A stretch of 64,000 bases of DNA, from the IMG/VR virus record IMGVR_UViG_3300030419_006839, positions 32,001 to 96,000 of that record, one strand, 5' to 3'. The stretch comes from a virus. Of this stretch, positions 1 to 64,000 are shown piece after piece. The stretch's first letter is position 1. The number at the start of each line of letters is the position of its first letter. The notes under the pieces were generated by a model. That model was not told the origin of the DNA. It saw nothing but the letters and a program-made list of their open reading frames with translations, and ran no database searches. The position numbers and the translations under genes were made by a program.

Positions 1-4
1 CTGT

Positions 5-265
5 TTGAATAGTTGCACTACTGATGGTAGTAGTACAAATTGGGTGTGTACAGGTTCAGTACATAGTGTTTGTGGTGGGAAGATGTTTGTATATGGAGAT
101 CCTTGTAGTAAGTTTTCTGGTGCTGGTAGGCAAGTATCCCTTAATTTACAACTTGATCATGATGGTTTTGGACTTTGTGGAATTACAGTATGGGATAATT
201 CTGATTATGGTGGTAGTAGGTTAGTAACGAATTCCCTTATATGGGCATCGAGAGGTGCTTTATGA
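5..265 (+). CDS. C-terminal end of an upstream gene, probably tail-fibre-like; truncated by the window edge
   Basis: Frame open from the window start, Cys/Gly/Ser-rich, lies in the tail region. Confidence 0.35.
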   Translation: MNSCTTDGSSTNWVCTGSVHSVCGGKMFVYGDPCSKFSGAGRQVSLNLQLDHDGFGLCGITVWDNSDYGGSRLVTNSLIWASRGAL

Positions 266-510
266 TTACAATAAATATACCAGAAAAAGTATACGGAATA
301 GAATTAAGTGAAGTTGAGATTGTAGAATATAGTAAGGATTATTTTTCAAGTTTTCCAAACAACGATTGTTCTCTTGAAATTGTATATGTTTTATCAAAAA
401 ACGGAACTAGGGTAGGAAATCATGGTGTTCGTTATTTAAATAAAATTGATAAAGATTTTGATGAAGAAGTTCTCAAAGGATTTTTTATAGATGGGTTTAA
501 TAATATATAA
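262..510 (+). CDS. hypothetical protein
   Basis: GAGGT RBS before ATG overlapping the previous stop (MITINIPE...). Confidence 0.55.
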   Translation: MITINIPEKVYGIELSEVEIVEYSKDYFSSFPNNDCSLEIVYVLSKNGTRVGNHGVRYLNKIDKDFDEEVLKGFFIDGFNNI

Positions 511-532
511 TTGGATTAAAATTTAAAAAAGT

Positions 533-562
533 AGTAAAAAACCTCAGTAAAATTATGTTATA
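533..562 (+). promoter_or_regulatory. class-2 phage promoter AGTAAA-N16-ATGTTATA
   Basis: Matches a motif recurring upstream of genes at 40243, 40286, 60626, 60641, 63365. Confidence 0.6.
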
Positions 563-595
563 AGGTTAAGTAATATTTTATTGGAGGTATTTAGG

Positions 596-925
596 ATGTC
601 GAATTTGGATCTAACTCAAGATGAGTTAGTAGAAGCAAAAACGCATATAAATTTAATTCAAAAATCGTATAGAAAATTAGAGTCTGCACAATATGCAGTA
701 AGAGAATTGGAAGGTGATTTTAGGGATTTAATTACATTACATATTCAACAAAAAGGAGGAGATCCTGAGTTGCAATATAATTTAAACACTGATACGGGAT
801 CTTTAGAACCTGTACAACAAGATCAGTTGGAAGAAGGTAGTCAAAATGGAAATATGCCTTCAGAGGAATCTCTTGATCCAAGCGGTAACTTTCAGTTTGG
901 AGAAGATGAAGCTGAAGAAGTATAG
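596..925 (+). CDS. acidic hypothetical protein
   Basis: GGAGGT RBS then ATG (MSNLDL...). Confidence 0.6.
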   Translation: MSNLDLTQDELVEAKTHINLIQKSYRKLESAQYAVRELEGDFRDLITLHIQQKGGDPELQYNLNTDTGSLEPVQQDQLEEGSQNGNMPSEESLDPSGNFQFGEDEAEEV

Positions 926-968
926 ATATATTAACAACCACGAAAGTGTAAAATAAAGAGGTGATGAA

Positions 969-1277
969 ATGGCTTTTACAGCAACAGTAACTGCTTTTGG
1001 GCATGAGTTTAATTCTGCTTATGTTACAGTGAATGAAGCAAACTTAGAATACCGATTAAATGATTTTGAAAATGGAACTGAATCTACTAACCTTAGAGTA
1101 AGTTACAAGGTTTATGTTAATCAAACAGCAAAAGAAGCAGGTGGAGAACCAATTTTAAATAATTGGATTGATAAGTCTGCAGATGATTCTACCGATATAG
1201 TTGACGGTGATTTAAAATCATTAGCAACAGGTATGGTTAAAGCAGAAGAAATTTTTAGTAATATAGCAGATGTATAA
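969..1277 (+). CDS. hypothetical virion/tail-associated protein
   Basis: GAGGTG RBS, tail-module context. Confidence 0.55.
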   Translation: MAFTATVTAFGHEFNSAYVTVNEANLEYRLNDFENGTESTNLRVSYKVYVNQTAKEAGGEPILNNWIDKSADDSTDIVDGDLKSLATGMVKAEEIFSNIADV

Positions 1278-1299
1278 ATAACATCTGAAAGGAACTTTA

Positions 1300-2205
1300 A
1301 TGGAAAATGATAAAATTATTTTCCACGTAAATGGTGGCATTGGTAAAAATATTGCTGCAACAGCAGTAATTAAGGCTATTAAGAAAAAGTATGACTTACC
1401 GATAACTGTAGTAACTGGTTGGTCAGAGATGTTTAAGATTGACCCAAATGTAGAAAAAGTATATAAGTTTGGGTCAACTCAATATTTTTATGAAGATTAT
1501 ATAAAGCGTGGGAACCCTATAATTTTTGCTCAAGAACCTTATTTATCTACTCAACATATTGTTGAAAGAAAACCTTTAAGGCAGTCTTGGATTGAGATGC
1601 TTGGTATGGAGTTTGATAATGAAATGCCAGAGTTGCACTTTAATTTTAGACATCATCAACTTATTGAGCAAAATTACCAAAGAGATAAACCAACTATTGT
1701 GATTCATTCAAATGGAGGAGCAGTAGATCCAGAAGGAAAGAGGGTGTATTCTTGGGCTAGGGATATGCCCCATAATCTAGTTCAGAGATTAGTTGACAGA
1801 TTAAAAAATAAATATCATATTTTTCAAATTTGTTATAATCAAAAACAATTAGCAAAGGGTGCAGAAGTTGTACAGGGGCTAACAGAAATGGAAGCATTTG
1901 CTTTAGTAAAACAATCTAAAGGTAGAATTTTAATAGATAGTTGTATCCAACATGCTTGTGGTGCAATGAATCTACCTTCTACTGTATTGTGGATTGGCAA
2001 TGATCCAAAGATTTGGTCTTATGAGATGCACGACCACATAACTCCTTGTATTGAGCCTAAATTTAACGCTCCAGCGAATGATTTGTATCAGAGGTATGAT
2101 ATAGCTGGATCAACAGATGAATACCCTTATGATACGGATGAGATTTTCGATATTGAAGCAATTATTTCTTCCGTAGAAAAGCAAATAAATCAGAGTGGCA
2201 CTTAG
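1300..2205 (+). CDS. glycosyltransferase family 9-like (heptosyltransferase fold) protein
   Basis: N-terminal GGIGKNIAATAVIKAIKK and C-terminal IDSCIQHACGAMNLPSTVLW resemble the GT9 motifs (GGIGD...; DSGxxHxAxAxxxPxxxLF). Confidence 0.75.
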   Translation: MENDKIIFHVNGGIGKNIAATAVIKAIKKKYDLPITVVTGWSEMFKIDPNVEKVYKFGSTQYFYEDYIKRGNPIIFAQEPYLSTQHIVERKPLRQSWIEMLGMEFDNEMPELHFNFRHHQLIEQNYQRDKPTIVIHSNGGAVDPEGKRVYSWARDMPHNLVQRLVDRLKNKYHIFQICYNQKQLAKGAEVVQGLTEMEAFALVKQSKGRILIDSCIQHACGAMNLPSTVLWIGNDPKIWSYEMHDHITPCIEPKFNAPANDLYQRYDIAGSTDEYPYDTDEIFDIEAIISSVEKQINQSGT

Positions 2206-2230
2206 TAAAGAGTTGCCACTCTTTTTTTTT
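2192..2230 (+). terminator. intrinsic terminator
   Basis: AGAGTGGCA...TGCCACTCT stem followed by a T9 run. Confidence 0.85.
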
Positions 2231-2300
2231 GTGAGAAAATATTGAAAATTTAGTGTATATAATATAAAATTAAGGTTAAATACTCTATAGGAGGTTTAAA

Positions 2301-3476
2301 ATGGCTTATTTTGGGAATGAAAGTAAAGTTTTTATAAAAAAACAAGCACATGAAAATAATGCAGTAGTTACTACTTATAAAACCTTTGTAAATCCAATTT
2401 CCGCTGATCAGAGGTTAGTTTTTAATAGTGGAATTATCAATGAAAATGTTTCTTTTATTGAGAGGGATGTTGTTACTGGTGATAGACAATATATTTCACA
2501 AGATGTTTTTAGAGATAGAAGTAGTTTTTCTGGTAGTTTTTCAGTACCGCTTACCGATCCTAATGCAACTAATAATTTAGCATTTAAAACTTTACTAGAA
2601 AGTGCTATGGGAAATGTAGATATTTTTACTGTTACTGCTTCTCCTGATAAAAAATACTACACATTAAGTAATTCTAATGATGTTTTGGGAAAATCTTCTG
2701 GTGGTGCTCAAACAGAAGGTACACCAAGATTTTCTGGTTTTTCTATTGGTATAGAATTACCTGGAGCACATACTTCCGCACAATCTCATAGGCAAATTAC
2801 TGGAGCATTAGTTAATTCTATGTCTTATTCTTTAAATGTATCTGGTATAACTAATGTTGAATTCGGAATTATAGCTAATTCTATGTCTTATCCTAGTGGT
2901 GGTGAAGCAATAGCAAAATCTAATGTAGCTCTTCCTAGTTTACATAGAACTGGAGGATATAAATCTTCTATTTCAATAAACGATGCATCCACTGTCGATT
3001 CTACTCTTTTTGGGAATAGTCTTTATACACAGAGTGGTACTGATGATTTTAATTTTACTACAGCAACACCTACAAATTCTAATACAACACTTCAAGTAAC
3101 TGATTTTTCTTTTAATCTTGAAAATGGAATAGAACTTCTTGACATGGTAGAAGGTACAGATAATCAAGGAGTTCCATATTATTCATCACCTAGAAGAATA
3201 ACTGGAAGCTTAAGTGTTCTTTGGAACGATGCTGCGAAATTACTAGCTGGTAGAATATTGGGTAGTTCACCAAATGCAGATATAAAAAGAGCATCCATAA
3301 TACATACAGTAAATGTTTCTACTAGTACAACAATAGATTTTGTCTTCCCTAGTGTTCATTTTGATCAAGGTGGTTTGCAAGATTTAAGTCCAGATCAATT
3401 AACAGCAACTTTTAATTTTGTAGCCTATCAAACATCAAGTGGAATGAATAACGAATTTTTTATTCAATCATCATAG
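2301..3476 (+). CDS. major tail tube protein
   Basis: Beta-rich; DFSFNLENG...RRITGSLSV pattern typical of tail tubes; lies upstream of chaperone and tape measure. Confidence 0.7.
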   Translation: MAYFGNESKVFIKKQAHENNAVVTTYKTFVNPISADQRLVFNSGIINENVSFIERDVVTGDRQYISQDVFRDRSSFSGSFSVPLTDPNATNNLAFKTLLESAMGNVDIFTVTASPDKKYYTLSNSNDVLGKSSGGAQTEGTPRFSGFSIGIELPGAHTSAQSHRQITGALVNSMSYSLNVSGITNVEFGIIANSMSYPSGGEAIAKSNVALPSLHRTGGYKSSISINDASTVDSTLFGNSLYTQSGTDDFNFTTATPTNSNTTLQVTDFSFNLENGIELLDMVEGTDNQGVPYYSSPRRITGSLSVLWNDAAKLLAGRILGSSPNADIKRASIIHTVNVSTSTTIDFVFPSVHFDQGGLQDLSPDQLTATFNFVAYQTSSGMNNEFFIQSS

Positions 3477-3485
3477 GATAAAATC

Positions 3486-4253
3486 ATGGCAGATGATATA
3501 AAGATTTGGTTAGAAGATTCATATAATATTGGGTATACGTTGACAACCAACTCTGGTTGGCACAGTAATACCAAAAAATTTCGTCTGTTTGATAGTGCTA
3601 TAGATGATGTATTTTTAATAAGGGTTCCTGAATATAAGAAATTAAAAACTAGTAGTAATTATATTAAGTTTTATTATAAAGATGCAGCTTTTGGTAGTAG
3701 TGAAACTTATAATAATGATGCAATAACGAGTGAATATTTAGATTCCCGTACATATGGGTCTTCAGATGGTGGAGTTATGTCTGGAGTAGTATCTGTTCAG
3801 TCAAGTAATTCAACTACTGATACAATAAGTTCAGATTACACGATAGATTTCCATTTATTTTCAGGATCTAGTAGTCCAAAATTAACATTAAATGCAACTA
3901 ATCAGAATTTACCCAAATCAATGTCAATTACTCCGTATTTTCCACAGAGTAATACTTATCAGTTAATGAATGGAGGAACTTCATCGTATACTCCATACAA
4001 TAAGGTAAAAATAGAATTAGAATTTGAATTTTTACCTGTTGGAACTTTGAATACTATACTAGAGATATTCAGAAAACCAATTTTAATTCAACCAGATCCA
4101 AGTTCGTTTGCACCAACAACAAACTCATCTGATTACGATTGGAAGAATAGATACTATCATTGTAATTGGATGGACGATCAAATAGATTTTAAATACACTA
4201 GTTCCTATAAGGGGTCAGGATATAGTGGTAAAATAACACTAATAGAAGCATAA
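3486..4253 (+). CDS. tail-associated protein
   Basis: Position in tail operon; C-terminal GKITLIEA resembles distal-tail proteins. Confidence 0.5.
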   Translation: MADDIKIWLEDSYNIGYTLTTNSGWHSNTKKFRLFDSAIDDVFLIRVPEYKKLKTSSNYIKFYYKDAAFGSSETYNNDAITSEYLDSRTYGSSDGGVMSGVVSVQSSNSTTDTISSDYTIDFHLFSGSSSPKLTLNATNQNLPKSMSITPYFPQSNTYQLMNGGTSSYTPYNKVKIELEFEFLPVGTLNTILEIFRKPILIQPDPSSFAPTTNSSDYDWKNRYYHCNWMDDQIDFKYTSSYKGSGYSGKITLIEA

Positions 4254-4269
4254 TGCCAAAGGAGAAAAA

Positions 4270-4797
4270 ATGGCTAGGAAAAAAAGACAACAAGAAGAAA
4301 CAGTAGAAACCCCAGAGACAGAAGATGTCGAAGAAGAAGTAACTGAGGAAGTAGAAGAAGAAAAGCCCAAAAAGAAAACATTTACAAGTCGTGATGAATT
4401 AATCAAAAGACGATATAGAAAAGGAGTTGTAGAAACTAGTTTAGGCAGGATTTTTGAAATAAAAAGTATTGATCCTAAAACGTTGTTAATTACTAAGGGT
4501 ACAGCATTCTTACCTGCATTTAATGATTTTGTTAGTGAAGCTTCAGCAGAAGCCTTACAAAATCCAGAATTATTGTCTTTTGTAACTGAAGTTGTAATAT
4601 TATCAGTTACATCTTTAAATTTAGTCGATAAGGAAATTGAGGATTGCAATGAGGAAGAAGTTCCTGTTGGTGCTATAGACATGGACGAACAAATAGAGAT
4701 TTTTTCTGCAGTTATGGATCTTTGTGCAACAGAGGAGGAAAAAAGAGAATGGTCGTTTTTTCGTAACACAACTGAAGAAGAATCCACGACTGATTAA
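4270..4797 (+). CDS. tail assembly chaperone (gpG-like)
   Basis: Acidic ORF between tail tube and tape measure; TTTTTTC run near its 3' end. Confidence 0.65.
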   Translation: MARKKRQQEETVETPETEDVEEEVTEEVEEEKPKKKTFTSRDELIKRRYRKGVVETSLGRIFEIKSIDPKTLLITKGTAFLPAFNDFVSEASAEALQNPELLSFVTEVVILSVTSLNLVDKEIEDCNEEEVPVGAIDMDEQIEIFSAVMDLCATEEEKREWSFFRNTTEEESTTD

Positions 4798-5002
4798 TAG
4801 TTTAGCAGAATTAGATTTTATGGCTCAAAGGTATTCATTAGACCCTGTAACTTTAATTTATCCAGATTGCAGTAATCCTTTCTACAGGCTTGCACTGATG
4901 AGAAAGATTGCAGAAGCAGGTGTAGAGATGGAGAAAAGAGCCTATCAAGAGGCTGAAGCTAAAGCTAAAGCACAATCTCAGCAACAACAATTCATGAGGT
5001 AA
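4757..5002 (+). CDS. frameshift extension of tail chaperone (gpT-like)
   Basis: Overlapping ORF in the +1 frame with no convincing RBS, ending just before the tape measure. Confidence 0.55.
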   Translation, partial: FFVTQLKKNPRLINSLAELDFMAQRYSLDPVTLIYPDCSNPFYRLALMRKIAEAGVEMEKRAYQEAEAKAKAQSQQQQFMR

Positions 5003-5005
5003 AAA

Positions 5006-8000
5006 ATGGCACAAATAGATATTAATGTAGCTCTTGAAGGTTTTCAAAGAGCCAATCAATCATTACAAAATTTAGAAGATAGAATAAATGCCATTAATGA
5101 AGCTAGGAAAAGGCAAGAAGTAGCTGAGAGATCTGTCCAAGAAGCACAAAGAAGATTAAATATAACACAAGATGCTTCTTCAGCTTCAGCAAGCTCTGTC
5201 GAGATTGCTACTGCAGCATTATCTGAAAGAACAAGGGAATATGGAGAAGCTGTAGCAGCATCTCGTAATCAAGTTGAAATACTAGCAGTAAGTTTAAAAA
5301 GCTCATTAGTTGATGGATTAGCCCGTGTTGCTGCTGCTTCAATAGATGCTGCTTCTAAATGGGAGAATTTTACCTTAGCTATGAATTCTGTATCTGTTAG
5401 TTCAGATAGAGCAGCAGAATCAATAGATAATTTAGTTAAAATTTCTAGACTTCCTGGAGTAACTTTAAATGATGCATTAGAGTCTAGTGTTAAACTGCAA
5501 GCAACTGGAGCTTCTGCAGAAGAAGCTGCTAGAATGGTTGCTGAATTAGGTAATGCCTTAGCTACCGTTGGTGCTACTCAAGGGCAATTGCAAGGTGTGA
5601 TGTTAGCAATCACACAAATCCAAGCTAAAGGATATGTCTATGCAGAAGAGATTTATCAAATTGCTGAACGACTCCCCCAGATCAGACAAATAACTAAAGA
5701 TATATATGGTACAGCTAACACAGAAATAATTAAAGCAGAAGGTTTTACGGCAAAGGAATTCTTAAGGGGATTAACTGATGGTCTTGAAAGATTACCTAGA
5801 TTGAAAGATTCTTTAACTAATTCTATAAAAAACTTAAATAATGAGATATTTCTTTTATTTAGAACAGTAGGTGAGGATTTAGTTAAAGCCCTAACTACTG
5901 CTGCTAATTTAGCTAGTGAGTTTTTAAGAGCAGTAAATTCATTAAATCCTGCTGTATTAAAAGCTGTTGGTAATCTTACAATGCTTTCTCTTGTTTTGAT
6001 TACAGTAGATAGAACTCTTAAAACATTGAATCAATCTAAATCAGTTTTGGCAATATTTGAAGTTTTTCAGAAGGGAGCAGTTATGGGTGGACTAACTAAG
6101 TTTTCAACTGGACTTAGTAGTTCTTTAGGAAAGGTTGCTACAGCATTTTCACTTATTGGTTCACAAATAGCTAAATTATTACCTTTTGTTGCTGGTTTTA
6201 CTACATTGGTTGGAGGATTAGTAGCAGCGTTGGCTGTAGTTTCTATAGGTACAGTACTATATATAAAACATAAAACTAAGTTAGCAACAAAATTAAAAGA
6301 AGTTCAAGAATCAACAGCAGAGACAACAGAGGAGTTCAAAAAGTACAACGCACTATTAGGAGATACCAGACTTGCAATAGCTCAAGCAGAGTCAATAGAT
6401 CAATTAACTCAAAGTATAGATAAAGAAACTGATGCTAGGATTAAAAGAAGACTTGAGGTTGAGCGTGAGTTAAAATATCAACAATCATCTAAACAAGTGA
6501 AAAGTTTATTTCAGAGAAGTACTGATTCTAAAGGTAATGAGAGATTAACTTTTAACATTAAAAGTGAAAACGACTTATTAGCAACTCAAGAAGAGATAAG
6601 AGAAAGAAACATAAAAAACATACAAAAACAAATCAAACAAGCATCAGAAATTGTGGAAGTAGCTAGGAAAAATATGAATAAGAAGAGTCTTAATCCATTT
6701 AAGATTTTTGATGAAGAGAAAACTTCAGAGAAAAGGTTAGTCGTGTATCAAGATGCTTTAAAAGAACAGCATAAATTAATGTCTATGTTGGATTCGTATG
6801 TATCAACAAGGGAAAGAACTACGAAACTTTTATCTATTAACTTAGAAAAAAGTTTGAATGAAGCTGAACAAGATATACAGAAGTTTAGTACTTTTTCTCA
6901 AGATCAATTAACTCAAATAGAAAATGCTGGATCTCTTACAAAGAGAAAGCAAGTAGAGGAAAACCTTGCTGCTCAAAATGCTTTACGAACTAGTTTAGCT
7001 CAAAATAGAAAAGAAATGATTTCTATACAAAAAGAACTATTGAAAAACCAATTTAGAGATTTAGTTCAGATATTATCTGATGAAAGTGGTGAATTTGCTA
7101 AATTAGAACAAGAACAAAGGTTAAGAGTTTCAGAAGAAATGATAAGGCAACTTGATAAACTAAGAACAAGGGAACTTAGTGGACAAGATATAACAGGAGA
7201 AAGACTTAAATTAGATGTTGGTGATTTTTTAGGTGACCAGAATATTGATATTAAAATAAACACAATACTAGACCCAACTACAGTTCAAAATATTGGCCCT
7301 GCAATTGCTCAGTTTAAAACTCTTGCTAATAGGTTTGAAACAATGGAAACACAAGCAAGGAAGTATAAAGAAGAAGAAAGACAAAGACTTAATGAGCAAC
7401 TATATACTAATGAAAAAACTAAATTAGAACTAAAAGAAATAGAATTCACTTTAGAAAGAAATAAATCTAGTTTAACAAACACTTCAGAAGCTCAAGAATA
7501 TTTAAATACATTAACTGAACGTCATTTTGAAATACTTAAACTAGATTTAGAAATATTGAAAGCTACAAACGATAATGAACAAGAAAGATTGGAAGTTTTA
7601 GAAAAACAAAAGATTTCAGTAACTGAATTTTATACTGCTAAATTACAGAAAATGAAGGAAGAACATAATCTTCTAAAATCTAATTTAGAGCTTGAGATGA
7701 AAATAGGAATGGCTCAATCTGGTGGAGGATCTGATTCTGAAACTGTTCAAAGTTTTATTTCTTTATCTCAGGCATTAAATAAAATACAAACACAAAGAGA
7801 TAAATTGCTTAAGACTTCTCAAAGACAAACTGAATTGGAGAACAAAAGAATAAGTACGGATAAGTCTTCCGCTGAACTCCAAGAGGAACTTGATAAAGAA
7901 CGTACTAAATTAAGTAGACTGACAGTAACCTCTGAAAGAAAATTTGAAACAGAGAGAAAAAACCTTGAAAGACTAAAGAAAGAACAACTTTCAGAAGTTT

Positions 8001-10993
8001 CTAGAGATACATCAATGAGTCCTAGTAGTTATAAGTCTTATATTGAGGGAGATTCTTCAAAAAAGGTGTTTACAGAAGTTAGCAAATCCTTAAGTAATCT
8101 TGGTATGCAAGCTATTAATTACAATTTATTAATAGAGGAAAATCATAAATTTGAAAAACAAATAACTGAAGAATTGGAAGAACAAAAAGATAAAGTTAAA
8201 AACATAGATTTATCATACCAGAATTCATTATCAACACTAGAGTCTATTGGAAGTGAGATAGAAAGTTCAGTTTTATCTCAAGTCATACAAACACAAGAAC
8301 TTGCTAATTACCATCAAGAATTAAAAAATAGTACTGCAACATTAAACCATCAAGCAGATCAGTTAGAATTTCAATTAGATTCTATTGAAAAGATGAAGAC
8401 ATCAATGGAAGCATTAAATTTATCAATTAACAGTGGTGCAGAAGCATACGAAAAACAAAGAAAAAACATAGAACTTAATATAAAAGAAAAACAAAATGAA
8501 TTGGCAGTAGAAAAATTATCAATACAAAATGCTGCTGATAATTTGGAAATTTCTATAGATATGAACGAGATACAAAACAATATTAAAGAAATTACAAAAA
8601 CAATTACAGAGGAAGAGGAAGAATCAAATAAACTAGGTAAACAAAACCTAGTAGCAGCAATGGAAAGATATTTGGCAAATGTGAATTTGAGTGAAGAATT
8701 AATAAAACAAATGGAGATTTCTATACTAAACTTAGACATAGAGAGACGATCAACTGTTATTAGAGAGGAAAATAGTAGAAAATTAGCTATTTCCAATAAG
8801 GAAGTAGAAGATAGTTTATCTGTTCAAATTGCAAGGCAAAAACTATTGGATGATACTGAGCATAATAGATTACGAACTATGGAATTAACACATAGGAAAA
8901 ACATAGAAATACAAGAAGCACAACTAGAAAACATTAAAGGAAACTTAGAAGACGGTAAAAAAGCATTTCAAGAGCTTAGGAAAGAAGGTTTTGTTGAAGA
9001 GGGGAGAGTTAATTATACCAAAATAGAAGGAATAGAAAGTGAAAAAGAAAGATATAAGGAAATAATGACATTGGCAGCAACGGCATATAATGCTATTGAA
9101 GAAATAGCAATTAAACATGATATTAAATTAAAAGAAATGTCTATAGAAAATGCGAAAGATCTTTTTAATATAGAAGTAGATTTATTTGAAAGGGCAGAAC
9201 TTAAAAAGAGACATGAAATTGACATAACAAATAAAAAAAATGAAGATAGTATAAAACTATTAGAACTAGAGTTAGAACTTGGTAAGAAGTTTTCCGAAGG
9301 GAAACAGAAAGATTCTGAACAGTTAGAAATACTAATCAATAAACAAAACCGACAATTAGAAATAGAAGGAGAGATTTTAAATAACCTAATAGAAAGTGAT
9401 GGTATATTAAGTGATACAGTGGCTAAACAAATACAATCTCTGCAGCATCTTTCAAGAGAAAATGATTTACAAAGAAATATTTTAGAATTGCAATTAAAAA
9501 GAAACGAACAAGAAAGAATATATAATAATTTATTAGATGAATCATCTAATTTCTTGAAAATGTCTGATTTGGAACGTAGAACTCAATTAACAAGACAAAG
9601 AATGACTCCTGGTGGTATGATTCCAAATCCATTACAAGAATATTCTAATATAAATGCTGAACTAATTAGAGCAGAAATGGAAAGATCAGTTCAACTTAGT
9701 ATAATTAAGGATAAACATAAAGAGGATGATAAAAAAAGAGAACAAGAAACTCTTAAAATAAATAATGAATTTAATATAAAAAGAAGTGAATTGGCCTTAC
9801 AAGTAGAACAACAAGATTTAGAAAACTTTGAAAAAGTAAAAGACAACATAACAACATTACTTGAAGATAAAATAAATAATCACTTTGAAGCAGCAGAAGC
9901 AGAGAAAGAATTAAATAGAGAAAAAAATGAAGCAATTGCAGAGATGGAAAGAGATCTATATAGAGAATTAAGAGACATACAAGAAGATTACACACTAACA
10001 TTTAATGAGAGAATGAACAAATTAGAAAGTTTAGCTAGAGATAGTTCAGAAAGAAGATCTGAGATAGAAAAAGAAGCCGATGAAAAGAAAGAAGAATTTG
10101 ATACAAATAATCTATTTAGTAGAGAAAGATTAGTTAATTATGGATCTTCAGTTGGTGGATCTCTTATTGCTTCAGCATCTATGCCATTGATAAGATCTCT
10201 AACTAGACCTACTGTTGAAGCTAATAGTGAGGGATTAGATGGTCGTTTAGGTAACTTAAGTAATACTGATTTTACAAACATGGGTAGTATTAGCGATATG
10301 TTTAAAAACTTATTTCTAGGAAAGGTAGAACAAGCAGAAGGTATTACTATAAACGAAATTCTTGAAAAAAACACTAATGCAATTGTAGATAACACTCAAG
10401 CACTATTGATTACAACAAATAATCAGAGAGGATATAAACAAGCGGAAAATTACATTTTTGATAAACTTAGTGGGGGTCTACTAGGTGCTGGTAGTGCTGG
10501 TAGTAGTGAAATAGATAATAGTGGTAAGTTTAAAGAATCGGTGAAAAGTCTTCCCTCTTTAACTAATTTCACTAAGATTTTTAAGGATGTGGGTGCAAGT
10601 TCTATTTTTAGCGGTCTAGGAGGAATTCCTACAAGCCCTGTACTTAATAATTTATGGGAAGATATATCAAAAGATATTTCAGTTCCAGAGACGATTTTTA
10701 GAAGTTTTCTTAGATTACTTGCTCCTTTCGACAACCCAACAAATGACAATAAACTCATGACTCAATATAAGCAACTTGGATCAGAGATGCAAAAAGCTCA
10801 AGAAAGATCTGCTGCTGACATGATAGGAATAAGTGCTGGAGCATTTACTGAAGCGTATGCACAAGCAGCATCAAATTCTGGACAAGGTGGAGTTCCAAAT
10901 GTTACCATTAGTGGTGAATTTCGTTTAGATCAGGGAGCAATAAGGTTCTTTGAGGATGAGAGAAATAGATTATCCAAACGTGGTAATATTTAA
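5006..10993 (+). CDS. tape measure protein
   Basis: 1995 aa, mostly coiled-coil; tape-measure motif QIQAKGYVYAEEIYQIAERLP; hydrophobic membrane segment near aa 360-420. Confidence 0.92.
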   Translation: MAQIDINVALEGFQRANQSLQNLEDRINAINEARKRQEVAERSVQEAQRRLNITQDASSASASSVEIATAALSERTREYGEAVAASRNQVEILAVSLKSSLVDGLARVAAASIDAASKWENFTLAMNSVSVSSDRAAESIDNLVKISRLPGVTLNDALESSVKLQATGASAEEAARMVAELGNALATVGATQGQLQGVMLAITQIQAKGYVYAEEIYQIAERLPQIRQITKDIYGTANTEIIKAEGFTAKEFLRGLTDGLERLPRLKDSLTNSIKNLNNEIFLLFRTVGEDLVKALTTAANLASEFLRAVNSLNPAVLKAVGNLTMLSLVLITVDRTLKTLNQSKSVLAIFEVFQKGAVMGGLTKFSTGLSSSLGKVATAFSLIGSQIAKLLPFVAGFTTLVGGLVAALAVVSIGTVLYIKHKTKLATKLKEVQESTAETTEEFKKYNALLGDTRLAIAQAESIDQLTQSIDKETDARIKRRLEVERELKYQQSSKQVKSLFQRSTDSKGNERLTFNIKSENDLLATQEEIRERNIKNIQKQIKQASEIVEVARKNMNKKSLNPFKIFDEEKTSEKRLVVYQDALKEQHKLMSMLDSYVSTRERTTKLLSINLEKSLNEAEQDIQKFSTFSQDQLTQIENAGSLTKRKQVEENLAAQNALRTSLAQNRKEMISIQKELLKNQFRDLVQILSDESGEFAKLEQEQRLRVSEEMIRQLDKLRTRELSGQDITGERLKLDVGDFLGDQNIDIKINTILDPTTVQNIGPAIAQFKTLANRFETMETQARKYKEEERQRLNEQLYTNEKTKLELKEIEFTLERNKSSLTNTSEAQEYLNTLTERHFEILKLDLEILKATNDNEQERLEVLEKQKISVTEFYTAKLQKMKEEHNLLKSNLELEMKIGMAQSGGGSDSETVQSFISLSQALNKIQTQRDKLLKTSQRQTELENKRISTDKSSAELQEELDKERTKLSRLTVTSERKFETERKNLERLKKEQLSEVSRDTSMSPSSYKSYIEGDSSKKVFTEVSKSLSNLGMQAINYNLLIEENHKFEKQITEELEEQKDKVKNIDLSYQNSLSTLESIGSEIESSVLSQVIQTQELANYHQELKNSTATLNHQADQLEFQLDSIEKMKTSMEALNLSINSGAEAYEKQRKNIELNIKEKQNELAVEKLSIQNAADNLEISIDMNEIQNNIKEITKTITEEEEESNKLGKQNLVAAMERYLANVNLSEELIKQMEISILNLDIERRSTVIREENSRKLAISNKEVEDSLSVQIARQKLLDDTEHNRLRTMELTHRKNIEIQEAQLENIKGNLEDGKKAFQELRKEGFVEEGRVNYTKIEGIESEKERYKEIMTLAATAYNAIEEIAIKHDIKLKEMSIENAKDLFNIEVDLFERAELKKRHEIDITNKKNEDSIKLLELELELGKKFSEGKQKDSEQLEILINKQNRQLEIEGEILNNLIESDGILSDTVAKQIQSLQHLSRENDLQRNILELQLKRNEQERIYNNLLDESSNFLKMSDLERRTQLTRQRMTPGGMIPNPLQEYSNINAELIRAEMERSVQLSIIKDKHKEDDKKREQETLKINNEFNIKRSELALQVEQQDLENFEKVKDNITTLLEDKINNHFEAAEAEKELNREKNEAIAEMERDLYRELRDIQEDYTLTFNERMNKLESLARDSSERRSEIEKEADEKKEEFDTNNLFSRERLVNYGSSVGGSLIASASMPLIRSLTRPTVEANSEGLDGRLGNLSNTDFTNMGSISDMFKNLFLGKVEQAEGITINEILEKNTNAIVDNTQALLITTNNQRGYKQAENYIFDKLSGGLLGAGSAGSSEIDNSGKFKESVKSLPSLTNFTKIFKDVGASSIFSGLGGIPTSPVLNNLWEDISKDISVPETIFRSFLRLLAPFDNPTNDNKLMTQYKQLGSEMQKAQERSAADMIGISAGAFTEAYAQAASNSGQGGVPNVTISGEFRLDQGAIRFFEDERNRLSKRGNI

Positions 10994-11009
10994 TCATAGG
11001 AGGTAAATC

Positions 11010-11363
11010 ATGGAAGAAACACTGTTAACGACACTTACCGAATTAGGTAGTACTGCATTTATTCAATTACTATTAGGTATTGTGATATACTTAGCAATAA
11101 CAAAGTACCTTCCTAGAGTTGCCCAAGAACACAAAGAGCAAATAGAGAATCAAAGAACTGATTTCATGACACAACTAGATAAGCTTGAAAACAATAGACA
11201 TGAAGCGGTAATAGCGTTTCAGAAAACAATTGATGATTTGGAGACAGCAGTAGAAAAGAATGAAAAATCTTTAGGTAAGTTGGTTTCTATTATAATCTCC
11301 ACTCAAACTACTTCTGCAGAAGAAAGTCAAAAACTATTAGAAAAAGTTTTAAATGGAGATTAA
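11010..11363 (+). CDS. holin-like membrane protein (N-terminal TM + coiled coil)
   Basis: Single N-terminal TM (AFIQLLLGIVIYLAI) then coiled coil, BhlA/UviB-like architecture. Confidence 0.5.
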   Translation: MEETLLTTLTELGSTAFIQLLLGIVIYLAITKYLPRVAQEHKEQIENQRTDFMTQLDKLENNRHEAVIAFQKTIDDLETAVEKNEKSLGKLVSIIISTQTTSAEESQKLLEKVLNGD

Positions 11364-11364
11364 T

Positions 11365-11583
11365 ATGGAACCACATTACTTAGAGGAACTAAAACGTATA
11401 AATAAAAGATTAGATGATTTAGATAAAAAAATTGATGTCATGATGGAAAACCATATATACCATTTATCTTTAGAGATAACAAAAATGCAAACATATTTTA
11501 AGGTATTAACTGGTTTTGTGGTTTTTTTACCACCTATAACAGTGACAGCAATAAAAGTTTTTGAAGTTCTAACTCAGGGATAA
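11365..11583 (+). CDS. small coiled-coil protein with C-terminal TM (XhlA/holin-like)
   Basis: RLDDLDKKID coiled coil plus hydrophobic C-terminus. Confidence 0.45.
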   Translation: MEPHYLEELKRINKRLDDLDKKIDVMMENHIYHLSLEITKMQTYFKVLTGFVVFLPPITVTAIKVFEVLTQG

Positions 11584-11585
11584 AA

Positions 11586-12806
11586 ATGTCAATAACTTTT
11601 TTAGATGCCCTACAACAAGATATTAGGCCAAAATATTCTTTTTTTTTAGTGGAGAAGCCACCTTCCTATAAAAAAAATCCATACCCACCCATACATAATA
11701 CAACAAATAACAACCCATTAAGAGTAACCAATATTTCTTCTAATTCTGTAGGTGGTATTAACTATGTAAAAATAACTACAGAATATGACCATCAAATGGA
11801 AGTTGGTGATGAAATATATATTTCTGGTTCTGGAGGATTTAATGGACACCATACAGTCAAACAAGTATTGAATACTACAGTTTCAGTATTGGAAACTATA
11901 TATTCTGGAAGTGATGAAAATCCTTCAAGTTGTACATGGAAGTTTTATTGGTATAAGTGGTCAGAAGACTTACAAAACACATCTTCTGATTTAGGTGGTT
12001 CACTAGAGAAAACAAGGAGAATAGATATTAGCAAATATGTACTTGAATGTAGAGATGTAAGTTTTGATTCAGAAGGAATTGTTCCACATACATATATGCA
12101 TAGCTCTGTTGATATTAGGTTACTTAAAAATTTAAACAAAAACAAACAAAAAGAAGAAAGTTTTGACATAAGTAGAAGCGAAAATATATTTACAGAAATG
12201 AAATATAAATCGAGTGGATATGGAGCAAAAATATATTGCAATATAGAATTTGAATATTCAGATGGTACTTCAAAAAGTATAGAACCTTTCTTTATTGGTT
12301 TTGTTATAGATGCTAAAATGGGTGTAGATTATATTAACCTTACATTAGATAATGGAACTTATGAAATAAAAGAGAAGGAAATAAGAGAGTTTGGAACCTA
12401 TATACAAGACGTAATTCCTGTTAATAATAGATCTTCTAAAGGTGATGGGGTTACTTTTAAAACTAATATATTCCCTATTTCTAAAGGTTTTTTTGAAGCC
12501 TGGTTGTTTAAGAGAGCGGATAGAAAACCTGAGTTAAAAGATCTAGAACCAGATAGATTTTCTATAGAACCTAAATATTCAGGGTTTGATGTGTCAGACA
12601 CTTACTGGAAAGAAGAAAAAAAGCCATATGAAAACATAAACGAAGGAGATGTAAAAATAGCTGATTTTGTAAGAAGATCAAATGTTTATGATTTAAGTAA
12701 TGTTAGAGATAGAATGTTTAAAGTTAAAAGCAATCCAAGTGATGGTGATTACTTCGGTGAATACAATAGAATAACTGATTATGAAGAACATAAGGTAGGG
12801 GGATAA
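11586..12806 (+). CDS. tail tip/baseplate-associated protein
   Basis: Downstream of tape measure; H-x-x-x-VGDEIYISGSGGFNG beta-module common in phage tail proteins. Confidence 0.55.
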   Translation: MSITFLDALQQDIRPKYSFFLVEKPPSYKKNPYPPIHNTTNNNPLRVTNISSNSVGGINYVKITTEYDHQMEVGDEIYISGSGGFNGHHTVKQVLNTTVSVLETIYSGSDENPSSCTWKFYWYKWSEDLQNTSSDLGGSLEKTRRIDISKYVLECRDVSFDSEGIVPHTYMHSSVDIRLLKNLNKNKQKEESFDISRSENIFTEMKYKSSGYGAKIYCNIEFEYSDGTSKSIEPFFIGFVIDAKMGVDYINLTLDNGTYEIKEKEIREFGTYIQDVIPVNNRSSKGDGVTFKTNIFPISKGFFEAWLFKRADRKPELKDLEPDRFSIEPKYSGFDVSDTYWKEEKKPYENINEGDVKIADFVRRSNVYDLSNVRDRMFKVKSNPSDGDYFGEYNRITDYEEHKVGG

Positions 12807-12808
12807 TA

Positions 12809-15800
12809 ATGGCTAAGATACCAGACAAGGAAATTAGAGAGAATTGGAGTCTTCCTAATTTGTATGAAGATGAAAATGGAAATCAAAAAACTAAACTAAA
12901 AGAACAGGAATCCATCTCTCACTACAACTTCAATCCTTATGGTGCTAAAGTTAATTATGACACTGGTGAAATAAATTTAGCATTTGATAATAATGCATCA
13001 TCTTTATTTAATGATTTTATTCAAGCAAACTATATATTTTCACCAAGATACCAAAGTCCTCACTCTTTAGTTAAAGATTTATTTAAAAATATAAATTCTC
13101 CAATAGTTAAAGATGAGAATTTTGAAGAAATAATTCTAAAAAACAAAGAAAAAACATGGACAAGTTTGGGTAAGGTTTCATATTTAGATAAAAACACTTA
13201 TCCAAATTGTCTTTTACTTGTAGAAGGTACATTTTCTAATGTAGATAATTCAAACTCAACTGAAGTAAAAAAACTATATATAGCCTTTGGAGATCAGCTA
13301 TTTTCTCAAGATTTAATTACAGGTGACTTAAAGTTAGAGTGTAGGGTTTGGGGTAATATTTATGGTTTAGAAAAAGATACTTATGGAAATGTATTTATAA
13401 TTTCCAGTTTAAACGATGAGTGTAGAACTAATGTATCAGATGATAACTCATTTAATACGGATGATAATACAAACCCTGCTGGATTGGGTATCGTAAACAT
13501 TTACAAGTGGTGCTTTGATAAAAATAGTTTTCCAAATGTTGAAAATAGATTAGATTACAATAAAAAACTTAAAAGAATATTAACAACTTATTATAATGGT
13601 AGAACTGATTTTGGTAGCTTAAGTGATTTAGGTTTTTTATACAATAACTATTCTCCCTATCAAGGAAAGATAGACGAAGATAATTGTAATTTAGCAAAAA
13701 CCACAGTAGGATTCTTTAAAGACAATGTTATAAATTGTGGTCAATATTTTTTCCCTTGTCAGTCTTATGAATACTTGCCTAAACAAGTTAGCTATGATGG
13801 TGGCCCTACATCTACAAAAATTACAAATACATATGTTGAACTAGAGAAACTTGATTCAAAAGTCGTGGAAACAAAAATAGGGGGAAAAGAAATTGAACTT
13901 AATATATGGAATGCCCTTAAAGCTGCATGGAATGGAGAAGATCCAGAATCAATTATAAAAGAAAAAGATTACAAAGAAATTGAAAAAATCATTAAAGAAA
14001 ACACTAATACAACGAGATTAGAACTACCTAGTATTATTGGTATGCCAAATCAAGGTTTTTCATGGTTTGAGGATTTTTTGTACATACCCTTCGATAAAGG
14101 AAGTGTTTTTGGGTTGATGAGAATACCAACACCACAAGTAATTTTTAGTGATTCAGTTTTAGATACCTTAAAACTACCAAAACCCTTCATAAAAGGAAAC
14201 ACTAATTCTTCTATTTCCAATTGTGATGATGATTTTATAAGTGTTTCAGATGTTCCAAACTATACATCATATTTTAACATGTTACATACTGGAATTACTT
14301 GGTTGTCAAGTAGGGGTTTTGATGGAAAAAACTGTGGGTTATTTTCAAGAACAAACCTAGAGGTAATAAATAAAAACTTAAGAGAAGGGGGAGATGGAGC
14401 AGGAGATAAATACAGTGATACTTACAGTGATGCAGATAAAAAGACACAAACTAAATCTGTAAATGAACATGAAAATACAACCTTGAGTGGTAACAATTTA
14501 ACTAGATTTTATGGAAATAGATACCATAATAAAAACATGGCAGCAGGTAAGATAACTGAATTTTATGGTGATCAATCAAGTAATTCATATAGTGGTAAGA
14601 TAGTTGAACATTCAAATTTAATCGGTGGTGGTTTCAAACCATCTTCAACAAAAAACTATTATTCATTTATTATAGATACTGAAAATGTTCCAAAAAGAGG
14701 AGAATCTGGTTCAACAGATTTATCTTTAGCACCAACTGGATGGACAGTTCCAGCCAATATTATTCACATTTCTAAACCTGTTGGAATTAATCCATCCTCA
14801 ATAAGAAAACCACTAACTCACAAACTTGAAACTTTCATATACGATAGCACATTGCAAGAATTGACTAATGAGATGGTTGATGTTTTACTAACATATAATA
14901 AATCCACTAGTAGTGTTGTACCTGTAAACTATATACTACAAGCCGAAGATAGTAGTATAAACACACAAACAAGTAAACCAAACAAATTCGGGGCTAAAAC
15001 GAAGGAAAGATTTTGGAACATGAGGACTTCAGAAATAACACCTAGTAACGACATTCTATCATATGTTAAAAGAGGTAGTGAATCATCAGATCCATTTTTA
15101 ATTGGTAGTGCTAATGAGTTTTCAACCTCTTGGGGATTAGGTGGTGGTGTTCAATATGGTAGATCAGATGGTTCTCATTACTACCAAATACACAGGACAA
15201 TAATTGGTAAAAAAACTAGTACTGATATACATACCAGGACAACGGGAATTAAACATACTAAGAGGTTTGTATTAAACAATACTAGAAATGGTAATTATGA
15301 ATATTTTGATAGTAGTGGAACTAAACAAAACAATAGTGAATCAGGTGGAGCATTAACCTCTGTATACACAAATAGTGGTAGTGAATTAAATTTTGATAAT
15401 AGCCAATACAATGGTGCAGAATTCTTTTGTATTAATTCATCCAATAATTCTGCTGATATTTCTTTAGAAAGGTCAACACCTAGAGAAGTGGATTCAAGCG
15501 ATAGAAATAACTTAAAACTAAATGATAATCAAATATTTTTTAACTTACCTAATCCAATACACTGGGGTGATGTTGGTAGTATTATTATACATAAAAACAG
15601 ATTATACTTTACTGTATTTGATTATAAATCAACAGAGCCTCATCAAAGTTGGGAAAATTCCGATAGGGTTGACATGGAGGTTTCTGGAAAACCAGCAGTA
15701 GGATATGAATTAGAAGCAGGTATTTATTGTCTAAACATATCAGTAGATTCTGCAGATAGTCACGGATCTTCAGGTTTCAGCAAAACTAACAATTGTACAA

Positions 15801-18800
15801 AATTCACCAATAAAGTTAATGAAACTATAAAGAAATTATCCAATGATGACCAATATTACAGCAATAATCTAAATCCCATCTTGGAAAACATTCCACACAC
15901 AACAACAGAAAATCAAGCATCTGGTGGTAGTCAATCTTTAGATTCTGGATCTGGTTCTAGTAACTATCAAGGAACATCAACAAGTAGTGAACTTAATTAT
16001 TTTAAACCTGATGAACAATACGATGCGTCTGGTAGTATGCCGATAACTGAAATAAATCCAGATTTTACTTCTAGTCCAGTTAATAAAAACCCCAAAGATT
16101 TCCCTCCAATACAATTTCTTTTAGATCCTTCAAAAGATTCAAGACAAGTTAGATTGAAAAGAATTTCACATAGTAGCTATCGTGGAGAGTATGTTGAGAA
16201 AATGTCTTTAAATAGAGTTTTTTCCGATGGTGGAAAGAAAAGACGGCAATTAGAAGTTAGTCAATACTCCTCACCTAGATCTCCATTTGTTTCTGGAGAT
16301 AAGGTTATATATTTAGCTGGAAATGAATTTTGGAGAGGTAGTTTGTTTAGTAGTAATGTTAGATTTAATCCATACTCTATGGATGGTAAAATGCTAATAT
16401 TGGATTGTAAGAATACATCTAAAGAAAACATATTTTTTGGCAAAGCATCTCCTATAGATGAATTTACAAACTATGTAAATGCTAAAGGAAATAATGATGC
16501 CATGAAAGGTTTTTCATCAAACTCAGTAACAGATAGTTCTGGAAATACATATGTTGTTTCTGGGAAAGATGCTTTACACCTACTAAGTTTTAGTGATGTA
16601 CCTAAACCAAAACAAAATAGCTCAGGTAGTTTTAAACGTAAAAATAGTGGATATATGTTAACTTTGATTGATGGTAAGTTAGAACTATCAACTCAAGCAA
16701 ATAGAGATTTCTTATCGAAAACAATAAACTATAATGAAGAATTAATAACTGATGGTAATAATTTCTTTAATTTTTCAATATTAAAGTATGGAAACGAACT
16801 ATCTACAAAAATACCACTAATTGATACTAATAAAGAAAATTACTATGGCATTATTTCTAAATTAGCAAGTTTAGTTGATGCTGAATTTGGTATAGAAAAT
16901 CAAGAACCATACTTTAGAAATAAAGATTCAAATATGCTACTGTCTTCAGATTTTGGTACATCATTAACACCAAGAGGTGGGCCATTAGATACAGACAACT
17001 CAATACTGAATAAATTCCTATTGGATTCAGAATATACATTTTGGTATGTAAATGGTGAAATAGTCTCTGTCTATAATCAAGCATACAATGGATCTTCAAC
17101 AAATAAGATAGTTGAAAGAGGGTTATTAGGTACAGAAGTAAAAGAACATGGACAAAACCAAATAGTTTATAGAATGAAACTATATGCAGATGATAAGAAT
17201 CTCATAAGTATAAATAACTACAGTAAAGATTATGATAATATATATAATGAAGTTAGAGTTGATTTTAACAGTAAAGAGGGTTTTCAAGATTCTATTGTTG
17301 TCTCTACAAACAATGAAAGTTCATCATATGATCGTACTTTTAATTATTCTGCTCCATTTATAACTGAAGGTTCTTGGGCTAAGGGAATTGCATATAGGCT
17401 TTTAAATAGACTTTCAAAAGAAAAATATTTAATTGACATGTCTATAAGGATTAACCCTGAATTAAAAAATGCAGATTTTATAGTAGTTAATTGTGGTGAG
17501 TATAATATTAGTAATAAGCTTTTTCAGATAAAATCAGTATCACACAACTTAACGGAACATATCACAAATATAAGTGCAATTTCCGTAGAAGAACCCACAC
17601 TTAGTCTATCGTATTATAATGGTAGTAGTTTTGTTGCATATAACGATGGAATAGATGCTGGATCAAATAAAATAGCTGGAAACGATGAGACTTTAATAAT
17701 TAAACTAACAAATGAAGGAAATTATGATTTAAATATCAGTGATATTTTTATTGATGACATAAGTTTTAAAGTTTTTAGATATGTGAATGGGGTAAAGAGT
17801 AAGGAAATAGAAAGAAATGATTCTGATTCTGGGTTTAAAGTTGGATCAGAAAAAGACTTAACCATACCTGTTGGCTCTAGTAAAGAGTTTTATATAAGTT
17901 TTATCTTACCACAAGAAAGTAATTTCTTTAGGGAATTAAGTATAGTTTCTAATTTAGAAAAAAATCCCATTAGCCACTTCTCTATTTTTGGATCAATTAA
18001 ATCTATAAGTCTAGATGTAGAAGGTGATTTAAGTTTTGGAAACATAAACAATAACCAACCTAAATCAAAAAGAATTGTTGTTAAAAATAAGGGAGTTAAT
18101 GAAATTAAATTAACCAATCTAGAAATTAAGTCTGGGAAGCAAGGAACAATTTTAAACAGTTTAGATGGATTTTCTTTCAACAAGATAAATATAAGTAACA
18201 ATCAATCAACATCAATAAACACATCTAATGTAAACATTACATTAAAAGGAGAGGATAGTGGTAGTGGAGAAGATTTCACAATAATTGAAGTTGTTTTTGA
18301 CCCTAGTGAAACTGTTAGGAATGGAAGATATAGAGTGGATAAAACTGGAATTGAAGGAAATATAAAATTATTTATAGATGCAGAAACTACTGGTGGTACT
18401 AGTACCACATTAGCTTCAAGTTTAAACAGTACATCTCAACAAATAACCCTTACAGATTCCAGTGGGTTTGATGTTGGTGATAACATAATGATAGATACAA
18501 TTGAAATGGAAATAGTAGGTAAAAGTGGAAATACAATTTCAGTGGACTCTAGAGATAAACACAATGATAGTATACAAACCATACCAAAATCTTACAATTC
18601 TGGTACAAGTGTAATTAACCTAAAAAATACAGTTTCTACAAAAAGGATAAATTATAGTGGTAAAATAAATAGTATACCAGTAAGTGCTAGAATACATGCC
18701 AATAGAATAAAACTATATGGCTTAGACAATTTAGAACTTCCAAAACAAGATGGAAAGTATTTATTAGATAATCAAATCACTAGAAATAGGTTTTCAGCAA

Positions 18801-21800
18801 AACTAAAAAGTATAAAAAACCAACTAAAAACAAACAATTCAAATGCAAATAAAATTAAGATAGAAGAAGGAAGAGTTTATATTGGAACAGATAGTGGATA
18901 CCAAACTGGAACTACTGTTCCTCTTTTTGTTTCAGATAGTTCAAATTTACAATACAATCATGATTGGGAATCTAAAACATATAAAGTTAAAGTAAACTTA
19001 ACAGATAATGATCAGAAAAACTTCAAATTACTATTACATTTAGATAAAGAAAACAGTGGCAATAGACATATTACTTTAAATAAATATGAAATAAGCAATT
19101 CAACAAATACACTTTTAGCTAGACAAAGAAGAAATTTAGAAAATTATACTTTTACTAATGTAGATGAAGATGGTCATATTGTTCTTAACTATATTTTCGC
19201 TCGTACAGATAATGAAAATCTAAACTTAGAAGAAAGACATAATTCTTTATTTCATCAAGATAGCGACACAACAGCGGTAGTGTCAGGTAAAGAATATGTA
19301 ATATATCATTTAGGTAGTGGAACAGATGCAGAAAAAGAAACTAGATGGCAAAATGTCGGATTTGATGGAGTACCTTTTGAAGGAGCATACTTTACTGCAA
19401 ACACAACAACAACGATGACTGATGACGCTAAAGTAACTGAATCTTTTATAAATATATCATTGAATTTACTACATTTAAGTGTAGATACATATGACTCTAA
19501 AAACAATTCTCTAACTACGGTTGTTGATGGTTATGCAATAAATCAATGGAGAAAGGCATTATCAATAGATATTAAAACTGAAACAGTCTTCACTCTTGAT
19601 AGATTGTCTGCAATGAATGTTGGAGACAAGTTTGCAATAATAACAGAAACTGAAAATATAGATGGGGATGTTTCAAATTATTCTAAAGAAGGATTTGATT
19701 CATCAAACAACAATCAAAAAACAGATGCAAGTATTAAGTCATGGCAATCAGGTTTACCATTAAGCTATGGAGGTAGTGGTAATGTTAGGTATATTATGGT
19801 TAATCTTCAAGACCATAAATTTAAGGCTGGAGAACAATTACTTATATATTCGTCAAATGGTGGTAAGTTTGATGGTGTTCATGATATACATAGTGTTTCC
19901 CCTGATATAATAAATTTGTATGGAGATAGTGCACTAAGTCCTAGTAGTGGTAATTTAAATGACGTATTGGATACTAATGTTAGAGTTACTAAGGTACATA
20001 CAATAGATAGGATAATTAATCAAAACTCATTTGTTGTTAAAGATTTAGGTAGAGAAGATAGTACATCAGAAATAACATTACGAAATACAGTAAACGAACT
20101 TAGTACTCCAAATAAAGATTGCAACATTGTCTTATTAAATGACTTTACTAAACAGGAAGGAATTATAATAAGAAATGAACCTGATATAATTACTGGTACA
20201 GTTGTAGGAGAAATATCAGAATTAGGTGATTATTTTATAAAAATAAGAATAGATGAAGATGAGGAGCTATTTCCAGGTGGTGTAGACCTAACAGAAGAAA
20301 ACTGCATAAAGTTTATAGGTGATTCAAATAGTTTGTTTGATGGATATTTTAAATATCAAACTCCAATACCTATAGACAAAGATACTTTTAAAATTAAACT
20401 ACCCAAACTATCCTTATTGAATGTGGCGTATTCTACAAGTCAAAAAAAGTACTATGCTATCTGTAAAACGACAAAAAAAATAGACACCTTAAAAACTACA
20501 GACGGAGATGAAAGTACTAATAGGGAATATAATCCATATGGTCTTAAAAACATAATACCATTTAATGAAGGAGATACGGTTTCGATAGAAGGAACCTCAA
20601 ACGAAGAATACGATAATATAAAATCAATTAAAATAAATAAAATACATGACGAAATTGGATTATTAACAGATGGTGTAATGGAATCTTTTGGTGGTAAAAG
20701 TGGAGAAAAAACTTTTTATGTTGAACTTGATTTACCACTAGATACGTACAGTAAAACACAGGCACGTACTCAGATTACACAATTATCTTCAAGTGTGGGC
20801 AGTACTTCAGCAACAACTTTCTCTGTTGATGATGCAAGTAACATTAGTCAGTATGACATTTTATTTTTCTCTTCTAGTATTTTTAATGAAGTTGAAGAAA
20901 TAGTTAGAGTAACCAATATTAGTAGTAATGAAATTACTGTTGAAAGAGGAATTGATGGATCTACAGCAGAAACCCATAATAGTGGTGATAAACTTTTCAA
21001 ATTTGATAACATAATTAGTAAAGGATTTTTGCAAAAAAAATCTCCACATAACGGAACTAAACTTAATTTCGTTTTAGAAGCTAGTAATAAGCAATATGGA
21101 TTAAAGTTTTCAACCAACACTAGTAAGAATTATGATTCTAATCTTGCAACTTCTTTTTCAAGTTCTCAAGATACCTTCTCTGATGGTATTGGTATAAAAA
21201 GAGCTAAAATACTTAGTAGTGAAAGAGATAATAGCAAAATAAGGATTTGGTTTGATGTAGATACTTACCCTACAACACAACTACAATCTTCAATCACTAA
21301 TTCACAAAACAACATTAAAGTAGGAAATACTGACCATATTAGTGAAGGTGAGATTATAAAAATTGATAATGAAGAAATGAGAGTAACCTCAGTTAGTAGT
21401 AATACCCTACTAATGGTTAAAAGAGCAGTAAATAGTACATCAGCAGCAACGCACCAAACATCCTCAACTGTTTCTAATGTTTTTGATTCTATATTTTCTG
21501 TTGGTGAAAATATAATAATTTACGATACAGATAATCAAGATTCTCATGGAACTTGGAGTATTAGTGGTACAGATGGTTTCAACTACATTGAAGTAACTCT
21601 TGGAACTGGTGATAGTAGTTTTGTAATTAACAGAGGATTTATAGCAACGACAAAACAAAATTTAGAATCGTCAAGTATTATTAAGTCATTTGATTCTATC
21701 AGTTTACCAAAAAAGACAAGTTCTACTAGTGGTGATAATATATGCAGACCTTTTGAAACATTTGAAACTAGCTTAACTAAATCTTTTGGATCTATGAATA

Positions 21801-22765
21801 AGACAAATTCAAATTTAAAAAATAAATATAGATCAATTTATGATAGTAATAATGACAATGAAGTTGATATTTTTGATTTAGTATTGTTTTTTAGTAAGAT
21901 GAAGGTTACTCCAGAAATCAGTCCATTTGTTTTTAATAGTTTTAGTAATTCTGATGAAAGTATATTATTTGAAGTTAAAGATAATATAATATACAAAAAA
22001 TCAGGTCAACTATTAACTGGGATTGAAGATGTGTTAGAAGGAGATGGTGAATCAAACATTGTAGTTTCAACAACAGATCCAGAAAACCCAACAATCAGTG
22101 TAAGCTCTGTTTTAAAGTCTTATCCTCAAAATCAAAATATATCAATTAGAGAAGCAGGAACTGATGATTCTAGAGAGGATTTTTTAAATGTAAAATATGA
22201 TCATGACAATTCAAAAAGAAATATTATAGACTTATCAGGTAGTTTAACGTTTACTGATGTCGAGATTGGTTCTTCCTACACAAAGAAGTTAGAGTTAACT
22301 AATGTTAGTCCAAATATTGATTATGAATTAACTATTTCTACAATTATAAATACTCCATTTTATGATGAAAGTATGATATACGCACTAGATAAAGATGGAA
22401 ACACTATATCATCTGATGCTATGCGTTTAGATTTTAGTAAAAATAAAATTATAATAAGTCCAGATCAGGTAATAGATATACCTATATCTTTAACTACACA
22501 AAACACCTTAGAGAAATTAGATGAAGGTGAAAAAGGATTAGAAGTCAGAGGAACCAACGTAAGAATACCACAAGTATTATTACTAACAAATGAAAAAATA
22601 AGACAAATTTTCTCTCCAAATTCTGAAATAGGTATTTCTAATTCATATCAAATTAGAAAAGCATACATTAAAATTGAATTTGTTGAATTAAATTCCTCAA
22701 ATAATTCAAATAGAAATAAGACCTTTATAGTTTTACCAATAAATACTATACCAAAAAATAATTAA
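12809..22765 (+). CDS. giant tail-tip/central-fibre adhesin (3318 aa) with Ig-like domains and a dockerin-like Ca-binding loop
   Basis: Hub-like segment (IYNEVRVDF...ADFIVV...FQIKSVSH); ASH/Ig-like motifs (LSFGNI...IVVKNKG; LTFTDVEIGSSYTKKLELTN); repeated TTL...ERG...H modules; DSNNDNEVDIFDLV. Confidence 0.75.
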   Translation: MAKIPDKEIRENWSLPNLYEDENGNQKTKLKEQESISHYNFNPYGAKVNYDTGEINLAFDNNASSLFNDFIQANYIFSPRYQSPHSLVKDLFKNINSPIVKDENFEEIILKNKEKTWTSLGKVSYLDKNTYPNCLLLVEGTFSNVDNSNSTEVKKLYIAFGDQLFSQDLITGDLKLECRVWGNIYGLEKDTYGNVFIISSLNDECRTNVSDDNSFNTDDNTNPAGLGIVNIYKWCFDKNSFPNVENRLDYNKKLKRILTTYYNGRTDFGSLSDLGFLYNNYSPYQGKIDEDNCNLAKTTVGFFKDNVINCGQYFFPCQSYEYLPKQVSYDGGPTSTKITNTYVELEKLDSKVVETKIGGKEIELNIWNALKAAWNGEDPESIIKEKDYKEIEKIIKENTNTTRLELPSIIGMPNQGFSWFEDFLYIPFDKGSVFGLMRIPTPQVIFSDSVLDTLKLPKPFIKGNTNSSISNCDDDFISVSDVPNYTSYFNMLHTGITWLSSRGFDGKNCGLFSRTNLEVINKNLREGGDGAGDKYSDTYSDADKKTQTKSVNEHENTTLSGNNLTRFYGNRYHNKNMAAGKITEFYGDQSSNSYSGKIVEHSNLIGGGFKPSSTKNYYSFIIDTENVPKRGESGSTDLSLAPTGWTVPANIIHISKPVGINPSSIRKPLTHKLETFIYDSTLQELTNEMVDVLLTYNKSTSSVVPVNYILQAEDSSINTQTSKPNKFGAKTKERFWNMRTSEITPSNDILSYVKRGSESSDPFLIGSANEFSTSWGLGGGVQYGRSDGSHYYQIHRTIIGKKTSTDIHTRTTGIKHTKRFVLNNTRNGNYEYFDSSGTKQNNSESGGALTSVYTNSGSELNFDNSQYNGAEFFCINSSNNSADISLERSTPREVDSSDRNNLKLNDNQIFFNLPNPIHWGDVGSIIIHKNRLYFTVFDYKSTEPHQSWENSDRVDMEVSGKPAVGYELEAGIYCLNISVDSADSHGSSGFSKTNNCTKFTNKVNETIKKLSNDDQYYSNNLNPILENIPHTTTENQASGGSQSLDSGSGSSNYQGTSTSSELNYFKPDEQYDASGSMPITEINPDFTSSPVNKNPKDFPPIQFLLDPSKDSRQVRLKRISHSSYRGEYVEKMSLNRVFSDGGKKRRQLEVSQYSSPRSPFVSGDKVIYLAGNEFWRGSLFSSNVRFNPYSMDGKMLILDCKNTSKENIFFGKASPIDEFTNYVNAKGNNDAMKGFSSNSVTDSSGNTYVVSGKDALHLLSFSDVPKPKQNSSGSFKRKNSGYMLTLIDGKLELSTQANRDFLSKTINYNEELITDGNNFFNFSILKYGNELSTKIPLIDTNKENYYGIISKLASLVDAEFGIENQEPYFRNKDSNMLLSSDFGTSLTPRGGPLDTDNSILNKFLLDSEYTFWYVNGEIVSVYNQAYNGSSTNKIVERGLLGTEVKEHGQNQIVYRMKLYADDKNLISINNYSKDYDNIYNEVRVDFNSKEGFQDSIVVSTNNESSSYDRTFNYSAPFITEGSWAKGIAYRLLNRLSKEKYLIDMSIRINPELKNADFIVVNCGEYNISNKLFQIKSVSHNLTEHITNISAISVEEPTLSLSYYNGSSFVAYNDGIDAGSNKIAGNDETLIIKLTNEGNYDLNISDIFIDDISFKVFRYVNGVKSKEIERNDSDSGFKVGSEKDLTIPVGSSKEFYISFILPQESNFFRELSIVSNLEKNPISHFSIFGSIKSISLDVEGDLSFGNINNNQPKSKRIVVKNKGVNEIKLTNLEIKSGKQGTILNSLDGFSFNKINISNNQSTSINTSNVNITLKGEDSGSGEDFTIIEVVFDPSETVRNGRYRVDKTGIEGNIKLFIDAETTGGTSTTLASSLNSTSQQITLTDSSGFDVGDNIMIDTIEMEIVGKSGNTISVDSRDKHNDSIQTIPKSYNSGTSVINLKNTVSTKRINYSGKINSIPVSARIHANRIKLYGLDNLELPKQDGKYLLDNQITRNRFSAKLKSIKNQLKTNNSNANKIKIEEGRVYIGTDSGYQTGTTVPLFVSDSSNLQYNHDWESKTYKVKVNLTDNDQKNFKLLLHLDKENSGNRHITLNKYEISNSTNTLLARQRRNLENYTFTNVDEDGHIVLNYIFARTDNENLNLEERHNSLFHQDSDTTAVVSGKEYVIYHLGSGTDAEKETRWQNVGFDGVPFEGAYFTANTTTTMTDDAKVTESFINISLNLLHLSVDTYDSKNNSLTTVVDGYAINQWRKALSIDIKTETVFTLDRLSAMNVGDKFAIITETENIDGDVSNYSKEGFDSSNNNQKTDASIKSWQSGLPLSYGGSGNVRYIMVNLQDHKFKAGEQLLIYSSNGGKFDGVHDIHSVSPDIINLYGDSALSPSSGNLNDVLDTNVRVTKVHTIDRIINQNSFVVKDLGREDSTSEITLRNTVNELSTPNKDCNIVLLNDFTKQEGIIIRNEPDIITGTVVGEISELGDYFIKIRIDEDEELFPGGVDLTEENCIKFIGDSNSLFDGYFKYQTPIPIDKDTFKIKLPKLSLLNVAYSTSQKKYYAICKTTKKIDTLKTTDGDESTNREYNPYGLKNIIPFNEGDTVSIEGTSNEEYDNIKSIKINKIHDEIGLLTDGVMESFGGKSGEKTFYVELDLPLDTYSKTQARTQITQLSSSVGSTSATTFSVDDASNISQYDILFFSSSIFNEVEEIVRVTNISSNEITVERGIDGSTAETHNSGDKLFKFDNIISKGFLQKKSPHNGTKLNFVLEASNKQYGLKFSTNTSKNYDSNLATSFSSSQDTFSDGIGIKRAKILSSERDNSKIRIWFDVDTYPTTQLQSSITNSQNNIKVGNTDHISEGEIIKIDNEEMRVTSVSSNTLLMVKRAVNSTSAATHQTSSTVSNVFDSIFSVGENIIIYDTDNQDSHGTWSISGTDGFNYIEVTLGTGDSSFVINRGFIATTKQNLESSSIIKSFDSISLPKKTSSTSGDNICRPFETFETSLTKSFGSMNKTNSNLKNKYRSIYDSNNDNEVDIFDLVLFFSKMKVTPEISPFVFNSFSNSDESILFEVKDNIIYKKSGQLLTGIEDVLEGDGESNIVVSTTDPENPTISVSSVLKSYPQNQNISIREAGTDDSREDFLNVKYDHDNSKRNIIDLSGSLTFTDVEIGSSYTKKLELTNVSPNIDYELTISTIINTPFYDESMIYALDKDGNTISSDAMRLDFSKNKIIISPDQVIDIPISLTTQNTLEKLDEGEKGLEVRGTNVRIPQVLLLTNEKIRQIFSPNSEIGISNSYQIRKAYIKIEFVELNSSNNSNRNKTFIVLPINTIPKNN

Positions 22766-22820
22766 AGTTAGTGTGAGGTTGTCGATATTCTAGTAAAGAA
22801 ATTGAATTTTACCTGTTATA
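22763..22820 (+). promoter_or_regulatory. tandem class-1 (TAAA-N14-GTCGATAT) and class-2-like (AGTAAA-N15-CTGTTATA) promoters for dnaE
   Basis: Both recurring motifs lie directly upstream of the dnaE RBS. Confidence 0.65.
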
Positions 22821-22852
22821 TAATATAACTGATAATAACTAAGGAGTAATAA

Positions 22853-25800
22853 ATGGGATACGTTCCATTACATGTACATTCACACTTTTCACTACTTGAT
22901 GGTTTAGAATCACCAAAACAACTAATACAGAGGGCTAAAGATGTTGGTATAGATGCATTAGCCTTAACTGATCATGGTACTATGGGTGGTCTTATAGATT
23001 TTTATTTTAGCTGTAAAGAAGAAAACATAAAGCCAATTATGGGTTCTGAATTTTATTTTGCAGAAGATAGATTAATTAAAGAAAAAACTGCTCATGGAAA
23101 TTCTAACTATCATCAAACAATTCTTGCAAAAAACATAGAAGGTTGGAAAAACTTAATCACTCTGACTACAGAAGCAGCATCAACTGGTTTTTATAGAAAC
23201 CCTAGAATAGATTTTTCCTTATTAGAACAACATAATGATGGATTAATAGTTGGATCTGGTTGTGCTGCTAGTATAATAAGTAAATGTATTGAATCTGATG
23301 ACTTTTCTAAAGTCAAATGGCTATTTAACTTCTTTAAAAAGAATTTTGATGGAAGATTTTTTGCTGAATTAACCTCCATAGAAAATATATATGAAAATGG
23401 AGACTTAGCCGTAGATCAGAAAAAGATAAATAAATACCTAATTCAATATGCTAAAGAGTTTGGTATTCCTTTCACAATAATGTCAGATGCCCACTACGCT
23501 GAAAAAGAGCATTATGATGAACACGATCTTCTACTTGCAGTTCAGACTAAGAAAAAACTGAAAGATAAAGATAGATTTAGATTTGGAACTAAAGAAGTTT
23601 GGCTAAAAAGTGAAGATGATATGTGGGATTATTGGCATAGAGAAGGTAAGGATCATATATCAGAAGATGATTTTGCTACAGCACTAGAAAATACTGTTAA
23701 AATAGCAGAAATGACTTCTATTGATTTAGAAGAATATTATAAATCATATCGTATGCCTAAACTAGATGTTAAAGATGCAAGAGAAGCTCTCTTTAATCGT
23801 GCTTTAAACAATAAAGAAAGAACTATGTTAATAAACAGGTTGTCTGACTCAGAACAATCTAAATATGTTTCTAGGTTAAATCGTGAATTAAATTTAATAG
23901 TAGATCAAGGATTTGCATCTTATTTCATGATGACTGCGGATTTAACTGACCATATGCGTGAGAATAAGATAATGAAAGGTTTAGCTAGAGGTTCCGCAGG
24001 AGGCTCTCTTTTGGCGTATATGCTTGGCATTACCGATATTGACCCTATCACACACAACCTATCATTTGAACGCTTCATGAACGAAGATAAAGCGTCTATG
24101 CCCGATATAGATATAGACATAGATGATGAAAAACGACAAGAAATCTTAGACTATTTTATAGGTAAATATGGAACAGACAACGTTTCTCAAATAGGAACTA
24201 GAATAACAATGCAATCTAAGTTAGCTAGTAAAGATGTTGGTAGAACTTTAGGTATTTCTTTCGATAAGTTAAATGATTTAAGTGATGATTTGGAAGTCTT
24301 ATCTACAGTTAACAACTTCAAGGGAACAAAGGAGGAAATAAACAACATTATTTCAGGTTTGAATGAACAATTAATCAGTTCAAATCCATCTCAGAATAGT
24401 AAGTTAACTAAGAAATTAGAATCTTGGAAAAAAATTAAAAATATTTCTGAAAAACACCCACAATGGCTACCTATGTCATCTAGAGTGTCTGGAAAACCAA
24501 AAGCAATAGGTAAACATGCTGCAGGTATTGTTGTGGCAGATGACTCATTAAAGAAAATATTACCACTACAACATGCTAAGAATGAAACATTGGTGACTGA
24601 GTGGTCTGATGGCCTTTCAAGAAAAGAATTATCTGATGTTGTAAAGGTATTAAAGTTTGATTTATTGGGGCTTTCTAATTTAGGTATAATTCAGAACACT
24701 ATTGACCTTATTAGACAGAGACATAATGAAACAAAAAGATTAGATTTAAATCTTTCTGACCAAAACATACTAAATTCAATCGTTTTAGATGATCCGTATG
24801 TTTTTGACAATTGTTTACCTAATAAATTAATGGGAGTTTTTCAATTTGACACATATGCTGCAGAAAGAGTGCTTAATCTTATAACTCCTGAGAATATTAT
24901 TGAACTTTGTGCATTAAATGCCATGAATAGACCTGCTGCTTTACAGGCAAATGTTCCATTTATGTACGCACAGAGAAAAACTGGAAAAACAAAAATAGAA
25001 TATTCCCATCCATTAATGGAAGAAATATTAAAGGAAACCTATGGATTAATAATATATCAAGAGCAAGTCATGGAGATTGCCAATAAGATAGGAGGATTAA
25101 CTCCAGCAGAAACAGATAAGTTTAGAAAGGTTCTAGTTAAGGTAACTGAATCTAATAAAGAAAAAGAAGATAAAGAAAGGATAAGTTTAATTGATAAATT
25201 TCAGGTTGGTGCATTAGAGAAAGGAATGAGTCCTGATGACATAGTTTCTTTATCAGAAAAGTTAATTTATTTTTCAGGATATGGGTTTAATAAATCTCAT
25301 AGTAGATCTTATGCCTTATTAGCATATTACACTATGTATTTAAAAACTTATTTTTATCCAGAATTTTTAACGGCATATTTAAATAAAAGACCAGAGAATT
25401 TAGATAGAGCTATAAGAGAAGCTGGATTCGATATGTTTTTACCAGTAGATGTGAATCAATCTAATAATAGTTTTATTTTAGATGAAAGTGGTAGAATAAG
25501 AGTAGGTTTTTCAGCAATAAAAGGTTTAGGTGCAGTTGCAGTAAAGGAAATAGTAGAAAAAAGACCTTTTATGGACTTAGATGATTTAAAAAATAAGGTT
25601 GAAAAAAGAAAGGTAAATAAGACTAGAATTTCTGCGTTAATAAAGAGTGGTGCTTTAACTTCTTTGAAGGTGAAAACCAACCTAGAGTCTGAGTTACAGG
25701 TTTTAGGAATACCTCTTTGGTCAATTAAAAAACAACTTTTCTTGATAAAAAGATTAAAAAATGATCTTAGATTACCTGCTAGAGGTAGTCAGGTTTTAAA

Positions 25801-26065
25801 CAATGAGGATATAGACTACGTTGAAGATGGAACTTCTGTAATTTCTTTAGGATTTATAAATAAGATTGAAAAGAAATTTAAATCTGGAGGATATTTGGCA
25901 GAGTTATATGATGGAACTTCATATGTTTCCCTAGTTAAGTATTCTTTAAATCAAAATGATACATACCCTAGATTGGGTCAAATAGTATTGATTGAAGGGG
26001 AAAAGAAGACATATGCTAAACACAACTCTACTCAATTAATGGTCAATAGGGTAAAGGGGTTTTAA
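22853..26065 (+). CDS. dnaE: DNA polymerase III alpha subunit (C-family)
   Basis: PHP LHVHSHFSLLDG, ALTDHG, RGSAGGSL, MPDIDID, KFDLLGL, YGFNKSH. Confidence 0.97.
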   Translation: MGYVPLHVHSHFSLLDGLESPKQLIQRAKDVGIDALALTDHGTMGGLIDFYFSCKEENIKPIMGSEFYFAEDRLIKEKTAHGNSNYHQTILAKNIEGWKNLITLTTEAASTGFYRNPRIDFSLLEQHNDGLIVGSGCAASIISKCIESDDFSKVKWLFNFFKKNFDGRFFAELTSIENIYENGDLAVDQKKINKYLIQYAKEFGIPFTIMSDAHYAEKEHYDEHDLLLAVQTKKKLKDKDRFRFGTKEVWLKSEDDMWDYWHREGKDHISEDDFATALENTVKIAEMTSIDLEEYYKSYRMPKLDVKDAREALFNRALNNKERTMLINRLSDSEQSKYVSRLNRELNLIVDQGFASYFMMTADLTDHMRENKIMKGLARGSAGGSLLAYMLGITDIDPITHNLSFERFMNEDKASMPDIDIDIDDEKRQEILDYFIGKYGTDNVSQIGTRITMQSKLASKDVGRTLGISFDKLNDLSDDLEVLSTVNNFKGTKEEINNIISGLNEQLISSNPSQNSKLTKKLESWKKIKNISEKHPQWLPMSSRVSGKPKAIGKHAAGIVVADDSLKKILPLQHAKNETLVTEWSDGLSRKELSDVVKVLKFDLLGLSNLGIIQNTIDLIRQRHNETKRLDLNLSDQNILNSIVLDDPYVFDNCLPNKLMGVFQFDTYAAERVLNLITPENIIELCALNAMNRPAALQANVPFMYAQRKTGKTKIEYSHPLMEEILKETYGLIIYQEQVMEIANKIGGLTPAETDKFRKVLVKVTESNKEKEDKERISLIDKFQVGALEKGMSPDDIVSLSEKLIYFSGYGFNKSHSRSYALLAYYTMYLKTYFYPEFLTAYLNKRPENLDRAIREAGFDMFLPVDVNQSNNSFILDESGRIRVGFSAIKGLGAVAVKEIVEKRPFMDLDDLKNKVEKRKVNKTRISALIKSGALTSLKVKTNLESELQVLGIPLWSIKKQLFLIKRLKNDLRLPARGSQVLNNEDIDYVEDGTSVISLGFINKIEKKFKSGGYLAELYDGTSYVSLVKYSLNQNDTYPRLGQIVLIEGEKKTYAKHNSTQLMVNRVKGF

Positions 26066-26838
26066 TGAAAAAAATTATTATTGTTTTGTTTTTATTTTCA
26101 ATTAGTTGTTTTGCAAAAGATCTTTATCATAATAAAAATCTTATTTATTTTTGGAATTTTGATAATGAAAGAAGATTTTTAATAGACGTTAAATCAAATA
26201 CAATAGCACATAAAAGAGGAACTGTAAGGTGGATTCCAAGAGAGTATTCATATAATAATTCACCTGTTATTCATATACATGGTAATATAGATCCTAATTC
26301 TAGTTTTACAATACCTGCTAGATACCTTGAGCGTGAATTAAATGAGTGGACACTTGATTTTGAGTTTGGGGCTGGAAGTCATGATTTGGATCATACAAAT
26401 AGGGATAATGGAGAATTAATGCCCTTTGGTCAGATACTCAGATGGGGTGATTTAAGAATTACTTTTTATCAAGATTCTGCTCAAGGATGGAAAGGAATCG
26501 TGAGAATAATATATCAGGGTCAGAAGAGAACTATTGAGTATTTACGAGGGTTTAAATATTATTACATGGCAGTTAGATCGGAAGAAAATGGTATTTCAAT
26601 TTGGCTAGATTCTTATTGTACTGATTATATTGAGATACCTAGAACTTCTGTAGTTGGTTTACCAATAGTTTTTGGAGGTAATGGGTTTGCTGGTAGGTTT
26701 GATGATATAAAGGTCTATAATGAAAGACTTAAACCCTGGGAAATAACAAGTAATTATTGGGGGAAAGAGTTAAATATTGAATCTAAAGACAAATTAATAT
26801 TTTTATGGTCAAAAATAAAAAAACAAGGAGATTTATAG
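26065..26838 (+). CDS. secreted LamG/ConA-like lectin-domain protein with Poribacteria-type C-terminal motif
   Basis: Signal peptide; LIYFWNFD and FAGRFDDIKVYNERL LamG hallmarks; terminal IESKDKLIFLWSKIK. Confidence 0.75.
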   Translation: MKKIIIVLFLFSISCFAKDLYHNKNLIYFWNFDNERRFLIDVKSNTIAHKRGTVRWIPREYSYNNSPVIHIHGNIDPNSSFTIPARYLERELNEWTLDFEFGAGSHDLDHTNRDNGELMPFGQILRWGDLRITFYQDSAQGWKGIVRIIYQGQKRTIEYLRGFKYYYMAVRSEENGISIWLDSYCTDYIEIPRTSVVGLPIVFGGNGFAGRFDDIKVYNERLKPWEITSNYWGKELNIESKDKLIFLWSKIKKQGDL

Positions 26839-26839
26839 A

Positions 26840-27085
26840 ATGGTAAATACGAAAATATTTATTGTTCTTTTAAAATATGGTTGGAATGTGAGAAGAAAAA
26901 ATTGGTGGTATAGGTTTCCATTTATTCCAATACCACCAAGAAATTGGTTGTTGTGGAGGTTTGAAACAGCTTGGGGGATTGATTCAAGAACATTCAAACT
27001 ATCAGACTTACCTCCTGTTAATAAAATAATTAAAGATGTTTGGAAGTTTGGACATTGGTTGAGTTATATAGGGAGATATAGATGA
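26840..27085 (+). CDS. Trp-rich hypothetical protein
   Basis: ORF with RBS in operon. Confidence 0.55.
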   Translation: MVNTKIFIVLLKYGWNVRRKNWWYRFPFIPIPPRNWLLWRFETAWGIDSRTFKLSDLPPVNKIIKDVWKFGHWLSYIGRYR

Positions 27086-27627
27086 AGAAAGAACGGGGAA
27101 GAAAAAGAACTAAGAAATATGAAAAAGGAAATGAAGCTTGGAATTTAAAAGATTCTGATTGGAGATGCCCATCTTGCTCTAGACTTAAGGATGAAATATT
27201 AAGATTTGAGGATGGTAAGTGGATTGGGGGTCTTCATGAACATCATGACCATTCAAATGATTGGCAAAGTAGGAGTGATGCAAGTAGGGTTAAGTTTCTA
27301 GCAATACATATTTGTGATCAATGTAATCATGCAGATGGATTAATTAAAAAACAATATCCTGGAATAATTGATGATGAGTTCTCTTTCTCACCGATTCAAA
27401 TTGGAATGTTTGTTACAGCTAGTCCGAATAAAAAGCATAGGATAAACTATGTCAAAGCATTAGAAATATACTATGAAGAAATTGATATGGGTATGGATGA
27501 ATTTGAGATCTATTATAGAGATATGGTTAATGATGAAACTAACAACTTTGCTATTCATGCGATATATAAAAGAATGATTAAAGAAGGAACTAAGCCATCG
27601 ACCTACTTTGAGAGCCAATATGTATAA
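27082..27627 (+). CDS. Zn-binding His-Me (HNH/endoVII-like) protein
   Basis: CPSC...HEHHDH...ICDQCN. Confidence 0.55.
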   Translation: MKKERGRKRTKKYEKGNEAWNLKDSDWRCPSCSRLKDEILRFEDGKWIGGLHEHHDHSNDWQSRSDASRVKFLAIHICDQCNHADGLIKKQYPGIIDDEFSFSPIQIGMFVTASPNKKHRINYVKALEIYYEEIDMGMDEFEIYYRDMVNDETNNFAIHAIYKRMIKEGTKPSTYFESQYV

Positions 27628-28600
27628 GATAGAAACTATTAAAATAAATAATGTTCAGTCTTGGAAAAATGCTACTTTTAATTTCAGCAACTTTAATATT
27701 ATCAGAGGAAGATCTAATTCTGGTAAAAGTGCCTTAATTAAATCAATATCAATGGTTTTTGCAAATGAGTGGGATTCTTCTTGGTTAAGGCAGGGAGAAA
27801 ACACTTGTTTCGTAGAAATATACTTTAAAGGTGGTAATTACATTAAAAGAATTAGAGGAAGTCAGAATAGTGTTGAAATAAAAAACGAAAAAGGATCAAA
27901 TAAATATACAAGCTTTTCTACTAAGTATCCTCAAGAAGTTTTAGATTTTTTAAACAATACTGACTACAACATAGGTTTTCAATTTGATTCTCACTTTTTT
28001 ATAAGTGAATCTCCAAATAAGAGAGCTAATACGCTTAGTTCTTTTACTGATTTGTCAAAGGTTGATAATATGTTGGATAGGGTTAAGTCATTAATAAATG
28101 AGAATAGAAGTAATAAGAAATTTGTAACAAATGAAATAGAAAACATAACTGATAAAATAAATAAAAAAAATAATGAAAGTTTTCCAAACAAGGATGATGT
28201 AGTTAATCTAATAAAGGAATTATCACTTGTTGAAGAAATGAAGAAAAAACTATCATTTAGGCAAGAGTTAAGTAACGTGAATAGTAATATCATATTATTA
28301 TCAAGATCCTTACTACTTAGGAAAAGTTTTAAAAGGTTATCCTTAAATAGAGATTTAGTTAATTTAAAAAAAATAATGATGAAAGAGGAAGTTTATTCTG
28401 AAATAATAAGTAAGTTAAAAGTTATTTCAAAAAGAAAAAACTTTTTAAAAAGTACTCAAGAGTTGAAAGTTGTCAACGAAACCTTAGACTTTATTTCTTT
28501 AAAAATTAAAGAATTAGAGAAAGAAAAAGTTGGGAAAATTTGTCCAACTTGCAATACTGAATATAGAGGTGCAATTAGTAATGGTACATTTAATTCGTAA
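27620..28600 (+). CDS. SbcC/Rad50-like ATPase, N-terminal half only
   Basis: Walker A GRSNSGKS, Q-loop (FQFD), coiled coil, ends just after the zinc hook CPTC; no signature motif or Walker B. Confidence 0.85.
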   Translation: MYKIETIKINNVQSWKNATFNFSNFNIIRGRSNSGKSALIKSISMVFANEWDSSWLRQGENTCFVEIYFKGGNYIKRIRGSQNSVEIKNEKGSNKYTSFSTKYPQEVLDFLNNTDYNIGFQFDSHFFISESPNKRANTLSSFTDLSKVDNMLDRVKSLINENRSNKKFVTNEIENITDKINKKNNESFPNKDDVVNLIKELSLVEEMKKKLSFRQELSNVNSNIILLSRSLLLRKSFKRLSLNRDLVNLKKIMMKEEVYSEIISKLKVISKRKNFLKSTQELKVVNETLDFISLKIKELEKEKVGKICPTCNTEYRGAISNGTFNS

Positions 28601-28832
28601 AGAAGGATATAAGGAATATCAGGTTTTTTTATCTTCTATGAATGAAAGTTCTTCCATAATAGAAGTAGTTACTTATGACGCATTGGAACCAAGAAAAGAT
28701 TCGTTACCGTTGTGGGTAGACACAAATAATGTAGAAATACAAAATTCAGACCAAGTAGAATCTAAATTCCATAGTTTTATGGATAATGAAGGCACAGAAA
28801 AAATAACAACTTTAGGTGGGTTTCGTAACTAA
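28581..28832 (+). CDS. hypothetical protein
   Basis: GAGGT RBS, ORF in operon. Confidence 0.5.
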   Translation: MVHLIRKEGYKEYQVFLSSMNESSSIIEVVTYDALEPRKDSLPLWVDTNNVEIQNSDQVESKFHSFMDNEGTEKITTLGGFRN

Positions 28833-29053
28833 TGAAAGATCTTAGAGAATGGAGTATAATTAGCTCTGGTGATAAAAACTACATAATTGTAGATTATGAC
28901 TATGAAAATTATGAAGCGGAATTAGCTGAATGGACTTTCGAGATAGGAGATAAAACTGCTTTACAAATCGTAGAAAACATTCTAGATTTAAAATCTGAAA
29001 TGTTCTTAGATATAAATCAAGTAAAAAAAATGGAAAGATTATTTGAATGGTAG
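28832..29053 (+). CDS. acidic hypothetical protein
   Basis: Translationally coupled ORF. Confidence 0.5.
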   Translation: MKDLREWSIISSGDKNYIIVDYDYENYEAELAEWTFEIGDKTALQIVENILDLKSEMFLDINQVKKMERLFEW

Positions 29054-29221
29054 GTTTATTATGAGTAAGAAAAAAGAAACTAGTGTTAAAGATGTTTATA
29101 ATGACTATACAAACAATTACGGTTGTTGGTCTATATCTGATATAATAAGTGAATTGTGTGAAATAAAACGAGAAAAGAAGCTTAATAGTGAATATAGTTT
29201 CTTTTTTTCTGAAAAAAAACC

Positions 29222-29255
29222 TAAAGTTAAATCAAAATAGTCGATATATATAATA
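29222..29255 (+). promoter_or_regulatory. class-1 sigma28-like promoter
   Basis: TAAA-N14-GTCGATAT ATATAATA. Confidence 0.7.
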
Positions 29256-29287
29256 TAGGCATTTCAAACCTAATTTGGAGGGGAGAT

Positions 29288-29488
29288 ATGAGTATTGTTG
29301 TTTTAGAAAAAGAAGAAGGTGTAATAAATGTAGACTTTAAAAAAATAAAAGAAAATAGAGATAGACAAAAGACATTCCAAGAATTATTGTCTACAATAGA
29401 TCTAACTCCACTTGAACCAGAAAATATACAATATCATGAAGAAATAACTTTATTTCAAACAATAGAGAAGGATGACTGTGAAAATTGA
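29288..29488 (+). CDS. hypothetical protein
   Basis: GGAG RBS downstream of the promoter. Confidence 0.55.
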   Translation: MSIVVLEKEEGVINVDFKKIKENRDRQKTFQELLSTIDLTPLEPENIQYHEEITLFQTIEKDDCEN

Positions 29489-29731
29489 TTATTTTAAAAG
29501 TTTAGTAGGCAAACATATATATGAATTAGTTATAGATGGTGGTCAAACATATAAGGACGTAAAAGTAGTTAAATTGCTATGGGACGATATGAATGATTTA
29601 ATTTACTTATCCTACATTGAAAATAATTCAATAGGTTTTTATTGTGATGTTAAAACAATAAAATCAGTATCAACAGATGGTGTTTTATCCCAATGGTTTG
29701 ATGAAGATGAAATATAAATTAGGAGGTGTAA

Positions 29732-29881
29732 ATGTCAGACGGTCCATGTCCTAAATGTTCCGTTCTAAAGGAAAAGTTTGGAAAATATTGGTGTTGGGTT
29801 GTTTTTAAAAACAACAAACTTAAAACAGTTTTAAGGACAAAAAAAGAAGCATTAAGTTGGGTGAGGAAAAATTGCGAATAG
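29732..29881 (+). CDS. small CxxC protein (MSDGPCPKCSVLKEK...), absent from the ORF track
   Basis: AGGAGGT RBS, 49 aa. Confidence 0.55.
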   Translation: MSDGPCPKCSVLKEKFGKYWCWVVFKNNKLKTVLRTKKEALSWVRKNCE

Positions 29882-30762
29882 TATTTTTTACAGACCCTCA
29901 TTTAAGTGTTAAAAAACCATCTTGTAGGAAAGATGATTATCATAATACAATAAACAGTAAGTTAGACGAAATAATACAAGAGTCTAAACTTAGTGATTAT
30001 GTTATAAGTGCAGGGGATATTTTCGATAGATATAATCCAGTGATAAGGACAATGAATGTTTTTATGAATTTCATAGATAAACTTCATTGTCCTTTAGTTT
30101 TGTGTGCTGGAAATCATGATTTACAAGGAAATAATTATGAACAAATAGAGTCTACAGGTATAGGACATGTTTGTAGATTTTTCTCTGATAAAAAGGTGGT
30201 GTTGTTAAATATAGATAGAAAAAAATATAGTTTAAGTCATAATGTAGACATTTGGTTTAAAGAAACTGATCCTATTAAAAGTATGAAGTTTTTTAATGTA
30301 GAAAAAGAAAAGGCAATTAATTTTGGCATTATTCATGATATGGTTATAAATAATGAGTTTTTTGATAATTTTACCTTATTGGAAGATTTTGAAACTAATT
30401 TGGATTTATTGTTTAATGGTCATTACCATCCAGGGCATGAACATAGATACATTAATAAAACTCATTTTGTTAATACTGGAGCAATGTCTAGAATGTCTTT
30501 AGGTAAGTCAGATATTACGAGAAAACCTAAGTATGCAATTATAACTGTGAATGAGGAGGAAAAAAATATAGAAGTAGATTATAAGTCGTTTGCTTCATAT
30601 GAGAAAGATGTTTTTCACCAAGTAATTAAGTCTTCATATCAAGAGTTTTTTGATAACATAGAGGAAAAAGCAATAGATAATGATGTTATTTCTTTTATGT
30701 TTGATGAATCAAACAAACTTAGTGAATCAGCTAGAAATGTTTTAAGGGAAATATATGATTAA
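29872..30762 (+). CDS. SbcD/Mre11-like metallophosphoesterase nuclease
   Basis: DPH, GDIFD, GNHD, HD, GHYH motifs. Confidence 0.9.
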   Translation: MRIVFFTDPHLSVKKPSCRKDDYHNTINSKLDEIIQESKLSDYVISAGDIFDRYNPVIRTMNVFMNFIDKLHCPLVLCAGNHDLQGNNYEQIESTGIGHVCRFFSDKKVVLLNIDRKKYSLSHNVDIWFKETDPIKSMKFFNVEKEKAINFGIIHDMVINNEFFDNFTLLEDFETNLDLLFNGHYHPGHEHRYINKTHFVNTGAMSRMSLGKSDITRKPKYAIITVNEEEKNIEVDYKSFASYEKDVFHQVIKSSYQEFFDNIEEKAIDNDVISFMFDESNKLSESARNVLREIYD

Positions 30763-31045
30763 GAATTTAAAAGAAGTATTAGCTAAAGAATATCCATATG
30801 CGGTTTATTTAGATTCTTTTGATGATTGTTTTGTTGGTATTTTAGAAAAGCAAGGATCTCCACAAACCTCATGTTACAATAAGGAGAAAATGATAATCAG
30901 TATGATGAAAAAGATGAACTTAAGTTTTGAAGAGACTAATCTCTTTTTTGAAAAATTTATATTAACTCAAGGTGCTGGATTGATAACTCCTTCATTTATT
31001 CATTTTCCTGTTGAGATAGAAAAAGATATATCGAGGCATATTTAA
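30755..31045 (+). CDS. conserved phage protein; paralogue of 35597-35836
   Basis: LDSFDDCFVG...YNKEKMI...TPSF. Confidence 0.6.
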   Translation: MIKNLKEVLAKEYPYAVYLDSFDDCFVGILEKQGSPQTSCYNKEKMIISMMKKMNLSFEETNLFFEKFILTQGAGLITPSFIHFPVEIEKDISRHI

Positions 31046-31272
31046 TGGAGTTTAATGAGATACAGGAAAAAATAAAAATGTATGAAATGGAATATCAAAA
31101 ACTCTTAGGAGTTAAAGAAAGATTAATTAAACAATTAGAAATGGAGGGATATTCAAAAGAAGAAATAGAAACAATAGATTTTGAAAAAGTTTCAATAGAA
31201 ATGGAAGAAAGTATATTGAATGTTAAGACAGAAATTGAAAAAATGGAAGAACAATTGGTCAGAAACAAATAA
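31045..31272 (+). CDS. small coiled-coil protein
   Basis: E/K-rich heptads. Confidence 0.55.
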   Translation: MEFNEIQEKIKMYEMEYQKLLGVKERLIKQLEMEGYSKEEIETIDFEKVSIEMEESILNVKTEIEKMEEQLVRNK

Positions 31273-31469
31273 TGTCCGATAATAAAAAGGAGTCATAAGT
31301 TGGAAATAACAATTAAAGTTACATGTTTTAATCCTGGTTGTGATGTTTTCATAACAACAACGTTAGAAGAATTTGATTCTACAACATGTAAGAACATAAT
31401 AAAACAATTATCTATAGAAGTAATGAACATTATGAACAACAGAGAGTTGGATAATAAAAAAGAGGAACA

Positions 31470-31736
31470 ATGATAGCATATTTGTTAGGGTCTATGATGA
31501 TGTTTTGTTTTACCTTTTCTTTCTTACCTCAAATAGGTAAGATGATGATTGGTAGAACTAACAAAAATGTAAGTATATTTATGATTATGCTACAGGTTAT
31601 AGGCTATTTTTGTGGTGTTGTTTTTCTAAAAGTAGAGAGTGTTGATAATGTTTTATTGTTTTTAAACTACCATGCAGGTTTGTTTATATCTGTTATTACT
31701 GCATGTGCTTGGTTGTATTGCAATAAGGTTGAATAG
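31470..31736 (+). CDS. PQ-loop/SemiSWEET-like transporter
   Basis: 3 TM helices, FSFLPQI motif, 88 aa. Confidence 0.7.
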   Translation: MIAYLLGSMMMFCFTFSFLPQIGKMMIGRTNKNVSIFMIMLQVIGYFCGVVFLKVESVDNVLLFLNYHAGLFISVITACAWLYCNKVE

Positions 31737-31818
31737 TTATGGATAATTTTGAGCTTACAGTAATTTGCTTAATATTTATATTAATAATATTATCTAACAA
31801 CCCTTAAGAGGTGTTATA

Positions 31819-32742
31819 TTGGAAACTTTTTTGTTATTAGGTTTTTTCATGTCTGCATACTCAGTTGTAGCTAATGATAGTATTCAGACTTTAGGTACTT
31901 TTATTTCGTCAAATAAGAATAAATCTTGGTATCAGTTGTGGATTTGGTTTGGTGGAATAATGATAGCAACAGCTACGATTGGATGGTTTCTAAATGGAGG
32001 AGATTTATCTTGGGGAAGATTGTCTACCATTCCATATCCAGATAAATTTAAATATAAGTTTTTACTAGCTCCAATTTGTCTATTAATACTAACTAGGATC
32101 GGTGTTCCTGTTTCAACAACGTTATTTACATTAACAACTTTTGCTTCAACACCAACCGTTATGAAAATGGTAAAAAAATCTGTAACTGGTTATGTCGTAG
32201 CTAGTGTAATATCATTTTTAATATGGATAGTAGTTGCAAATCACGTAAAAAAACACAAGAAGTGGTGGTCTAATGTTCCTCCTATTTGGAGTAAATTACA
32301 ATTAGTGTCCACTTCTTTTTTATGGATTACTTGGTTGATGCATGATACAGCTAATGAATGTGTGTTTCTTCCAAGAGATATATCCATTAACATGTTATTG
32401 TTGTATTTAATAACTTCATTTTCATTACTGGGTGTAATATTTTATATGAAAGGAGGTAAAATACAACAAGTAGTACAAAAAAAATCTGAAGTCATAAATA
32501 TAAAACAGGTTACTATTATTGACTTTGTTTATGGTAGTTTATTGTTTTCGTTTAAAGTAGTTAATCCAATACCGATGAGTACAACATGGTTGTTTGTTGG
32601 AATGTTGGCAGGTAGAGAAATAGCTATGACTCAAGTTTTAAAAAAGAAACAGAGAGAGGGTTTAGTTGGAGTAGGTTGGGATTTCGTTAGATTAGTTATT
32701 GGATTAATAATTAGTGTTGGTGTTGCTATATATTTACCTTAA
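31819..32742 (+). CDS. PiT/Pho4-like phosphate permease
   Basis: Multi-TM; duplicated signature ANDSIQTLG...PVSTT and HDTAN...PMSTTW. Confidence 0.7.
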   Translation: METFLLLGFFMSAYSVVANDSIQTLGTFISSNKNKSWYQLWIWFGGIMIATATIGWFLNGGDLSWGRLSTIPYPDKFKYKFLLAPICLLILTRIGVPVSTTLFTLTTFASTPTVMKMVKKSVTGYVVASVISFLIWIVVANHVKKHKKWWSNVPPIWSKLQLVSTSFLWITWLMHDTANECVFLPRDISINMLLLYLITSFSLLGVIFYMKGGKIQQVVQKKSEVINIKQVTIIDFVYGSLLFSFKVVNPIPMSTTWLFVGMLAGREIAMTQVLKKKQREGLVGVGWDFVRLVIGLIISVGVAIYLP

Positions 32743-32752
32743 AGGTTTAAAG

Positions 32753-33124
32753 ATGAAAAAATATGACCATTATAAATCAGTTCCTAAGTTTCCTTTTGAG
32801 ATTGGTACAAAGACACGAAAACCTAAATCTATTGCAGTTGTGGATGAAGGCAATTGCACTGGATGTCAGGTCTGCGTTCCTTTTTGTCCTGTTGACTGTA
32901 TTGAAGTTGATGATTTTTCTAATGGTAATGCTCCTATAAAACCAGTTAGAATACGATATAATGAATGCATTGGTTGTTCTATTTGTTCTACAGTGTGTAC
33001 TAAATTGACATGGGATGCCATACATATGATTAAAATAGCAGATTTTGAGTCTATGTTTCCAGGCATAGAAATTACAAATACTTTTGAAAATAATAATGAA
33101 GATAATGAGGTTATAGAAATATGA
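32753..33124 (+). CDS. 2[4Fe-4S] ferredoxin
   Basis: CTGCQVCVPFCP and CIGCSICSTVC. Confidence 0.9.
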   Translation: MKKYDHYKSVPKFPFEIGTKTRKPKSIAVVDEGNCTGCQVCVPFCPVDCIEVDDFSNGNAPIKPVRIRYNECIGCSICSTVCTKLTWDAIHMIKIADFESMFPGIEITNTFENNNEDNEVIEI

Positions 33125-33519
33125 AGGTTGTAGCATATTTGAAACAACAGTGTGGTTGGAGTCGTGGGGTCAGGGAAGTTTTGGCAAAGTGTGGTATTGA
33201 ATACGAAGAAAAACAAATTCATATCCCTGATAATTTCATCGAGATGGTAGAAAAGACGGGTCAGCATATGCAACCATGTGTGCAATTTGGTGATACTATG
33301 TTAGTCGATGTTAGTGGCGATGAAGTCTTGGAATATATTATTTCCAATGAACATAGCATTGTAGACAATGATATTGTAACGGATGTTCCTTTAGATGCAC
33401 CATGTACTGAGGAGGAGGAACTTGCAAAGGTTCGTGGAGATGATAAGGGAAGACCTAGCAATGGTGGTTCCCATCCACATATTCCAATCAAAGATAATGG
33501 ATTTTATGGAGCAAGATAA
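33121..33519 (+). CDS. monothiol glutaredoxin-like protein
   Basis: CGWS active site, TGQxxQPCV (cis-Pro). Confidence 0.8.
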   Translation: MKVVAYLKQQCGWSRGVREVLAKCGIEYEEKQIHIPDNFIEMVEKTGQHMQPCVQFGDTMLVDVSGDEVLEYIISNEHSIVDNDIVTDVPLDAPCTEEEELAKVRGDDKGRPSNGGSHPHIPIKDNGFYGAR

Positions 33520-33719
33520 TGTTATTGAGTAAAGATAAGAAAATTCAAGCACTGAAAGACCAAATAAATAATTTAAAGAAAAGACCAAGCTCCATTTATG
33601 GTTCAGGTCATGCACTTAGTGATTCAGAAAAAGAAAGTGTGGTTAAAAGAGAAAACAAATGGAAAGAAAAACGTATCACTGAAATGATGCAAGAAATTAG
33701 GAGACTAAAGGGTAAATAA
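33519..33719 (+). CDS. basic hypothetical protein
   Basis: Coupled ORF within the Fe-S cassette. Confidence 0.5.
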   Translation: MLLSKDKKIQALKDQINNLKKRPSSIYGSGHALSDSEKESVVKRENKWKEKRITEMMQEIRRLKGK

Positions 33720-34048
33720 TGATATCCATATCTGATAAAGCACTAGAAACTGCAATGAGGATGAGGGATCAACAGGGTGAAGAATTTAAAAAATGTGGTC
33801 TTAGGATTAAGGTTGAAGGTGGAGGATGTTCTGGATTTCAATATAACCTATCCTATGATGTTTGGGATGATGGTGATGTAGTATTCAACGTCAAGGATAT
33901 ATTTAAAATTATTGTTGATAAGAGGTCATTTTTGTATGTTGCTGGTTCTCAGATAAATTATGAGGATGGGTTGATGGGTAATGGGTTTGTAATTAATAAT
34001 CCAAAGGCAAATTCAACTTGTGGTTGTGGGGAAAGTTTTAGCATATGA
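33719..34048 (+). CDS. iscA: A-type Fe-S carrier (IscA/ErpA/HesB family)
   Basis: GGGCSGFQY and CGCGESF motifs. Confidence 0.93.
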   Translation: MISISDKALETAMRMRDQQGEEFKKCGLRIKVEGGGCSGFQYNLSYDVWDDGDVVFNVKDIFKIIVDKRSFLYVAGSQINYEDGLMGNGFVINNPKANSTCGCGESFSI

Positions 34049-34617
34049 TTGAAGTTACAGAAAAGGCAATTGAGAAAATTTCTGGTATTATTGAAAACGA
34101 TGAAGATTATTCTGCTGAGAATACCCTGTTCAGAATCCAAGTTACGGGTAAGACTGCAACGGATTATAAATATGGTATTGGATTGGAATTCAGAAAGGAT
34201 GATTACACCGAAACTGAATCATTTTTTAATTTAGAAAAGTTTAGTATGGTTGTAGATGAAAGATCATTGAGAATACTGGATGGTGCTACAGTCGATTATA
34301 AAGAAGATTTGAATGTACAGGGGTTTGATATTATCAATCCAAATAAACCAGAAGCAAGTGATTTAGAAGAACGTATAATGGAATTGATTGATTCAACGAT
34401 CAATCCTCAAATTGCATCACATGGTGGAAATATTCAAGTTGTCGGTATTGATGCTGGTATTTTATATATCGAAATGTTGGGTGGATGTCAGGGTTGTTCT
34501 GCATCTCAATATACACTACAACATGCGGTAGATCAACAAATTAAATCTCGATTTCCTGAGATAACGCAAATTGTAGATACCACAAACCATGAAGCAGGAG
34601 AAAATCCATATTATTGA
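34045..34617 (+). CDS. nfuA: Fe-S biogenesis protein NfuA
   Basis: Cys-less A-type N-domain + NifU-C domain INPQIASHGG...GGCQGC, ending HEAGENPYY. Confidence 0.93.
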   Translation: MIEVTEKAIEKISGIIENDEDYSAENTLFRIQVTGKTATDYKYGIGLEFRKDDYTETESFFNLEKFSMVVDERSLRILDGATVDYKEDLNVQGFDIINPNKPEASDLEERIMELIDSTINPQIASHGGNIQVVGIDAGILYIEMLGGCQGCSASQYTLQHAVDQQIKSRFPEITQIVDTTNHEAGENPYY

Positions 34618-34840
34618 TATGTAAAATCCACATGTGGAGTTGGATAAAATTTTATTATTTAATTTAAGGAACATTGTTTATGTTTGAATTTTTCACTGAA
34701 CATGCACATGAAATTTATTGTTGGTCTTGGGCTTTAGGTATTTGTAGTGGACTTTTTATTGTAATGCTATTAATAGCTGGAAACTGGGATCATGGTTATG
34801 CTAAAGGATACGAAAAAGGATTTGAAGAGGGACAAAAAAA

Positions 34841-35158
34841 ATGATGGAATTCTGGAAGTTTAAGAAGTTTACAATGAAGTTTCAATGGAGGGGGAAGTGG
34901 AAACGAAACAACCCTGAAATAAGAGAAGAATTAATGTTAATGTCTAATAATATAGATCCATTAACAGGTATTACATTCCCTGAAAATCAGGTGCACTTCT
35001 CTTCTCGTAACTCTTGGTATCATTGGAAAAGATATGACATATGGGTTGCAAAGGGGGAATCTAATTCATGGTCAATGCAGTTATTCCCAACTGCAGAAAA
35101 CCCATATTCTCCATATGCAGAAGAACATATGAGATTTGAAGTGTTTAAAACATTATGA
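34841..35158 (+). CDS. hypothetical protein
   Basis: ORF in operon. Confidence 0.5.
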   Translation: MMEFWKFKKFTMKFQWRGKWKRNNPEIREELMLMSNNIDPLTGITFPENQVHFSSRNSWYHWKRYDIWVAKGESNSWSMQLFPTAENPYSPYAEEHMRFEVFKTL

Positions 35159-35179
35159 TAACATTTGAGGTAGTATTTT

Positions 35180-35305
35180 ATGCCATATAAAAAAATAACA
35201 AGAGGAAAAAATAAGGGTAAGTATAGAGCGAAAGATGGTAGAGTTTTAACCTTAACTCAAATACAAGCTTACTATGCTGGTAAGAAAAATAAAAATAAAA
35301 AATAG
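35180..35305 (+). CDS. small basic protein (MPYKKITRGKNKGKY...), absent from the ORF track
   Basis: GAGGT RBS, 41 aa. Confidence 0.5.
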   Translation: MPYKKITRGKNKGKYRAKDGRVLTLTQIQAYYAGKKNKNKK

Positions 35306-35313
35306 GAGATATT

Positions 35314-35586
35314 ATGTCGTTTTACTTTAAAGAAAAAGAATACAGAGAAGAATTAATCAAAAATCATTTAAAGAAAATAGGGTATACATCCTCAGACTTT
35401 GCAACTTACATATATGCAGAGAATAAGAACGCTTGGGTGGGTATAAACTACACAGATCTTATAAATGATCTTCTAGATCAATTAAAAGGTCAAGTATCGC
35501 AAAAAGATTTAGTCGATCAAATATTTGATGTAATGAGGTCTGAAGAAGAATATTATATCAATGCTTGGAATAATTTAGATAAATAG
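35314..35586 (+). CDS. hypothetical protein
   Basis: AGGAG RBS. Confidence 0.55.
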   Translation: MSFYFKEKEYREELIKNHLKKIGYTSSDFATYIYAENKNAWVGINYTDLINDLLDQLKGQVSQKDLVDQIFDVMRSEEEYYINAWNNLDK

Positions 35587-35596
35587 GAGATATAAA

Positions 35597-35836
35597 TTGT
35601 TTGTAGATGGGTTTGATGATTGTTGTCTTGGATATGTGGAGAGGTTTGGAATGCAACCAACTCCTCTTTACGATAAAGACAAGATGATTGATAAAATGGT
35701 AGATGACGGTATGACTCCAGAGGAAGCAATTGAATATTTTTATTTTAATATAATTGGATCTTGGGTTGGAGAAACTACCCCTTGTTTTATGACTGAAATG
35801 GATAAAGAAGGAGTTGAGTTAATTTTAGAAACATGA
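35597..35836 (+). CDS. conserved phage protein; paralogue of 30755-31045
   Basis: DGFDDC...YDKDKMI...MTPEEAIEYFYFNIIGSWVGETTPCF. Confidence 0.7.
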   Translation: MFVDGFDDCCLGYVERFGMQPTPLYDKDKMIDKMVDDGMTPEEAIEYFYFNIIGSWVGETTPCFMTEMDKEGVELILET

Positions 35837-35995
35837 TATTTAATTGCCAAGAAAAAGAAGAACAGTTTTTTAAGATGAATAAAGAAATAGAAGAAATATC
35901 TAATTCCATTACTAAATTAGATAAGATGTGGAAAACTAATTTAAAACTACACTCTATAAATATATTAGTTATAGAGTTGCAAAAACTTTTAAAAG

Positions 35996-36505
35996 ATGAA
36001 TAAAATAATTTTTTTATTTTTATTGATATTTATAACAGATTATTCTCTATCTGAAGAGAATCATTACAGTGTTATTGTTAGTAATAATTTATTTAGACCT
36101 TTGGGTTGGACTCCACCAAGAGTTATTCCCGAATGGAAACTGATAGGAACCATAATTGGAAAGGATTATAAAATAGCTTATGTCTCAAATATTAAAACAT
36201 CTAGCTTTCAACGCTTGGCTATTGGTGATACTTTTGGTAGTCATATCGTGGATGATATACAACAAAACAAACTATTAACTAAAAAAGGTATAAAATATGA
36301 GTTTAGGAAACCAATATTCCTTAATACACGAAACAATAAGAGAAAATCAAAAACTAAAGAAACAAGTGGGGGAATTGTTAGAACAACTGGAATTACAAAT
36401 GGAGGCGAATCAAAAACTACTAGACAGAATCAAACAGCTAGAAGAAGTAGAAGAAGAGAAAGATTTAGAGAAAGATTCCAAGAACTTAAAAATAGATTTG
36501 AATAG
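35996..36505 (+). CDS. exported protein with a GspC/PilP-like domain
   Basis: Signal peptide; NNLFRPLGW...WKLIGTIIG...AYV...LAIGDTFG...VDDIQ pattern; Arg-rich tail. Confidence 0.5.
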   Translation: MNKIIFLFLLIFITDYSLSEENHYSVIVSNNLFRPLGWTPPRVIPEWKLIGTIIGKDYKIAYVSNIKTSSFQRLAIGDTFGSHIVDDIQQNKLLTKKGIKYEFRKPIFLNTRNNKRKSKTKETSGGIVRTTGITNGGESKTTRQNQTARRSRRRERFRERFQELKNRFE

Positions 36506-36837
36506 GAAAAGTATAGTTTGATATGAATTTAGATTATTTTAAAGATAAAATATTTCAGTATTGTGATTTAAACCATGATAATGAAAATTTTTCAGGCTGG
36601 AAAGTTTGTAAAGAAAATATTAAATTGTGGGAAGAAATTTCTATGATGTTTTACGGCATGTGGATTGCAGAAAATTCAAGTAATGCTGAAATAGTAGAAT
36701 TTTCTCAAACGGAGTGGTAGGTATGATTTTATTAGTTCTTGTTTGCTATGGATGTTTTTCTGTAATTGTAAGTAATTTAGTTGAGAAGATTCCATATATT
36801 CCATATAATTTTCATGAATTTAAAAATGATTTAGACA

Positions 36838-37212
36838 TTGGAGGAGATTGTGATAGTTGTTAGAACGGTTGAAATAGTTTCAGTCGTATTTTTATTTTTT
36901 ATTTCCATTTTATTGTTGTTTCTCCTGATAGGTTGTGAGATGAGAGAGAATGCGGTGATTAGAGAGCAGACCGACATTTTTACTGATGAAATACGAGAAA
37001 AGAATAAGGATATGCAATCCTTGTCTAATCAGTTAAAAGTTGCAGAGGAGAATATTAAGACGTTGAAGGCAAAGTTACTTTGTCGTGAAGAACTGATAGA
37101 TGAAGCAATGGAACAGGCTAAGAGAGATACTCTTAAAGAAAATCCAGTGTTGATCTCGATCAATAAAAATCCACAAAAATCTAATAAGGTACAGGCAGAA
37201 CGTAATCAATAA
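36838..37212 (+). CDS. membrane-anchored coiled-coil protein
   Basis: TM/lipobox-like LLIGC then coiled coil. Confidence 0.5.
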   Translation: MEEIVIVVRTVEIVSVVFLFFISILLLFLLIGCEMRENAVIREQTDIFTDEIREKNKDMQSLSNQLKVAEENIKTLKAKLLCREELIDEAMEQAKRDTLKENPVLISINKNPQKSNKVQAERNQ

Positions 37213-37252
37213 TGTACCAAAAAAAAGATAATTAAAAGGGGGAAGCAAAGTA

Positions 37253-37612
37253 ATGAAAATCAGATTGTTAGTAATGGGAATTATATTGATGTTTGTGTCT
37301 AGTTGTGCGGTGAAACCTGAGTTTCTAGTAGAAGGACGTACTACTATCAGATCAACGTTGATTACAGAATCTCAGTTATTAGAACAGCAAAGATTAGAAA
37401 GGCAAATTTGGAACTGGAAGAATAGACAACGTATCAGATTTCAAATGGAGATGATGAGACACAGACATCCACAAATGAGAATAGGTAGAAATACCTATAA
37501 TCCCAATCGAAGGGGAATTCGTAGACATATCATTCGTAGAAAACATAATGGTGTTAAAATTCATAAGAGAAACTATTGGTCTAACAAAGTAGAATCAGAA
37601 CGTAATAAATAA
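37253..37612 (+). CDS. putative lipoprotein, Arg-rich
   Basis: Lipobox FVSSC. Confidence 0.55.
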   Translation: MKIRLLVMGIILMFVSSCAVKPEFLVEGRTTIRSTLITESQLLEQQRLERQIWNWKNRQRIRFQMEMMRHRHPQMRIGRNTYNPNRRGIRRHIIRRKHNGVKIHKRNYWSNKVESERNK

Positions 37613-38197
37613 TATATGATTAAGAAAGATGGAAAATTAATATCTATATTGGAAATAAATTTTCGTGAAAAACTTAGGGTTGAGAAATTAGAAAAAGATT
37701 TTGAAGAATTAAAAATTAAGTTCAAAAAAGTAAAAGAAGAGAACAAGAAGTTAAAAAAACTTTTAAAAAAGAAATGAAAGAAATATATTTATTAAAAGAA
37801 ATTTTTGAAGAACTGAATGATATGATGCATATCAAAGGAGGAGGTGAAACACCAACGAAAGAGTGGGAAGATAAGTATAGATTCCTTCAAAGAAGGGTAG
37901 ACTACTTTAAAAAAAAATTATTAAAATAAGAAATAGAGAAAACAAAGAACAATTAGAAAAGATTAGAGAAATACAACGAAAGGAATATGTTAAAGGAGAA
38001 ATAAACCTATACCAAAAAAACGAAAGGAAAAGATTAAAATATGAGGTCTTGAAAAGTAAAAAAACAAGTAGATAATAATGAGAATTATACCAATTTCAGG
38101 AACGGTTGGAAGTTCTTTCCATCACTATTTTGAATATTATAGGAGGAATATATTAGATAACTATCTAAATGAATCACTAATAGATCGGAGGTATAAA

Positions 38198-38386
38198 ATG
38201 GATGTTAGTACAAATAGATCAGATAATAATACACCTGATTATTTAAGATATATTCAAGAAGCAAAACAAGCGGAAAGAAAACAAGAAACTAGAAATTTAA
38301 TGAACGAAGAAAAAGAAAACAAAAATAAAAGCGTAGGCAATATAGTTCAAACAACTATTGGAACTATCATTGACATCTATGCATAA
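38198..38386 (+). CDS. small protein with YjfB-motility-like C-terminus
   Basis: GGAGGT RBS; ends IGTIIDIYA; immediately upstream of flagellin. Confidence 0.55.
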   Translation: MDVSTNRSDNNTPDYLRYIQEAKQAERKQETRNLMNEEKENKNKSVGNIVQTTIGTIIDIYA

Positions 38387-38405
38387 AAAACAGGAGAAAT
38401 TTATA

Positions 38406-39290
38406 ATGTTAAATAGTGTAGCAAATAGAGCATATCAAAACTATAAAAAGACAACTGCAGAAATTCAAGAAACTATGCAATTATTGGCAGATGGCAAACC
38501 TAAACTTAATCCAACAGATCAATCTAGAGTTAATAAAATGAACTCTAGAATTAGGACATTAAAAACCGCAAATACAAATGTAAAAGAATCTTTAAACCTT
38601 TTGAGATCTGCAGATAGTGGAATTAGTTCTATTAGAAGTGTGGTTTCTAAACTAAGAGGTATTGCTCAAGAATCTCAGTCAGAAGAAATTAGTGCCGAAG
38701 AACGTGCTGATTTACAGGTAGAGTATGATACTTTATATAAAGAAATAGATTTCATATTAGACAATACAGAATATGATGGAGTTAAACTACTTGATGGTAC
38801 GTTTGCAACTAAGAATGTAGTTATTGATTCTGATGATTCAGTTCAAATAGATATTGATGATATGACTGAAGGTTCATTACGTATTGGTGCTTATACAAAA
38901 ACATTAGAAATTGGCGATCCTGAGATTGGTTTGGATAATGGTCAAGGTGGAGTTTATGCCCCAGGGGATTCTATAAGTATTGTCAAGTCTTCCGTAGACA
39001 CTGTTGAAAAGGCTCAAGACGCAGTTGCACGTTTAGATTTTGCTTTGGGTAAGTTAGATGAGGAATCAGTAAAACTAAATTCAAAGGCTCAGAGATTTGA
39101 ATTTACTACAAGTCATTTAACAAGTATGGTAGGAGTATTGGAAGAATCGGTTGATACCATCGAAGATTTTGATGAGGCTAGAGAAATGAGTCGTTTGGCA
39201 CAAGCTCAAATAAGACAACAATCAGCCATTGCCATGATGGTACAGGCACAACAATTATCTCAAACTATTCACCAATTACTTAACCAGTAA
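38406..39290 (+). CDS. fliC: divergent flagellin
   Basis: Flagellin_N (NVKESLNLLRSADSGI...ERADLQVEYDTLYKEIDFILDNTEYDGVKLLDG) and Flagellin_C (IEDFDEAREMSRLAQAQIRQQSAIAMMVQAQQLSQTIHQLL); AGGAG RBS. Confidence 0.9.
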   Translation: MLNSVANRAYQNYKKTTAEIQETMQLLADGKPKLNPTDQSRVNKMNSRIRTLKTANTNVKESLNLLRSADSGISSIRSVVSKLRGIAQESQSEEISAEERADLQVEYDTLYKEIDFILDNTEYDGVKLLDGTFATKNVVIDSDDSVQIDIDDMTEGSLRIGAYTKTLEIGDPEIGLDNGQGGVYAPGDSISIVKSSVDTVEKAQDAVARLDFALGKLDEESVKLNSKAQRFEFTTSHLTSMVGVLEESVDTIEDFDEAREMSRLAQAQIRQQSAIAMMVQAQQLSQTIHQLLNQ

Positions 39291-39539
39291 ATGATTACAT
39301 ATAGAATAGAAGACATACCTGACGATAGAGGATGGTTAACCACTACATGGGGAAAAGCTGTAGGCTCTGAACCATGTAGTTTTATTTGTCATCACTGTGC
39401 TATAATTTGGAGGGCAAACTTCCCTAGAAATACAATTCTTGGAGTAAGGAATAGTAACGTTTGGGAAAGAAATCCATGTCCAAGTTGTATAAAAAATAAA
39501 CTAAAGAAATATGAGGGATTAGATGAAGTGGGTAATTAG
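39291..39539 (+). CDS. zinc-ribbon protein
   Basis: CHHC...CPSC. Confidence 0.55.
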   Translation: MITYRIEDIPDDRGWLTTTWGKAVGSEPCSFICHHCAIIWRANFPRNTILGVRNSNVWERNPCPSCIKNKLKKYEGLDEVGN

Positions 39540-39604
39540 TTTTTCAATTGGTTTTATAATTGCAATTAGTCTTCTTTACGGCATTGCACAATTTTGGACT
39601 TGGT

Positions 39605-39638
39605 AAAAAAAAAGGATGGGAATTAACCCATCCTTTTT
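39605..39638. terminator. bidirectional intrinsic terminator
   Basis: A-run, AGGATGGG/CCCATCCT stem, T-run, between convergent genes. Confidence 0.85.
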
Positions 39639-39641
39639 CAT

Positions 39642-40058
39642 TTAATTTATTTTTATTGATTTTGGTTTCTCTGATTCTGGTATTTTATTTTCTAGTTTAA
39701 TATTTAAAATACCATCAACAATTCTTGCAGATGTTACTAAGATAGTATTTGATAATGTTAGAGACTTCTCAAACTTTCTATTTGCAATACCTCTATGTAG
39801 ATATTTAGATTTAACATCTGACTGAATTTTTTCTCCAATAATCTTTAACTCATTAGATTCTCCTGGGTGATGTGTTACTGATATTTCATCCTTAGAGAAT
39901 CCTGCTACAGCTATTTCCACTATATATGTATTATCATCCTCCTGTATTATATTATATGGAGGATATTTTTGTTTAGAGTTTTGGAATTCATCTAGTTGAT
40001 TAAATAAACCTTTAAACCCTACAAAGAATGGATCGTATTTTGTTACTAATGTTGTCAT
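39642..40058 (-). CDS. small heat-shock protein Hsp20 (IbpA-like)
   Basis: YPPYNII, IAVAGF, YLHRGIANRKF, DGILNIKL, IPESEKP. Confidence 0.95.
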   Translation of the reverse strand: MTTLVTKYDPFFVGFKGLFNQLDEFQNSKQKYPPYNIIQEDDNTYIVEIAVAGFSKDEISVTHHPGESNELKIIGEKIQSDVKSKYLHRGIANRKFEKSLTLSNTILVTSARIVDGILNIKLENKIPESEKPKSIKIN

Positions 40059-40240
40059 AATTTTTTTCTCCTATTTAAGCAAGAATTTCAAGTGTCTTTC
40101 GACCACTTTTTAATAGTTTATAAAAAGATGCTGAATAACATCTTGGCAGAAACTTTCAGCATCTTTAATACACTTTTTCAGATAAGGAATTATTTAAATT
40201 CCCGACCTCAGTAGGTGATTAATATAAACTCACCCACATA
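40059..40240 (-). promoter_or_regulatory. structured 5' UTR ending in a ROSE-like RNA thermometer
   Basis: UUCUUGCU-UAAAU-AGGAGAA hairpin occludes the SD; four upstream hairpins. Confidence 0.65.
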
Positions 40241-40242
40241 CT

Positions 40243-40315
40243 TATAACGTCACTTTCCCTAAATTATTTACTAAAAAAATAAATCAGTAAAAAGTTTTAA
40301 CCTATTAACGTTATA
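40243..40315. promoter_or_regulatory. divergent pair of class-2 promoters AGTAAA-N16-ACGTTATA
   Basis: Identical boxes at 40243-40272 (-) and 40286-40315 (+). Confidence 0.75.
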
Positions 40316-40340
40316 TATAATTGCAATGAGGTGAATTATC

Positions 40341-40664
40341 TTGAAAACACATATAACTAGATCACACCTTGAAGAATATGAAATCAGTTTAGTTAATAAG
40401 ATAAAAAGTCTATACAAACAAGTATCTTCTGATGATTCTGGTAAAACTGAAATACAAGTAGTACTAGATAGAGGTGGGTGTATAGTTTGGATGGATATTA
40501 TTTGCTCATCTGGGCATAAGCATTTAGATGAATATGCAAAAAAAATAATAGAAGATGCTTGTCCGTTTAAAGACTTCCCTGAAAATTCATTGCATCATTA
40601 TTTAGACATTATTATAACAATTATTTTTAAACATAAGGAGAATCATGAACGTAACGTTAGTTGA
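40341..40664 (+). CDS. stand-alone TonB/TolA C-terminal domain
   Basis: GKTEIQVVLDRGG...SSGHKHLDEYAKKIIEDACPFKDFP. Confidence 0.7.
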   Translation: MKTHITRSHLEEYEISLVNKIKSLYKQVSSDDSGKTEIQVVLDRGGCIVWMDIICSSGHKHLDEYAKKIIEDACPFKDFPENSLHHYLDIIITIIFKHKENHERNVS

Positions 40665-41325
40665 TAAAATGGGTAATGACCTTAGTGTTGTAAATGCTGC
40701 TAGGGTTTCATTCGGTAAAAAAAAGGAAAAATTTGATGATAAGGATAAGAAACTTATTGGTTACCTTGCTAGGCATAATCATTGGACTCCTTTCGGCCAT
40801 GTTTCTTTACAGTTTCACATCGTTGCTCCTGTCTTTGTTGCTAGGCAATTAGTTAAACATCAAGTTGGCTTGGTTTGGAATGAAATTAGTAGGAGGTATG
40901 TTGATAGTGACCCTGAGTATTATACTCCAGAAAAATGGAGACTTAAAGCAAGTAATAAAAAGCAGGGAAGTTCTGATGAATTTTATTACAATGAAGTAGT
41001 AACAAAAGATGCTTTTGATCCTAGTATACCTAGTCCTGGAGGTAATCCTTATGAAATGCCTTCATATAAATACATTTGTGAACAAGCTAGGATTGCATAT
41101 AACTCTATGATAAATATTGGTATTTGTCCAGAACAAGCAAGAATGATATTACCTCAAAGTATGATGACTGAGTGGTATTGGTCGGGTACTTTAATGGCAT
41201 TTGCTAGAGTTTGTAATCTAAGATGTAAACCAGATACGCAGTTGGAGACTCAATGGATAGCAGATAAAATAGATAAGTTAGCAGTTGAAGTTGCCCCTGT
41301 TAGTTGGGAACAATTAAGAAAATGA
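40645..41325 (+). CDS. thyX: flavin-dependent thymidylate synthase
   Basis: VNAARVSF, HWTPF, RQLVKH...NEISRRY, EQARMILP. Confidence 0.95.
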   Translation: MNVTLVDKMGNDLSVVNAARVSFGKKKEKFDDKDKKLIGYLARHNHWTPFGHVSLQFHIVAPVFVARQLVKHQVGLVWNEISRRYVDSDPEYYTPEKWRLKASNKKQGSSDEFYYNEVVTKDAFDPSIPSPGGNPYEMPSYKYICEQARIAYNSMINIGICPEQARMILPQSMMTEWYWSGTLMAFARVCNLRCKPDTQLETQWIADKIDKLAVEVAPVSWEQLRK

Positions 41326-41546
41326 AAGAAAAGCAAAAATGGTGGGAAAGAAAAAGTCTTGTAAACGATACTCTCTTAGATCAAGAAGTTAAACTTGCAA
41401 ACTTAAGATGGTCGCAAATAAAGGAAGACTTGGAAACTGTTCAACTAGAGTTGGTTGCTTTAGATGGAAAATACAACAAAGTTAAGAAGAAGAATAAAAA
41501 GTTAAAAAAACAAAACAAAAAGTTAAAGAGGAGATTATTAAAGTGA
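41322..41546 (+). CDS. basic coiled-coil protein
   Basis: Coupled ORF. Confidence 0.5.
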   Translation: MKEKQKWWERKSLVNDTLLDQEVKLANLRWSQIKEDLETVQLELVALDGKYNKVKKKNKKLKKQNKKLKRRLLK

Positions 41547-42274
41547 CACTTACTAATGTTCAATCAGGAAACGCTGAATGGGAAAATATTATAGATGCTA
41601 ACATTCCAGAGAGTACAGAAACACATAAGCCAATCAAGCATTCTACAATGGTAGATTGGCTAGATTCTTCATTAGAGAAAAACAACATTAAAGTTGTTGA
41701 TAGGGTTTTTAATCTAAGTAAAAATACTATGAGGATGATGGCATTATATCAAGTAGAAAAAAAAGATGAAAAAGATAAAAACACATTAGTTGGTTTGCTC
41801 AATTGCAATGAAAAAACGTATGCTGCTAAACTAATGTTTGGTTTGCGTTGGTTGACTTGTGGGAATAGACTTTGGTATGAATCTGTTCTTTTTAAAAGAA
41901 AACATACGGGAAATATAACTCAAGACTTAGAATTAGGAATAAGCAATGCAATTAGTAACATAACAATATATCAAAACGAATTTGATAAAGTTATAAATAA
42001 ATATAAGGAAATAAGAATAAATGATGAAATTGCAAGCCATGCAATAGTTAATGCTGCAAGTAAAAAAATTATTCCTTCTTCTAAAGTTGTTAGTGTTTAC
42101 AGAGAGTGGTTTAATCCATCATATACTTATGACCATAATGAGAAATCTTTATATCGGCTTAATAATGCATTTACAACTTCTTTTAGAAACTATAAGAGTC
42201 CGTTTTCAGTTCCTAAAAGAAGTTTCGGTTTAATAAAACTACTTGGTGAATATACAACAAAATTGGAGAGTTAA
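41543..42274 (+). CDS. DUF932-like protein
   Basis: THKPIKH, GLLN, G...CGN, RKHT, SLYRLNNAFT. Confidence 0.7.
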   Translation: MTLTNVQSGNAEWENIIDANIPESTETHKPIKHSTMVDWLDSSLEKNNIKVVDRVFNLSKNTMRMMALYQVEKKDEKDKNTLVGLLNCNEKTYAAKLMFGLRWLTCGNRLWYESVLFKRKHTGNITQDLELGISNAISNITIYQNEFDKVINKYKEIRINDEIASHAIVNAASKKIIPSSKVVSVYREWFNPSYTYDHNEKSLYRLNNAFTTSFRNYKSPFSVPKRSFGLIKLLGEYTTKLES

Positions 42275-42276
42275 AA

Positions 42277-42939
42277 ATGTTACTAGCGTTTTCAGGTAAA
42301 AAAGGTTCAGGTAAGTCAACTGCTTGCAAACTAACTCAGGAAATATTTCTTGAAGAAGGTTTAGGTTTAATAGAAATAAAAAGTTTTGCAGAACCTATCT
42401 ATAATTTAGTGTCCGAAATGTTAGGGGTTCCTGTTAGTTATATTAAAGAGCATAAAGATAATGGGCAACAGATACCTTTGCCTAAATTTTCTAAAGATCC
42501 TATAATTGATGAAGGTGGTAATCATTGGGTTTACAACCCAGTAAACTTTAGACAGATACTACAAACAATTGGTATGAATCTAAGAGAATCTGATGAGAGT
42601 GCTTGGCTGAATTGCTTGTTTGGAAGATTTGATGCCAAGTATCTCTATGATGTTCAGAATTCAATCTCTTGGGTCATTGAAGATTTGAGATTTGAAAATG
42701 AAATAAAAAGAATTAAAAATTTACAAGGTGTTGTCATTCGGGTAATGAGAGAAGACTTAATCTGCGATGATGAGAATATATCAGAAACTTCTTTGGATTC
42801 ATATCAGAGATATGATTTCATTGTCGCTAATGACGGTAGTATAGATCAGTTTAAGAAAAATATATCTGAAATTATACATCAAATTGTATTGTCTAAAAAT
42901 GATCCAGAATATGAAGCTAAAACACATTACTATTGGTAG
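42277..42939 (+). CDS. deoxynucleoside monophosphate kinase
   Basis: GKKGSGKST, SFAEPI, RQILQTIG, DLRFENE, SETSLD. Confidence 0.9.
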   Translation: MLLAFSGKKGSGKSTACKLTQEIFLEEGLGLIEIKSFAEPIYNLVSEMLGVPVSYIKEHKDNGQQIPLPKFSKDPIIDEGGNHWVYNPVNFRQILQTIGMNLRESDESAWLNCLFGRFDAKYLYDVQNSISWVIEDLRFENEIKRIKNLQGVVIRVMREDLICDDENISETSLDSYQRYDFIVANDGSIDQFKKNISEIIHQIVLSKNDPEYEAKTHYYW

Positions 42940-42948
42940 AGGTGATAT

Positions 42949-43305
42949 ATGTATGAATATAAAGCAAAGGTTGTTAAAGTTGTCGATGGAGATACTGTTG
43001 ATTTTCTCGTTGATCTTGGTTTCGACACATGGAAAAAAGTTAGAGCAAGATTGTACGGAATTAATGCTCCAGAAAGTCGTACAAGAGATCTTGAAGAAAA
43101 AAAACGAGGATTAGAATCTAAAAAATTTCTAACTGATACTTTATCTAATTTTGACAATGAATGTATTATTAAAAGCAGAGGGACAGGTAAGTATGGAAGA
43201 TGTTTAGCTGAAATATTTATCGAAGATTTTAATCCTGAAGTCAGTGTTAATCAGCAGATGGTTGATATTGGTTTAGCTGAAGAATATTTTGGTGGAAAAC
43301 GCTAA
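42949..43305 (+). CDS. thermonuclease (SNase-like)
   Basis: VVDGDT, RLYGINAPE, GKYGRCLA. Confidence 0.9.
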   Translation: MYEYKAKVVKVVDGDTVDFLVDLGFDTWKKVRARLYGINAPESRTRDLEEKKRGLESKKFLTDTLSNFDNECIIKSRGTGKYGRCLAEIFIEDFNPEVSVNQQMVDIGLAEEYFGGKR

Positions 43306-43336
43306 AGTTATCTAGAATTTGTCGATAATATATAGT
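43303..43336 (+). promoter_or_regulatory. class-1 sigma28-like promoter
   Basis: TAAA-N14-GTCGATAA TATATAGT. Confidence 0.7.
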
Positions 43337-43360
43337 AGAAGCAAAATAAATGGAGGAAAA

Positions 43361-43849
43361 ATGAACGTCTTCTACTTAGATCATAACACTGATGATTGTG
43401 CCAAGTATCATAATGATAAGCATTGTGTCAAGATGATACTTGAGTATGCACAATTATTATCTACTTGTCATAGGGTATTAGATGGAGATCAATGTATCGA
43501 CAAAGTATATAAAGCAACCCATAAGAATCATCCTTCTGCTATTTGGGCTAGAAGTAATTCCGAAAACTATAAGTGGTTGTATAAGCTTTTTTGTTCTCTA
43601 TCTAAGGAATACGAGTATCGTTATGATAGAAGTCACTTAAGTTTTGTCAAGTTAGAAAATGTATTAGTTAATCAACCTAAAAACATAGTTACAGGTAGTT
43701 TTAATCAACCAACACCAGCAATGCCTGAATACTGTAAGATTCCAAATAACTCATTAGCTTCTTACAGGAAATATTATATAAATGAGAAAAGCCATATTGC
43801 TTATTGGAAAAAAAGAGAAATACCTAGTTGGTATAAGGAGAACAAATGA
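43361..43849 (+). CDS. pyrimidine-dimer DNA glycosylase/endonuclease V-like protein
   Basis: MNVFYLD, DKHCVKMILEYAQLLST, HKNHPSAIW, EYEYRY. Confidence 0.8.
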   Translation: MNVFYLDHNTDDCAKYHNDKHCVKMILEYAQLLSTCHRVLDGDQCIDKVYKATHKNHPSAIWARSNSENYKWLYKLFCSLSKEYEYRYDRSHLSFVKLENVLVNQPKNIVTGSFNQPTPAMPEYCKIPNNSLASYRKYYINEKSHIAYWKKREIPSWYKENK

Positions 43850-44214
43850 AAAATTTCAAATTAAATACAATTATTGCTACTTCCGTTTCAAAATGTCAAG
43901 ATTTCTCTTGTCAGAAAGATATTGCATTGTCTGTTCATAATGCTATTAATGAACTTCATGTAAGTATTAGTACGTTGCATGAAATTTTTATTGAGTTCCC
44001 ATATATATCAAACTATGCAGATTTCACTAAGTTTAAAGGTCTAACTAAGTATATGTATTCTTGTTTATATAACTATGTAGTTCAGTGCGTTCGTGATACA
44101 CCACATCCAGGTAAATGGAAACATGATACGAAAAGTGATCGTGTAGATAAAATTATTAAATTTAATAGTTCCGATTGGTTAAACAATTCTGAATCAATAG
44201 GAGATAGTAATTGA
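43846..44214 (+). CDS. hypothetical protein
   Basis: ORF with RBS. Confidence 0.5.
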   Translation: MKNFKLNTIIATSVSKCQDFSCQKDIALSVHNAINELHVSISTLHEIFIEFPYISNYADFTKFKGLTKYMYSCLYNYVVQCVRDTPHPGKWKHDTKSDRVDKIIKFNSSDWLNNSESIGDSN

Positions 44215-44534
44215 AAAGTGTTAAAGAAAACAAAAGGGAGAATGAAAGATTAACTAGGATTGCTATGATAATATTTATTATTCTTTCTATCTTAGTTGTT
44301 TTTTTAGCAGGTTGTTCTAATGATGGGGAGATTTATTATAATAGTTGGTCTACTAGCATACAATCATTAGATAGATCTAATGATCTTACTTTTGATGAAT
44401 CCATACATCAAGAGTGCAATGGTAGACATTATGTAGACCCTTACACAAAAATTGAATATTGTTTACCAGAAAATTTTACAAACTATAAAAATATACACAT
44501 ATATAAAATAGGAGAAAAGAATGTTCTTAAATAA
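44211..44534 (+). CDS. putative lipoprotein
   Basis: LAGC lipobox. Confidence 0.55.
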   Translation: MKSVKENKRENERLTRIAMIIFIILSILVVFLAGCSNDGEIYYNSWSTSIQSLDRSNDLTFDESIHQECNGRHYVDPYTKIEYCLPENFTNYKNIHIYKIGEKNVLK

Positions 44535-44805
44535 TCACTCTAGAAAAATTATTAATCGAATGGGCTTAAATGTTTGTGATAAAACTGGAGTCGTATTAAG
44601 TCCAGGAAAATTTGAAAATGAAATGTATTATGTTCCAGTTTTTTGGAATTATTATTTAGAAGGATCTTATGATGAGTTGCTAGAAGATGTTGTTTTTTTC
44701 AAACTTAATTATGATGACATTTCAAACTTTCCAGAATTGAAAGGTTTTGAAAAGTTTATATTAACTGTTTCTGAGCAAGGATTTGTTTCTGGGAGAATAG
44801 TGTAA
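44521..44805 (+). CDS. conserved phage hypothetical protein
   Basis: SPGKFENE...YVP.FW...SEQGFV pattern. Confidence 0.55.
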   Translation: MFLNNHSRKIINRMGLNVCDKTGVVLSPGKFENEMYYVPVFWNYYLEGSYDELLEDVVFFKLNYDDISNFPELKGFEKFILTVSEQGFVSGRIV

Positions 44806-44920
44806 TTGAAAGTAACTCCAGAAATTTTATATGTTTGGATTGCAATATTAGCTTTCTGCTTTTCTTGCTGGTATTTTGCAATTAAATTTATAATTAAAAT
44901 ATTTAATTGGGTGTTTTAAT

Positions 44921-45388
44921 ATGACTAAAGAATTGCAAGAAGAAGTTGATCAAGCAGAAAATGATCATGAATTAATTTTACTTCTCAAAACTGAAGTAGA
45001 AAAACTTACTAATGAAATAGAAAAAACTGAACGACATTTAGAGGATTCTTTAAGTGAACATCACGAAACAGCAGAGCAGTTAGCTTTACATGAAAAACTA
45101 TCTGCTCAACAAACTCTATTGAAACATGTATTTTATGGAGTACTATCTCTAGTTCTAGGTATGTGGAGTTTAGTCTTTGTGGGTTGGTTTACTGGACAAG
45201 AAGCTATTGAACGTGAAATGGCTTTCTTTGAAAGGATAATTCTTGTTTTCATAGGAATCGTTGGAGGTGCAGTTTCAAGTTTCTTTGATGTTAGAAATTT
45301 TGCCCTAAATAGGGATGGTAATGGTAATGGAAACTCTAATGGTAATGGGAATGGGAATGGAAAAAAAAGAATGAATGATACTGACTAG
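44921..45388 (+). CDS. coiled-coil + 2 TM membrane protein with (NG)n tail
   Basis: Two hydrophobic helices; GNGNGN repeat. Confidence 0.6.
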   Translation: MTKELQEEVDQAENDHELILLLKTEVEKLTNEIEKTERHLEDSLSEHHETAEQLALHEKLSAQQTLLKHVFYGVLSLVLGMWSLVFVGWFTGQEAIEREMAFFERIILVFIGIVGGAVSSFFDVRNFALNRDGNGNGNSNGNGNGNGKKRMNDTD

Positions 45389-45846
45389 TTAGGAGGTTAT
45401 ATGTTGAAAGGAATTAGGACTATAATTCAAGTTTACTTGTGTGTCGCTTTTTGGATCATAATGAATGCAATTGCAATCCCTCTTGCATTCATACTTAATT
45501 GCATTCAAGATCTGTTGTGGTTAATTTCTCCTAAGTTAACTCTATGGTTTAATCGAGGTGTTATAGCTGTTTACTCTAAGTTAGTTAAGGAGGATGAGGA
45601 GGACGATGAGTAGGCATCATTCAAAATATGTCAGCAACCAAGAAGTTATACATAAATGTTTAGTTACTTACGTTGAAGTACTTTCAAACATGCCATTCTC
45701 TTGGTATGTCGATAGAGTTAGTGAAAGTGTTTGTCGTAAGGGATATATGATTGATAGAGGTGAAATTATCAAAACGATTGAACACTTCTTAAAAGATAAA
45801 ATAAAAATTTGTCCTCATTGTTATAACGGACTAGGAGGTTAGGTAT

Positions 45847-46086
45847 ATGCCAATTTATGAATATAAATGCCCTGATTGTGGGGAAACTTTTGAAGCATTA
45901 CAATCCATCAATGATGAACCATTAGATGAATGCGAATTGTGTGGAGGTGAAAACGTTAAGAAAATAATGTCAAAGTCAAATTGGAAAATGGCCGTGCATT
46001 GGTGGGATGATTCTTATACTCCTACTGGTACACCTGCTCAAAATAATCGTAATAGAAACACCATTGAGGAGTTTGCCGATGCATAA
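45847..46086 (+). CDS. FmdB-family zinc-ribbon protein
   Basis: MPIYEYKCPDCG...CELCG. Confidence 0.85.
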   Translation: MPIYEYKCPDCGETFEALQSINDEPLDECELCGGENVKKIMSKSNWKMAVHWWDDSYTPTGTPAQNNRNRNTIEEFADA

Positions 46087-46585
46087 TTCTTCTAGTGTTT
46101 CTAAACAAATAAAGGAAATACAAAGTCAAGATACTTCTATGTTTCGTACTTTTGTTTTCGATATTGATGGTACTATTTTTAAACATAAGAGTAATGATGA
46201 TTTAGACCAAGTTTGTGTCAAGTTAATTAAAGCTAAAGATAAATTACCTAAGCATCTTCAAGACTTTATGAGATCTCCTCCTGAGTATCTTCAAGAGGAG
46301 ATACTCGATGGGGTTAAAGAGTTTTGGTTGAATTATCTTCATTCAAATGATACCATTATACTTACTTCCGCTAGATTGGAACGACATCGACTACAGACCG
46401 AAATTATGCTAAACTTTTGGGGGCTTCGGTTTGATCATCTCATTCTAGGTATTCCTAGTGGTGTTCGATATTTATTTAATGACATTGATCCTAAAAAGCC
46501 AGGATTAGAAAAGGCTGTTGCTATTAATTTAAAACGTAATGAAGGTCTTACGCCTAGATCTTACGATGTGAGGTACGATGATTAA
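46079..46585 (+). CDS. HAD-superfamily phosphatase-like protein
   Basis: FVFDIDGT, LTSAR, RYLFND. Confidence 0.75.
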   Translation: MHNSSSVSKQIKEIQSQDTSMFRTFVFDIDGTIFKHKSNDDLDQVCVKLIKAKDKLPKHLQDFMRSPPEYLQEEILDGVKEFWLNYLHSNDTIILTSARLERHRLQTEIMLNFWGLRFDHLILGIPSGVRYLFNDIDPKKPGLEKAVAINLKRNEGLTPRSYDVRYDD

Positions 46586-46811
46586 AGAAAAAAAAGGTAT
46601 GGATTTCTTTCTCCTTCAAGCTGCTAAAAAGAGATTTGAAGGGGATTTGTTAACTTATAACGCTAACCTCAACGTATTGTTGAGTAACCCTGCTGGTATT
46701 GGTGAACACTCCGACATTGTAGGCGAGGTCTGTAAACTCATTCAACATGCTCATGATGCCAAAGGTTGTCTTGAAATTGTTGATGCTTACATCGAGGAAC
46801 ATAATTATTAA
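46578..46811 (+). CDS. conserved phage protein
   Basis: NPAGIGEHSDI motif. Confidence 0.6.
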   Translation: MIKEKKGMDFFLLQAAKKRFEGDLLTYNANLNVLLSNPAGIGEHSDIVGEVCKLIQHAHDAKGCLEIVDAYIEEHNY

Positions 46812-46856
46812 TGAGATCAAAGTGAAATTTGCCTTGAAGGAGGAAGTTTCTTAAGT

Positions 46857-47189
46857 GTGAAAAACAATAGTCGCAAAGAACAATTACGTTCGATGGGTAC
46901 AAGGTATAATCTAAAATCTAATGGTGATTGGAAATACTTTAGGCTTAGACTTAAACCTCACATATTTAATTGGATTTACAAACTAGCCATCGAACAAGAT
47001 GTGTCAATTAATAGAATGATTAATGAACTGTTTGAAACACAAATGAAATTCATGGGATATGTTGCAGATGATGGAGAAGTTATGACTGATCCTCAAGAGG
47101 TCGCTCGACAACTTACTCACGATACTATAACTGATTCCATGAATAACTATTTATCAATGTTAGAAGAACGTAAAAATAAAGAGGTATGA
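46857..47189 (+). CDS. ribbon-helix-helix DNA-binding protein
   Basis: FRLRL...LAIEQDVSINRMI. Confidence 0.6.
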   Translation: MKNNSRKEQLRSMGTRYNLKSNGDWKYFRLRLKPHIFNWIYKLAIEQDVSINRMINELFETQMKFMGYVADDGEVMTDPQEVARQLTHDTITDSMNNYLSMLEERKNKEV

Positions 47190-47782
47190 ATATGAACCAA
47201 GAAAATAAAACAACTACTGCTGAAGAAGTTAAAGCTACGAAACCAAAACGAACTCGTAAGAAAACTCCAAAGAAGTCTGAATTTGAAACTTGCATGGATC
47301 ATGTATTTGAAAATGAGGGAATACTCTCAGACGATCCTGTTGATCGAGGTGGATTAACTAAGTATGGAGTAACAATTTCGACATATAAAAAATATTGGAA
47401 AGATAAAGGCGAAGAGAAAACTGAAGATGATTTGAGAAAAGCCACTAAAGCCGAAGTTCTAGAAATCTATAGGAAAAACTTTTGGGAACCAAGTAGAGTA
47501 GAACAACTACCAAAAGAAATTAGAATGACATATTTCGATATGGTTGTTAATCATGGACAAGGAAATGCCGTTAGAATATTACAAAAAGCCATCAATCTTG
47601 GTAGAATCTCCCTTATCTCAGAAGATGGTTTAATTGGAAAAAACACAATCAGTCACGCTAAGAAGGTCAGTCGAGATAAGTTACAAGCTTCTAGAGCGTT
47701 ATTCTATGCGAATTTGATTGCTCGTAGACCTCAACAGGAGAAATTTTGGCTAGGATGGTATAGACGTTGCAAAAACACTTGA
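47186..47782 (+). CDS. endolysin, glycoside hydrolase family 108 + peptidoglycan-binding domain
   Basis: EG...DPVDRGGLTKYGVT, FDMVVNHG, DGLIGKNT, FWLGW..R. Confidence 0.9.
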   Translation: MNMNQENKTTTAEEVKATKPKRTRKKTPKKSEFETCMDHVFENEGILSDDPVDRGGLTKYGVTISTYKKYWKDKGEEKTEDDLRKATKAEVLEIYRKNFWEPSRVEQLPKEIRMTYFDMVVNHGQGNAVRILQKAINLGRISLISEDGLIGKNTISHAKKVSRDKLQASRALFYANLIARRPQQEKFWLGWYRRCKNT

Positions 47783-47800
47783 TAACGAGTAACTAAACCT

Positions 47801-47901
47801 GCTAATCAGTTATTATTTCTCGATAGCTGGTTAGTAACTGAGCCTATTTGCGTGATCAGTTACGGTTTTATGCTGTAATGCTCATGTAAATGGGCTTTTT
47901 T
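47801..47901 (+). terminator. double long-hairpin terminator / structured 3' RNA
   Basis: 13-bp and 15+7-bp stems rich in G-U pairs, followed by a U-run. Confidence 0.7.
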
Positions 47902-47910
47902 GTTGCCTTG

Positions 47911-48007
47911 AAAAAGAAATGACACAAAGTGTGACGTAAATTTGGGCCAAAAAAGAAAAAACACAAAGTGTGACAAAACTTTTGAGAGTAAAGTGAGATC
48001 AAAATTG
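47911..48007. repeat. direct repeats AAAAGAAA-N2-ACACAAAGTGTGAC (2 copies + 1 degenerate)
   Basis: 47911-47935 and 47950-47974; AAAGTGAGATC near 47990. Confidence 0.7.
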
Positions 48008-48305
48008 CGAGGTGATAACTATTGGGACTAAGAAGACTCTGCGGTGAAAACTAAGCTATGACTGAACTTAACTGGTTATGACTGATAACCTTGTGGAGAA
48101 AAAAGATATTTAATTACACCTTAGTAAGAATTTATAAAAACTCTTTAGTAAAACAACTCCGAAAGACTTTAAACTTTCAAGTTTAATAGACGCATACAAA
48201 ATCAAAAGGTTTAGACTAAATAACAATTTTTTAAAACTTTTTTTATTCCCTGGAGTGCTGGACTGCGAGATCGGTCATTGATGTCATTAGACTCCTCAGT
48301 TAAGA

Positions 48306-48485
48306 TCAGTTATCATCCAGGAGTCTACGTAAGTCCCTCTTAGATCTCATACGATCATATTTTTTCTTGGATTTTAACCGAATTGCACCAGGAGCAATCG
48401 GATGCCTAACCTTTACGCCTGGATTGCTAGACTCAGTAACTGATAGTGATCGGACTGCTTGCTTTTTTCGTTTAGTTCTTTTCAT
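48306..48485 (-). CDS. small basic protein, possibly ribosome-binding (ArfA-like)
   Basis: GGGGG RBS; RHPIAP...KSKKKYDR. Confidence 0.5.
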   Translation of the reverse strand: MKRTKRKKQAVRSLSVTESSNPGVKVRHPIAPGAIRLKSKKKYDRMRSKRDLRRLLDDN

Positions 48486-48605
48486 TTTTTTTAACCCCCT
48501 GTTTTCTGAGAAATCGGTAACTGAGAAATATGCCTTTTTTGGGCTGGACTGCTGGAGTGCTTGGGCTGGAGTGTTAATGTCCCCAAATACATTGAACATT
48601 CGTTA

Positions 48606-50390
48606 TCATAATACATAAAATTCCCCGTCATCGTCATACCATGATGTGTTGTCATTAGTTATAATATTTCTATTTAAAAGCTCTTCTCTGACTTCATGTA
48701 AGCAGAACCCATTAAAAGGATCAAGGCTATCCCCCTTAAGGATAACCTTTTCAGCAAGTGATTTAATTTTACCAGAAAAGGAAAATACTGGAATTGTCTC
48801 AATGTGTTTAATGCATTTCATAATTTTCCCTACTAAAATCCCATGTTTTATCTATGATTAGTTCTTTATACCATTGATCTATGTCAGATGGATGATCTGA
48901 TTCAAACATATAATGAGCGAGAATATCAATTAATTCTTCTCCATTATAGGAATCTATTTCAAATTTCGCTAATGCTTTAGCTTTTCCCCACGTATCTAAC
49001 TTGATTCCCACTTTATATCCTCCTGATTGAAATATTCTCTGGATGTTTCAAGAAAATAATAAATCATATTCCAATCGTCTTGTTTAATTTCATTACCATT
49101 TTCTAATTCTTGAATTAAACAATGTACGCTATTAGCTATGTCTCCAAGACCAAATAAGGTAGTTCCACCTAACATAATTCCCACTTTATAGCCTCCTGAA
49201 TACGTTTTACTTTATCTGGGTCTACATTATTGTTTGTAATTACAGTTGATTTTTCAACTAATTCTGGATATGCGTATAATGCTTTCTTCCATATTGCTTC
49301 AACTAAGAAATCTTCTTCCTCTACGAACTCTTTAGTAGACTGATAGATACAAACGGTGTCTGATATATTATGGTAAATTTCCCAAGCATCTATATCATCA
49401 AAGTACCTTATATCCTTTGATGAATACGATCCATAGTTTAGTATTATCTTGACGCTAATTCCGTCATCTTTTCCAATAGCCATCTGTCTAAGATGTTCTA
49501 CTGATTTTATTGGTATATACTCTGGCATCTATATTTCCTCCTTCAGTAAATTAAGTCTATGTCTTATGATAGAAAATACATCCTTAGTAAAATCACACTT
49601 ACTTATTGGATCATCAGTCAGTAATTTGATAACAGTTTCCGTAGAAACTATGTCAAAGTATTTAAGTAAATCTTCTTCTATTTCCGTTCCTACTTTTGCA
49701 ATTTGGTATTTTGTAAAGGGAATACCTCCAGCCATTTCAATCTACCTCCTCTAAAAAATATTCCTTAACATCTTCTATATTAGATATTACATACCTTATA
49801 CACCATCCAGCTATTTCAATATCATCCCATTCTTCTGGAAAAACATAATCATAATTTTTTAATAACTCATCCATTTCTCTTTTCATTGATATCCTTTCTT
49901 GGTATAATCATACCTGTTTTTGCATCAATAAACCAGAAATCATCTTCACTTATTTCTTTAAAGCCCTGCGGTTTTCCTTGACTTCCTGTGTATTCCTCTA
50001 TCTCGATTATTTCATTTTCTTTATAATCTTCTTCAAAAGGTATTGATTCTGAATAGTTATGTAAAAAGTTAAGAATACTATCTTCAGTTAATTCTTCTCC
50101 ATTTGTTTCAATATACTGAACAGTAAAAAATGGAACTTTATACCAAATATCAACCCTATATTTCATTGTATCTCTCCTGTAACTTTTTGCAGATTAATTG
50201 GACAACCCCTTATTCCATACAGTTCAGAAAAATAATCATCTATGAAATTACGGCAAGATTCAAAAATGTCAGTCTTTATATCATCTTCTCCATATAAACC
50301 TTCTATATCTTCAAGTAGAAAGTATAGTTTTACAATAATGGTTGATTTAACTTCTTCCTTAACCTCTTTACTTTCTAATTGTAAACTCAT
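48606..50390 (-). CDS. operon of about 8 small hypothetical genes (48606-48821, 48808-49011, 48996-49184, 49169-49528, 49529-49735, 49867-50166, 50163-50390 and probably one shorter)
   Basis: Coupled ORFs with AGGAG-type RBSs. Confidence 0.6.
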
Positions 50391-50435
50391 ACATAAACCC
50401 CTTAAAGAAAGGGGGAAATTAATCCCCCAATTGTG

Positions 50436-50813
50436 TTAGATTCTTACTTGTTTCTGTCCACCATAAATACGAACAGCTTGTTTTGTAGCATCTTTTTCTG
50501 ACAAACCTTGTAGCATCAACAATTCTTGTACAGCTTTTGCCTTTGCTATTTCAGGATTTGCCACTCTTAACGCTTCTTTACCAGAACTGTAGAATGTTCC
50601 ATCTTGTTTTGGTGTTTGCATTCTATAATTACTTGGTGAAACTCCAACTAAACTATTAAAGGTTCTGCGATTAACAGCATCAACTTCCTCAACACCACCA
50701 ATACGAAATAGAAAGTCATTAAAAGATCGACTAATTTGCTTTTGAGTTTCAATAGCGGTTACAGGTGTTTGGAATTGATTGGTTACTACGTTGCTGTTAG
50801 TTACATATGTCAT
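50436..50813 (-). CDS. hypothetical early protein
   Basis: AGGAG RBS, own class-1 promoter, GGGGGA/TCCCCC hairpin downstream. Confidence 0.65.
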   Translation of the reverse strand: MTYVTNSNVVTNQFQTPVTAIETQKQISRSFNDFLFRIGGVEEVDAVNRRTFNSLVGVSPSNYRMQTPKQDGTFYSSGKEALRVANPEIAKAKAVQELLMLQGLSEKDATKQAVRIYGGQKQVRI

Positions 50814-51101
50814 ATCAAAATCTCCTATGCCTTATTTGGCATTAATTGTTTAGTGTGTAGGAACAACCTTTGCTCCTACTATATAATATCGACAGTTTCG
50901 AGAAAACTTTAGCGTTTTTTTAAAATTATTTTCAATGATGCGAAAATTCCTACCAAACTCCACCAACTTACAGCAGATAGGAAAATGATAACGATTGCCA
51001 CAATTCCATATGCGACAATTTTAAGCAAGAAATCAAACACATTGTTACTACTCCTTTATTATATAATATCGACAGTTTTGAGAAAACTTTAGAGAAAAAT
51101 A

Positions 51102-51971
51102 TTATAAATCTTCTCTAATTCCAACCATAACAGGAAATCTTGGATAACCATCATCTGTTATTTCTTGATACTTTACAGTTGCAAGTTTTCCAATGTGGTC
51201 ATCTTTATTTTTCCAGTATTCTTTTAATTCCTCCTTTGTTACGGATGGTCTAACCCTAAAGCTAACTTTTCCATCTGTAACTAAAAATGATCCTAAAACA
51301 TTAGGATGGTTATTTTGTTCTACTGCATCGAGTATAGTATATTCGGAATCCTTGAAATATTTATACTTAAAAAGTTGATTACTTCGTTTGTTCTCATATG
51401 GTAAGTTGTCAATTCTTACCATTAAACCCTCATATCCACATTCTATAAAGTCTTGACAATATTTGTCAAACATTTGTAAACCCTTATACGATATATGACC
51501 TAAACTTATTGTCTCTACCGTTTTAATATAAGGACTTATAGATACAGGATGTGTATAAGCTAAACGACTAATTTCTCTTTTCCTGTTACTGAAACTAGAA
51601 TCCATAACAACGTCAAAAACATGAAACTGTATTTCTTTATGGTTGTCATGTAAATTTTTAGTTCGTGAAACAATACTATTTATCTCTGAAAATGTTAATG
51701 ATTCATTGAATAGTTCACCGTCTAACCACTCTAAAGAACGGAATGTGCTTAATTTACCAACTTTAATTAATTCTTGATGTAAATGTGGACAACTTGTAAC
51801 CTCTTTTCCTGAACGTTTGAACATCTTACCATTTTTTAAATTACCAACGACTCTCACACCGTCAAGTTTTGGTTGGACAAACATTTCATGTTGATTGTGT
51901 TCTGTATAACTATTGACTTTTTTACGACTTGATTTATCAGACAAGTCGTGAGCCAACATTGGTTTAATCAT
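51102..51971 (-). CDS. lig: ATP-dependent DNA ligase
   Basis: KPMLA, QPKLDGVR, LDGEL, FHVFD, GYEGLMVR, KRS...KYK, PRFP. Confidence 0.93.
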   Translation of the reverse strand: MIKPMLAHDLSDKSSRKKVNSYTEHNQHEMFVQPKLDGVRVVGNLKNGKMFKRSGKEVTSCPHLHQELIKVGKLSTFRSLEWLDGELFNESLTFSEINSIVSRTKNLHDNHKEIQFHVFDVVMDSSFSNRKREISRLAYTHPVSISPYIKTVETISLGHISYKGLQMFDKYCQDFIECGYEGLMVRIDNLPYENKRSNQLFKYKYFKDSEYTILDAVEQNNHPNVLGSFLVTDGKVSFRVRPSVTKEELKEYWKNKDDHIGKLATVKYQEITDDGYPRFPVMVGIREDL

Positions 51972-52132
51972 TTTTTTCTCCTTCGTCCTATACTATATAA
52001 TATCGACAATTTTGAGAAAACTTTAGCCCTTTTTTGAAAAAAAACCACTTTTTTTTAAATTTATTTTTTCTGGCAATATAGTATTTTTCTTTGATTGGGA
52101 TGGTTGATGGCGTGGGGGCCATTGCGAGGATG

Positions 52133-52426
52133 TTAATCCTCGACAATTTTGTTATAGATTTGATCTACCTTTTCAATTAATAGATTTAGTTTGTGATTTT
52201 CTATACGTTTTAATTCTTCTTGCACATTTCCTACATACTTAGCCTGTAGTTCTTCAATCATATATTCCATACATCCCATAGCATCTAATAATAAAACAAA
52301 ATTATTCATTACTTTTTTTTCAAAGCTTAAATTTGTTTTATCTTTTAATTCTCTGTTTTGTTTTCTTATTTGCCATAGGTCATATACTTCTTGATCTTCT
52401 TTAGATGGTATTGTGTCATTATTCAT
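52133..52426 (-). CDS. hypothetical protein
   Basis: AGGAG RBS. Confidence 0.55.
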   Translation of the reverse strand: MNNDTIPSKEDQEVYDLWQIRKQNRELKDKTNLSFEKKVMNNFVLLLDAMGCMEYMIEELQAKYVGNVQEELKRIENHKLNLLIEKVDQIYNKIVED

Positions 52427-52436
52427 TATTGACTCC

Positions 52437-52877
52437 TTAAGCTGTTGGATATTGTTGAAAAAAGTTAATTTCTAATTGTTTATAATCACCATTAGCTTCC
52501 TTTTTTTTGATCCACTCTTGTTCTTCATTAACAATTTCTGCTATTTTTTCTAAAAATTCTAAGTTATTAAACATATGCGGTTGTTCATATATTGATATAT
52601 TATTTATTTCAATTGGTTTATAACCTTGTAGGTTGATTGTTACATCAACGGAACTAATCGTGCAATCATCATGTTGATGACCGTAATAATTAAATTCTTC
52701 CATAGTAAACATATCTTCGTCAAAATAGTCTATTTCAGGTAAAAAATCTTCAATCTCAAAAGAATCATTGCATTCTAAAGTTCCAGAAACAAGGCTTGAA
52801 ACCTCTGTTCTAAAATGGACTTTATTAATAGTAATGTCTTTAGCACTAATTTCTTGTTTTAATTTTAAATTATCCAT
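52437..52877 (-). CDS. acidic hypothetical protein
   Basis: Coupled ORF. Confidence 0.55.
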   Translation of the reverse strand: MDNLKLKQEISAKDITINKVHFRTEVSSLVSGTLECNDSFEIEDFLPEIDYFDEDMFTMEEFNYYGHQHDDCTISSVDVTINLQGYKPIEINNISIYEQPHMFNNLEFLEKIAEIVNEEQEWIKKKEANGDYKQLEINFFQQYPTA

Positions 52878-53079
52878 AAATATCTAACTTTGCTCCTAAA
52901 TTTGGGTTAGTAGATTTTGCCTTTTTTCTTTCATGTTTTGCTAAATCTAAAGTTGCTTCTATCCTTATTTCTCTTTTTGCATGTTGGATTTCATTGTATA
53001 ATTGAAATTGTTCCAACGTACTAAAGTTTGCTATCCTACTTTGTCTCAAGAATCTTGGATTCATGAATGTAGTTATCAT
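52870..53079 (-). CDS. small protein with YjfB-motility-like C-terminus
   Basis: Ends NPNLGAKLDIYG. Confidence 0.55.
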   Translation of the reverse strand: MITTFMNPRFLRQSRIANFSTLEQFQLYNEIQHAKREIRIEATLDLAKHERKKAKSTNPNLGAKLDIYG

Positions 53080-53336
53080 TACTCACTCCATACTTTAATA
53101 GCATTTGATTTAATCTCTGAAACATAAACATCTCCTAAATCATAACTTCCCCAATTTAAAGGTGATGAAACACCACAAAACCAACGAGCATTTTTATTCT
53201 TTGCTTCATTTGTTGGTGATTGCCATTTTTTTAAAACTTTCCAAGTCCATCCTTCAGCATTTCCAACACCTTTCCATATTTCATATGGTTCGTTTAAATT
53301 TCTAGTTTTTGCACAATAGTTTTTCTCTCTTGCCAT
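53079..53336 (-). CDS. conserved phage early protein
   Basis: PYEIW...WTWKVLK...ARWFC...GDVYVSEI. Confidence 0.6.
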   Translation of the reverse strand: MAREKNYCAKTRNLNEPYEIWKGVGNAEGWTWKVLKKWQSPTNEAKNKNARWFCGVSSPLNWGSYDLGDVYVSEIKSNAIKVWSE

Positions 53337-53512
53337 TCAGTACTCCTTAATTCGTTCTTTGTTCCTATTATATAATATCGACAATTCCTAGAAAACTTTA
53401 GCCTTTTTTTCAAAAAAAGTGCCTTTTTTTTGATTTAATTTTTTCTGTAAAACATTATTACTTTATTATAGGACGTGTTGATGGGCCTGGGGCCATTGAT
53501 TAGGCTAACATT

Positions 53513-53701
53513 TCAGATTCCATAATCATCTAAAAAAGTTTGACATATTACTTGACATAATTCATCTGTCAGTCTGTCTTTGACTGAAGGTCTATTTGAA
53601 TTTTCTTGCTCTAAGTCATCGAGGTAGTCATAACATGAATTAGATAGAACGGTTATAATATCTTCCTGTAGTTGTTCTCTGAGTTCTTTAAGTATTTTCA
53701 T
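53513..53701 (-). CDS. acidic hypothetical protein
   Basis: ORF following the gp88-like gene. Confidence 0.5.
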   Translation of the reverse strand: MKILKELREQLQEDIITVLSNSCYDYLDDLEQENSNRPSVKDRLTDELCQVICQTFLDDYGI

Positions 53702-53704
53702 TGA

Positions 53705-54439
53705 TTATGCCACCTTTCCATACTTTATTTTTTCAATCTGTAATAAATTTTTAGATTCTCCATTTGCTTTAGCTCCATGATATTCGTAAGCTATACATTC
53801 GATATTTTCATTCCAACATGCACGACATTCTTGACATTGACCACCTTGCGAACCACTTGGACAAAAATATATACCACTTTCTTTGTTGTCTTTATGCAAA
53901 CTAAATTCATCTTTAGTTAAGACTACAGAATGTGTTTGATGTTGATTTGGTTTGAATGGTTTATTCTTAAACGGTGAGCTAACTCTAATGGTTAAATTTT
54001 CAGGTTTGTTTACAAACTGTTTTTTATGTTGCCATTCTTTTGTTGGTAGCCAATGGTTTATATGTGGCGTTTTTCTACAAATCTCATATATATCTGATAA
54101 GTGTTGTAAGTCAATAATATCTCCAGCATCAAACCATCTAAAAAATGGAACTCGTTGCATTAATTTTGAATTGTTTAGAATAAAAACTACAGATTCTACC
54201 CATAATTTTCTATTGGATAAATATTTTTGATAACGATTTTCTAACGCATTTTTTACATTAGAAAATTTATATCGTCCATTATCTGCATAACATCCAAAAC
54301 AAGCAGAACCCTCCACTTCGATCAATACAGATCCCGTATCACAATATTCTACTGGAATATTCCATGAAAGTGCTGGCATTTTTCCTGCATCGCTTAATCC
54401 ACCAATATTTTCATTTGCTTGTTTAATTGTAGTTACCAT
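53705..54439 (-). CDS. gp88-like Cys-rich (radical-SAM-related) protein
   Basis: GGLS..GKMP, C..GS.L...GSAC..CYA, FRWFDAGD, HWLPTKE, CP...CQECRACW. Confidence 0.8.
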   Translation of the reverse strand: MVTTIKQANENIGGLSDAGKMPALSWNIPVEYCDTGSVLIEVEGSACFGCYADNGRYKFSNVKNALENRYQKYLSNRKLWVESVVFILNNSKLMQRVPFFRWFDAGDIIDLQHLSDIYEICRKTPHINHWLPTKEWQHKKQFVNKPENLTIRVSSPFKNKPFKPNQHQTHSVVLTKDEFSLHKDNKESGIYFCPSGSQGGQCQECRACWNENIECIAYEYHGAKANGESKNLLQIEKIKYGKVA

Positions 54440-54616
54440 TTTATTCCTTTGTCTTAAGTTTAGGTTAATTGCTTCCTATTATATAATATCGACAATTACT
54501 AGAAAACTTTAGCCCTTTTTGTAAAAAAAGTCACTTTTTTTTGATTTTATTTTTTCCTACAAAGATTGGAATGTTTTGGAAATGGGATGGTGATCTCGCC
54601 TACGGCATTGAGAAGT

Positions 54617-54865
54617 AAAAAAAGCAAGCTACTCGCCCCTCGATGTTTACTTTGAGTCGAAACTCATGACTTATAATCTAAGCCATATTCAACACCTCTT
54701 TGTACTTTCGGAGTTTTCACTTGCCGATGAGAGCAACGTCCAAAGAATGGTAGATCTACGTAGGACTTCTAGAATGTTTTGTAGCGTGGATCAGACGCAT
54801 CACTCATTATGGAATATCCGCATTCGGATCTTACATGCTTTTAAGCTCATCTTTCCTATAGAAAT
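54617..54865 (-). ncRNA. candidate structured ncRNA (~250 nt) downstream of ocr
   Basis: GC-enriched, no sense-strand ORF, at least 7 stems including a UUCG-capped hairpin, possible pseudoknot, terminator GCGAG-UAG-CUUGC-U7. Confidence 0.6.
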
Positions 54866-55285
54866 TTATAAATCCATATGGTAACCGTAATCCTCATCTG
54901 TACCAAAACCTGCAGATGCTAATGCTTCGCCATCATCTGAATAATCATCCACAGTATTTAATGAATCTGTATCATAAAATGCTTGTTGCCACCATGAATT
55001 AACTTGATTTGTTAGTTCCTCATAAATCCTTGCTTGAAGGAATTGAAAAATATTTTCACAACTTGAAATAGAAACAAATCCAGAATCAGATTCAAAACCC
55101 AAATCTGTATCATCTTTTAAGTATTCGATATACTCCCAATTTGATGTTGGCATTTGACGGTCAATTTCTTCAGTAATTAACCTTTCACTGTCAAAAGTAC
55201 TAAATTCTTCAGCACTCATGTTATCAATTTCTGATCTAATTTCATCACAAATATTTTTTGCTAATCTTTCAACTTTAATAGACAT
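54866..55285 (-). CDS. ocr: Ocr (T7 gp0.3-like) DNA-mimic anti-restriction protein with C-terminal extension
   Basis: DLGFESDSG...IFQFLQARIYEELT matches T7 Ocr DLEFEDSG...VIRILQARIYEQLT as recalled; strongly acidic. Confidence 0.85.
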   Translation of the reverse strand: MSIKVERLAKNICDEIRSEIDNMSAEEFSTFDSERLITEEIDRQMPTSNWEYIEYLKDDTDLGFESDSGFVSISSCENIFQFLQARIYEELTNQVNSWWQQAFYDTDSLNTVDDYSDDGEALASAGFGTDEDYGYHMDL

Positions 55286-55288
55286 AAA

Positions 55289-55492
55289 TTAAACTCCTAA
55301 AAAAATTTCATCTTGACAAGTTTGACACAAACCAGAAATTCTATATTCTTTTTTTGATATATCATCTCTGAAATTTAGATTTACTTTGTGTGGTTCTTTT
55401 GAAACACAAGAATTGTTAGTAATTGATTCTGTTCTATCAAATAGAGAATCTAAAAATATTTCAATTGGTCTTGATTTTTTAGTTGGTTTCAT
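55289..55492 (-). CDS. conserved small phage protein with CxxC
   Basis: FRDDISKKEYRISGLCQTCQDEIF. Confidence 0.65.
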   Translation of the reverse strand: MKPTKKSRPIEIFLDSLFDRTESITNNSCVSKEPHKVNLNFRDDISKKEYRISGLCQTCQDEIFLGV

Positions 55493-55681
55493 AACTTACC
55501 TCTATTATATAATATCGACAGTTTCAAGAAAACTTTAGGAAAAAATCAATTATTTTTTGAAAAAAACTGATTTTTTTTTCTTCAATTTTTGATTCTTTCT
55601 TTTTATATCTGACACCTGTATGTAGATTCAAATCTTCACTTTTTAGCTTTCTATTGACATTATCTGATCGCTTAAATTTTG

Positions 55682-55831
55682 TCATTCAGCTTTACCAAGT
55701 TTTATGTTGCCGTTGCTTTCCTCTACTTTTGGATCATCATCTTTTTTGAGTTTGGCTCGTTTGATTCTTGCTTTGTGCCTTGCAAGTCTAATTCGTTTTT
55801 TACGATTCTGTAATTTTCTAGTGTGTTTCAT
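55682..55831 (-). CDS. small highly basic protein (MKHTRKLQNRKKRIRLARHKARIK...), absent from the ORF track
   Basis: GAGG RBS directly after a class-1 promoter. Confidence 0.6.
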   Translation of the reverse strand: MKHTRKLQNRKKRIRLARHKARIKRAKLKKDDDPKVEESNGNIKLGKAE

Positions 55832-55987
55832 ATTTCCTCTTTACCTCTATTATATAATATCGACAATTTTGAGAAAACTTTAGCCCTTTTTGTAAAAAAA
55901 AGCAACTTTTTTTTGATTTAATTTTTTCTGAGAATACCATAAACCTGTGTTATACCTGCATTGGTGTGTTGGAATACATTGAGAACC

Positions 55988-56203
55988 TTATACATTCCAC
56001 CCGTTTAATCTTAAATCGTTTAAATGTGATTGTAAAGGTTCCAATGTATCAGTATTTACTGTTATTATATGGTTGGTTTCAACGACTAAAACATCGCATT
56101 CTTGTTTTGACTTACCAGAAAAAGTATTTATTTTTTTTCTGGTAAATTCACGAATGGATACATTTTTATTTATTGCTTTACAAAAGTGTGTTGCTACTTT
56201 CAT
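55988..56203 (-). CDS. hypothetical protein
   Basis: AGGAG RBS. Confidence 0.55.
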   Translation of the reverse strand: MKVATHFCKAINKNVSIREFTRKKINTFSGKSKQECDVLVVETNHIITVNTDTLEPLQSHLNDLRLNGWNV

Positions 56204-56622
56204 TAGAAACTCCTAACAAAATCATGGAAGTCATACGTTGATAATAATTGAGTCATTCTTTTTTCTATTTCTGTTGCGTGTATAATATCAGCAAATTTTA
56301 GGTTTTCCATTATTCGATGATATGCAACTATTGGAGGAATACTGTTGTCTAAATTATCATACATTAAATTAAAATCTTCCTTCAATTCTGAAATTTGTTC
56401 TTTTGTTAGTTTGTTTTCCCATTCTCCAAGCTTCATTCTTTTATTTAAGCTACCGCTTTTTGAGAATGATAACATTGTGTCAATCCTTACCTTTGAGGCT
56501 TTTCTGGTTAAATCATTTTTTTGTTCTTTAGTAAATGATTTTGACACACCATCTAAAACTTTAGAAATAAACTCTTTTGAAATGTTTACTTGTTGGTTTG
56601 TTAGATCTGCTAAATTTTGCAT
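56203..56622 (-). CDS. hypothetical early protein
   Basis: GAGGT RBS after a class-1 promoter. Confidence 0.6.
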   Translation of the reverse strand: MQNLADLTNQQVNISKEFISKVLDGVSKSFTKEQKNDLTRKASKVRIDTMLSFSKSGSLNKRMKLGEWENKLTKEQISELKEDFNLMYDNLDNSIPPIVAYHRIMENLKFADIIHATEIEKRMTQLLSTYDFHDFVRSF

Positions 56623-56696
56623 GTTTACCTCTTTTGTATACTATATAATATCGACAGCTTTGATGGAAACTTTAGGAAAAAAGTGATTTTTTTTTG

Positions 56697-56852
56697 CCCC
56701 ATTTTTTGAAAAGTTGGCACGATTTATAATCACTTTTTTGCTTTGAATCATTTTTTGAATCTTGAAACCCTTGCTATTACTCGCTTTGGCGAGATTGCAA
56801 ATCCCCTTTTTTCTTTTCACCCTCAAAGAAAGAAAAAAGGGGTTTGTAATAA
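56697..56852. repeat. 156-bp hairpin repeat, copy 1
   Basis: Aligns without gaps to 58042-58197 and 59456-59611. Confidence 0.9.
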
Positions 56853-56888
56853 CCTGTAGTTATACAGTTAAGATTAAATCTAACTGAC

Positions 56889-57560
56889 TTAATTTAATAA
56901 GTCAGTTAGTTTATTATCCCATAAAATAGTTGACAATCTTGATGCTATTTCATATATATGTTCTTCCGCACAATCATTTCCATTTTCGTTTTCCTGAAAT
57001 TTATATTCACAAAATTCCACATAATTATCATATTCTACCTCTAATAAATAAGTTAGTATAGTTTGTATATCAATTGATATATCAAAAATTAAATTAGATC
57101 TTTCTTGTTCAGTCATTTTCTTCTACTATTTCACTCCATAAAGAAATAAAATTTTCAGACTCATAATACATAGATTTATATAGCAAGTCTTGTATTTCAT
57201 CAATTGGATTACTTGAAGTTTCAATAATCCATCTTGCTATTTTTTCTAACTGTTTGTCATTGTATGGTTCTTTCATAATTATATACCCATAATCCACTTA
57301 TCTAAAGCATAATTAAATTTATTCTTTTCTTTTATTGGATCAATTCCAACCTTATGAAAAGTGTAGTTTACTGAATCATCCATATAGTCATAATACGTTT
57401 GTTGATTGTCAAACTTTGGTGATTTTCTCTCATTATTATAAGAATTACAAGCTTCATTAAAACCATTGAAAATATCTTGAAAAATAGTGTTTTTGGTTGA
57501 AAGTTCTTTACCGTTCCAAATTACTTTTGGCATTCTAATATTCTCCTTCAAATCTCTCAT
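56889..57560 (-). CDS. three small hypothetical genes (56889-57116, 57109-57297, 57279-57560)
   Basis: Coupled ORFs. Confidence 0.55.
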
Positions 57561-57756
57561 CTTTAATCATTGTTGCTTGAAATTTTGGGTCTAATTTCAT
57601 ATAGATAGTTTTAGGTTTTGACGGTTGTGCAAGATACATCTTGCCATCATCATCAATAAATAAAACCTTAAACCAAATTCCGAGAATTTTAACTTCGTAA
57701 TTTTCCATATTAGTAATTTACCTCTAATATATAATATCGACAGTTTTGAGAAAACT

Positions 57757-57918
57757 TTAGCTTTTTTTGATAAAGTTTTTTCCTAAAGTTTCGTAAACTC
57801 TTTTCATAAATTTTTCACGATTTTTTCTATATTCCTTAATTCTTTTCTGTTCTTTAGTTAAACCAATAACATCAATTTTTTCGTGTAAGTTATGAGGGAT
57901 TGTTTTAATAATATTCAA
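57757..57918 (-). CDS. paralogue of 58864-59022 (TTG start, 53 aa), absent from the ORF track
   Basis: IIKTIPHNLHEKIDVIGLTKEQKRIKEYRKNREKFMKRVYETLGKNFIKKS. Confidence 0.65.
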   Translation of the reverse strand: MNIIKTIPHNLHEKIDVIGLTKEQKRIKEYRKNREKFMKRVYETLGKNFIKKS

Positions 57919-58041
57919 GTTGTTACCCTATTGGTAAAATATTCTGGTTTAAATTTCTTGCATCTAAAACTTGTCGGTTCACAATGCACCACTTTCTATA
58001 AATATCAGTTTTTTGGATAGTAAGTTTTTTAATTTTTCTTA

Positions 58042-58197
58042 CCCCATTTTCTGGAAAGTTGGCATGATTTATAATCGCTTTTTTGCTTTGAATCATCTTT
58101 TGAATCCTTCAACCCTTGCTATCATTGGGTTTGAGGAGATTGCAAATCCCCTTTTTTCTTTTCACCCTTAAAGAAAGAAAAAAGGGGTTTGTAATAA
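58042..58197. repeat. 156-bp hairpin repeat, copy 2
   Basis: See copy 1. Confidence 0.9.
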
Positions 58198-58232
58198 GGT
58201 AGAGAAGGGCAGTTAAGCCCAACTCTATTGAT

Positions 58233-58637
58233 TTACTTATCTATAGTCATTTTTATTGTAGCAATATATACAACACCACTTTTATCAGTTTCTAGTTGTT
58301 GTGTTTCAACCCTTGATTTTTTTAGGGTATTTGTTTGCAAATAATCAGCTAATTCTGTTCTTGCCATATGTTTTGCTTTATTTATAGCAAGTTGTACATT
58401 TCTACTTCTAGCCTGTTTTATAGTTGTTATTTTCTTTGGTGTTTCTATCACTTTAGTTGTTGGTTCTAAAGGCATATTAATATTTTTAGAAGAACATCCA
58501 GAAACACATAAAAAAACTATACCTAAAATTAATATTGAACCTAAAACAAAAACTGTTTCGATTGCATCCTTAATATCATCTTTAATGCTTGTTCTAATTT
58601 CTTGGTTTTGCAATTGATTTCCTTGATACATTTTCAT
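58233..58637 (-). CDS. LPP20-like lipoprotein
   Basis: VSGC lipobox; AINKAKHMARTELA. Confidence 0.6.
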   Translation of the reverse strand: MKMYQGNQLQNQEIRTSIKDDIKDAIETVFVLGSILILGIVFLCVSGCSSKNINMPLEPTTKVIETPKKITTIKQARSRNVQLAINKAKHMARTELADYLQTNTLKKSRVETQQLETDKSGVVYIATIKMTIDK

Positions 58638-58648
58638 ATTGCTTCCTC

Positions 58649-58855
58649 TTATCTAATCCAGTTTGGGTTATCTTTATAGTGAAATGATTTTTTCCAATCC
58701 TCAAATTTTTCTGCTTGTTTGTCTATTTCATAATCTTCTATTGCATCCCATAATCCTTCAACTATATCATGGAAAATATTTTTTTCATTTTTTGGCCTTA
58801 ATTTTCCATTCCAATTAATTTCTAAATTGTTAGTAATCCCTTCTATTTTATACAT
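58649..58855 (-). CDS. hypothetical protein; paralogue of 57279-57560
   Basis: WNGK...KNIFHDIVEG vs WNGK...KNTIFQDIFNG. Confidence 0.6.
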   Translation of the reverse strand: MYKIEGITNNLEINWNGKLRPKNEKNIFHDIVEGLWDAIEDYEIDKQAEKFEDWKKSFHYKDNPNWIR

Positions 58856-58863
58856 TGTTATTC

Positions 58864-59022
58864 CTATTTTATAAAGTTTTTTCCTAAAGTTTCGTAAACT
58901 CTTTTCATAAAGTTCTCACGATTTTGTTGATATTTCTTGATTCTCTTTTGTTCTTTAGACAAACCAATAACATCAATTTTTTCGTGTAATTTGTGGGGTA
59001 TCGTTTCAATAATTTTCATATT
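58864..59022 (-). CDS. small basic early protein
   Basis: MKIIETIPHKLHEKID... after a class-1 promoter; 5' coordinate approximate. Confidence 0.55.
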   Translation of the reverse strand, partial: NMKIIETIPHKLHEKIDVIGLSKEQKRIKKYQQNRENFMKRVYETLGKNFIK

Positions 59023-59079
59023 TTCCCTTTGTTCTCTACTATATAATATCGACAGTTTCAAGAAAACTTTAGTAGTTTT

Positions 59080-59346
59080 TTACAATGAAATGTAACTTTT
59101 TGATGAATTAAATAACCAATTTTCAACTAGAAACTTATCAATTAGATTATTTCTATATGCGTTTAGAAATTCCTCATCAGTTACAGATAACAAACAATCA
59201 TCCCATGCAAAAAAAGTATTTTCACCATCTTCTATTTCATAAACTCCATTTTCCCTATCTATTTTCGTGATAGCATAATAACGACTTTTTCGGTCTATGT
59301 TTCTAGTTGGAATGGTTTTTACGATTTGGCGAATGCTGTGGTTCAT
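59080..59346 (-). CDS. hypothetical early protein
   Basis: GAGG RBS after a class-1 promoter. Confidence 0.6.
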   Translation of the reverse strand: MNHSIRQIVKTIPTRNIDRKSRYYAITKIDRENGVYEIEDGENTFFAWDDCLLSVTDEEFLNAYRNNLIDKFLVENWLFNSSKSYISL

Positions 59347-59455
59347 AATTGTATTTCCTCTTATACTATATAATATCGACAGTTTCTAAAAAACTTTAGA
59401 AAAAAAAACAACTTTTTCAAAAAATTTTCCAAAGTAAAAAAATAATTTTTCACAC

Positions 59456-59611
59456 CCCCATTTTCTGGAAAGTTGGCACGATTTATATTTGTTTTTTTGC
59501 TTTGGAACATTTTTTGAATCTCTAAACCCTTGCTATCACTGGCTTTGCCGTGATTGCAAATCCCTTTTTTTCTTCTCACCTATAGAGGAAGAAAAAAGGG
59601 GTTTGTAATAA
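59456..59611. repeat. 156-bp hairpin repeat, copy 3
   Basis: See copy 1. Confidence 0.9.
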
Positions 59612-59758
59612 GCTACCCTAACACAGTATATCCACATTCTCACTTATAGATATATACACATCTTTTTACTTCTTGCAAATTTAATTATGTTTTGTTATTA
59701 TTTGCAAATAAACTTAATACTAGTTGTAAGTGTTAAGACATTTAATAAAGAGGTTTTT

Positions 59759-60073
59759 ATGAGTTTTGAAGAAAAAATAGAGTCTTATGAGAAGATTACT
59801 AAGAAGTTAGAGAAATATGATAGTCCTGATTTTAATTTGACAAAAGAATTTTTCAAAGAAATGAATTTTAATTTTAAAGAAGGGTGTGAGATATTTTATT
59901 CTAGTGAGTCTGGTGATAAAAAAAACTTAAAACGTGCAGAAAGGAAGTTAGATAGAGCGATTAGATCTGCTGAAAAACTAGAGAGTATTTTGTCTAGTCA
60001 GCAAAAGAGTTTCAGAAAAACTGTAATCAATTCTAGTAAGGAAAAAGAAAAATCTACTGGACAGACTTTTTGA
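59759..60073 (+). CDS. hypothetical protein
   Basis: GAGGT RBS; upstream TTGCAA-N17-TATTAT sigma70-like site. Confidence 0.6.
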   Translation: MSFEEKIESYEKITKKLEKYDSPDFNLTKEFFKEMNFNFKEGCEIFYSSESGDKKNLKRAERKLDRAIRSAEKLESILSSQQKSFRKTVINSSKEKEKSTGQTF

Positions 60074-60079
60074 TAAACT

Positions 60080-60112
60080 AATCATATGTGGGAATAACAC
60101 CCACATATGATT
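60080..60112. terminator. perfect 13-bp inverted repeat between convergent genes
   Basis: AATCATATGTGGG-N7-CCCACATATGATT. Confidence 0.75.
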
Positions 60113-60588
60113 TAACCTCCCTTCATTATGTTTATCTTCTCTTGATACGTTAATTTTTCCCACAACTCTTTTTTATCATTTTTATCTTTTTCTTTACCTG
60201 AAACAATTTCTATTAGGCTTTTGTTTTTTTCATCCTTTATTGTACTCAGAAATTCACATTTATATATCTTTACCTCAGTACGAGAACTTGGTTGTAGGAA
60301 AAATAAAGTTGAATCAGTTCTTAATGGGTATTCTGGATGTAAGTAATTGATAGTCTTTCCTTTGCTTTTTATATCCACCTCTATAGTCTTTTTAATATTG
60401 TTATGTAGCCACTTGTTTTCTATATCAAAACCTACGACCACATTACTCTTGTAGTTAGATATATTGGACAACTCATTTTCAAGAACACATCTGTTGATTT
60501 TAATGATAAAAGTTTTTTTGTATGCATTAACAAACTCATCTAGATCAAATAGATTAATATTAAATCTATCAGTAAACACGTATTTCAT
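60112..60588 (-). CDS. hypothetical protein
   Basis: AAGGAG RBS, class-2 promoter. Confidence 0.6.
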   Translation of the reverse strand: MKYVFTDRFNINLFDLDEFVNAYKKTFIIKINRCVLENELSNISNYKSNVVVGFDIENKWLHNNIKKTIEVDIKSKGKTINYLHPEYPLRTDSTLFFLQPSSRTEVKIYKCEFLSTIKDEKNKSLIEIVSGKEKDKNDKKELWEKLTYQEKINIMKGG

Positions 60589-60625
60589 TTATTTACACGA
60601 CTCCTTCATATTAATTTACATAGTA

Positions 60626-60670
60626 AATAACACAATTATAGATAAAATATTTACTAAAAACTATGTTATA
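60626..60670. promoter_or_regulatory. overlapping divergent class-2 promoters
   Basis: (-) AGTAAA-N16-GTGTTATT at 60626-60655; (+) GATAAA-N16-ATGTTATA at 60641-60670. Confidence 0.6.
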
Positions 60671-60838
60671 TATATTATTAAAACAAATATTTATAAAAAA
60701 AAGTAAATTTAAAACAAACTCTCCTGAAAAGATGGTGCTGTGAAAAAATATTTGATTTTGGATATAGGCTTATACGCTTTTTTCTCCGAAATTGTTTTTT
60801 ACTCTTTTTAGGAGTTGATGTCATAGGAGTACAAGTAA

Positions 60839-61390
60839 ATGCAAGATAATGGGTATAGAAAATCATATTTTGAAGGATATTTGTCAGCTTATAATGATCT
60901 AATAACTAAAAAAATCAATAGAAAAAAAGTTTCTAAGTTTATAACAGAAATGAAAGAATGGTCAGGTGTTGAGTTTGATGTGTCTAGATTAAATAGAATA
61001 AAAGAAATGCAAATACCTTCTATAGAAAGATCTAAATCTTATAGAGAAGTGGATCTTAAACCAGGATTTGTTTATTTTGTAAGAAAAAGAGGTACTGATG
61101 AAATTAAGATTGGTCATACAGTTAATATTAAGAGTAGGATGCAAAGTATAAAGACAGGTGTAACGGGAGAATTAGAATTAATTTTTAAGGAAACCTGGGA
61201 GTATAATAATTCTAAAAGTGGATCGTATTGGGCAAAATATTCAGAGAAAAATTACCATTCTCTCTTTTCTAGTTATAGAATAAAAAGAGAATGGTTTTTA
61301 CTGCCAAATATAGATAATTATATTTCTGGATCTTTGTTCAATAAGAAAGAATATGTTTCTAGCCTACAAAGTAATGACCCTAGAAGTTAG
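60839..61390 (+). CDS. T5orf172/MUG113 GIY-YIG-domain protein
   Basis: GFVYFV...IKIGHT...SRMQSIKTG...EKNYH...REWF. Confidence 0.85.
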   Translation: MQDNGYRKSYFEGYLSAYNDLITKKINRKKVSKFITEMKEWSGVEFDVSRLNRIKEMQIPSIERSKSYREVDLKPGFVYFVRKRGTDEIKIGHTVNIKSRMQSIKTGVTGELELIFKETWEYNNSKSGSYWAKYSEKNYHSLFSSYRIKREWFLLPNIDNYISGSLFNKKEYVSSLQSNDPRS

Positions 61391-61393
61391 GGT

Positions 61394-61594
61394 CTAACTT
61401 GTTATAGAATCAATTATTTTTTGAATGATTTTTTCAGTTAGGGTATCTATAAACTCATCTGTTTCATCCATTAATTTTTCTAGAACCATTTCAACGACTT
61501 TTTCTACTAATTCGTCACCTTGATCCTGAATTTCACTTACAACTTCATCTTTTAGCTTACCAGCTAAACTACTAGCTAAATCTCCAAATCCCAT
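61394..61594 (-). CDS. small acidic helical protein
   Basis: AGGAGGT RBS. Confidence 0.6.
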   Translation of the reverse strand: MGFGDLASSLAGKLKDEVVSEIQDQGDELVEKVVEMVLEKLMDETDEFIDTLTEKIIQKIIDSITS

Positions 61595-61604
61595 TACTTA
61601 CCTC

Positions 61605-62216
61605 CTATATTGATATAGAAAAATCTTTTTCTTTTTTTACATGTATTACATGATCTGCATGTATTTGTATGTCTTGTTTATGAGAAACCATTATGATTTG
61701 AATACCCAATCTTTCACAAATTTCGCTAATAAAGCTAGATGCGTTTTCCAGGTACTCCAAACTAAGAAACTTCAAAGGCTCATCCAAGATTATTATTTTA
61801 GATGAATTTTGAAGATGAATAAAAATAATACGAACAACTAAGGAAATTATATCGTTTATACCACCTCCTGATGATTTTTGTGGTGAAACTTCAATACCCT
61901 CCTCTGTTAAAAACACCTCTACGGCAGGTTGATTCCTGTATGTAGAAATTTTTATGTTGAAAATTATATCCTTTTCAAATATTTTACTTAAAGCTTCTGT
62001 GATTAGTGAGTTGAAGATTGAACAGATTTGACCTCTGTATTTTTCTGAAACAGCGATTAAAAAATTCTTTAATTCTTCGTATGTTTTGTCTAAGTTTTCT
62101 AATTCGGAAAGGTTTGTTTCATATCGAGTAACTGATTTTGATAACTCACCAATCTCTCTTTCATGTAGGTTAACTTCATTCAAGATATTATTGAGTTTAA
62201 TTTTTAAATTTTTCAT
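61605..62216 (-). CDS. SbcC/Rad50-like ATPase, C-terminal half only
   Basis: Coiled coil, signature SSGGG, Walker B IILDEP, H-loop MVSH; no Walker A. Confidence 0.85.
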   Translation of the reverse strand: MKNLKIKLNNILNEVNLHEREIGELSKSVTRYETNLSELENLDKTYEELKNFLIAVSEKYRGQICSIFNSLITEALSKIFEKDIIFNIKISTYRNQPAVEVFLTEEGIEVSPQKSSGGGINDIISLVVRIIFIHLQNSSKIIILDEPLKFLSLEYLENASSFISEICERLGIQIIMVSHKQDIQIHADHVIHVKKEKDFSISI

Positions 62217-62224
62217 ATTGATAT

Positions 62225-62250
62225 AAAAAAAGCCCACCATTTCGGTGGGC
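62225..62250 (-). terminator. intrinsic terminator after the SSB gene
   Basis: GCCCACC-GAAAT-GGTGGGC-T7. Confidence 0.85.
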
Positions 62251-62263
62251 AATTATTAGTTTT

Positions 62264-63142
62264 TTAGAAAGGTGAATCGTCTGATGCTGAATCAGAAGAT
62301 ATTTTATCTTGCATCATCTTCTTCAAATCAGCAGAAACATTATCGAAAGAACTAGAGTTGGAATCGTTATTATTAAAACCATTACCATTTTGACTTCCAC
62401 GATCTTCATGGACACCAGTTAGGTACTCTATTATCTCATCTCTAGTTCTGATTCGATAATAATCCTCTAGGTTAATAGAGTTGTTTTTAACTAAGTCAGA
62501 TTCTTCAGGACTTAGTGGTGATTCGTTTTTACCTGCAATAATTTCAAATTTCTGACCACCGAATCTATCAGGGTGGTACTTCAACAATAAATCATAACCA
62601 GACTTATCATCAGATGGATCTCCTCTATAAGACTCACTTAAAAAGTCTGCATTAGGGTCACTTTCAGAAGGAGGAGTTGCCATTTCTACTAACTCATTAA
62701 ATGGTGATTTCCTAAATCCAATAATACCCATCAATTCCTCTGGTGGTAAGCTTGACTTCTGTGCCATTCGGTCAATACAATTAATAGACGCTTGAAAAGT
62801 AGCTCTAGATGGTGTTGCATCCTTACCCCAAGAAGGAGGAGGCTGTTTAAACGAGCAAAAACCTAAATCTGAGTGCTTTTCACCTTTTAGCTGAAGGTCA
62901 TATACTTCATCAATTGGACACTTTCCATCTATACGAAGTATAGTAGATCCACTATAGTCATAATTTATACATGGAATAACAATAGTAACTGATGTTCCCG
63001 TTGTCTTCTCAACTTCAATGAAATGTAGTTGTCTTCGTACAATATCTCCTACTAGTCTTACTCTTGGATTTTTTTTCCAATCAATAAAGTTTGCCTTTGG
63101 TAAACTACCTGTGTTTTCAGCTTTAAGTTGTCCTAATTTCAT
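62264..63142 (-). CDS. gp32-like single-stranded DNA-binding protein
   Basis: RVRLV...HF...C...CPID, DP.D.KSGYDL, acidic tail ending DDSPF. Confidence 0.75.
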   Translation of the reverse strand: MKLGQLKAENTGSLPKANFIDWKKNPRVRLVGDIVRRQLHFIEVEKTTGTSVTIVIPCINYDYSGSTILRIDGKCPIDEVYDLQLKGEKHSDLGFCSFKQPPPSWGKDATPSRATFQASINCIDRMAQKSSLPPEELMGIIGFRKSPFNELVEMATPPSESDPNADFLSESYRGDPSDDKSGYDLLLKYHPDRFGGQKFEIIAGKNESPLSPEESDLVKNNSINLEDYYRIRTRDEIIEYLTGVHEDRGSQNGNGFNNNDSNSSSFDNVSADLKKMMQDKISSDSASDDSPF

Positions 63143-63210
63143 TTTTTCATTTCTCCATTTAATTTTAATTATTTTTGTTTTTAATTGGCTTAATTGCCTT
63201 ACAATTTAAA

Positions 63211-63236
63211 TTATCGACTGTTTTTAGTTAACTTTA
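63211..63236 (-). promoter_or_regulatory. class-1 sigma28-like promoter for the SSB gene
   Basis: TAAA-N14-GTCGATAA. Confidence 0.65.
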
Positions 63237-63247
63237 ATTTTTTTATT

Positions 63248-63362
63248 AAAAAAAAAGAAGAGTAGTTTAATTAAGCTATATTGAAGGATGGATACAGCTT
63301 TATGTCGGGTAAAGACAAAGAACTACTCTTCTATTAAGGAGTCACACAAACAACCAACACAC
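63248..63362 (-). ncRNA. candidate sRNA (three-way junction)
   Basis: Class-2 promoter at 63365-63394; 12-bp closing stem followed by a U-run; two internal hairpins. Confidence 0.5.
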
Positions 63363-63400
63363 TATATAACGTGATTTATGTTTGTTTATTTACTAAATAT

Positions 63401-63985
63401 TTAACTTTCTTGACTTGTTGAAGCTATTTGATTGATTGATAACTGAATATCATCAATTTTGTCTTCTAGGTTATCTAATCTATTTTCAGTTTCCTCTTTA
63501 GGAAGTGAATAAGATTTAAACATTGCATCTCTCTCACTCAAACTAGCAGCAATAGCATCAGTTAGGTCAGAATCCTCTAGTTCTTCTAAACCAGTAGGTA
63601 ATCCTGGATTTGGTAATTCTAAGCCATTAGAGCCTATTTTAGAGCCTTTAAGTGTCATCTTAAGGGGTACATCACCCCACTCGACTTCAGGTAGTCCGAA
63701 TCTATGTTTTCTAACATAATTTATTGTTAAAACACCTTCCATTAATTGTTGTCTGTCTAAATCCCATTGTTCTTGTTCATCTAAAGATTTTTCCAATCCC
63801 CAATCTAAATATACATCTCTATACCCAAAACCACCTTTGTGTCCAATTTTAGGGTTTGGTAAAGACCAAATCAATTCAGAATTTAAATGATATGCAAAGG
63901 TGGATAACTGAGGAATTAAGGCATCTTTTTCAAACTGTTCTTGTTGTTGTTCTGAGTTAAGCTTACCTGTGTTGGGTGTTACCAT
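63401..63985 (-). CDS. hypothetical protein, possibly the 3' part of a longer gene beginning outside the window
   Basis: ORF close to the window edge. Confidence 0.5.
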   Translation of the reverse strand: MVTPNTGKLNSEQQQEQFEKDALIPQLSTFAYHLNSELIWSLPNPKIGHKGGFGYRDVYLDWGLEKSLDEQEQWDLDRQQLMEGVLTINYVRKHRFGLPEVEWGDVPLKMTLKGSKIGSNGLELPNPGLPTGLEELEDSDLTDAIAASLSERDAMFKSYSLPKEETENRLDNLEDKIDDIQLSINQIASTSQES

Positions 63986-64000
63986 ACCTAAAACTAATGG

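Follow-up and report, generated by a model that had tools for sequence, protein, structure and literature searches.

The closest described counterpart of the locus reported here is FRphi, a prophage of Enterobacter whose own flagellin, FliC_P, replaces that of the host and forms the filament (PMC13418256; Walker et al., Nat Microbiol 2026), and whose FliC_P comes with an RNA-guided repressor, the TnpB-derived TldR, directed against the host fliC (PMC13418256; Wiegand et al., bioRxiv 10.1101/2023.11.30.569447). Apart from this temperate gut prophage, which remodels the flagellum of its lysogen (PMC13418256), we found no phage flagellin in the published literature, and full-text searches turned up nothing on flagellins of marine or T4-like phages. 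Also relevant is the YjfB_motility family (PF14070), whose members are small, have not been characterised and are encoded in sigma-28/flagellar gene neighbourhoods (PMC11607428).

Here, we describe a divergent flagellin gene in 64,000 nt of the IMG/VR record IMGVR_UViG_3300030419_006839 (positions 32,001-96,000). This whole stretch is the window, and all coordinates refer to it. The complete record is 104.9 kb long, with an estimated completeness of 73%, and belongs to a large DnaE-encoding phage. The features that bear on the analysis, with coordinates and strand, are:

38078..38386, or from the ATG at 38198, plus strand: small partner of the flagellin (family c2), from ORFs, family homology and relatives
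38406..39290, plus strand: phage flagellin with D0/D1 helices and a small middle beta domain, from Pfam N and C domains, model and fold matches, a clade seemingly confined to viruses, and omega
39291..39539, plus strand: 82-aa Cys-rich ORF (CxxxCxxC ... CxxC), from the ORF list, with no Pfam or PHROG family
39609..39638, plus strand: intrinsic-terminator-like hairpin of 12 pairs followed by a T run, read from the sequence, which ends the unit of partner, flagellin and 82-aa ORF
52870..53079, minus strand: a 69-aa paralogue of the partner that stands alone and terminates in GAKLDIYG, from BLASTP clustering with T4-like partners and operon layout
53376..53400, minus strand: sigma-28-type promoter TAAAGTTTTCTAGGAATTGTCGATA driving the operon of the paralogue, from a pattern search
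29222..29246, plus strand: nearest same-strand sigma-28-type promoter upstream of the flagellin, 9 kb off, from a pattern search

The flagellin frame is intact, encodes 294 aa from an ATG preceded by AGGAG 8 nt upstream, and scored above the gathering cut-off of both Pfam domains: Flagellin_N (PF00669; 53.8 bits, cut-off 26.6, residues 3-133; 57.2 bits in a six-frame search) and Flagellin_C (PF00700; 49 bits, cut-off 23, residues 210-292). Its AlphaFold2 model (mean pLDDT 80.9) consists of a small beta domain and helices at residues 2-28, 36-89, 97-120 and 200-293, and the best Foldseek matches to it were flagellar filament structures, from Leptospira, Bacillus, Vibrio and Kurthia (TM 0.69-0.71, E down to 2e-12). 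The profile of its clade aligned end to end with 77 solved flagellins. An earlier reading, made from the sequence only, had claimed an intact flagellin with the D0/D1 helices, and this is borne out by the two domains and the predicted full D0/D1 fold; the phage gene retains the parts that bacterial flagellins require for export and polymerisation. Bacterial flagellins built of D0/D1 and a small middle domain only (Leptospira FlaB, 9lry/9lrz; Kurthia, 6t17; Bacillus subtilis Hag, 5wj*; Pseudomonas type B, 5wk5) share its fold and size class (TM 0.64-0.71) and likewise have the Pfam N and C domains, and the phage ...QAQQLSxxxxQLL tail resembles their canonical C-terminus. However, identity to them is only about 20-23%, and the phage-encoded protein lacks an INTN-type start, beginning MLNSV instead. 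Its spoke region, which reads LLADGKPKLNPTDQS, is four residues shorter in an HMM alignment to solved flagellins and has lost the GLRINSAxDDAAG motif (RIN...DDAAG is present in the bacterial proteins). Both departures had been noticed before, hold up here, and are common to most of the viral clade. Subclades with the partner gene have a short spoke that lacks the motif, whereas the spoke has canonical length in the sister subclade P0123, so its deletion is no design of the clade as a whole.

Clade members were found on 36 IMG/VR viral contigs (24 + 11 + 1) with an alignment-based scan; a single-sequence scan of the viral contigs had given none. Most of the contigs are from T4-like marine myoviruses, a lineage unrelated to the DnaE-encoding phage of the window, and in them the flagellin occupies a fixed place immediately before gp33-gp59-gp32. 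A search of 185,579 species genomes gave matches to the clade on no more than two contigs, both short and from MAGs. Both bear the same phage genes, the phage-type gene is the sole flagellin of each MAG, and one of the two MAGs is labelled an archaeon; they are misbinned phage contigs. Across 1.8 billion representatives, clade members scored 231-459 bits and the best of everything else 160 bits. The search of 50,697 GenBank phage records by tblastn returned four weak, unrelated flagellin matches (24-31% identity), so no cultured phage among them carries a flagellin of this clade. The lineage thus seems, from these searches, to be confined to viruses. In a tree with other flagellins, the viral sequences form a monophyletic group (SH-aLRT 99) whose stem measures 1.27 changes per site, which points to an old viral lineage.

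The gene is under strong purifying selection, with omega between 0.04 and 0.15 at unsaturated dS. Divided by region, omega was 0.044 in the C-terminal D0, 0.074 in the N-terminal D0, 0.073 in the N-terminal D1, 0.11 in the C-terminal D1 and 0.19 in the middle, surface-facing domain, which also varies by insertions and deletions across the clade. Selection is thus strongest on D0, and a constrained D0 with a freer middle domain is what one would expect if the protein polymerises and its outer domain is exposed.

Around the gene lie early/middle and nucleotide-metabolism genes (ThyX, dNMP kinase, Hsp20), outside the structural module. Downstream, the ATG of the Cys-rich 82-aa ORF directly abuts the flagellin stop codon, and the two are therefore probably co-translated. 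At least three studies of marine plankton have metagenomes in which the flagellin stretch is present again, and the same DNA lies on a contig of 38.6 kb from another study. Two RNA libraries contributed contigs that map to 38930-39227 and 38308-38458; they are a weak hint that the locus is transcribed, weak because of possible DNA carry-over in such libraries, and the parts that such contigs leave uncovered carry no weight.

The gene before the flagellin belongs to a family found directly before flagellin in 22 of 22 scanned loci. Its frame gives 102 aa from the ATG at 38078 or 62 aa from that at 38198, which has a GGAGG Shine-Dalgarno sequence 7 nt before it. Since close relatives (73-76% identity) have gene calls of 102 aa, with a conserved 40-residue N-terminal extension, the ORF probably starts at 38078. 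The 62-aa part matched the partner family of the T4-like loci by hhalign (90.8%, E 1.2e-6). The nearest Atlas clusters are 100% viral, and all relatives found are metagenome or viral proteins with no family name; as far as these relatives show, the partner belongs to a phage-only family. When the flagellin and the 62-aa partner were modelled as a complex from alignments A1 and A2, the score was 0.00 (mark 0.32) and the partner fold uncertain, a result that weighs neither way on binding.

This upstream gene had been likened to YjfB-type motility peptides for its GTIIDIYA end, and a second such peptide had been proposed in the same phage. The second peptide proved to be a true paralogue of the partner (52870..53079). 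The likeness itself is real at the C-terminus: the last residues are GTIIDIYA and GAKLDIYG in the two peptides of the window and GSxLDVxA/V in T4-like partners, so that a G-x-x-[LI]-D-[IV]-x-A feature of YjfB type stands at the extreme end of a protein of about 55-70 aa, and bona fide YjfB proteins from three genomes end in GNNIDVRA, GQNLDVVA and GQHIDVKA (pattern [LV]G-x-x-[LI]-D-[VT]-x-A). The points of resemblance are a size of about 55-71 aa, the C-terminal G-x-x-[LI]-D-[IV]-x-[AV] and association with flagellar genes, against which the partner family is highly charged, with a HEREKH motif, and does not reach the Pfam model. The partner gave no match to PF14070 (gathering score 27 bits) at E up to 1 or 10, and none to any Pfam family; the paralogue reached 11.3 bits (E 0.04), below the gathering score and over model positions 41-57, the C-terminal motif, only; and a single one of 13 family members matched, at E 0.17. 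Against an alignment of three YjfB sequences, hhalign returned probabilities of 1.2% (A3) and 15.3% (A2), confident only over the C-terminal motif, in small alignments that leave distant homology possible. Membership of the partner in YjfB is therefore not demonstrable, and what the two appear to share is the C-terminal motif and size.

The wide use of sigma-28-type promoters claimed for this phage is confirmed: TAAAG-N12-15-TCGATA occurs at 15 sites in the window, against 0.06 expected. One of them (53400-53376) drives the early operon whose second gene is the partner paralogue. The T4-like record G154 has 10 sigma-28-type promoters with the same GTCGATA -10 element, and in subclade P0123 a canonical sigma-28 promoter, TAAAGTTT-N-(G/A)(C/A)CGATAT, lies 34 nt before the flagellin ATG in all seven loci with enough upstream DNA. 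The record of the window also encodes FlgM (31.7 bits, cut-off 25), which was not found in five T4-like fragments, each only 22-34% complete. No phage sigma factor and no FliS, FliW or CsrA were found in the record. By their promoter arrays, phage FlgM and the flagellin promoter of the sister subclade, the carrier phages are wired to the host sigma-28 regulon. The window flagellin itself has no TAAA-N15-GCCGATAA-type sigma-28 (FliA) class-3 promoter directly before it, and no sigma-28-type site near it even with three mismatches, or less than 9 kb upstream in the window. The partner gene is preceded by a gap of 269 bp, in which a k-mer search for repeated promoter sequence yielded AT-rich noise only; sigma-70-like sites were at chance level. 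In the T4-like loci, where genes are tightly packed, there is no T4 late promoter (TATAAATA) before the partner gene.

The reading that we favour, with a probability of roughly 45%, is that of a functional, phage-owned flagellin that is exported and built into the host filament during infection. The infected host would be a flagellated, sigma-28-using marine bacterium, in which the phage would make the subunit jointly with the small partner protein. The host flagellar type III export apparatus would most probably export the subunit, which would then join the filament, supplying or replacing its bulk building block while the phage takes over host expression. Possible gains are an infected cell kept swimming, in the manner of auxiliary metabolic genes, an altered filament surface, or altered filament properties. 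We infer export, incorporation and benefit to the phage; for export through the type III apparatus and for polymerisation, the D0-focused purifying selection provides indirect evidence. Against this reading count the short, motif-less spoke, the lack of a recognisable promoter at the window flagellin, and the lack of a FliS-like chaperone in the record. The spoke is nearly invariant in bacterial flagellins, and its shortening could prevent normal co-polymerisation. Of the altered flagellin proposed by the sequence-only reading, residence in a phage, intactness, selection, linkage to a partner and a tie to sigma-28 have stood; the YjfB identity has not, and this copy of the flagellin has no sigma-28 promoter of its own.

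The shortened spoke, which links D0 and D1, and the loss of its motif in the partner-bearing subclades would suit a subunit that is exported to cap, poison or re-coat the filament, stopping motility or hiding the filament from grazers or from flagellotropic phages (superinfection exclusion). An indel-rich outer domain with the highest omega would be expected of such a surface change, and the tie to the sigma-28 regulon serves this explanation equally with incorporation of a working subunit. We nevertheless consider it unlikely: the spoke of P0123 has canonical length, the very strong constraint on both D0 helices is no less compatible with productive polymerisation than with poisoning, and superinfection exclusion was looked for in FRphi and not supported (PMC13418256).

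The flagellin, perhaps with its partner, could also act in the cytoplasm, titrating FliS/FliW or competing at the export gate. A phage with sigma-28-dependent early genes would then benefit from altered FlgM secretion, sigma-28 activity or CsrA control. FliS and FliW bind the C-terminal D0/D1 region of bacterial flagellins, and this is the most constrained part of the phage protein. The phage moreover depends on sigma-28-type promoters and carries FlgM, and the paralogue is an early gene behind such a promoter. However, the N-terminal D0 helix, dispensable for FliS/FliW binding, is as constrained as D1. Bacterial YjfB genes do associate with a sigma-28 gene sub-module (PMC11607428). Homology of the partner to YjfB was not demonstrable, and the searched T4-like fragments, 22-34% complete, have no FlgM. 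We consider a decoy of this kind unlikely, to the same degree as a capping or re-coating subunit. Less probable still, and frankly speculative, is that flagellin and partner have no role in swimming and form a checkpoint tool that acts, through late export substrates or binding partners, on the host FlgM/sigma-28 switch, in which the early paralogue would raise free sigma-28, and phage FlgM, flagellin and the second partner would later reset the switch; if true, a captured flagellar-regulation module would have spread between unrelated marine phage lineages of one, possibly Poribacteria-like, host group.

Reuse of the flagellin fold in the virion, whether in a fibre or as decoration, is very unlikely: it could draw on the one weak PHROG match of the flagellin, to a family of unknown function (phrog_16088), but neither phage lineage has the gene within its structural modules, the promoter is of host sigma-28 and not of late phage type wherever one is visible, and the complete D0 termini, which serve export and polymerisation in the flagellar channel, are conserved. 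Finally, that the contig is chimeric and the flagellin a host gene, or that the gene is a passenger in decay, can practically be dismissed, as base composition is uniform across the region with phage genes on both flanks, the same DNA recurs on the 38.6-kb contig from another study, and the checks for chimerism and relaxed selection set by the earlier reading found neither (nearest flagellins outside the virus-only clade at 160 bits; omega 0.04-0.19).

The only lead to a host or donor is a flagellin of marine Candidatus Poribacteria MAGs (P0125 cluster; MAJ72180.1, OUT64774.1), the best non-clade representative at 160 bits. It falls with the viral clade in the same SH-aLRT-99 group of 23 rows and has a similar C-terminal tail, and the promoters of its two tandem genes share a T-tract/GAAAAAAGGCTAAA upstream context with several phage promoters. 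It differs in its length of 371 aa, in a canonical N-terminus and spoke, and in a promoter spacer that is off by 2 nt, and its position as immediate sister of the viral clade is unsupported (SH-aLRT 73-76). A T-tract/GGCTAAAG context with a GTCGATAT-type -10 element in the sigma-28 promoters of pelagic Poribacteria would favour such a host.

Marine phages sustain or reshape host functions such as photosynthesis and nutrient uptake during infection, and if the phage subunit enters the filament, motility would join them. The module may also help to work out what YjfB-like peptides do, and could serve as a marker by which uncultured phages are tied to flagellated hosts.

Compared with FRphi, what is shared is a phage-borne full-length D0/D1 flagellin, which in FRphi has been shown to replace the host subunit in the filament. 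FRphi is a temperate gut phage with a flagellin that closely resembles enterobacterial FliC; here the gene is carried by T4-like myoviruses from the sea and by a large phage that encodes DnaE, with a flagellin of a deep, seemingly virus-only clade and an altered spoke. Its neighbours are a partner of 62-102 aa, from a phage family that has no name, and the Cys-rich ORF of 82 aa, and no Cas12f1-like/TnpB zinc-ribbon domain (PF07282) was detected at E up to 1 in the 104.9-kb, approximately 73% complete record. What seems new relative to FRphi is thus an old virus-only flagellin lineage under strong selection, accompanied by a dedicated small protein of a phage-only family, in two unrelated marine phage lineages that copy sigma-28 promoters.

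The genes at issue are these.

38406-39290, plus strand: flagellin ORF, 294 aa, with an AGGAG ribosome-binding site
38198-38386, directly upstream of the flagellin: partner gene in its short form, 62 aa, with a GGAGG site and a product ending GTIIDIYA
52870-53079, minus strand: partner paralogue, stand-alone, second gene of an early operon
98411-98527 of the whole phage record (G000:C1), minus strand, just outside the window: FlgM (anti-sigma-28) domain, 31.7 bits (cut-off 25)

The PF00669 and PF00700 models, which the sequence-only reading had proposed as a check, both matched the 294-aa ORF well over their curated cut-offs (Flagellin_N, 53.8 bits; Flagellin_C, 49 bits). An AlphaFold2 model made from 12 clade members (mean pLDDT 80.9) has the long N- and C-terminal helices of the D0/D1 core plus a small beta domain, and its top structural matches were filament-state flagellins of Leptospira, Bacillus, Vibrio and Kurthia (TM ~0.7). 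The same reading had described a protein without an INTN-type start and with a replaced spoke, the region linking D0 and D1. Both oddities were borne out: the unusual N-terminus is common to the protein's relatives, and in an HMM alignment to solved flagellins the GLRINSAxDDAAG spoke, otherwise nearly invariant among flagellins, gives way to a stretch that is 4 residues shorter and unrecognisable. Downstream, an 82-aa Cys-rich ORF of no family (CxxxCxxC ... CxxC; 39291-39539) begins at the flagellin stop codon and is followed by a terminator-like hairpin (39609-39638); around 39498-39579, other strains have an 82-nt repeat with a 42-nt insert.

Among 5.8 billion proteins, 163 relatives of the flagellin were found, all metagenomic. 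When 1.8 billion representatives were searched with a profile, the clade scored 459-231 bits, and every other flagellin at most 160 bits. The suggested tree against host flagellins, built from the D0/D1 parts of 107 sequences, placed the viral sequences in one clade (SH-aLRT 99) on a long stem of 1.27 changes per site. The viral-contig survey, also suggested, found the main form on 24 IMG/VR contigs and a more canonical sister form (subclade P0123) on 11, with one further contig reached via the partner gene. Nearly all of these are T4-like marine myoviruses, in which the flagellin occupies a constant position immediately before gp33 (a co-activator of late transcription), gp59 and gp32; baseplate and tail-tube genes lie further on. 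The gp32 of these phages is ~55% identical to that of cyanophages and pelagimyophages. Among single genomes for each of 185,579 species, the same patterns matched only two short MAG contigs, in a "Pacearchaeota" MAG labelled as an archaeon (NZCQ01000013.1) and a "Chromatiales" MAG (PBYE01000017.1). Both carry T4-like phage genes alongside the phage flagellin, which is the sole flagellin of each MAG; they are misbinned phage DNA, that is, binning contaminants. None of the GenBank phage records carries a clade flagellin. The flagellin is a phage gene and not a host gene.

The flagellin is functional: pairwise dN/dS among the viral genes was 0.04-0.15 for pairs with unsaturated dS. Pooled by region, omega was 0.044 in C-terminal and 0.074 in N-terminal D0, 0.073 in N-terminal and 0.11 in C-terminal D1, 0.12 in the spoke and 0.19 in the middle domain, which also varies by insertions and deletions across the clade. 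Such a distribution is the one expected of a subunit polymerising via D0/D1 with its middle domain exposed. The same DNA recurs in marine plankton metagenomes from at least three studies, including one 38.6-kb contig that shows 9 differences across the stretch. Contigs from two metatranscriptome libraries cover 38930-39227 and the partner-flagellin junction (38308-38458), only a weak hint of transcription, since they could reflect DNA carry-over in an RNA library.

In T4-like loci a gene of ~69 aa ending GSxLDVxA/V takes the same position upstream of the flagellin, and the window partner is homologous to this family (hhalign 90.8%, E 1.2e-6). An independent IMG/VR scan with the partner family found the flagellin immediately downstream in 22 of 22 loci. 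The family is under purifying selection (omega 0.04-0.2 in close pairs) and comprises 95 clusters in a large protein collection, none of them named or carrying a Pfam domain; its closest ESM Atlas neighbours are three clusters, all viral. Close relatives of the window partner are called as 102 aa and have ~82% identity to the window sequence over their first 40 residues, so the real start is probably ATG 38078, which lacks a Shine-Dalgarno site. A 3-nt deletion at 38072, just before this ATG, occurs in three further runs, one of an RNA library and two of DNA, and leaves the 102-aa frame intact. P0123 has a spoke of canonical length and no partner, with a small Cys-rich gene upstream instead; this is suggestive of the shortened spoke and the partner going together.

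The partner had been called YjfB-like from its sequence, with a second such peptide elsewhere in the phage. YjfB is an uncharacterised small protein associating with the sigma-28 gene sub-module (PMC11607428). Bona fide YjfB proteins, taken from gammaproteobacterial genomes via the Pfam model, do share the partner's size and its ending, G-x-x-[LI]-D-[IV]-x-A. However, the partner did not match the YjfB Pfam model, the paralogue reached 11.3 bits (cut-off 27) over the C-terminal motif alone, and profile-profile comparison of the family with YjfB gave 1-15% probability. For these reasons the partner was not filed as YjfB; the second peptide exists, as a partner paralogue.

The wide use of sigma-28-type promoters claimed for this phage held up: against an expectation of 0.06, the window contains 15 copies of TAAAG-N12-15-TCGATA, mostly ahead of minus-strand early genes. 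No sigma-70-family region 2, FliS, FliW or CsrA was found in the phage record. No such promoter lies near the window flagellin (the closest same-strand site is 9 kb upstream), and a search for this copy's own promoter found none. In P0123, a textbook sigma-28 promoter (such as TAAAGTTTTTCCAGAATATGCCGATAT) stands 34 nt ahead of the flagellin ATG in all seven loci with enough upstream DNA, and a conserved leader comes after it. In the P0123 loci L031-L038 a canonical sigma-28 promoter and a near-invariant leader, ATATAAGTATACACTTTTTTTATAGGAG, lie 34-60 nt upstream of the flagellin start (e.g., L036:3626-3684). The stretch TATAAGTA in these loci is one base off TATAAATA, the consensus of T4 late promoters, which makes a dual promoter (sigma-28 plus T4 late) conceivable. 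A main-subclade T4-like myovirus fragment (IMGVR_UViG_3300007513_000054) has 10 forward-strand sigma-28-type promoters (TAAAGTTT-N-GTCGATA) at record positions 25758-38331, where the reversed control pattern gave 0; the same GTCGATA -10 element is used by the window's unrelated phage. Use of host sigma-28 promoters is not known from T4-like phages. From the P0123 promoters and this set it follows that the hosts are flagellated bacteria with FliA, the flagellar sigma factor, and that some of the clade, at least, is expressed in the manner of a class-3 flagellar gene.

The IMG/VR record holding the window as its bases 32001-96000 (104,851 bp in all, estimated 73% complete) is a phage: it encodes a tape-measure protein, minor tail protein, DnaE-type DNA polymerase, ThyX, dNMP kinase, Hsp20 and DNA ligase, and G+C across the window is even (0.28-0.35). 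A 107-aa ORF adjoining ThyX (40341-40664) matches TonB C-terminal domains (PF13103, 25.4 bits, cut-off 22), without anchor or linker. This DnaE-type phage and the T4-like phages are unrelated lineages, and many genes are common to both, some 80-92% identical (a LamG-like protein, 80%; a 119-aa ORF, 92%).

26065-26838, 36838-37612, 40645-41325, 43319-43849 and 44921-45388: genes shared with flagellin-bearing T4-like contigs, 66-92% identity

Such sharing shows heavy exchange between unrelated phages. The flagellin module therefore moves inside a gene pool common to both, most simply one belonging to the phages of a single host group. A lead to that host comes from P0125, the best-scoring flagellin outside the clade, whose cluster includes marine Candidatus Poribacteria MAG proteins. 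P0125 and the viral clade fall together in a group of 23 rows with SH-aLRT 99; an immediate sister position is unsupported. Metagenome contig JACLAC010018466.1 (L041) carries a tandem pair of 371-aa flagellin genes with 98% identity to this cluster.

L041:5895-5960 and 7340-7400: promoters of the tandem flagellins, each TTTTTTGAAAAAAGGCTAAAC-N16-ACCGATAAG

Their upstream tract matches phage promoters at window 53400, 52025, 55882 and 54511, with a spacer 2 nt longer than the phage's. A Poribacteria-like bacterium is thus a possible host.

Our leading reading, at a probability of roughly 0.45, is that the phage supplies a flagellin subunit that would be exported by the host flagellar apparatus and built into the filament. 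It is favoured because the D0 termini are complete and most constrained, the middle domain is exposed and more variable, the promoter is of the host class-3 type and the genomic position is non-structural. The subunit might let an infected cell go on swimming as host expression fails, alter the filament surface, or stop the filament. The altered spoke would also fit a dominant-negative or surface-changing subunit, which we hold rather doubtful. We give similarly little credence to a decoy that would stay in the cytoplasm and act on FliS, FliW or the FlgM/sigma-28 switch: the reliance of the phage on sigma-28 speaks for it, but N-terminal D0 is under equally strong constraint. A virion role is very unlikely. 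Least probable is a chimeric contig or passenger gene; a host flagellin on a chimeric contig is contradicted by the virus-only clade with its score gap, and relaxed selection by the dN/dS values.

No paper describing a flagellin in a marine or T4-like phage turned up in a literature search. What is new here is a deep virus-only flagellin clade, with a dedicated partner family, spread over two unrelated phage lineages and coupled to sigma-28-type promoter arrays. For the filament-subunit reading there is also a published precedent: temperate prophages of the FRphi type (FRphi being a flagellin-remodelling Enterobacter prophage; PMC13418256) are known to carry flagellins, as the phages described here do.

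Follow-up and report, generated by a model that had tools for sequence, protein, structure and literature searches.

Looking at the early region of this uncultured phage of about 105 kb, one question stands out: which RNA polymerase holoenzyme reads the promoter-like sequence repeated in front of its genes? The window analysed is a stretch of 64,000 nucleotides, bases 32001-96000 of a contig of 104,851 bp whose completeness is estimated at 73%, meaning that about 27% of the genome is missing; positions are those of the window unless stated otherwise. The window contains 15 copies of TAAA-N14(15)-GTCGATA, compared with 0.09 expected (pattern TAAA-N13-16-GTCGATA, with the expectation taken from shuffles, whose maximum was 2), and 16 of GTCGATAW by itself (1.5 expected). 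Eleven copies are clustered on the minus strand within 50887-59398, so that our recount gave the same numbers, clustered and total, as the original prediction. The single N15 spacer that had been announced was found at 56649-56674, all other spacers being N14. With two further copies beyond the window (contig positions 7885-7909, minus strand, and 103656-103680, plus strand), the contig holds 17 copies of this motif, hereafter class 1.

Judged by its sequence, the class-1 motif has the bipartite architecture of a sigma-28 (FliA/SigD) promoter, with a −35 element cTAAAGTT, a spacer of 10 bp (11 bp in the N15 copy) and a −10 element GTCGATA(T/A). Compared with the published sigma-28 consensus, TAAAGTTT-n11-GCCGATAA (PMC2859248), the early copies match 8/8 positions of the −35 octamer and, if A/T is accepted at the last position as in the original prediction, 7/8 of the −10 octamer. 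This makes 15/16 octamer positions, with A/T allowed last and a spacer that lacks one base; if E. coli GCCGATAA is taken literally, the score of GTCGATAT is 6/8. The 17-copy comparison agrees with the departures first described (TAAA-N14-GTCGATA(T/A), C>T, spacer one base short of the flagellar consensus): T replaces C in 17/17 copies, with GCCGATA in 0/17, and the spacer is shorter in 16/17. The exact phage form, TAAAGTTT-N10-GTCGATAT, was found upstream of a Geobacillus flagellin gene (by 40 nt), of Paenibacillus flaG (46 nt), of a motA gene (59 nt) and of OmpA-family genes in two Vibrio genomes, and FliA/SigD scored above the curated cut-off in 5/5 of these bacterial genomes. UP-element-like A-tracts lie directly upstream of many class-1 copies, which indicates a bacterial RNA polymerase, and transcription is predicted to start at the purine 7 nt past GTCGATAT. 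A genome-wide scan placed no sigma-70-like site before the early genes. Architecture, flagellar counterparts, A-tracts and this last result all support the claim that a sigma-28-type class drives the early region.

The 14 core bases are perfect in 17/17 copies, and in 105 kb there are only three near-matches (one site with one mismatch, two sites with two), all within coding DNA. Every class-1 copy (17/17) is intergenic, on a contig of which ORFs cover about 95% by a crude gene call, and points in the direction of the next gene (chance probability about 8e-6), with a start codon 20-76 nt past GTCGATAW. The array opens at 59374-59398, where the start codon lies 27 nt past GTCGATAT, and continues with copies at 59047-59071, at 57735-57759, where a Shine-Dalgarno sequence starts 10 nt past GTCGATAT, and at the N15 site. 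The next copies are at 55858-55882, at 55513-55537, heading the transcription unit of an ocr-like gene, and at 54487-54511, before a GP88-family gene (53705-54439). They are followed by those at 53376-53400, at 52001-52025, before an ATP-dependent DNA ligase gene (51102-51971), and at 51067-51091; the last one (50887-50911) heads a run of small ORFs on the minus strand that reaches about 48306. A cassette of about 95 nt (A8-loop-T8, then A-tract) lies upstream of four class-1 copies, those at 55858 and 53376 among them. The ocr-like protein (54866-55285, minus strand) is acidic (pI 4.05, 23.7% Asp+Glu) and a candidate for early anti-restriction; since its match is weak (E 2.8e-6), we call the region early from gene content and architecture.

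The six dispersed copies include four in the window. The copy at 22763-22787 (plus strand) precedes DnaE (22853-26065), as predicted, and the one at 29222-29246 (plus) precedes, by position, the 66-codon ORF at 29288. Behind the copy at 43303-43327 (plus), the announced ssb is a DNA-binding protein of phrog_624. The glycosylase announced behind the copy at 63212-63236 (minus) was not confirmed: the ORF there, of 292 aa, matched nothing in PHROG, Pfam or PDB, and an SbcC-like ATPase comes next. Just outside the window, directly behind another copy, lies P0148, a very divergent sigma-like gene.

A second promoter class, AGTAAA-N17-YGTTAT (general form tAGTAAA-N16-18-YGTTAT), gave 8 exact matches for 0.54 expected, 8/8 of them intergenic and co-oriented. 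Class 2 stands before replication genes, where it accompanies class 1 in tandem, and also before RNR, the thymidylate synthase operon, hsp20, a tail-module gene and an exonuclease-terminase-portal operon. On the plus strand, putative class-2 promoters are found at 533-561, within the tail-gene module, at 22792-22819 (AGTAAA-N16-TGTTAT, 5 nt past the class-1 copy before DnaE) and at 40286-40314, before the thymidylate synthase operon. On the minus strand they lie at 40244-40272, facing the Hsp20 gene (39642-40058), at 60627-60655, before a 158-aa ORF (60112-60588), and at 63366-63394, from which the class-1 copy at 63212 follows 130 nt downstream.

Beyond the window, in the packaging operon, lies a gene for P0147, an IF2_N-FlgM fusion. 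FlgM is the natural inhibitor (anti-sigma) of sigma-28. The Pfam FlgM model matched contig positions 98411-98527 on the minus strand (E 2e-8, 31.7 bits for a cut-off of 25), and a scan of the protein gave FlgM at E 3e-7 and IF2_N at E 7e-9; among 14 control genomes, at E <= 0.001, the FlgM model matched only E. coli, B. subtilis and Thermotoga. P0147 keeps the sigma-28-binding end of FlgM, IF2_N replacing the N-terminal part of the bacterial protein, and alignment with four real FlgMs gave the motif R-E-x-x-L/V...Y-x-I/V-D...A-E-K. P0147 is predicted to bind sigma-28. The phage also carries a flagellin gene (38358-39290, plus strand) with Flagellin_N and Flagellin_C domains, and the two genes together lend further support to the predicted dependence on the host flagellar sigma. 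On balance we favour, with slightly better than even confidence, a scheme in which class 1 is read by host sigma-28 and shut off by the phage FlgM, and class 2 is read by a phage sigma.

Could the phage instead supply the sigma that reads class 1, either P0148 or a FliA-like sigma undetected in the missing part of the genome? In that case the region of 11 promoters would belong to a middle class and not the first one, the phage would have in the FlgM-like protein an anti-sigma partner of its own, and such a captured sigma-28/FlgM module would run the phage timer regardless of host flagellation. The uniform departures from consensus, without degenerate copies, are typical of a dedicated factor, and the position of P0148 behind a class-1 copy could mean autoregulation. 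The incompleteness of the contig leaves room for a FliA-like sigma, and G008, a jumbo phage unrelated to this one whose five sigma-28 promoters are canonical, does encode its own (Sigma70_r2 E 4e-10, FliA-like region 4 E 2e-7). The FliA search that detects the G008 protein was empty here, and no FliA, ECF, Sigma70_r2/r4 or T7-type polymerase matched in six frames of the 105-kb, 73%-complete contig, so that the proposed search for a FliA-like sigma or an RNA polymerase yielded neither. The orientation of genes at the contig ends suggests that the missing segment continues the plus-strand block leading into the head genes and is not an early region. As for P0148, it is called sigma-like from a sub-threshold Pfam match (E 0.041) and language-model similarity, searches returned no homologues, PHROG match or PDB match, and its structure model (pLDDT 41) is unusable. 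Profile comparison with five FliA proteins gave a probability of 0.4%, which argues against P0148 being a FliA. Furthermore, its only visible promoter is class 1, meaning that P0148 would be unable to start its own synthesis, and the second promoter class needs a reader. An ocr-like gene is also expected within the very first transcription class. The suggestion that the phage brings its own sigma28-like factor is thus borne out as regards a sigma-like gene but not as regards FliA kinship, and class 2 is available to P0148; we regard a phage-encoded reader of class 1 as the main alternative, though a rather unlikely one.

Reading by the host primary sigma (sigma-70/sigma-A), with the TATTAT or TATAAT-like tail as −10 and TAAAGTT/GTCGA as activator or repressor sites, appears improbable. 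In the early copies (consensus cTAAAGTTTTCTnnAAAyTGTCGATATTATATArTA), TATTAT does overlap GTCGATAT, with TATAAT or TATAGT 3 nt beyond, and the A-tracts are compatible with any bacterial holoenzyme. However, conservation of this tail does not extend to the six dispersed copies, whereas TAAAGTT and GTCGATA never vary. By direct reading of the sequence, the extended −10 position lacks TG, and the −35 window for sigma-70 is TAAAGT or TTTTCT, with 2-3/6 matches. Were TATAAT the −10, transcripts from several early copies would start past the first base of the Shine-Dalgarno sequence, cutting off the ribosome-binding site, so that this possible refutation of the original prediction fares poorly. Sigma-70-like sites, moreover, are not enriched in 47000-64000 (77 for 87 expected) and are depleted genome-wide (47 for 103 expected).

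We give even less credit to a phage-encoded or virion-borne RNA polymerase (T7-like, N4-like, crAss or YonO type) reading the conserved block of about 38 bp, with AGTTT-N-AAACT as a possible N4-style hairpin promoter. In the early copies the conserved stretch begins at the −35 element and reaches beyond the predicted start, as in promoters of single-subunit polymerases, 7-9/11 of them show by eye an inverted repeat of 5-6 bp, and a 3318-aa ORF is mostly without assignment. Yet in the dispersed copies only the two sigma-28-like blocks are conserved, without the inverted repeat. The absence of a match to the T7-type polymerase model on the contig is a weak negative, as this model matched 0 control genomes too. 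No DxDGD-type catalytic motif was present in the 3318-aa ORF or in the other large ORFs without assignment; the former follows the tape-measure gene, is Ser/Asn/Thr-rich and has tail-fibre matches, the giant ORFs being a tape-measure protein and tail fibres. Finally, an operator, the other possible refutation of the original prediction, or another protein-binding or recombination site without transcription start, is hardly credible: identity between copies is very high and the shared cassette suggests spread by duplication or recombination, but strict co-orientation and a non-palindromic core are unexpected of an operator, and the start codons behind every copy and the identical form before bacterial flagellin, flaG and motA genes also speak against it.

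Under the favoured scheme, class 1 would be read by the multisubunit RNA polymerase of the host with the host flagellar sigma. In a flagellated cell, the 11 near-identical, strong copies would fire once the DNA enters, and the small early genes behind them, those of the ocr-like DNA mimic and the DNA ligase included, would be transcribed in about 11 short units (180-1375 bp). The dispersed copies would switch on DnaE, the helicase-primase operon, the DNA-binding protein, the 66-codon ORF, the 292-aa ORF with the SbcC-like ATPase behind it, and P0148. The classes would follow each other in time, and P0148 would then probably read class 2, including the operon that carries P0147. By sequestering sigma-28, P0147 may turn off class 1 and the late flagellar genes of the host and make core polymerase available to class 2. 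We found no report of a phage strategy in which the host flagellar sigma is used first and then switched off. Altogether, 17 perfect sigma-28-type promoters and a phage copy of FlgM suggest that infection probably starts on the host flagellar sigma, which the phage would later switch off.

The repeated element reported in the original prediction proved to be a real array: the window contains 15 matches to the pattern TAAA-N13-16-GTCGATA where 0.09 would be expected, and the 11 early copies (positions 50887-59398, spaced 180-1375 bp apart) all lie on the minus strand. Dispersed copies are found at 22763(+), 29222(+), 43303(+) and 63212(-) in the window and at genome positions 7885(-) and 103656(+) outside it, which brings the number in the whole contig to 17. 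No copy of this motif, hereafter class 1, departs from the 14 core bases (TAAAGTT and GTCGATA); all 17 are intergenic and co-oriented with the downstream gene, whose start codon lies 20-76 nt past GTCGATAW. Sites with 1-2 mismatches number three in the whole contig, all of them within coding DNA. The early copies are near-identical across about 38 bp (cTAAAGTTTTCTnnAAAyTGTCGATATTATATArTA), and the six dispersed ones have in common only the two blocks and the spacer length. That the two blocks and the spacer alone are kept in the dispersed copies is the signature of bipartite recognition and not of one long site.

The class-3 flagellar promoters recognized by bacterial sigma-28 (FliA, SigD, WhiG) have the consensus TAAAGTTT-n11-GCCGATAA (PMC2859248). 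Looking at the −35 element of the phage motif, TAAAGTT is invariant in the 17 copies and the full TAAAGTTT is present in all the early ones, i.e. 8 of the 8 octamer positions. The −10 element reads GTCGATA(T/A) in 17 of 17 copies, with an intact CGATA core; only the second position is changed, from C to T. The early octamer agrees with the consensus at 7 of 8 positions if the last one may be A or T, as in the original prediction. Sixteen copies have a 10-bp spacer, and one has the 11 bp (TAAA-N15) of the consensus. The earlier description of the motif as a flagellar promoter one base shorter and with a C>T change was thus borne out against the published consensus. Taking a single genome from each prokaryotic species, we scanned for the phage form without any change, TAAAGTTT-N10-GTCGATAT, and inspected 10 matches at promoter distance. 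It was found 40 nt before a Geobacillus flagellin gene, 46 nt before Paenibacillus flaG, 59 nt before a motA and, twice, ahead of OmpA-family genes in Vibrio that might be MotY-like; all five of these bacterial genomes encode FliA/SigD above the curated threshold. Since the exact form precedes flagellin, flaG and motA genes, the departures of the phage from the consensus occur naturally. A search of open-access papers and preprints found no mutational data on spacer tolerance.

From these sequence comparisons we read the class-1 motif as a sigma-28-type promoter. It shares with the bacterial promoters an identical −35 octamer, the same −10 core CGATA(A/T), a bipartite form with a short spacer, an apparently stringent recognition and A-tracts upstream that look like UP elements. 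It differs from them in the second −10 position, which is always T, in the length of the spacer (10 and not 11 bp) and in the genes served, since the phage sites precede anti-restriction, ligase and replication genes.

The A-tracts (A5-7) end 3-4 nt before the −35 element in about 10 of the 17 copies, as judged by eye, and often follow a T-tract. They resemble an UP element, such as that of the B. subtilis hag promoter, and so favour a multisubunit RNA polymerase of the bacterial kind. On the other side of the motif, the predicted +1, the seventh base after GTCGATAT, is the sole variable position of the otherwise invariant early tail, and ten of these copies have a purine there, the one at 57735 having T; for the copy at 53376 the predicted start is near position 53368. 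In 7-9 of the 11 early copies an inverted repeat, AGTTT(T)-N3-5-(A)AAACT, extends over the −35 element and the spacer; it is absent from the six dispersed copies, and similar repeats are seen in some sigma-28-type promoters of G007 and G008, two unrelated phage contigs from IMG/VR.

Four of the early promoters share about 55 additional nucleotides upstream (positions 52026-52075, 53401-53450, 54512-54561 and 55883-55932, minus strand), made of an A8-loop-T8 hairpin followed by an A6-7 tract, which together with the promoter form a cassette of about 95 nt. As RNA, the hairpins of these cassettes are weak (-4 to -5 kcal/mol) and contain A-U pairs only. The A8/T8 hairpins upstream of several early copies (-4 to -8.5 kcal/mol, z-scores no better than -1.6) are not convincing as terminators, and an origin as UP elements or as scars of duplication seems more likely for those of the cassettes. 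No known RNA family was found in an Rfam scan of 47000-64000, including 54617-54865(-), just downstream of the ocr-like gene, an anti-restriction candidate (54866-55285(-)). T4-type phages are said to carry promoter/stem-loop cassettes, the PeSLs, to which the present ones are similar in combining a repeated A/T stem-loop with an early promoter, here in four copies, and in flanking small uncharacterized ORFs within a plastic early region. They differ from PeSLs in that the promoter is of the sigma-28 and not of the sigma-70 type and in the weakness of the A-U stem-loops.

A second promoter-like motif, tAGTAAA-N16-18-YGTTAT (class 2), is matched exactly at eight sites where 0.54 would be expected, and a ninth site has the variant AGTTAT; all nine are intergenic and co-oriented. 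They lie at 533-561(+), 22792-22819(+), 40244-40272(-), 40286-40314(+), 60627-60655(-) and 63366-63394(-) in the window and at genome positions 7843(-), 7909(+) and 103613(-) outside it. The class-2 elements may loosely resemble ECF-type promoters, the comparison being with the B. subtilis sigma-W consensus, and class-2 transcripts would be predicted to start about 7-9 nt after YGTTAT. At the helicase-primase operon and at DnaE, class 2 stands in tandem with class 1, 5-14 nt behind it. The other targets are RNR, a tail-module gene, hsp20, the thymidylate synthase operon, a 158-aa ORF and a 292-aa ORF, and one copy precedes the operon running from exonuclease to portal, which includes a FlgM-like gene. 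The 292-aa ORF, which follows the class-1 copy at 63212 and corresponds to the glycosylase of the original prediction, had no PHROG, Pfam or PDB match that would confirm this name.

The class-1 copy at genome position 103656 stands 35 nt ahead of the gene for P0148 (genome 103716-104456(+), or L003:8716-9456 in the segment beyond the window), a very divergent sigma-like protein of 246 aa. Its Sigma70_r2 match (E 0.041, 14 bits) is below the cut-off of 24; in the ESM Atlas it scores 0.96 to viral Sigma70_r2/r4_2 clusters, and its 10 best family-bearing matches all belong to that family or clan. A region 4 match was not found in P0148, and in hhalign against FliA region 2 only was aligned, with a probability of 0.4%. 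A six-frame search of the contig with TIGR02479 (FliA/WhiG) at E <= 10 gave no match, the same search detecting the sigma of G008. Among 5.8 billion proteins the only homologue of P0148 was itself, it matched no PHROG and no PDB entry, and its single-sequence AlphaFold2 model (pLDDT 41) was unusable. P0148 may be a sigma factor, on thin evidence. Concerning the suggestion that the phage brings its own sigma28-like factor, a sigma-like gene is indeed present, but it is not FliA-like.

We also found a candidate anti-sigma factor. The gene for P0147, a 119-aa IF2_N-FlgM fusion, is located 2.4 kb past the end of the window (genome 98360-98719(-), L003:3360-3719, window-equivalent 66360-66719). The Pfam FlgM model (PF04316) matches genome positions 98411-98527(-) with 30.9-31.7 bits against a cut-off of 25 (E 3e-7 to 2e-8); at E <= 0.001 this model detects only E. 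coli, B. subtilis and Thermotoga among 14 control genomes. IF2_N covers residues 1-48 (E 7e-9) and the FlgM sigma-28-binding segment residues 65-103. When P0147 was aligned with four bacterial FlgMs, the family motif was present over the FlgM segment and the N-terminal half did not align. The C-terminal sigma-28-binding helices of bacterial FlgM thus appear conserved in P0147; the Aquifex FlgM-sigma-28 complex is available as 1RP3/1SC5. Three features set P0147 apart from bacterial FlgM: the export-type N-terminal region was not found, IF2_N occupying its place; the C-terminus bears an extra hydrophobic tail; and the gene, part of the minus-strand exonuclease-to-portal operon, has phage terminase-like ORFs on either side. 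The similarity to the terminase large subunit is itself split between L003:2365-3363(-) (332 aa) and L003:4082-4876(-) (264 aa), with two small ORFs in between, one of which is the FlgM-like gene; this could be a split gene, an intron/intein remnant or two separate genes.

A flagellin gene is carried by the phage as well (38358-39290(+); Flagellin_N, E 1.9e-14; Flagellin_C, E 8.7e-13). A search of GTDB genomes gave no close relative of its product, and in the ESM Atlas the clusters nearest to it belong to Poribacteria, Bdellovibrionota and Pseudomonadota, which is a host lead only. The FlgM-like and flagellin genes give independent support to the sigma-28 reading of class 1.

IMG/VR was also scanned for the canonical pattern TAAAGTT-N12-GCCGATAW, and five contigs with clustered sites were noted among the matches listed (G006-G010; loci L426, L484, L475, L477, L478 and L543-L555). 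G007 has eight canonical sites in 35 kb, G008 five, G006 three plus a GTCGATA variant, G010 three and G009 two; a control pattern read backwards gave 0 matches on these contigs. In the contigs inspected, the sites are co-oriented and located 20-40 nt before a Shine-Dalgarno sequence and ATG. The five contigs range from 32 to 55% G+C, and four of them (G006, G007, G009 and G010, the comparison not including G008) share almost no genes with the present phage, from which the group differs by its canonical GCCGATA −10 element and canonical spacer. G008 (236 kb, complete) encodes its own FliA-like sigma, as indicated by a positive Sigma70_r2/FliA-type search; no sigma was detectable in G009 (118 kb, complete, with terminal repeats), and no FlgM match was found in any of the five. 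Promoters of the sigma-28 type thus seem to be found repeatedly among uncultured phages.

The contig itself (104,851 bp, of which the window is 32001-96000; 31.7% G+C, terminal repeats absent, CheckV completeness estimate 73%) carries the gene set of a tailed phage. It encodes a major capsid protein, portal, terminase-like ORFs, tail tube, a tape-measure protein of 1995 aa and fibre proteins of 1058, 1811, 2223 and 3318 aa. Replication and repair are represented by a DnaE-type polymerase, a DnaB-like helicase, a primase, an ATP-dependent ligase, exonucleases and a Holliday-junction resolvase, and nucleotide metabolism by a class II ribonucleotide reductase, a thymidylate synthase and a dNMP kinase. 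Auxiliary genes encode a NifU/Fe-S cluster assembly protein (34045-34617(+)) and Hsp20 (39642-40058(-)), and an HNH-type homing-endonuclease-like ORF (60839-61390(+)) lies on the opposite strand inside a minus-strand block. A strong GGAG-type Shine-Dalgarno sequence stands ahead of nearly all genes, and no tRNA was found in the window. About 27% of the genome is missing, and the direction in which genes point at either end of the contig suggests that this part extends the plus-strand block leading into the head genes.

No close relative was found among GenBank phages, IMG/VR or GTDB genomes. The best result of megablast and tblastn against GenBank phages was 33% DnaE identity; IMG/VR searched with DnaE or with a DnaE family alignment gave matches of at most 34% identity; and scans of GTDB genomes and of one metagenome with general DnaE patterns returned generic bacterial DnaE only. 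The phage motif in its strict form had 0 matches in IMG/VR, and a subsequent scan gave 50 single, chance-like matches. ENA, JGI and Logan contain DnaE relatives at 44-51% identity and one 96% twin; two DnaE relatives are encoded on contigs of 144.6 and 113 kb. As for the host, the endolysin combines GH108 and PG_binding_3, an association that presumably points to a Gram-negative host; its relatives are marine (TARA), the nearest named organism being Gracilimonas. Motif counts in 12 candidate host genomes showed no enrichment.

How could the two promoter classes work together? We lean, with reserve, towards a scheme in which host sigma-28 reads class 1, a phage sigma reads class 2 and the FlgM-like protein ends class 1. 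The sigma-28 holoenzyme of a flagellated cell would read class 1 immediately, so that early and replication genes are expressed along with the phage sigma. This sigma would in turn direct class 2, that is, continued replication, nucleotide metabolism, the virion and packaging genes and FlgM, and the FlgM-like protein would then sequester sigma-28 and bring class-1 transcription to an end. The tandem arrangement of both classes before replication genes fits with genes needed through both phases.

The main rival explanation, that class 1 is read by a sigma encoded by the phage itself, appears less likely to us, even though the same two departures from the consensus are common to the class-1 copies (T for C in all 17 and the 10-bp spacer in 16) and the unrelated jumbo phage G008 does combine five canonical sigma-28 promoters with its own FliA-like sigma. 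P0148, having a class-1 promoter only, could not start its own synthesis. Another such factor might be encoded in the missing 27% of the genome, but that segment looks like a plus-strand block continuing into head genes. An ocr-like gene (pI 4.05) would be expected in the first transcription class.

Transcription by sigma-70 from the TATAAT-like tail of the early copies, which had been raised beforehand as a competing explanation, does not agree with what we found. In 47000-64000 there is no enrichment of sigma-70-like sites (77 against 87 expected), and contig-wide they are depleted (47 compared with 103 in shuffled sequence, a site being defined by at least 10 of 12 consensus positions), with four before genes and none in the early region. 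The tail is missing from the six dispersed copies and has neither a TG extension nor a −35 partner. The Shine-Dalgarno sequence of four early copies begins only 10 nt after GTCGATAT, so a start set by the tail would fall inside or beyond it. The other competing idea, that the motif is an operator, was likewise set aside, since a non-palindromic sequence co-oriented with genes in 17 of 17 cases is not expected of one. Finally, a T7-type RNA polymerase had no match in the contig (a weak negative, the model being silent in controls too), and an N4-/crAss-type virion polymerase in the 3318-aa ORF was discarded, as no DxDGD-type motif was found in the large unassigned ORFs and this ORF has tail-fibre matches and is located where the tail-tip protein is expected.

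The scheme based on host sigma-28 can be extended, more tentatively and a little short of what we would call probable, to a virulent marine phage whose whole developmental timer is built from the flagellar checkpoint of its host. The first genes would be transcribed only via free sigma-28, restricting commitment to cells with a finished flagellum, which may double as the receptor. Sigma-28 would be used to make the phage sigma for the later genes, and a FlgM derivative, expected to be non-exportable as it does not have the usual N-terminal part, would switch sigma-28 off, ending early transcription and host flagellar synthesis together.

In well-studied phages, early transcription is generally carried out by the host housekeeping sigma or by an injected polymerase, and temporal cascades using sigma and anti-sigma factors are known from SPO1 (gp28, gp33/34) and T4 (AsiA/MotA, gp55). 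The scheme resembles these cascades in several ways: the host holoenzyme reads the early genes, an early phage sigma takes the core polymerase over to another promoter class, the initial sigma is silenced by a phage anti-sigma, and dense strong promoters stand before small takeover genes. The first sigma of SPO1 and T4 is, however, the housekeeping one, and AsiA targets sigma-70, whereas the present phage would begin with the flagellar alternative sigma and have a homologue of cellular FlgM as its anti-sigma. In open-access and preprint full text, neither the use of sigma-28 promoters by phages nor a phage FlgM turned up, which is not proof of novelty.

If this scheme is true, starting development via the flagellar sigma would tie infection to the motile state, when the hook-basal body is complete and FlgM has been exported, and would represent a new way for phages to sense the state of their host. 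The ending of the early phase by a phage homologue of the cell's own anti-sigma FlgM would make sigma-28 a new anti-sigma target. The 17 perfect sites would also define very sharply a sigma-28-type promoter as a compact, strong cassette. The canonical sigma-28 clusters in several unrelated metagenomic phages suggest a wider, undescribed strategy, and the phenomenon may be widespread and have been missed by promoter prediction centred on sigma-70.
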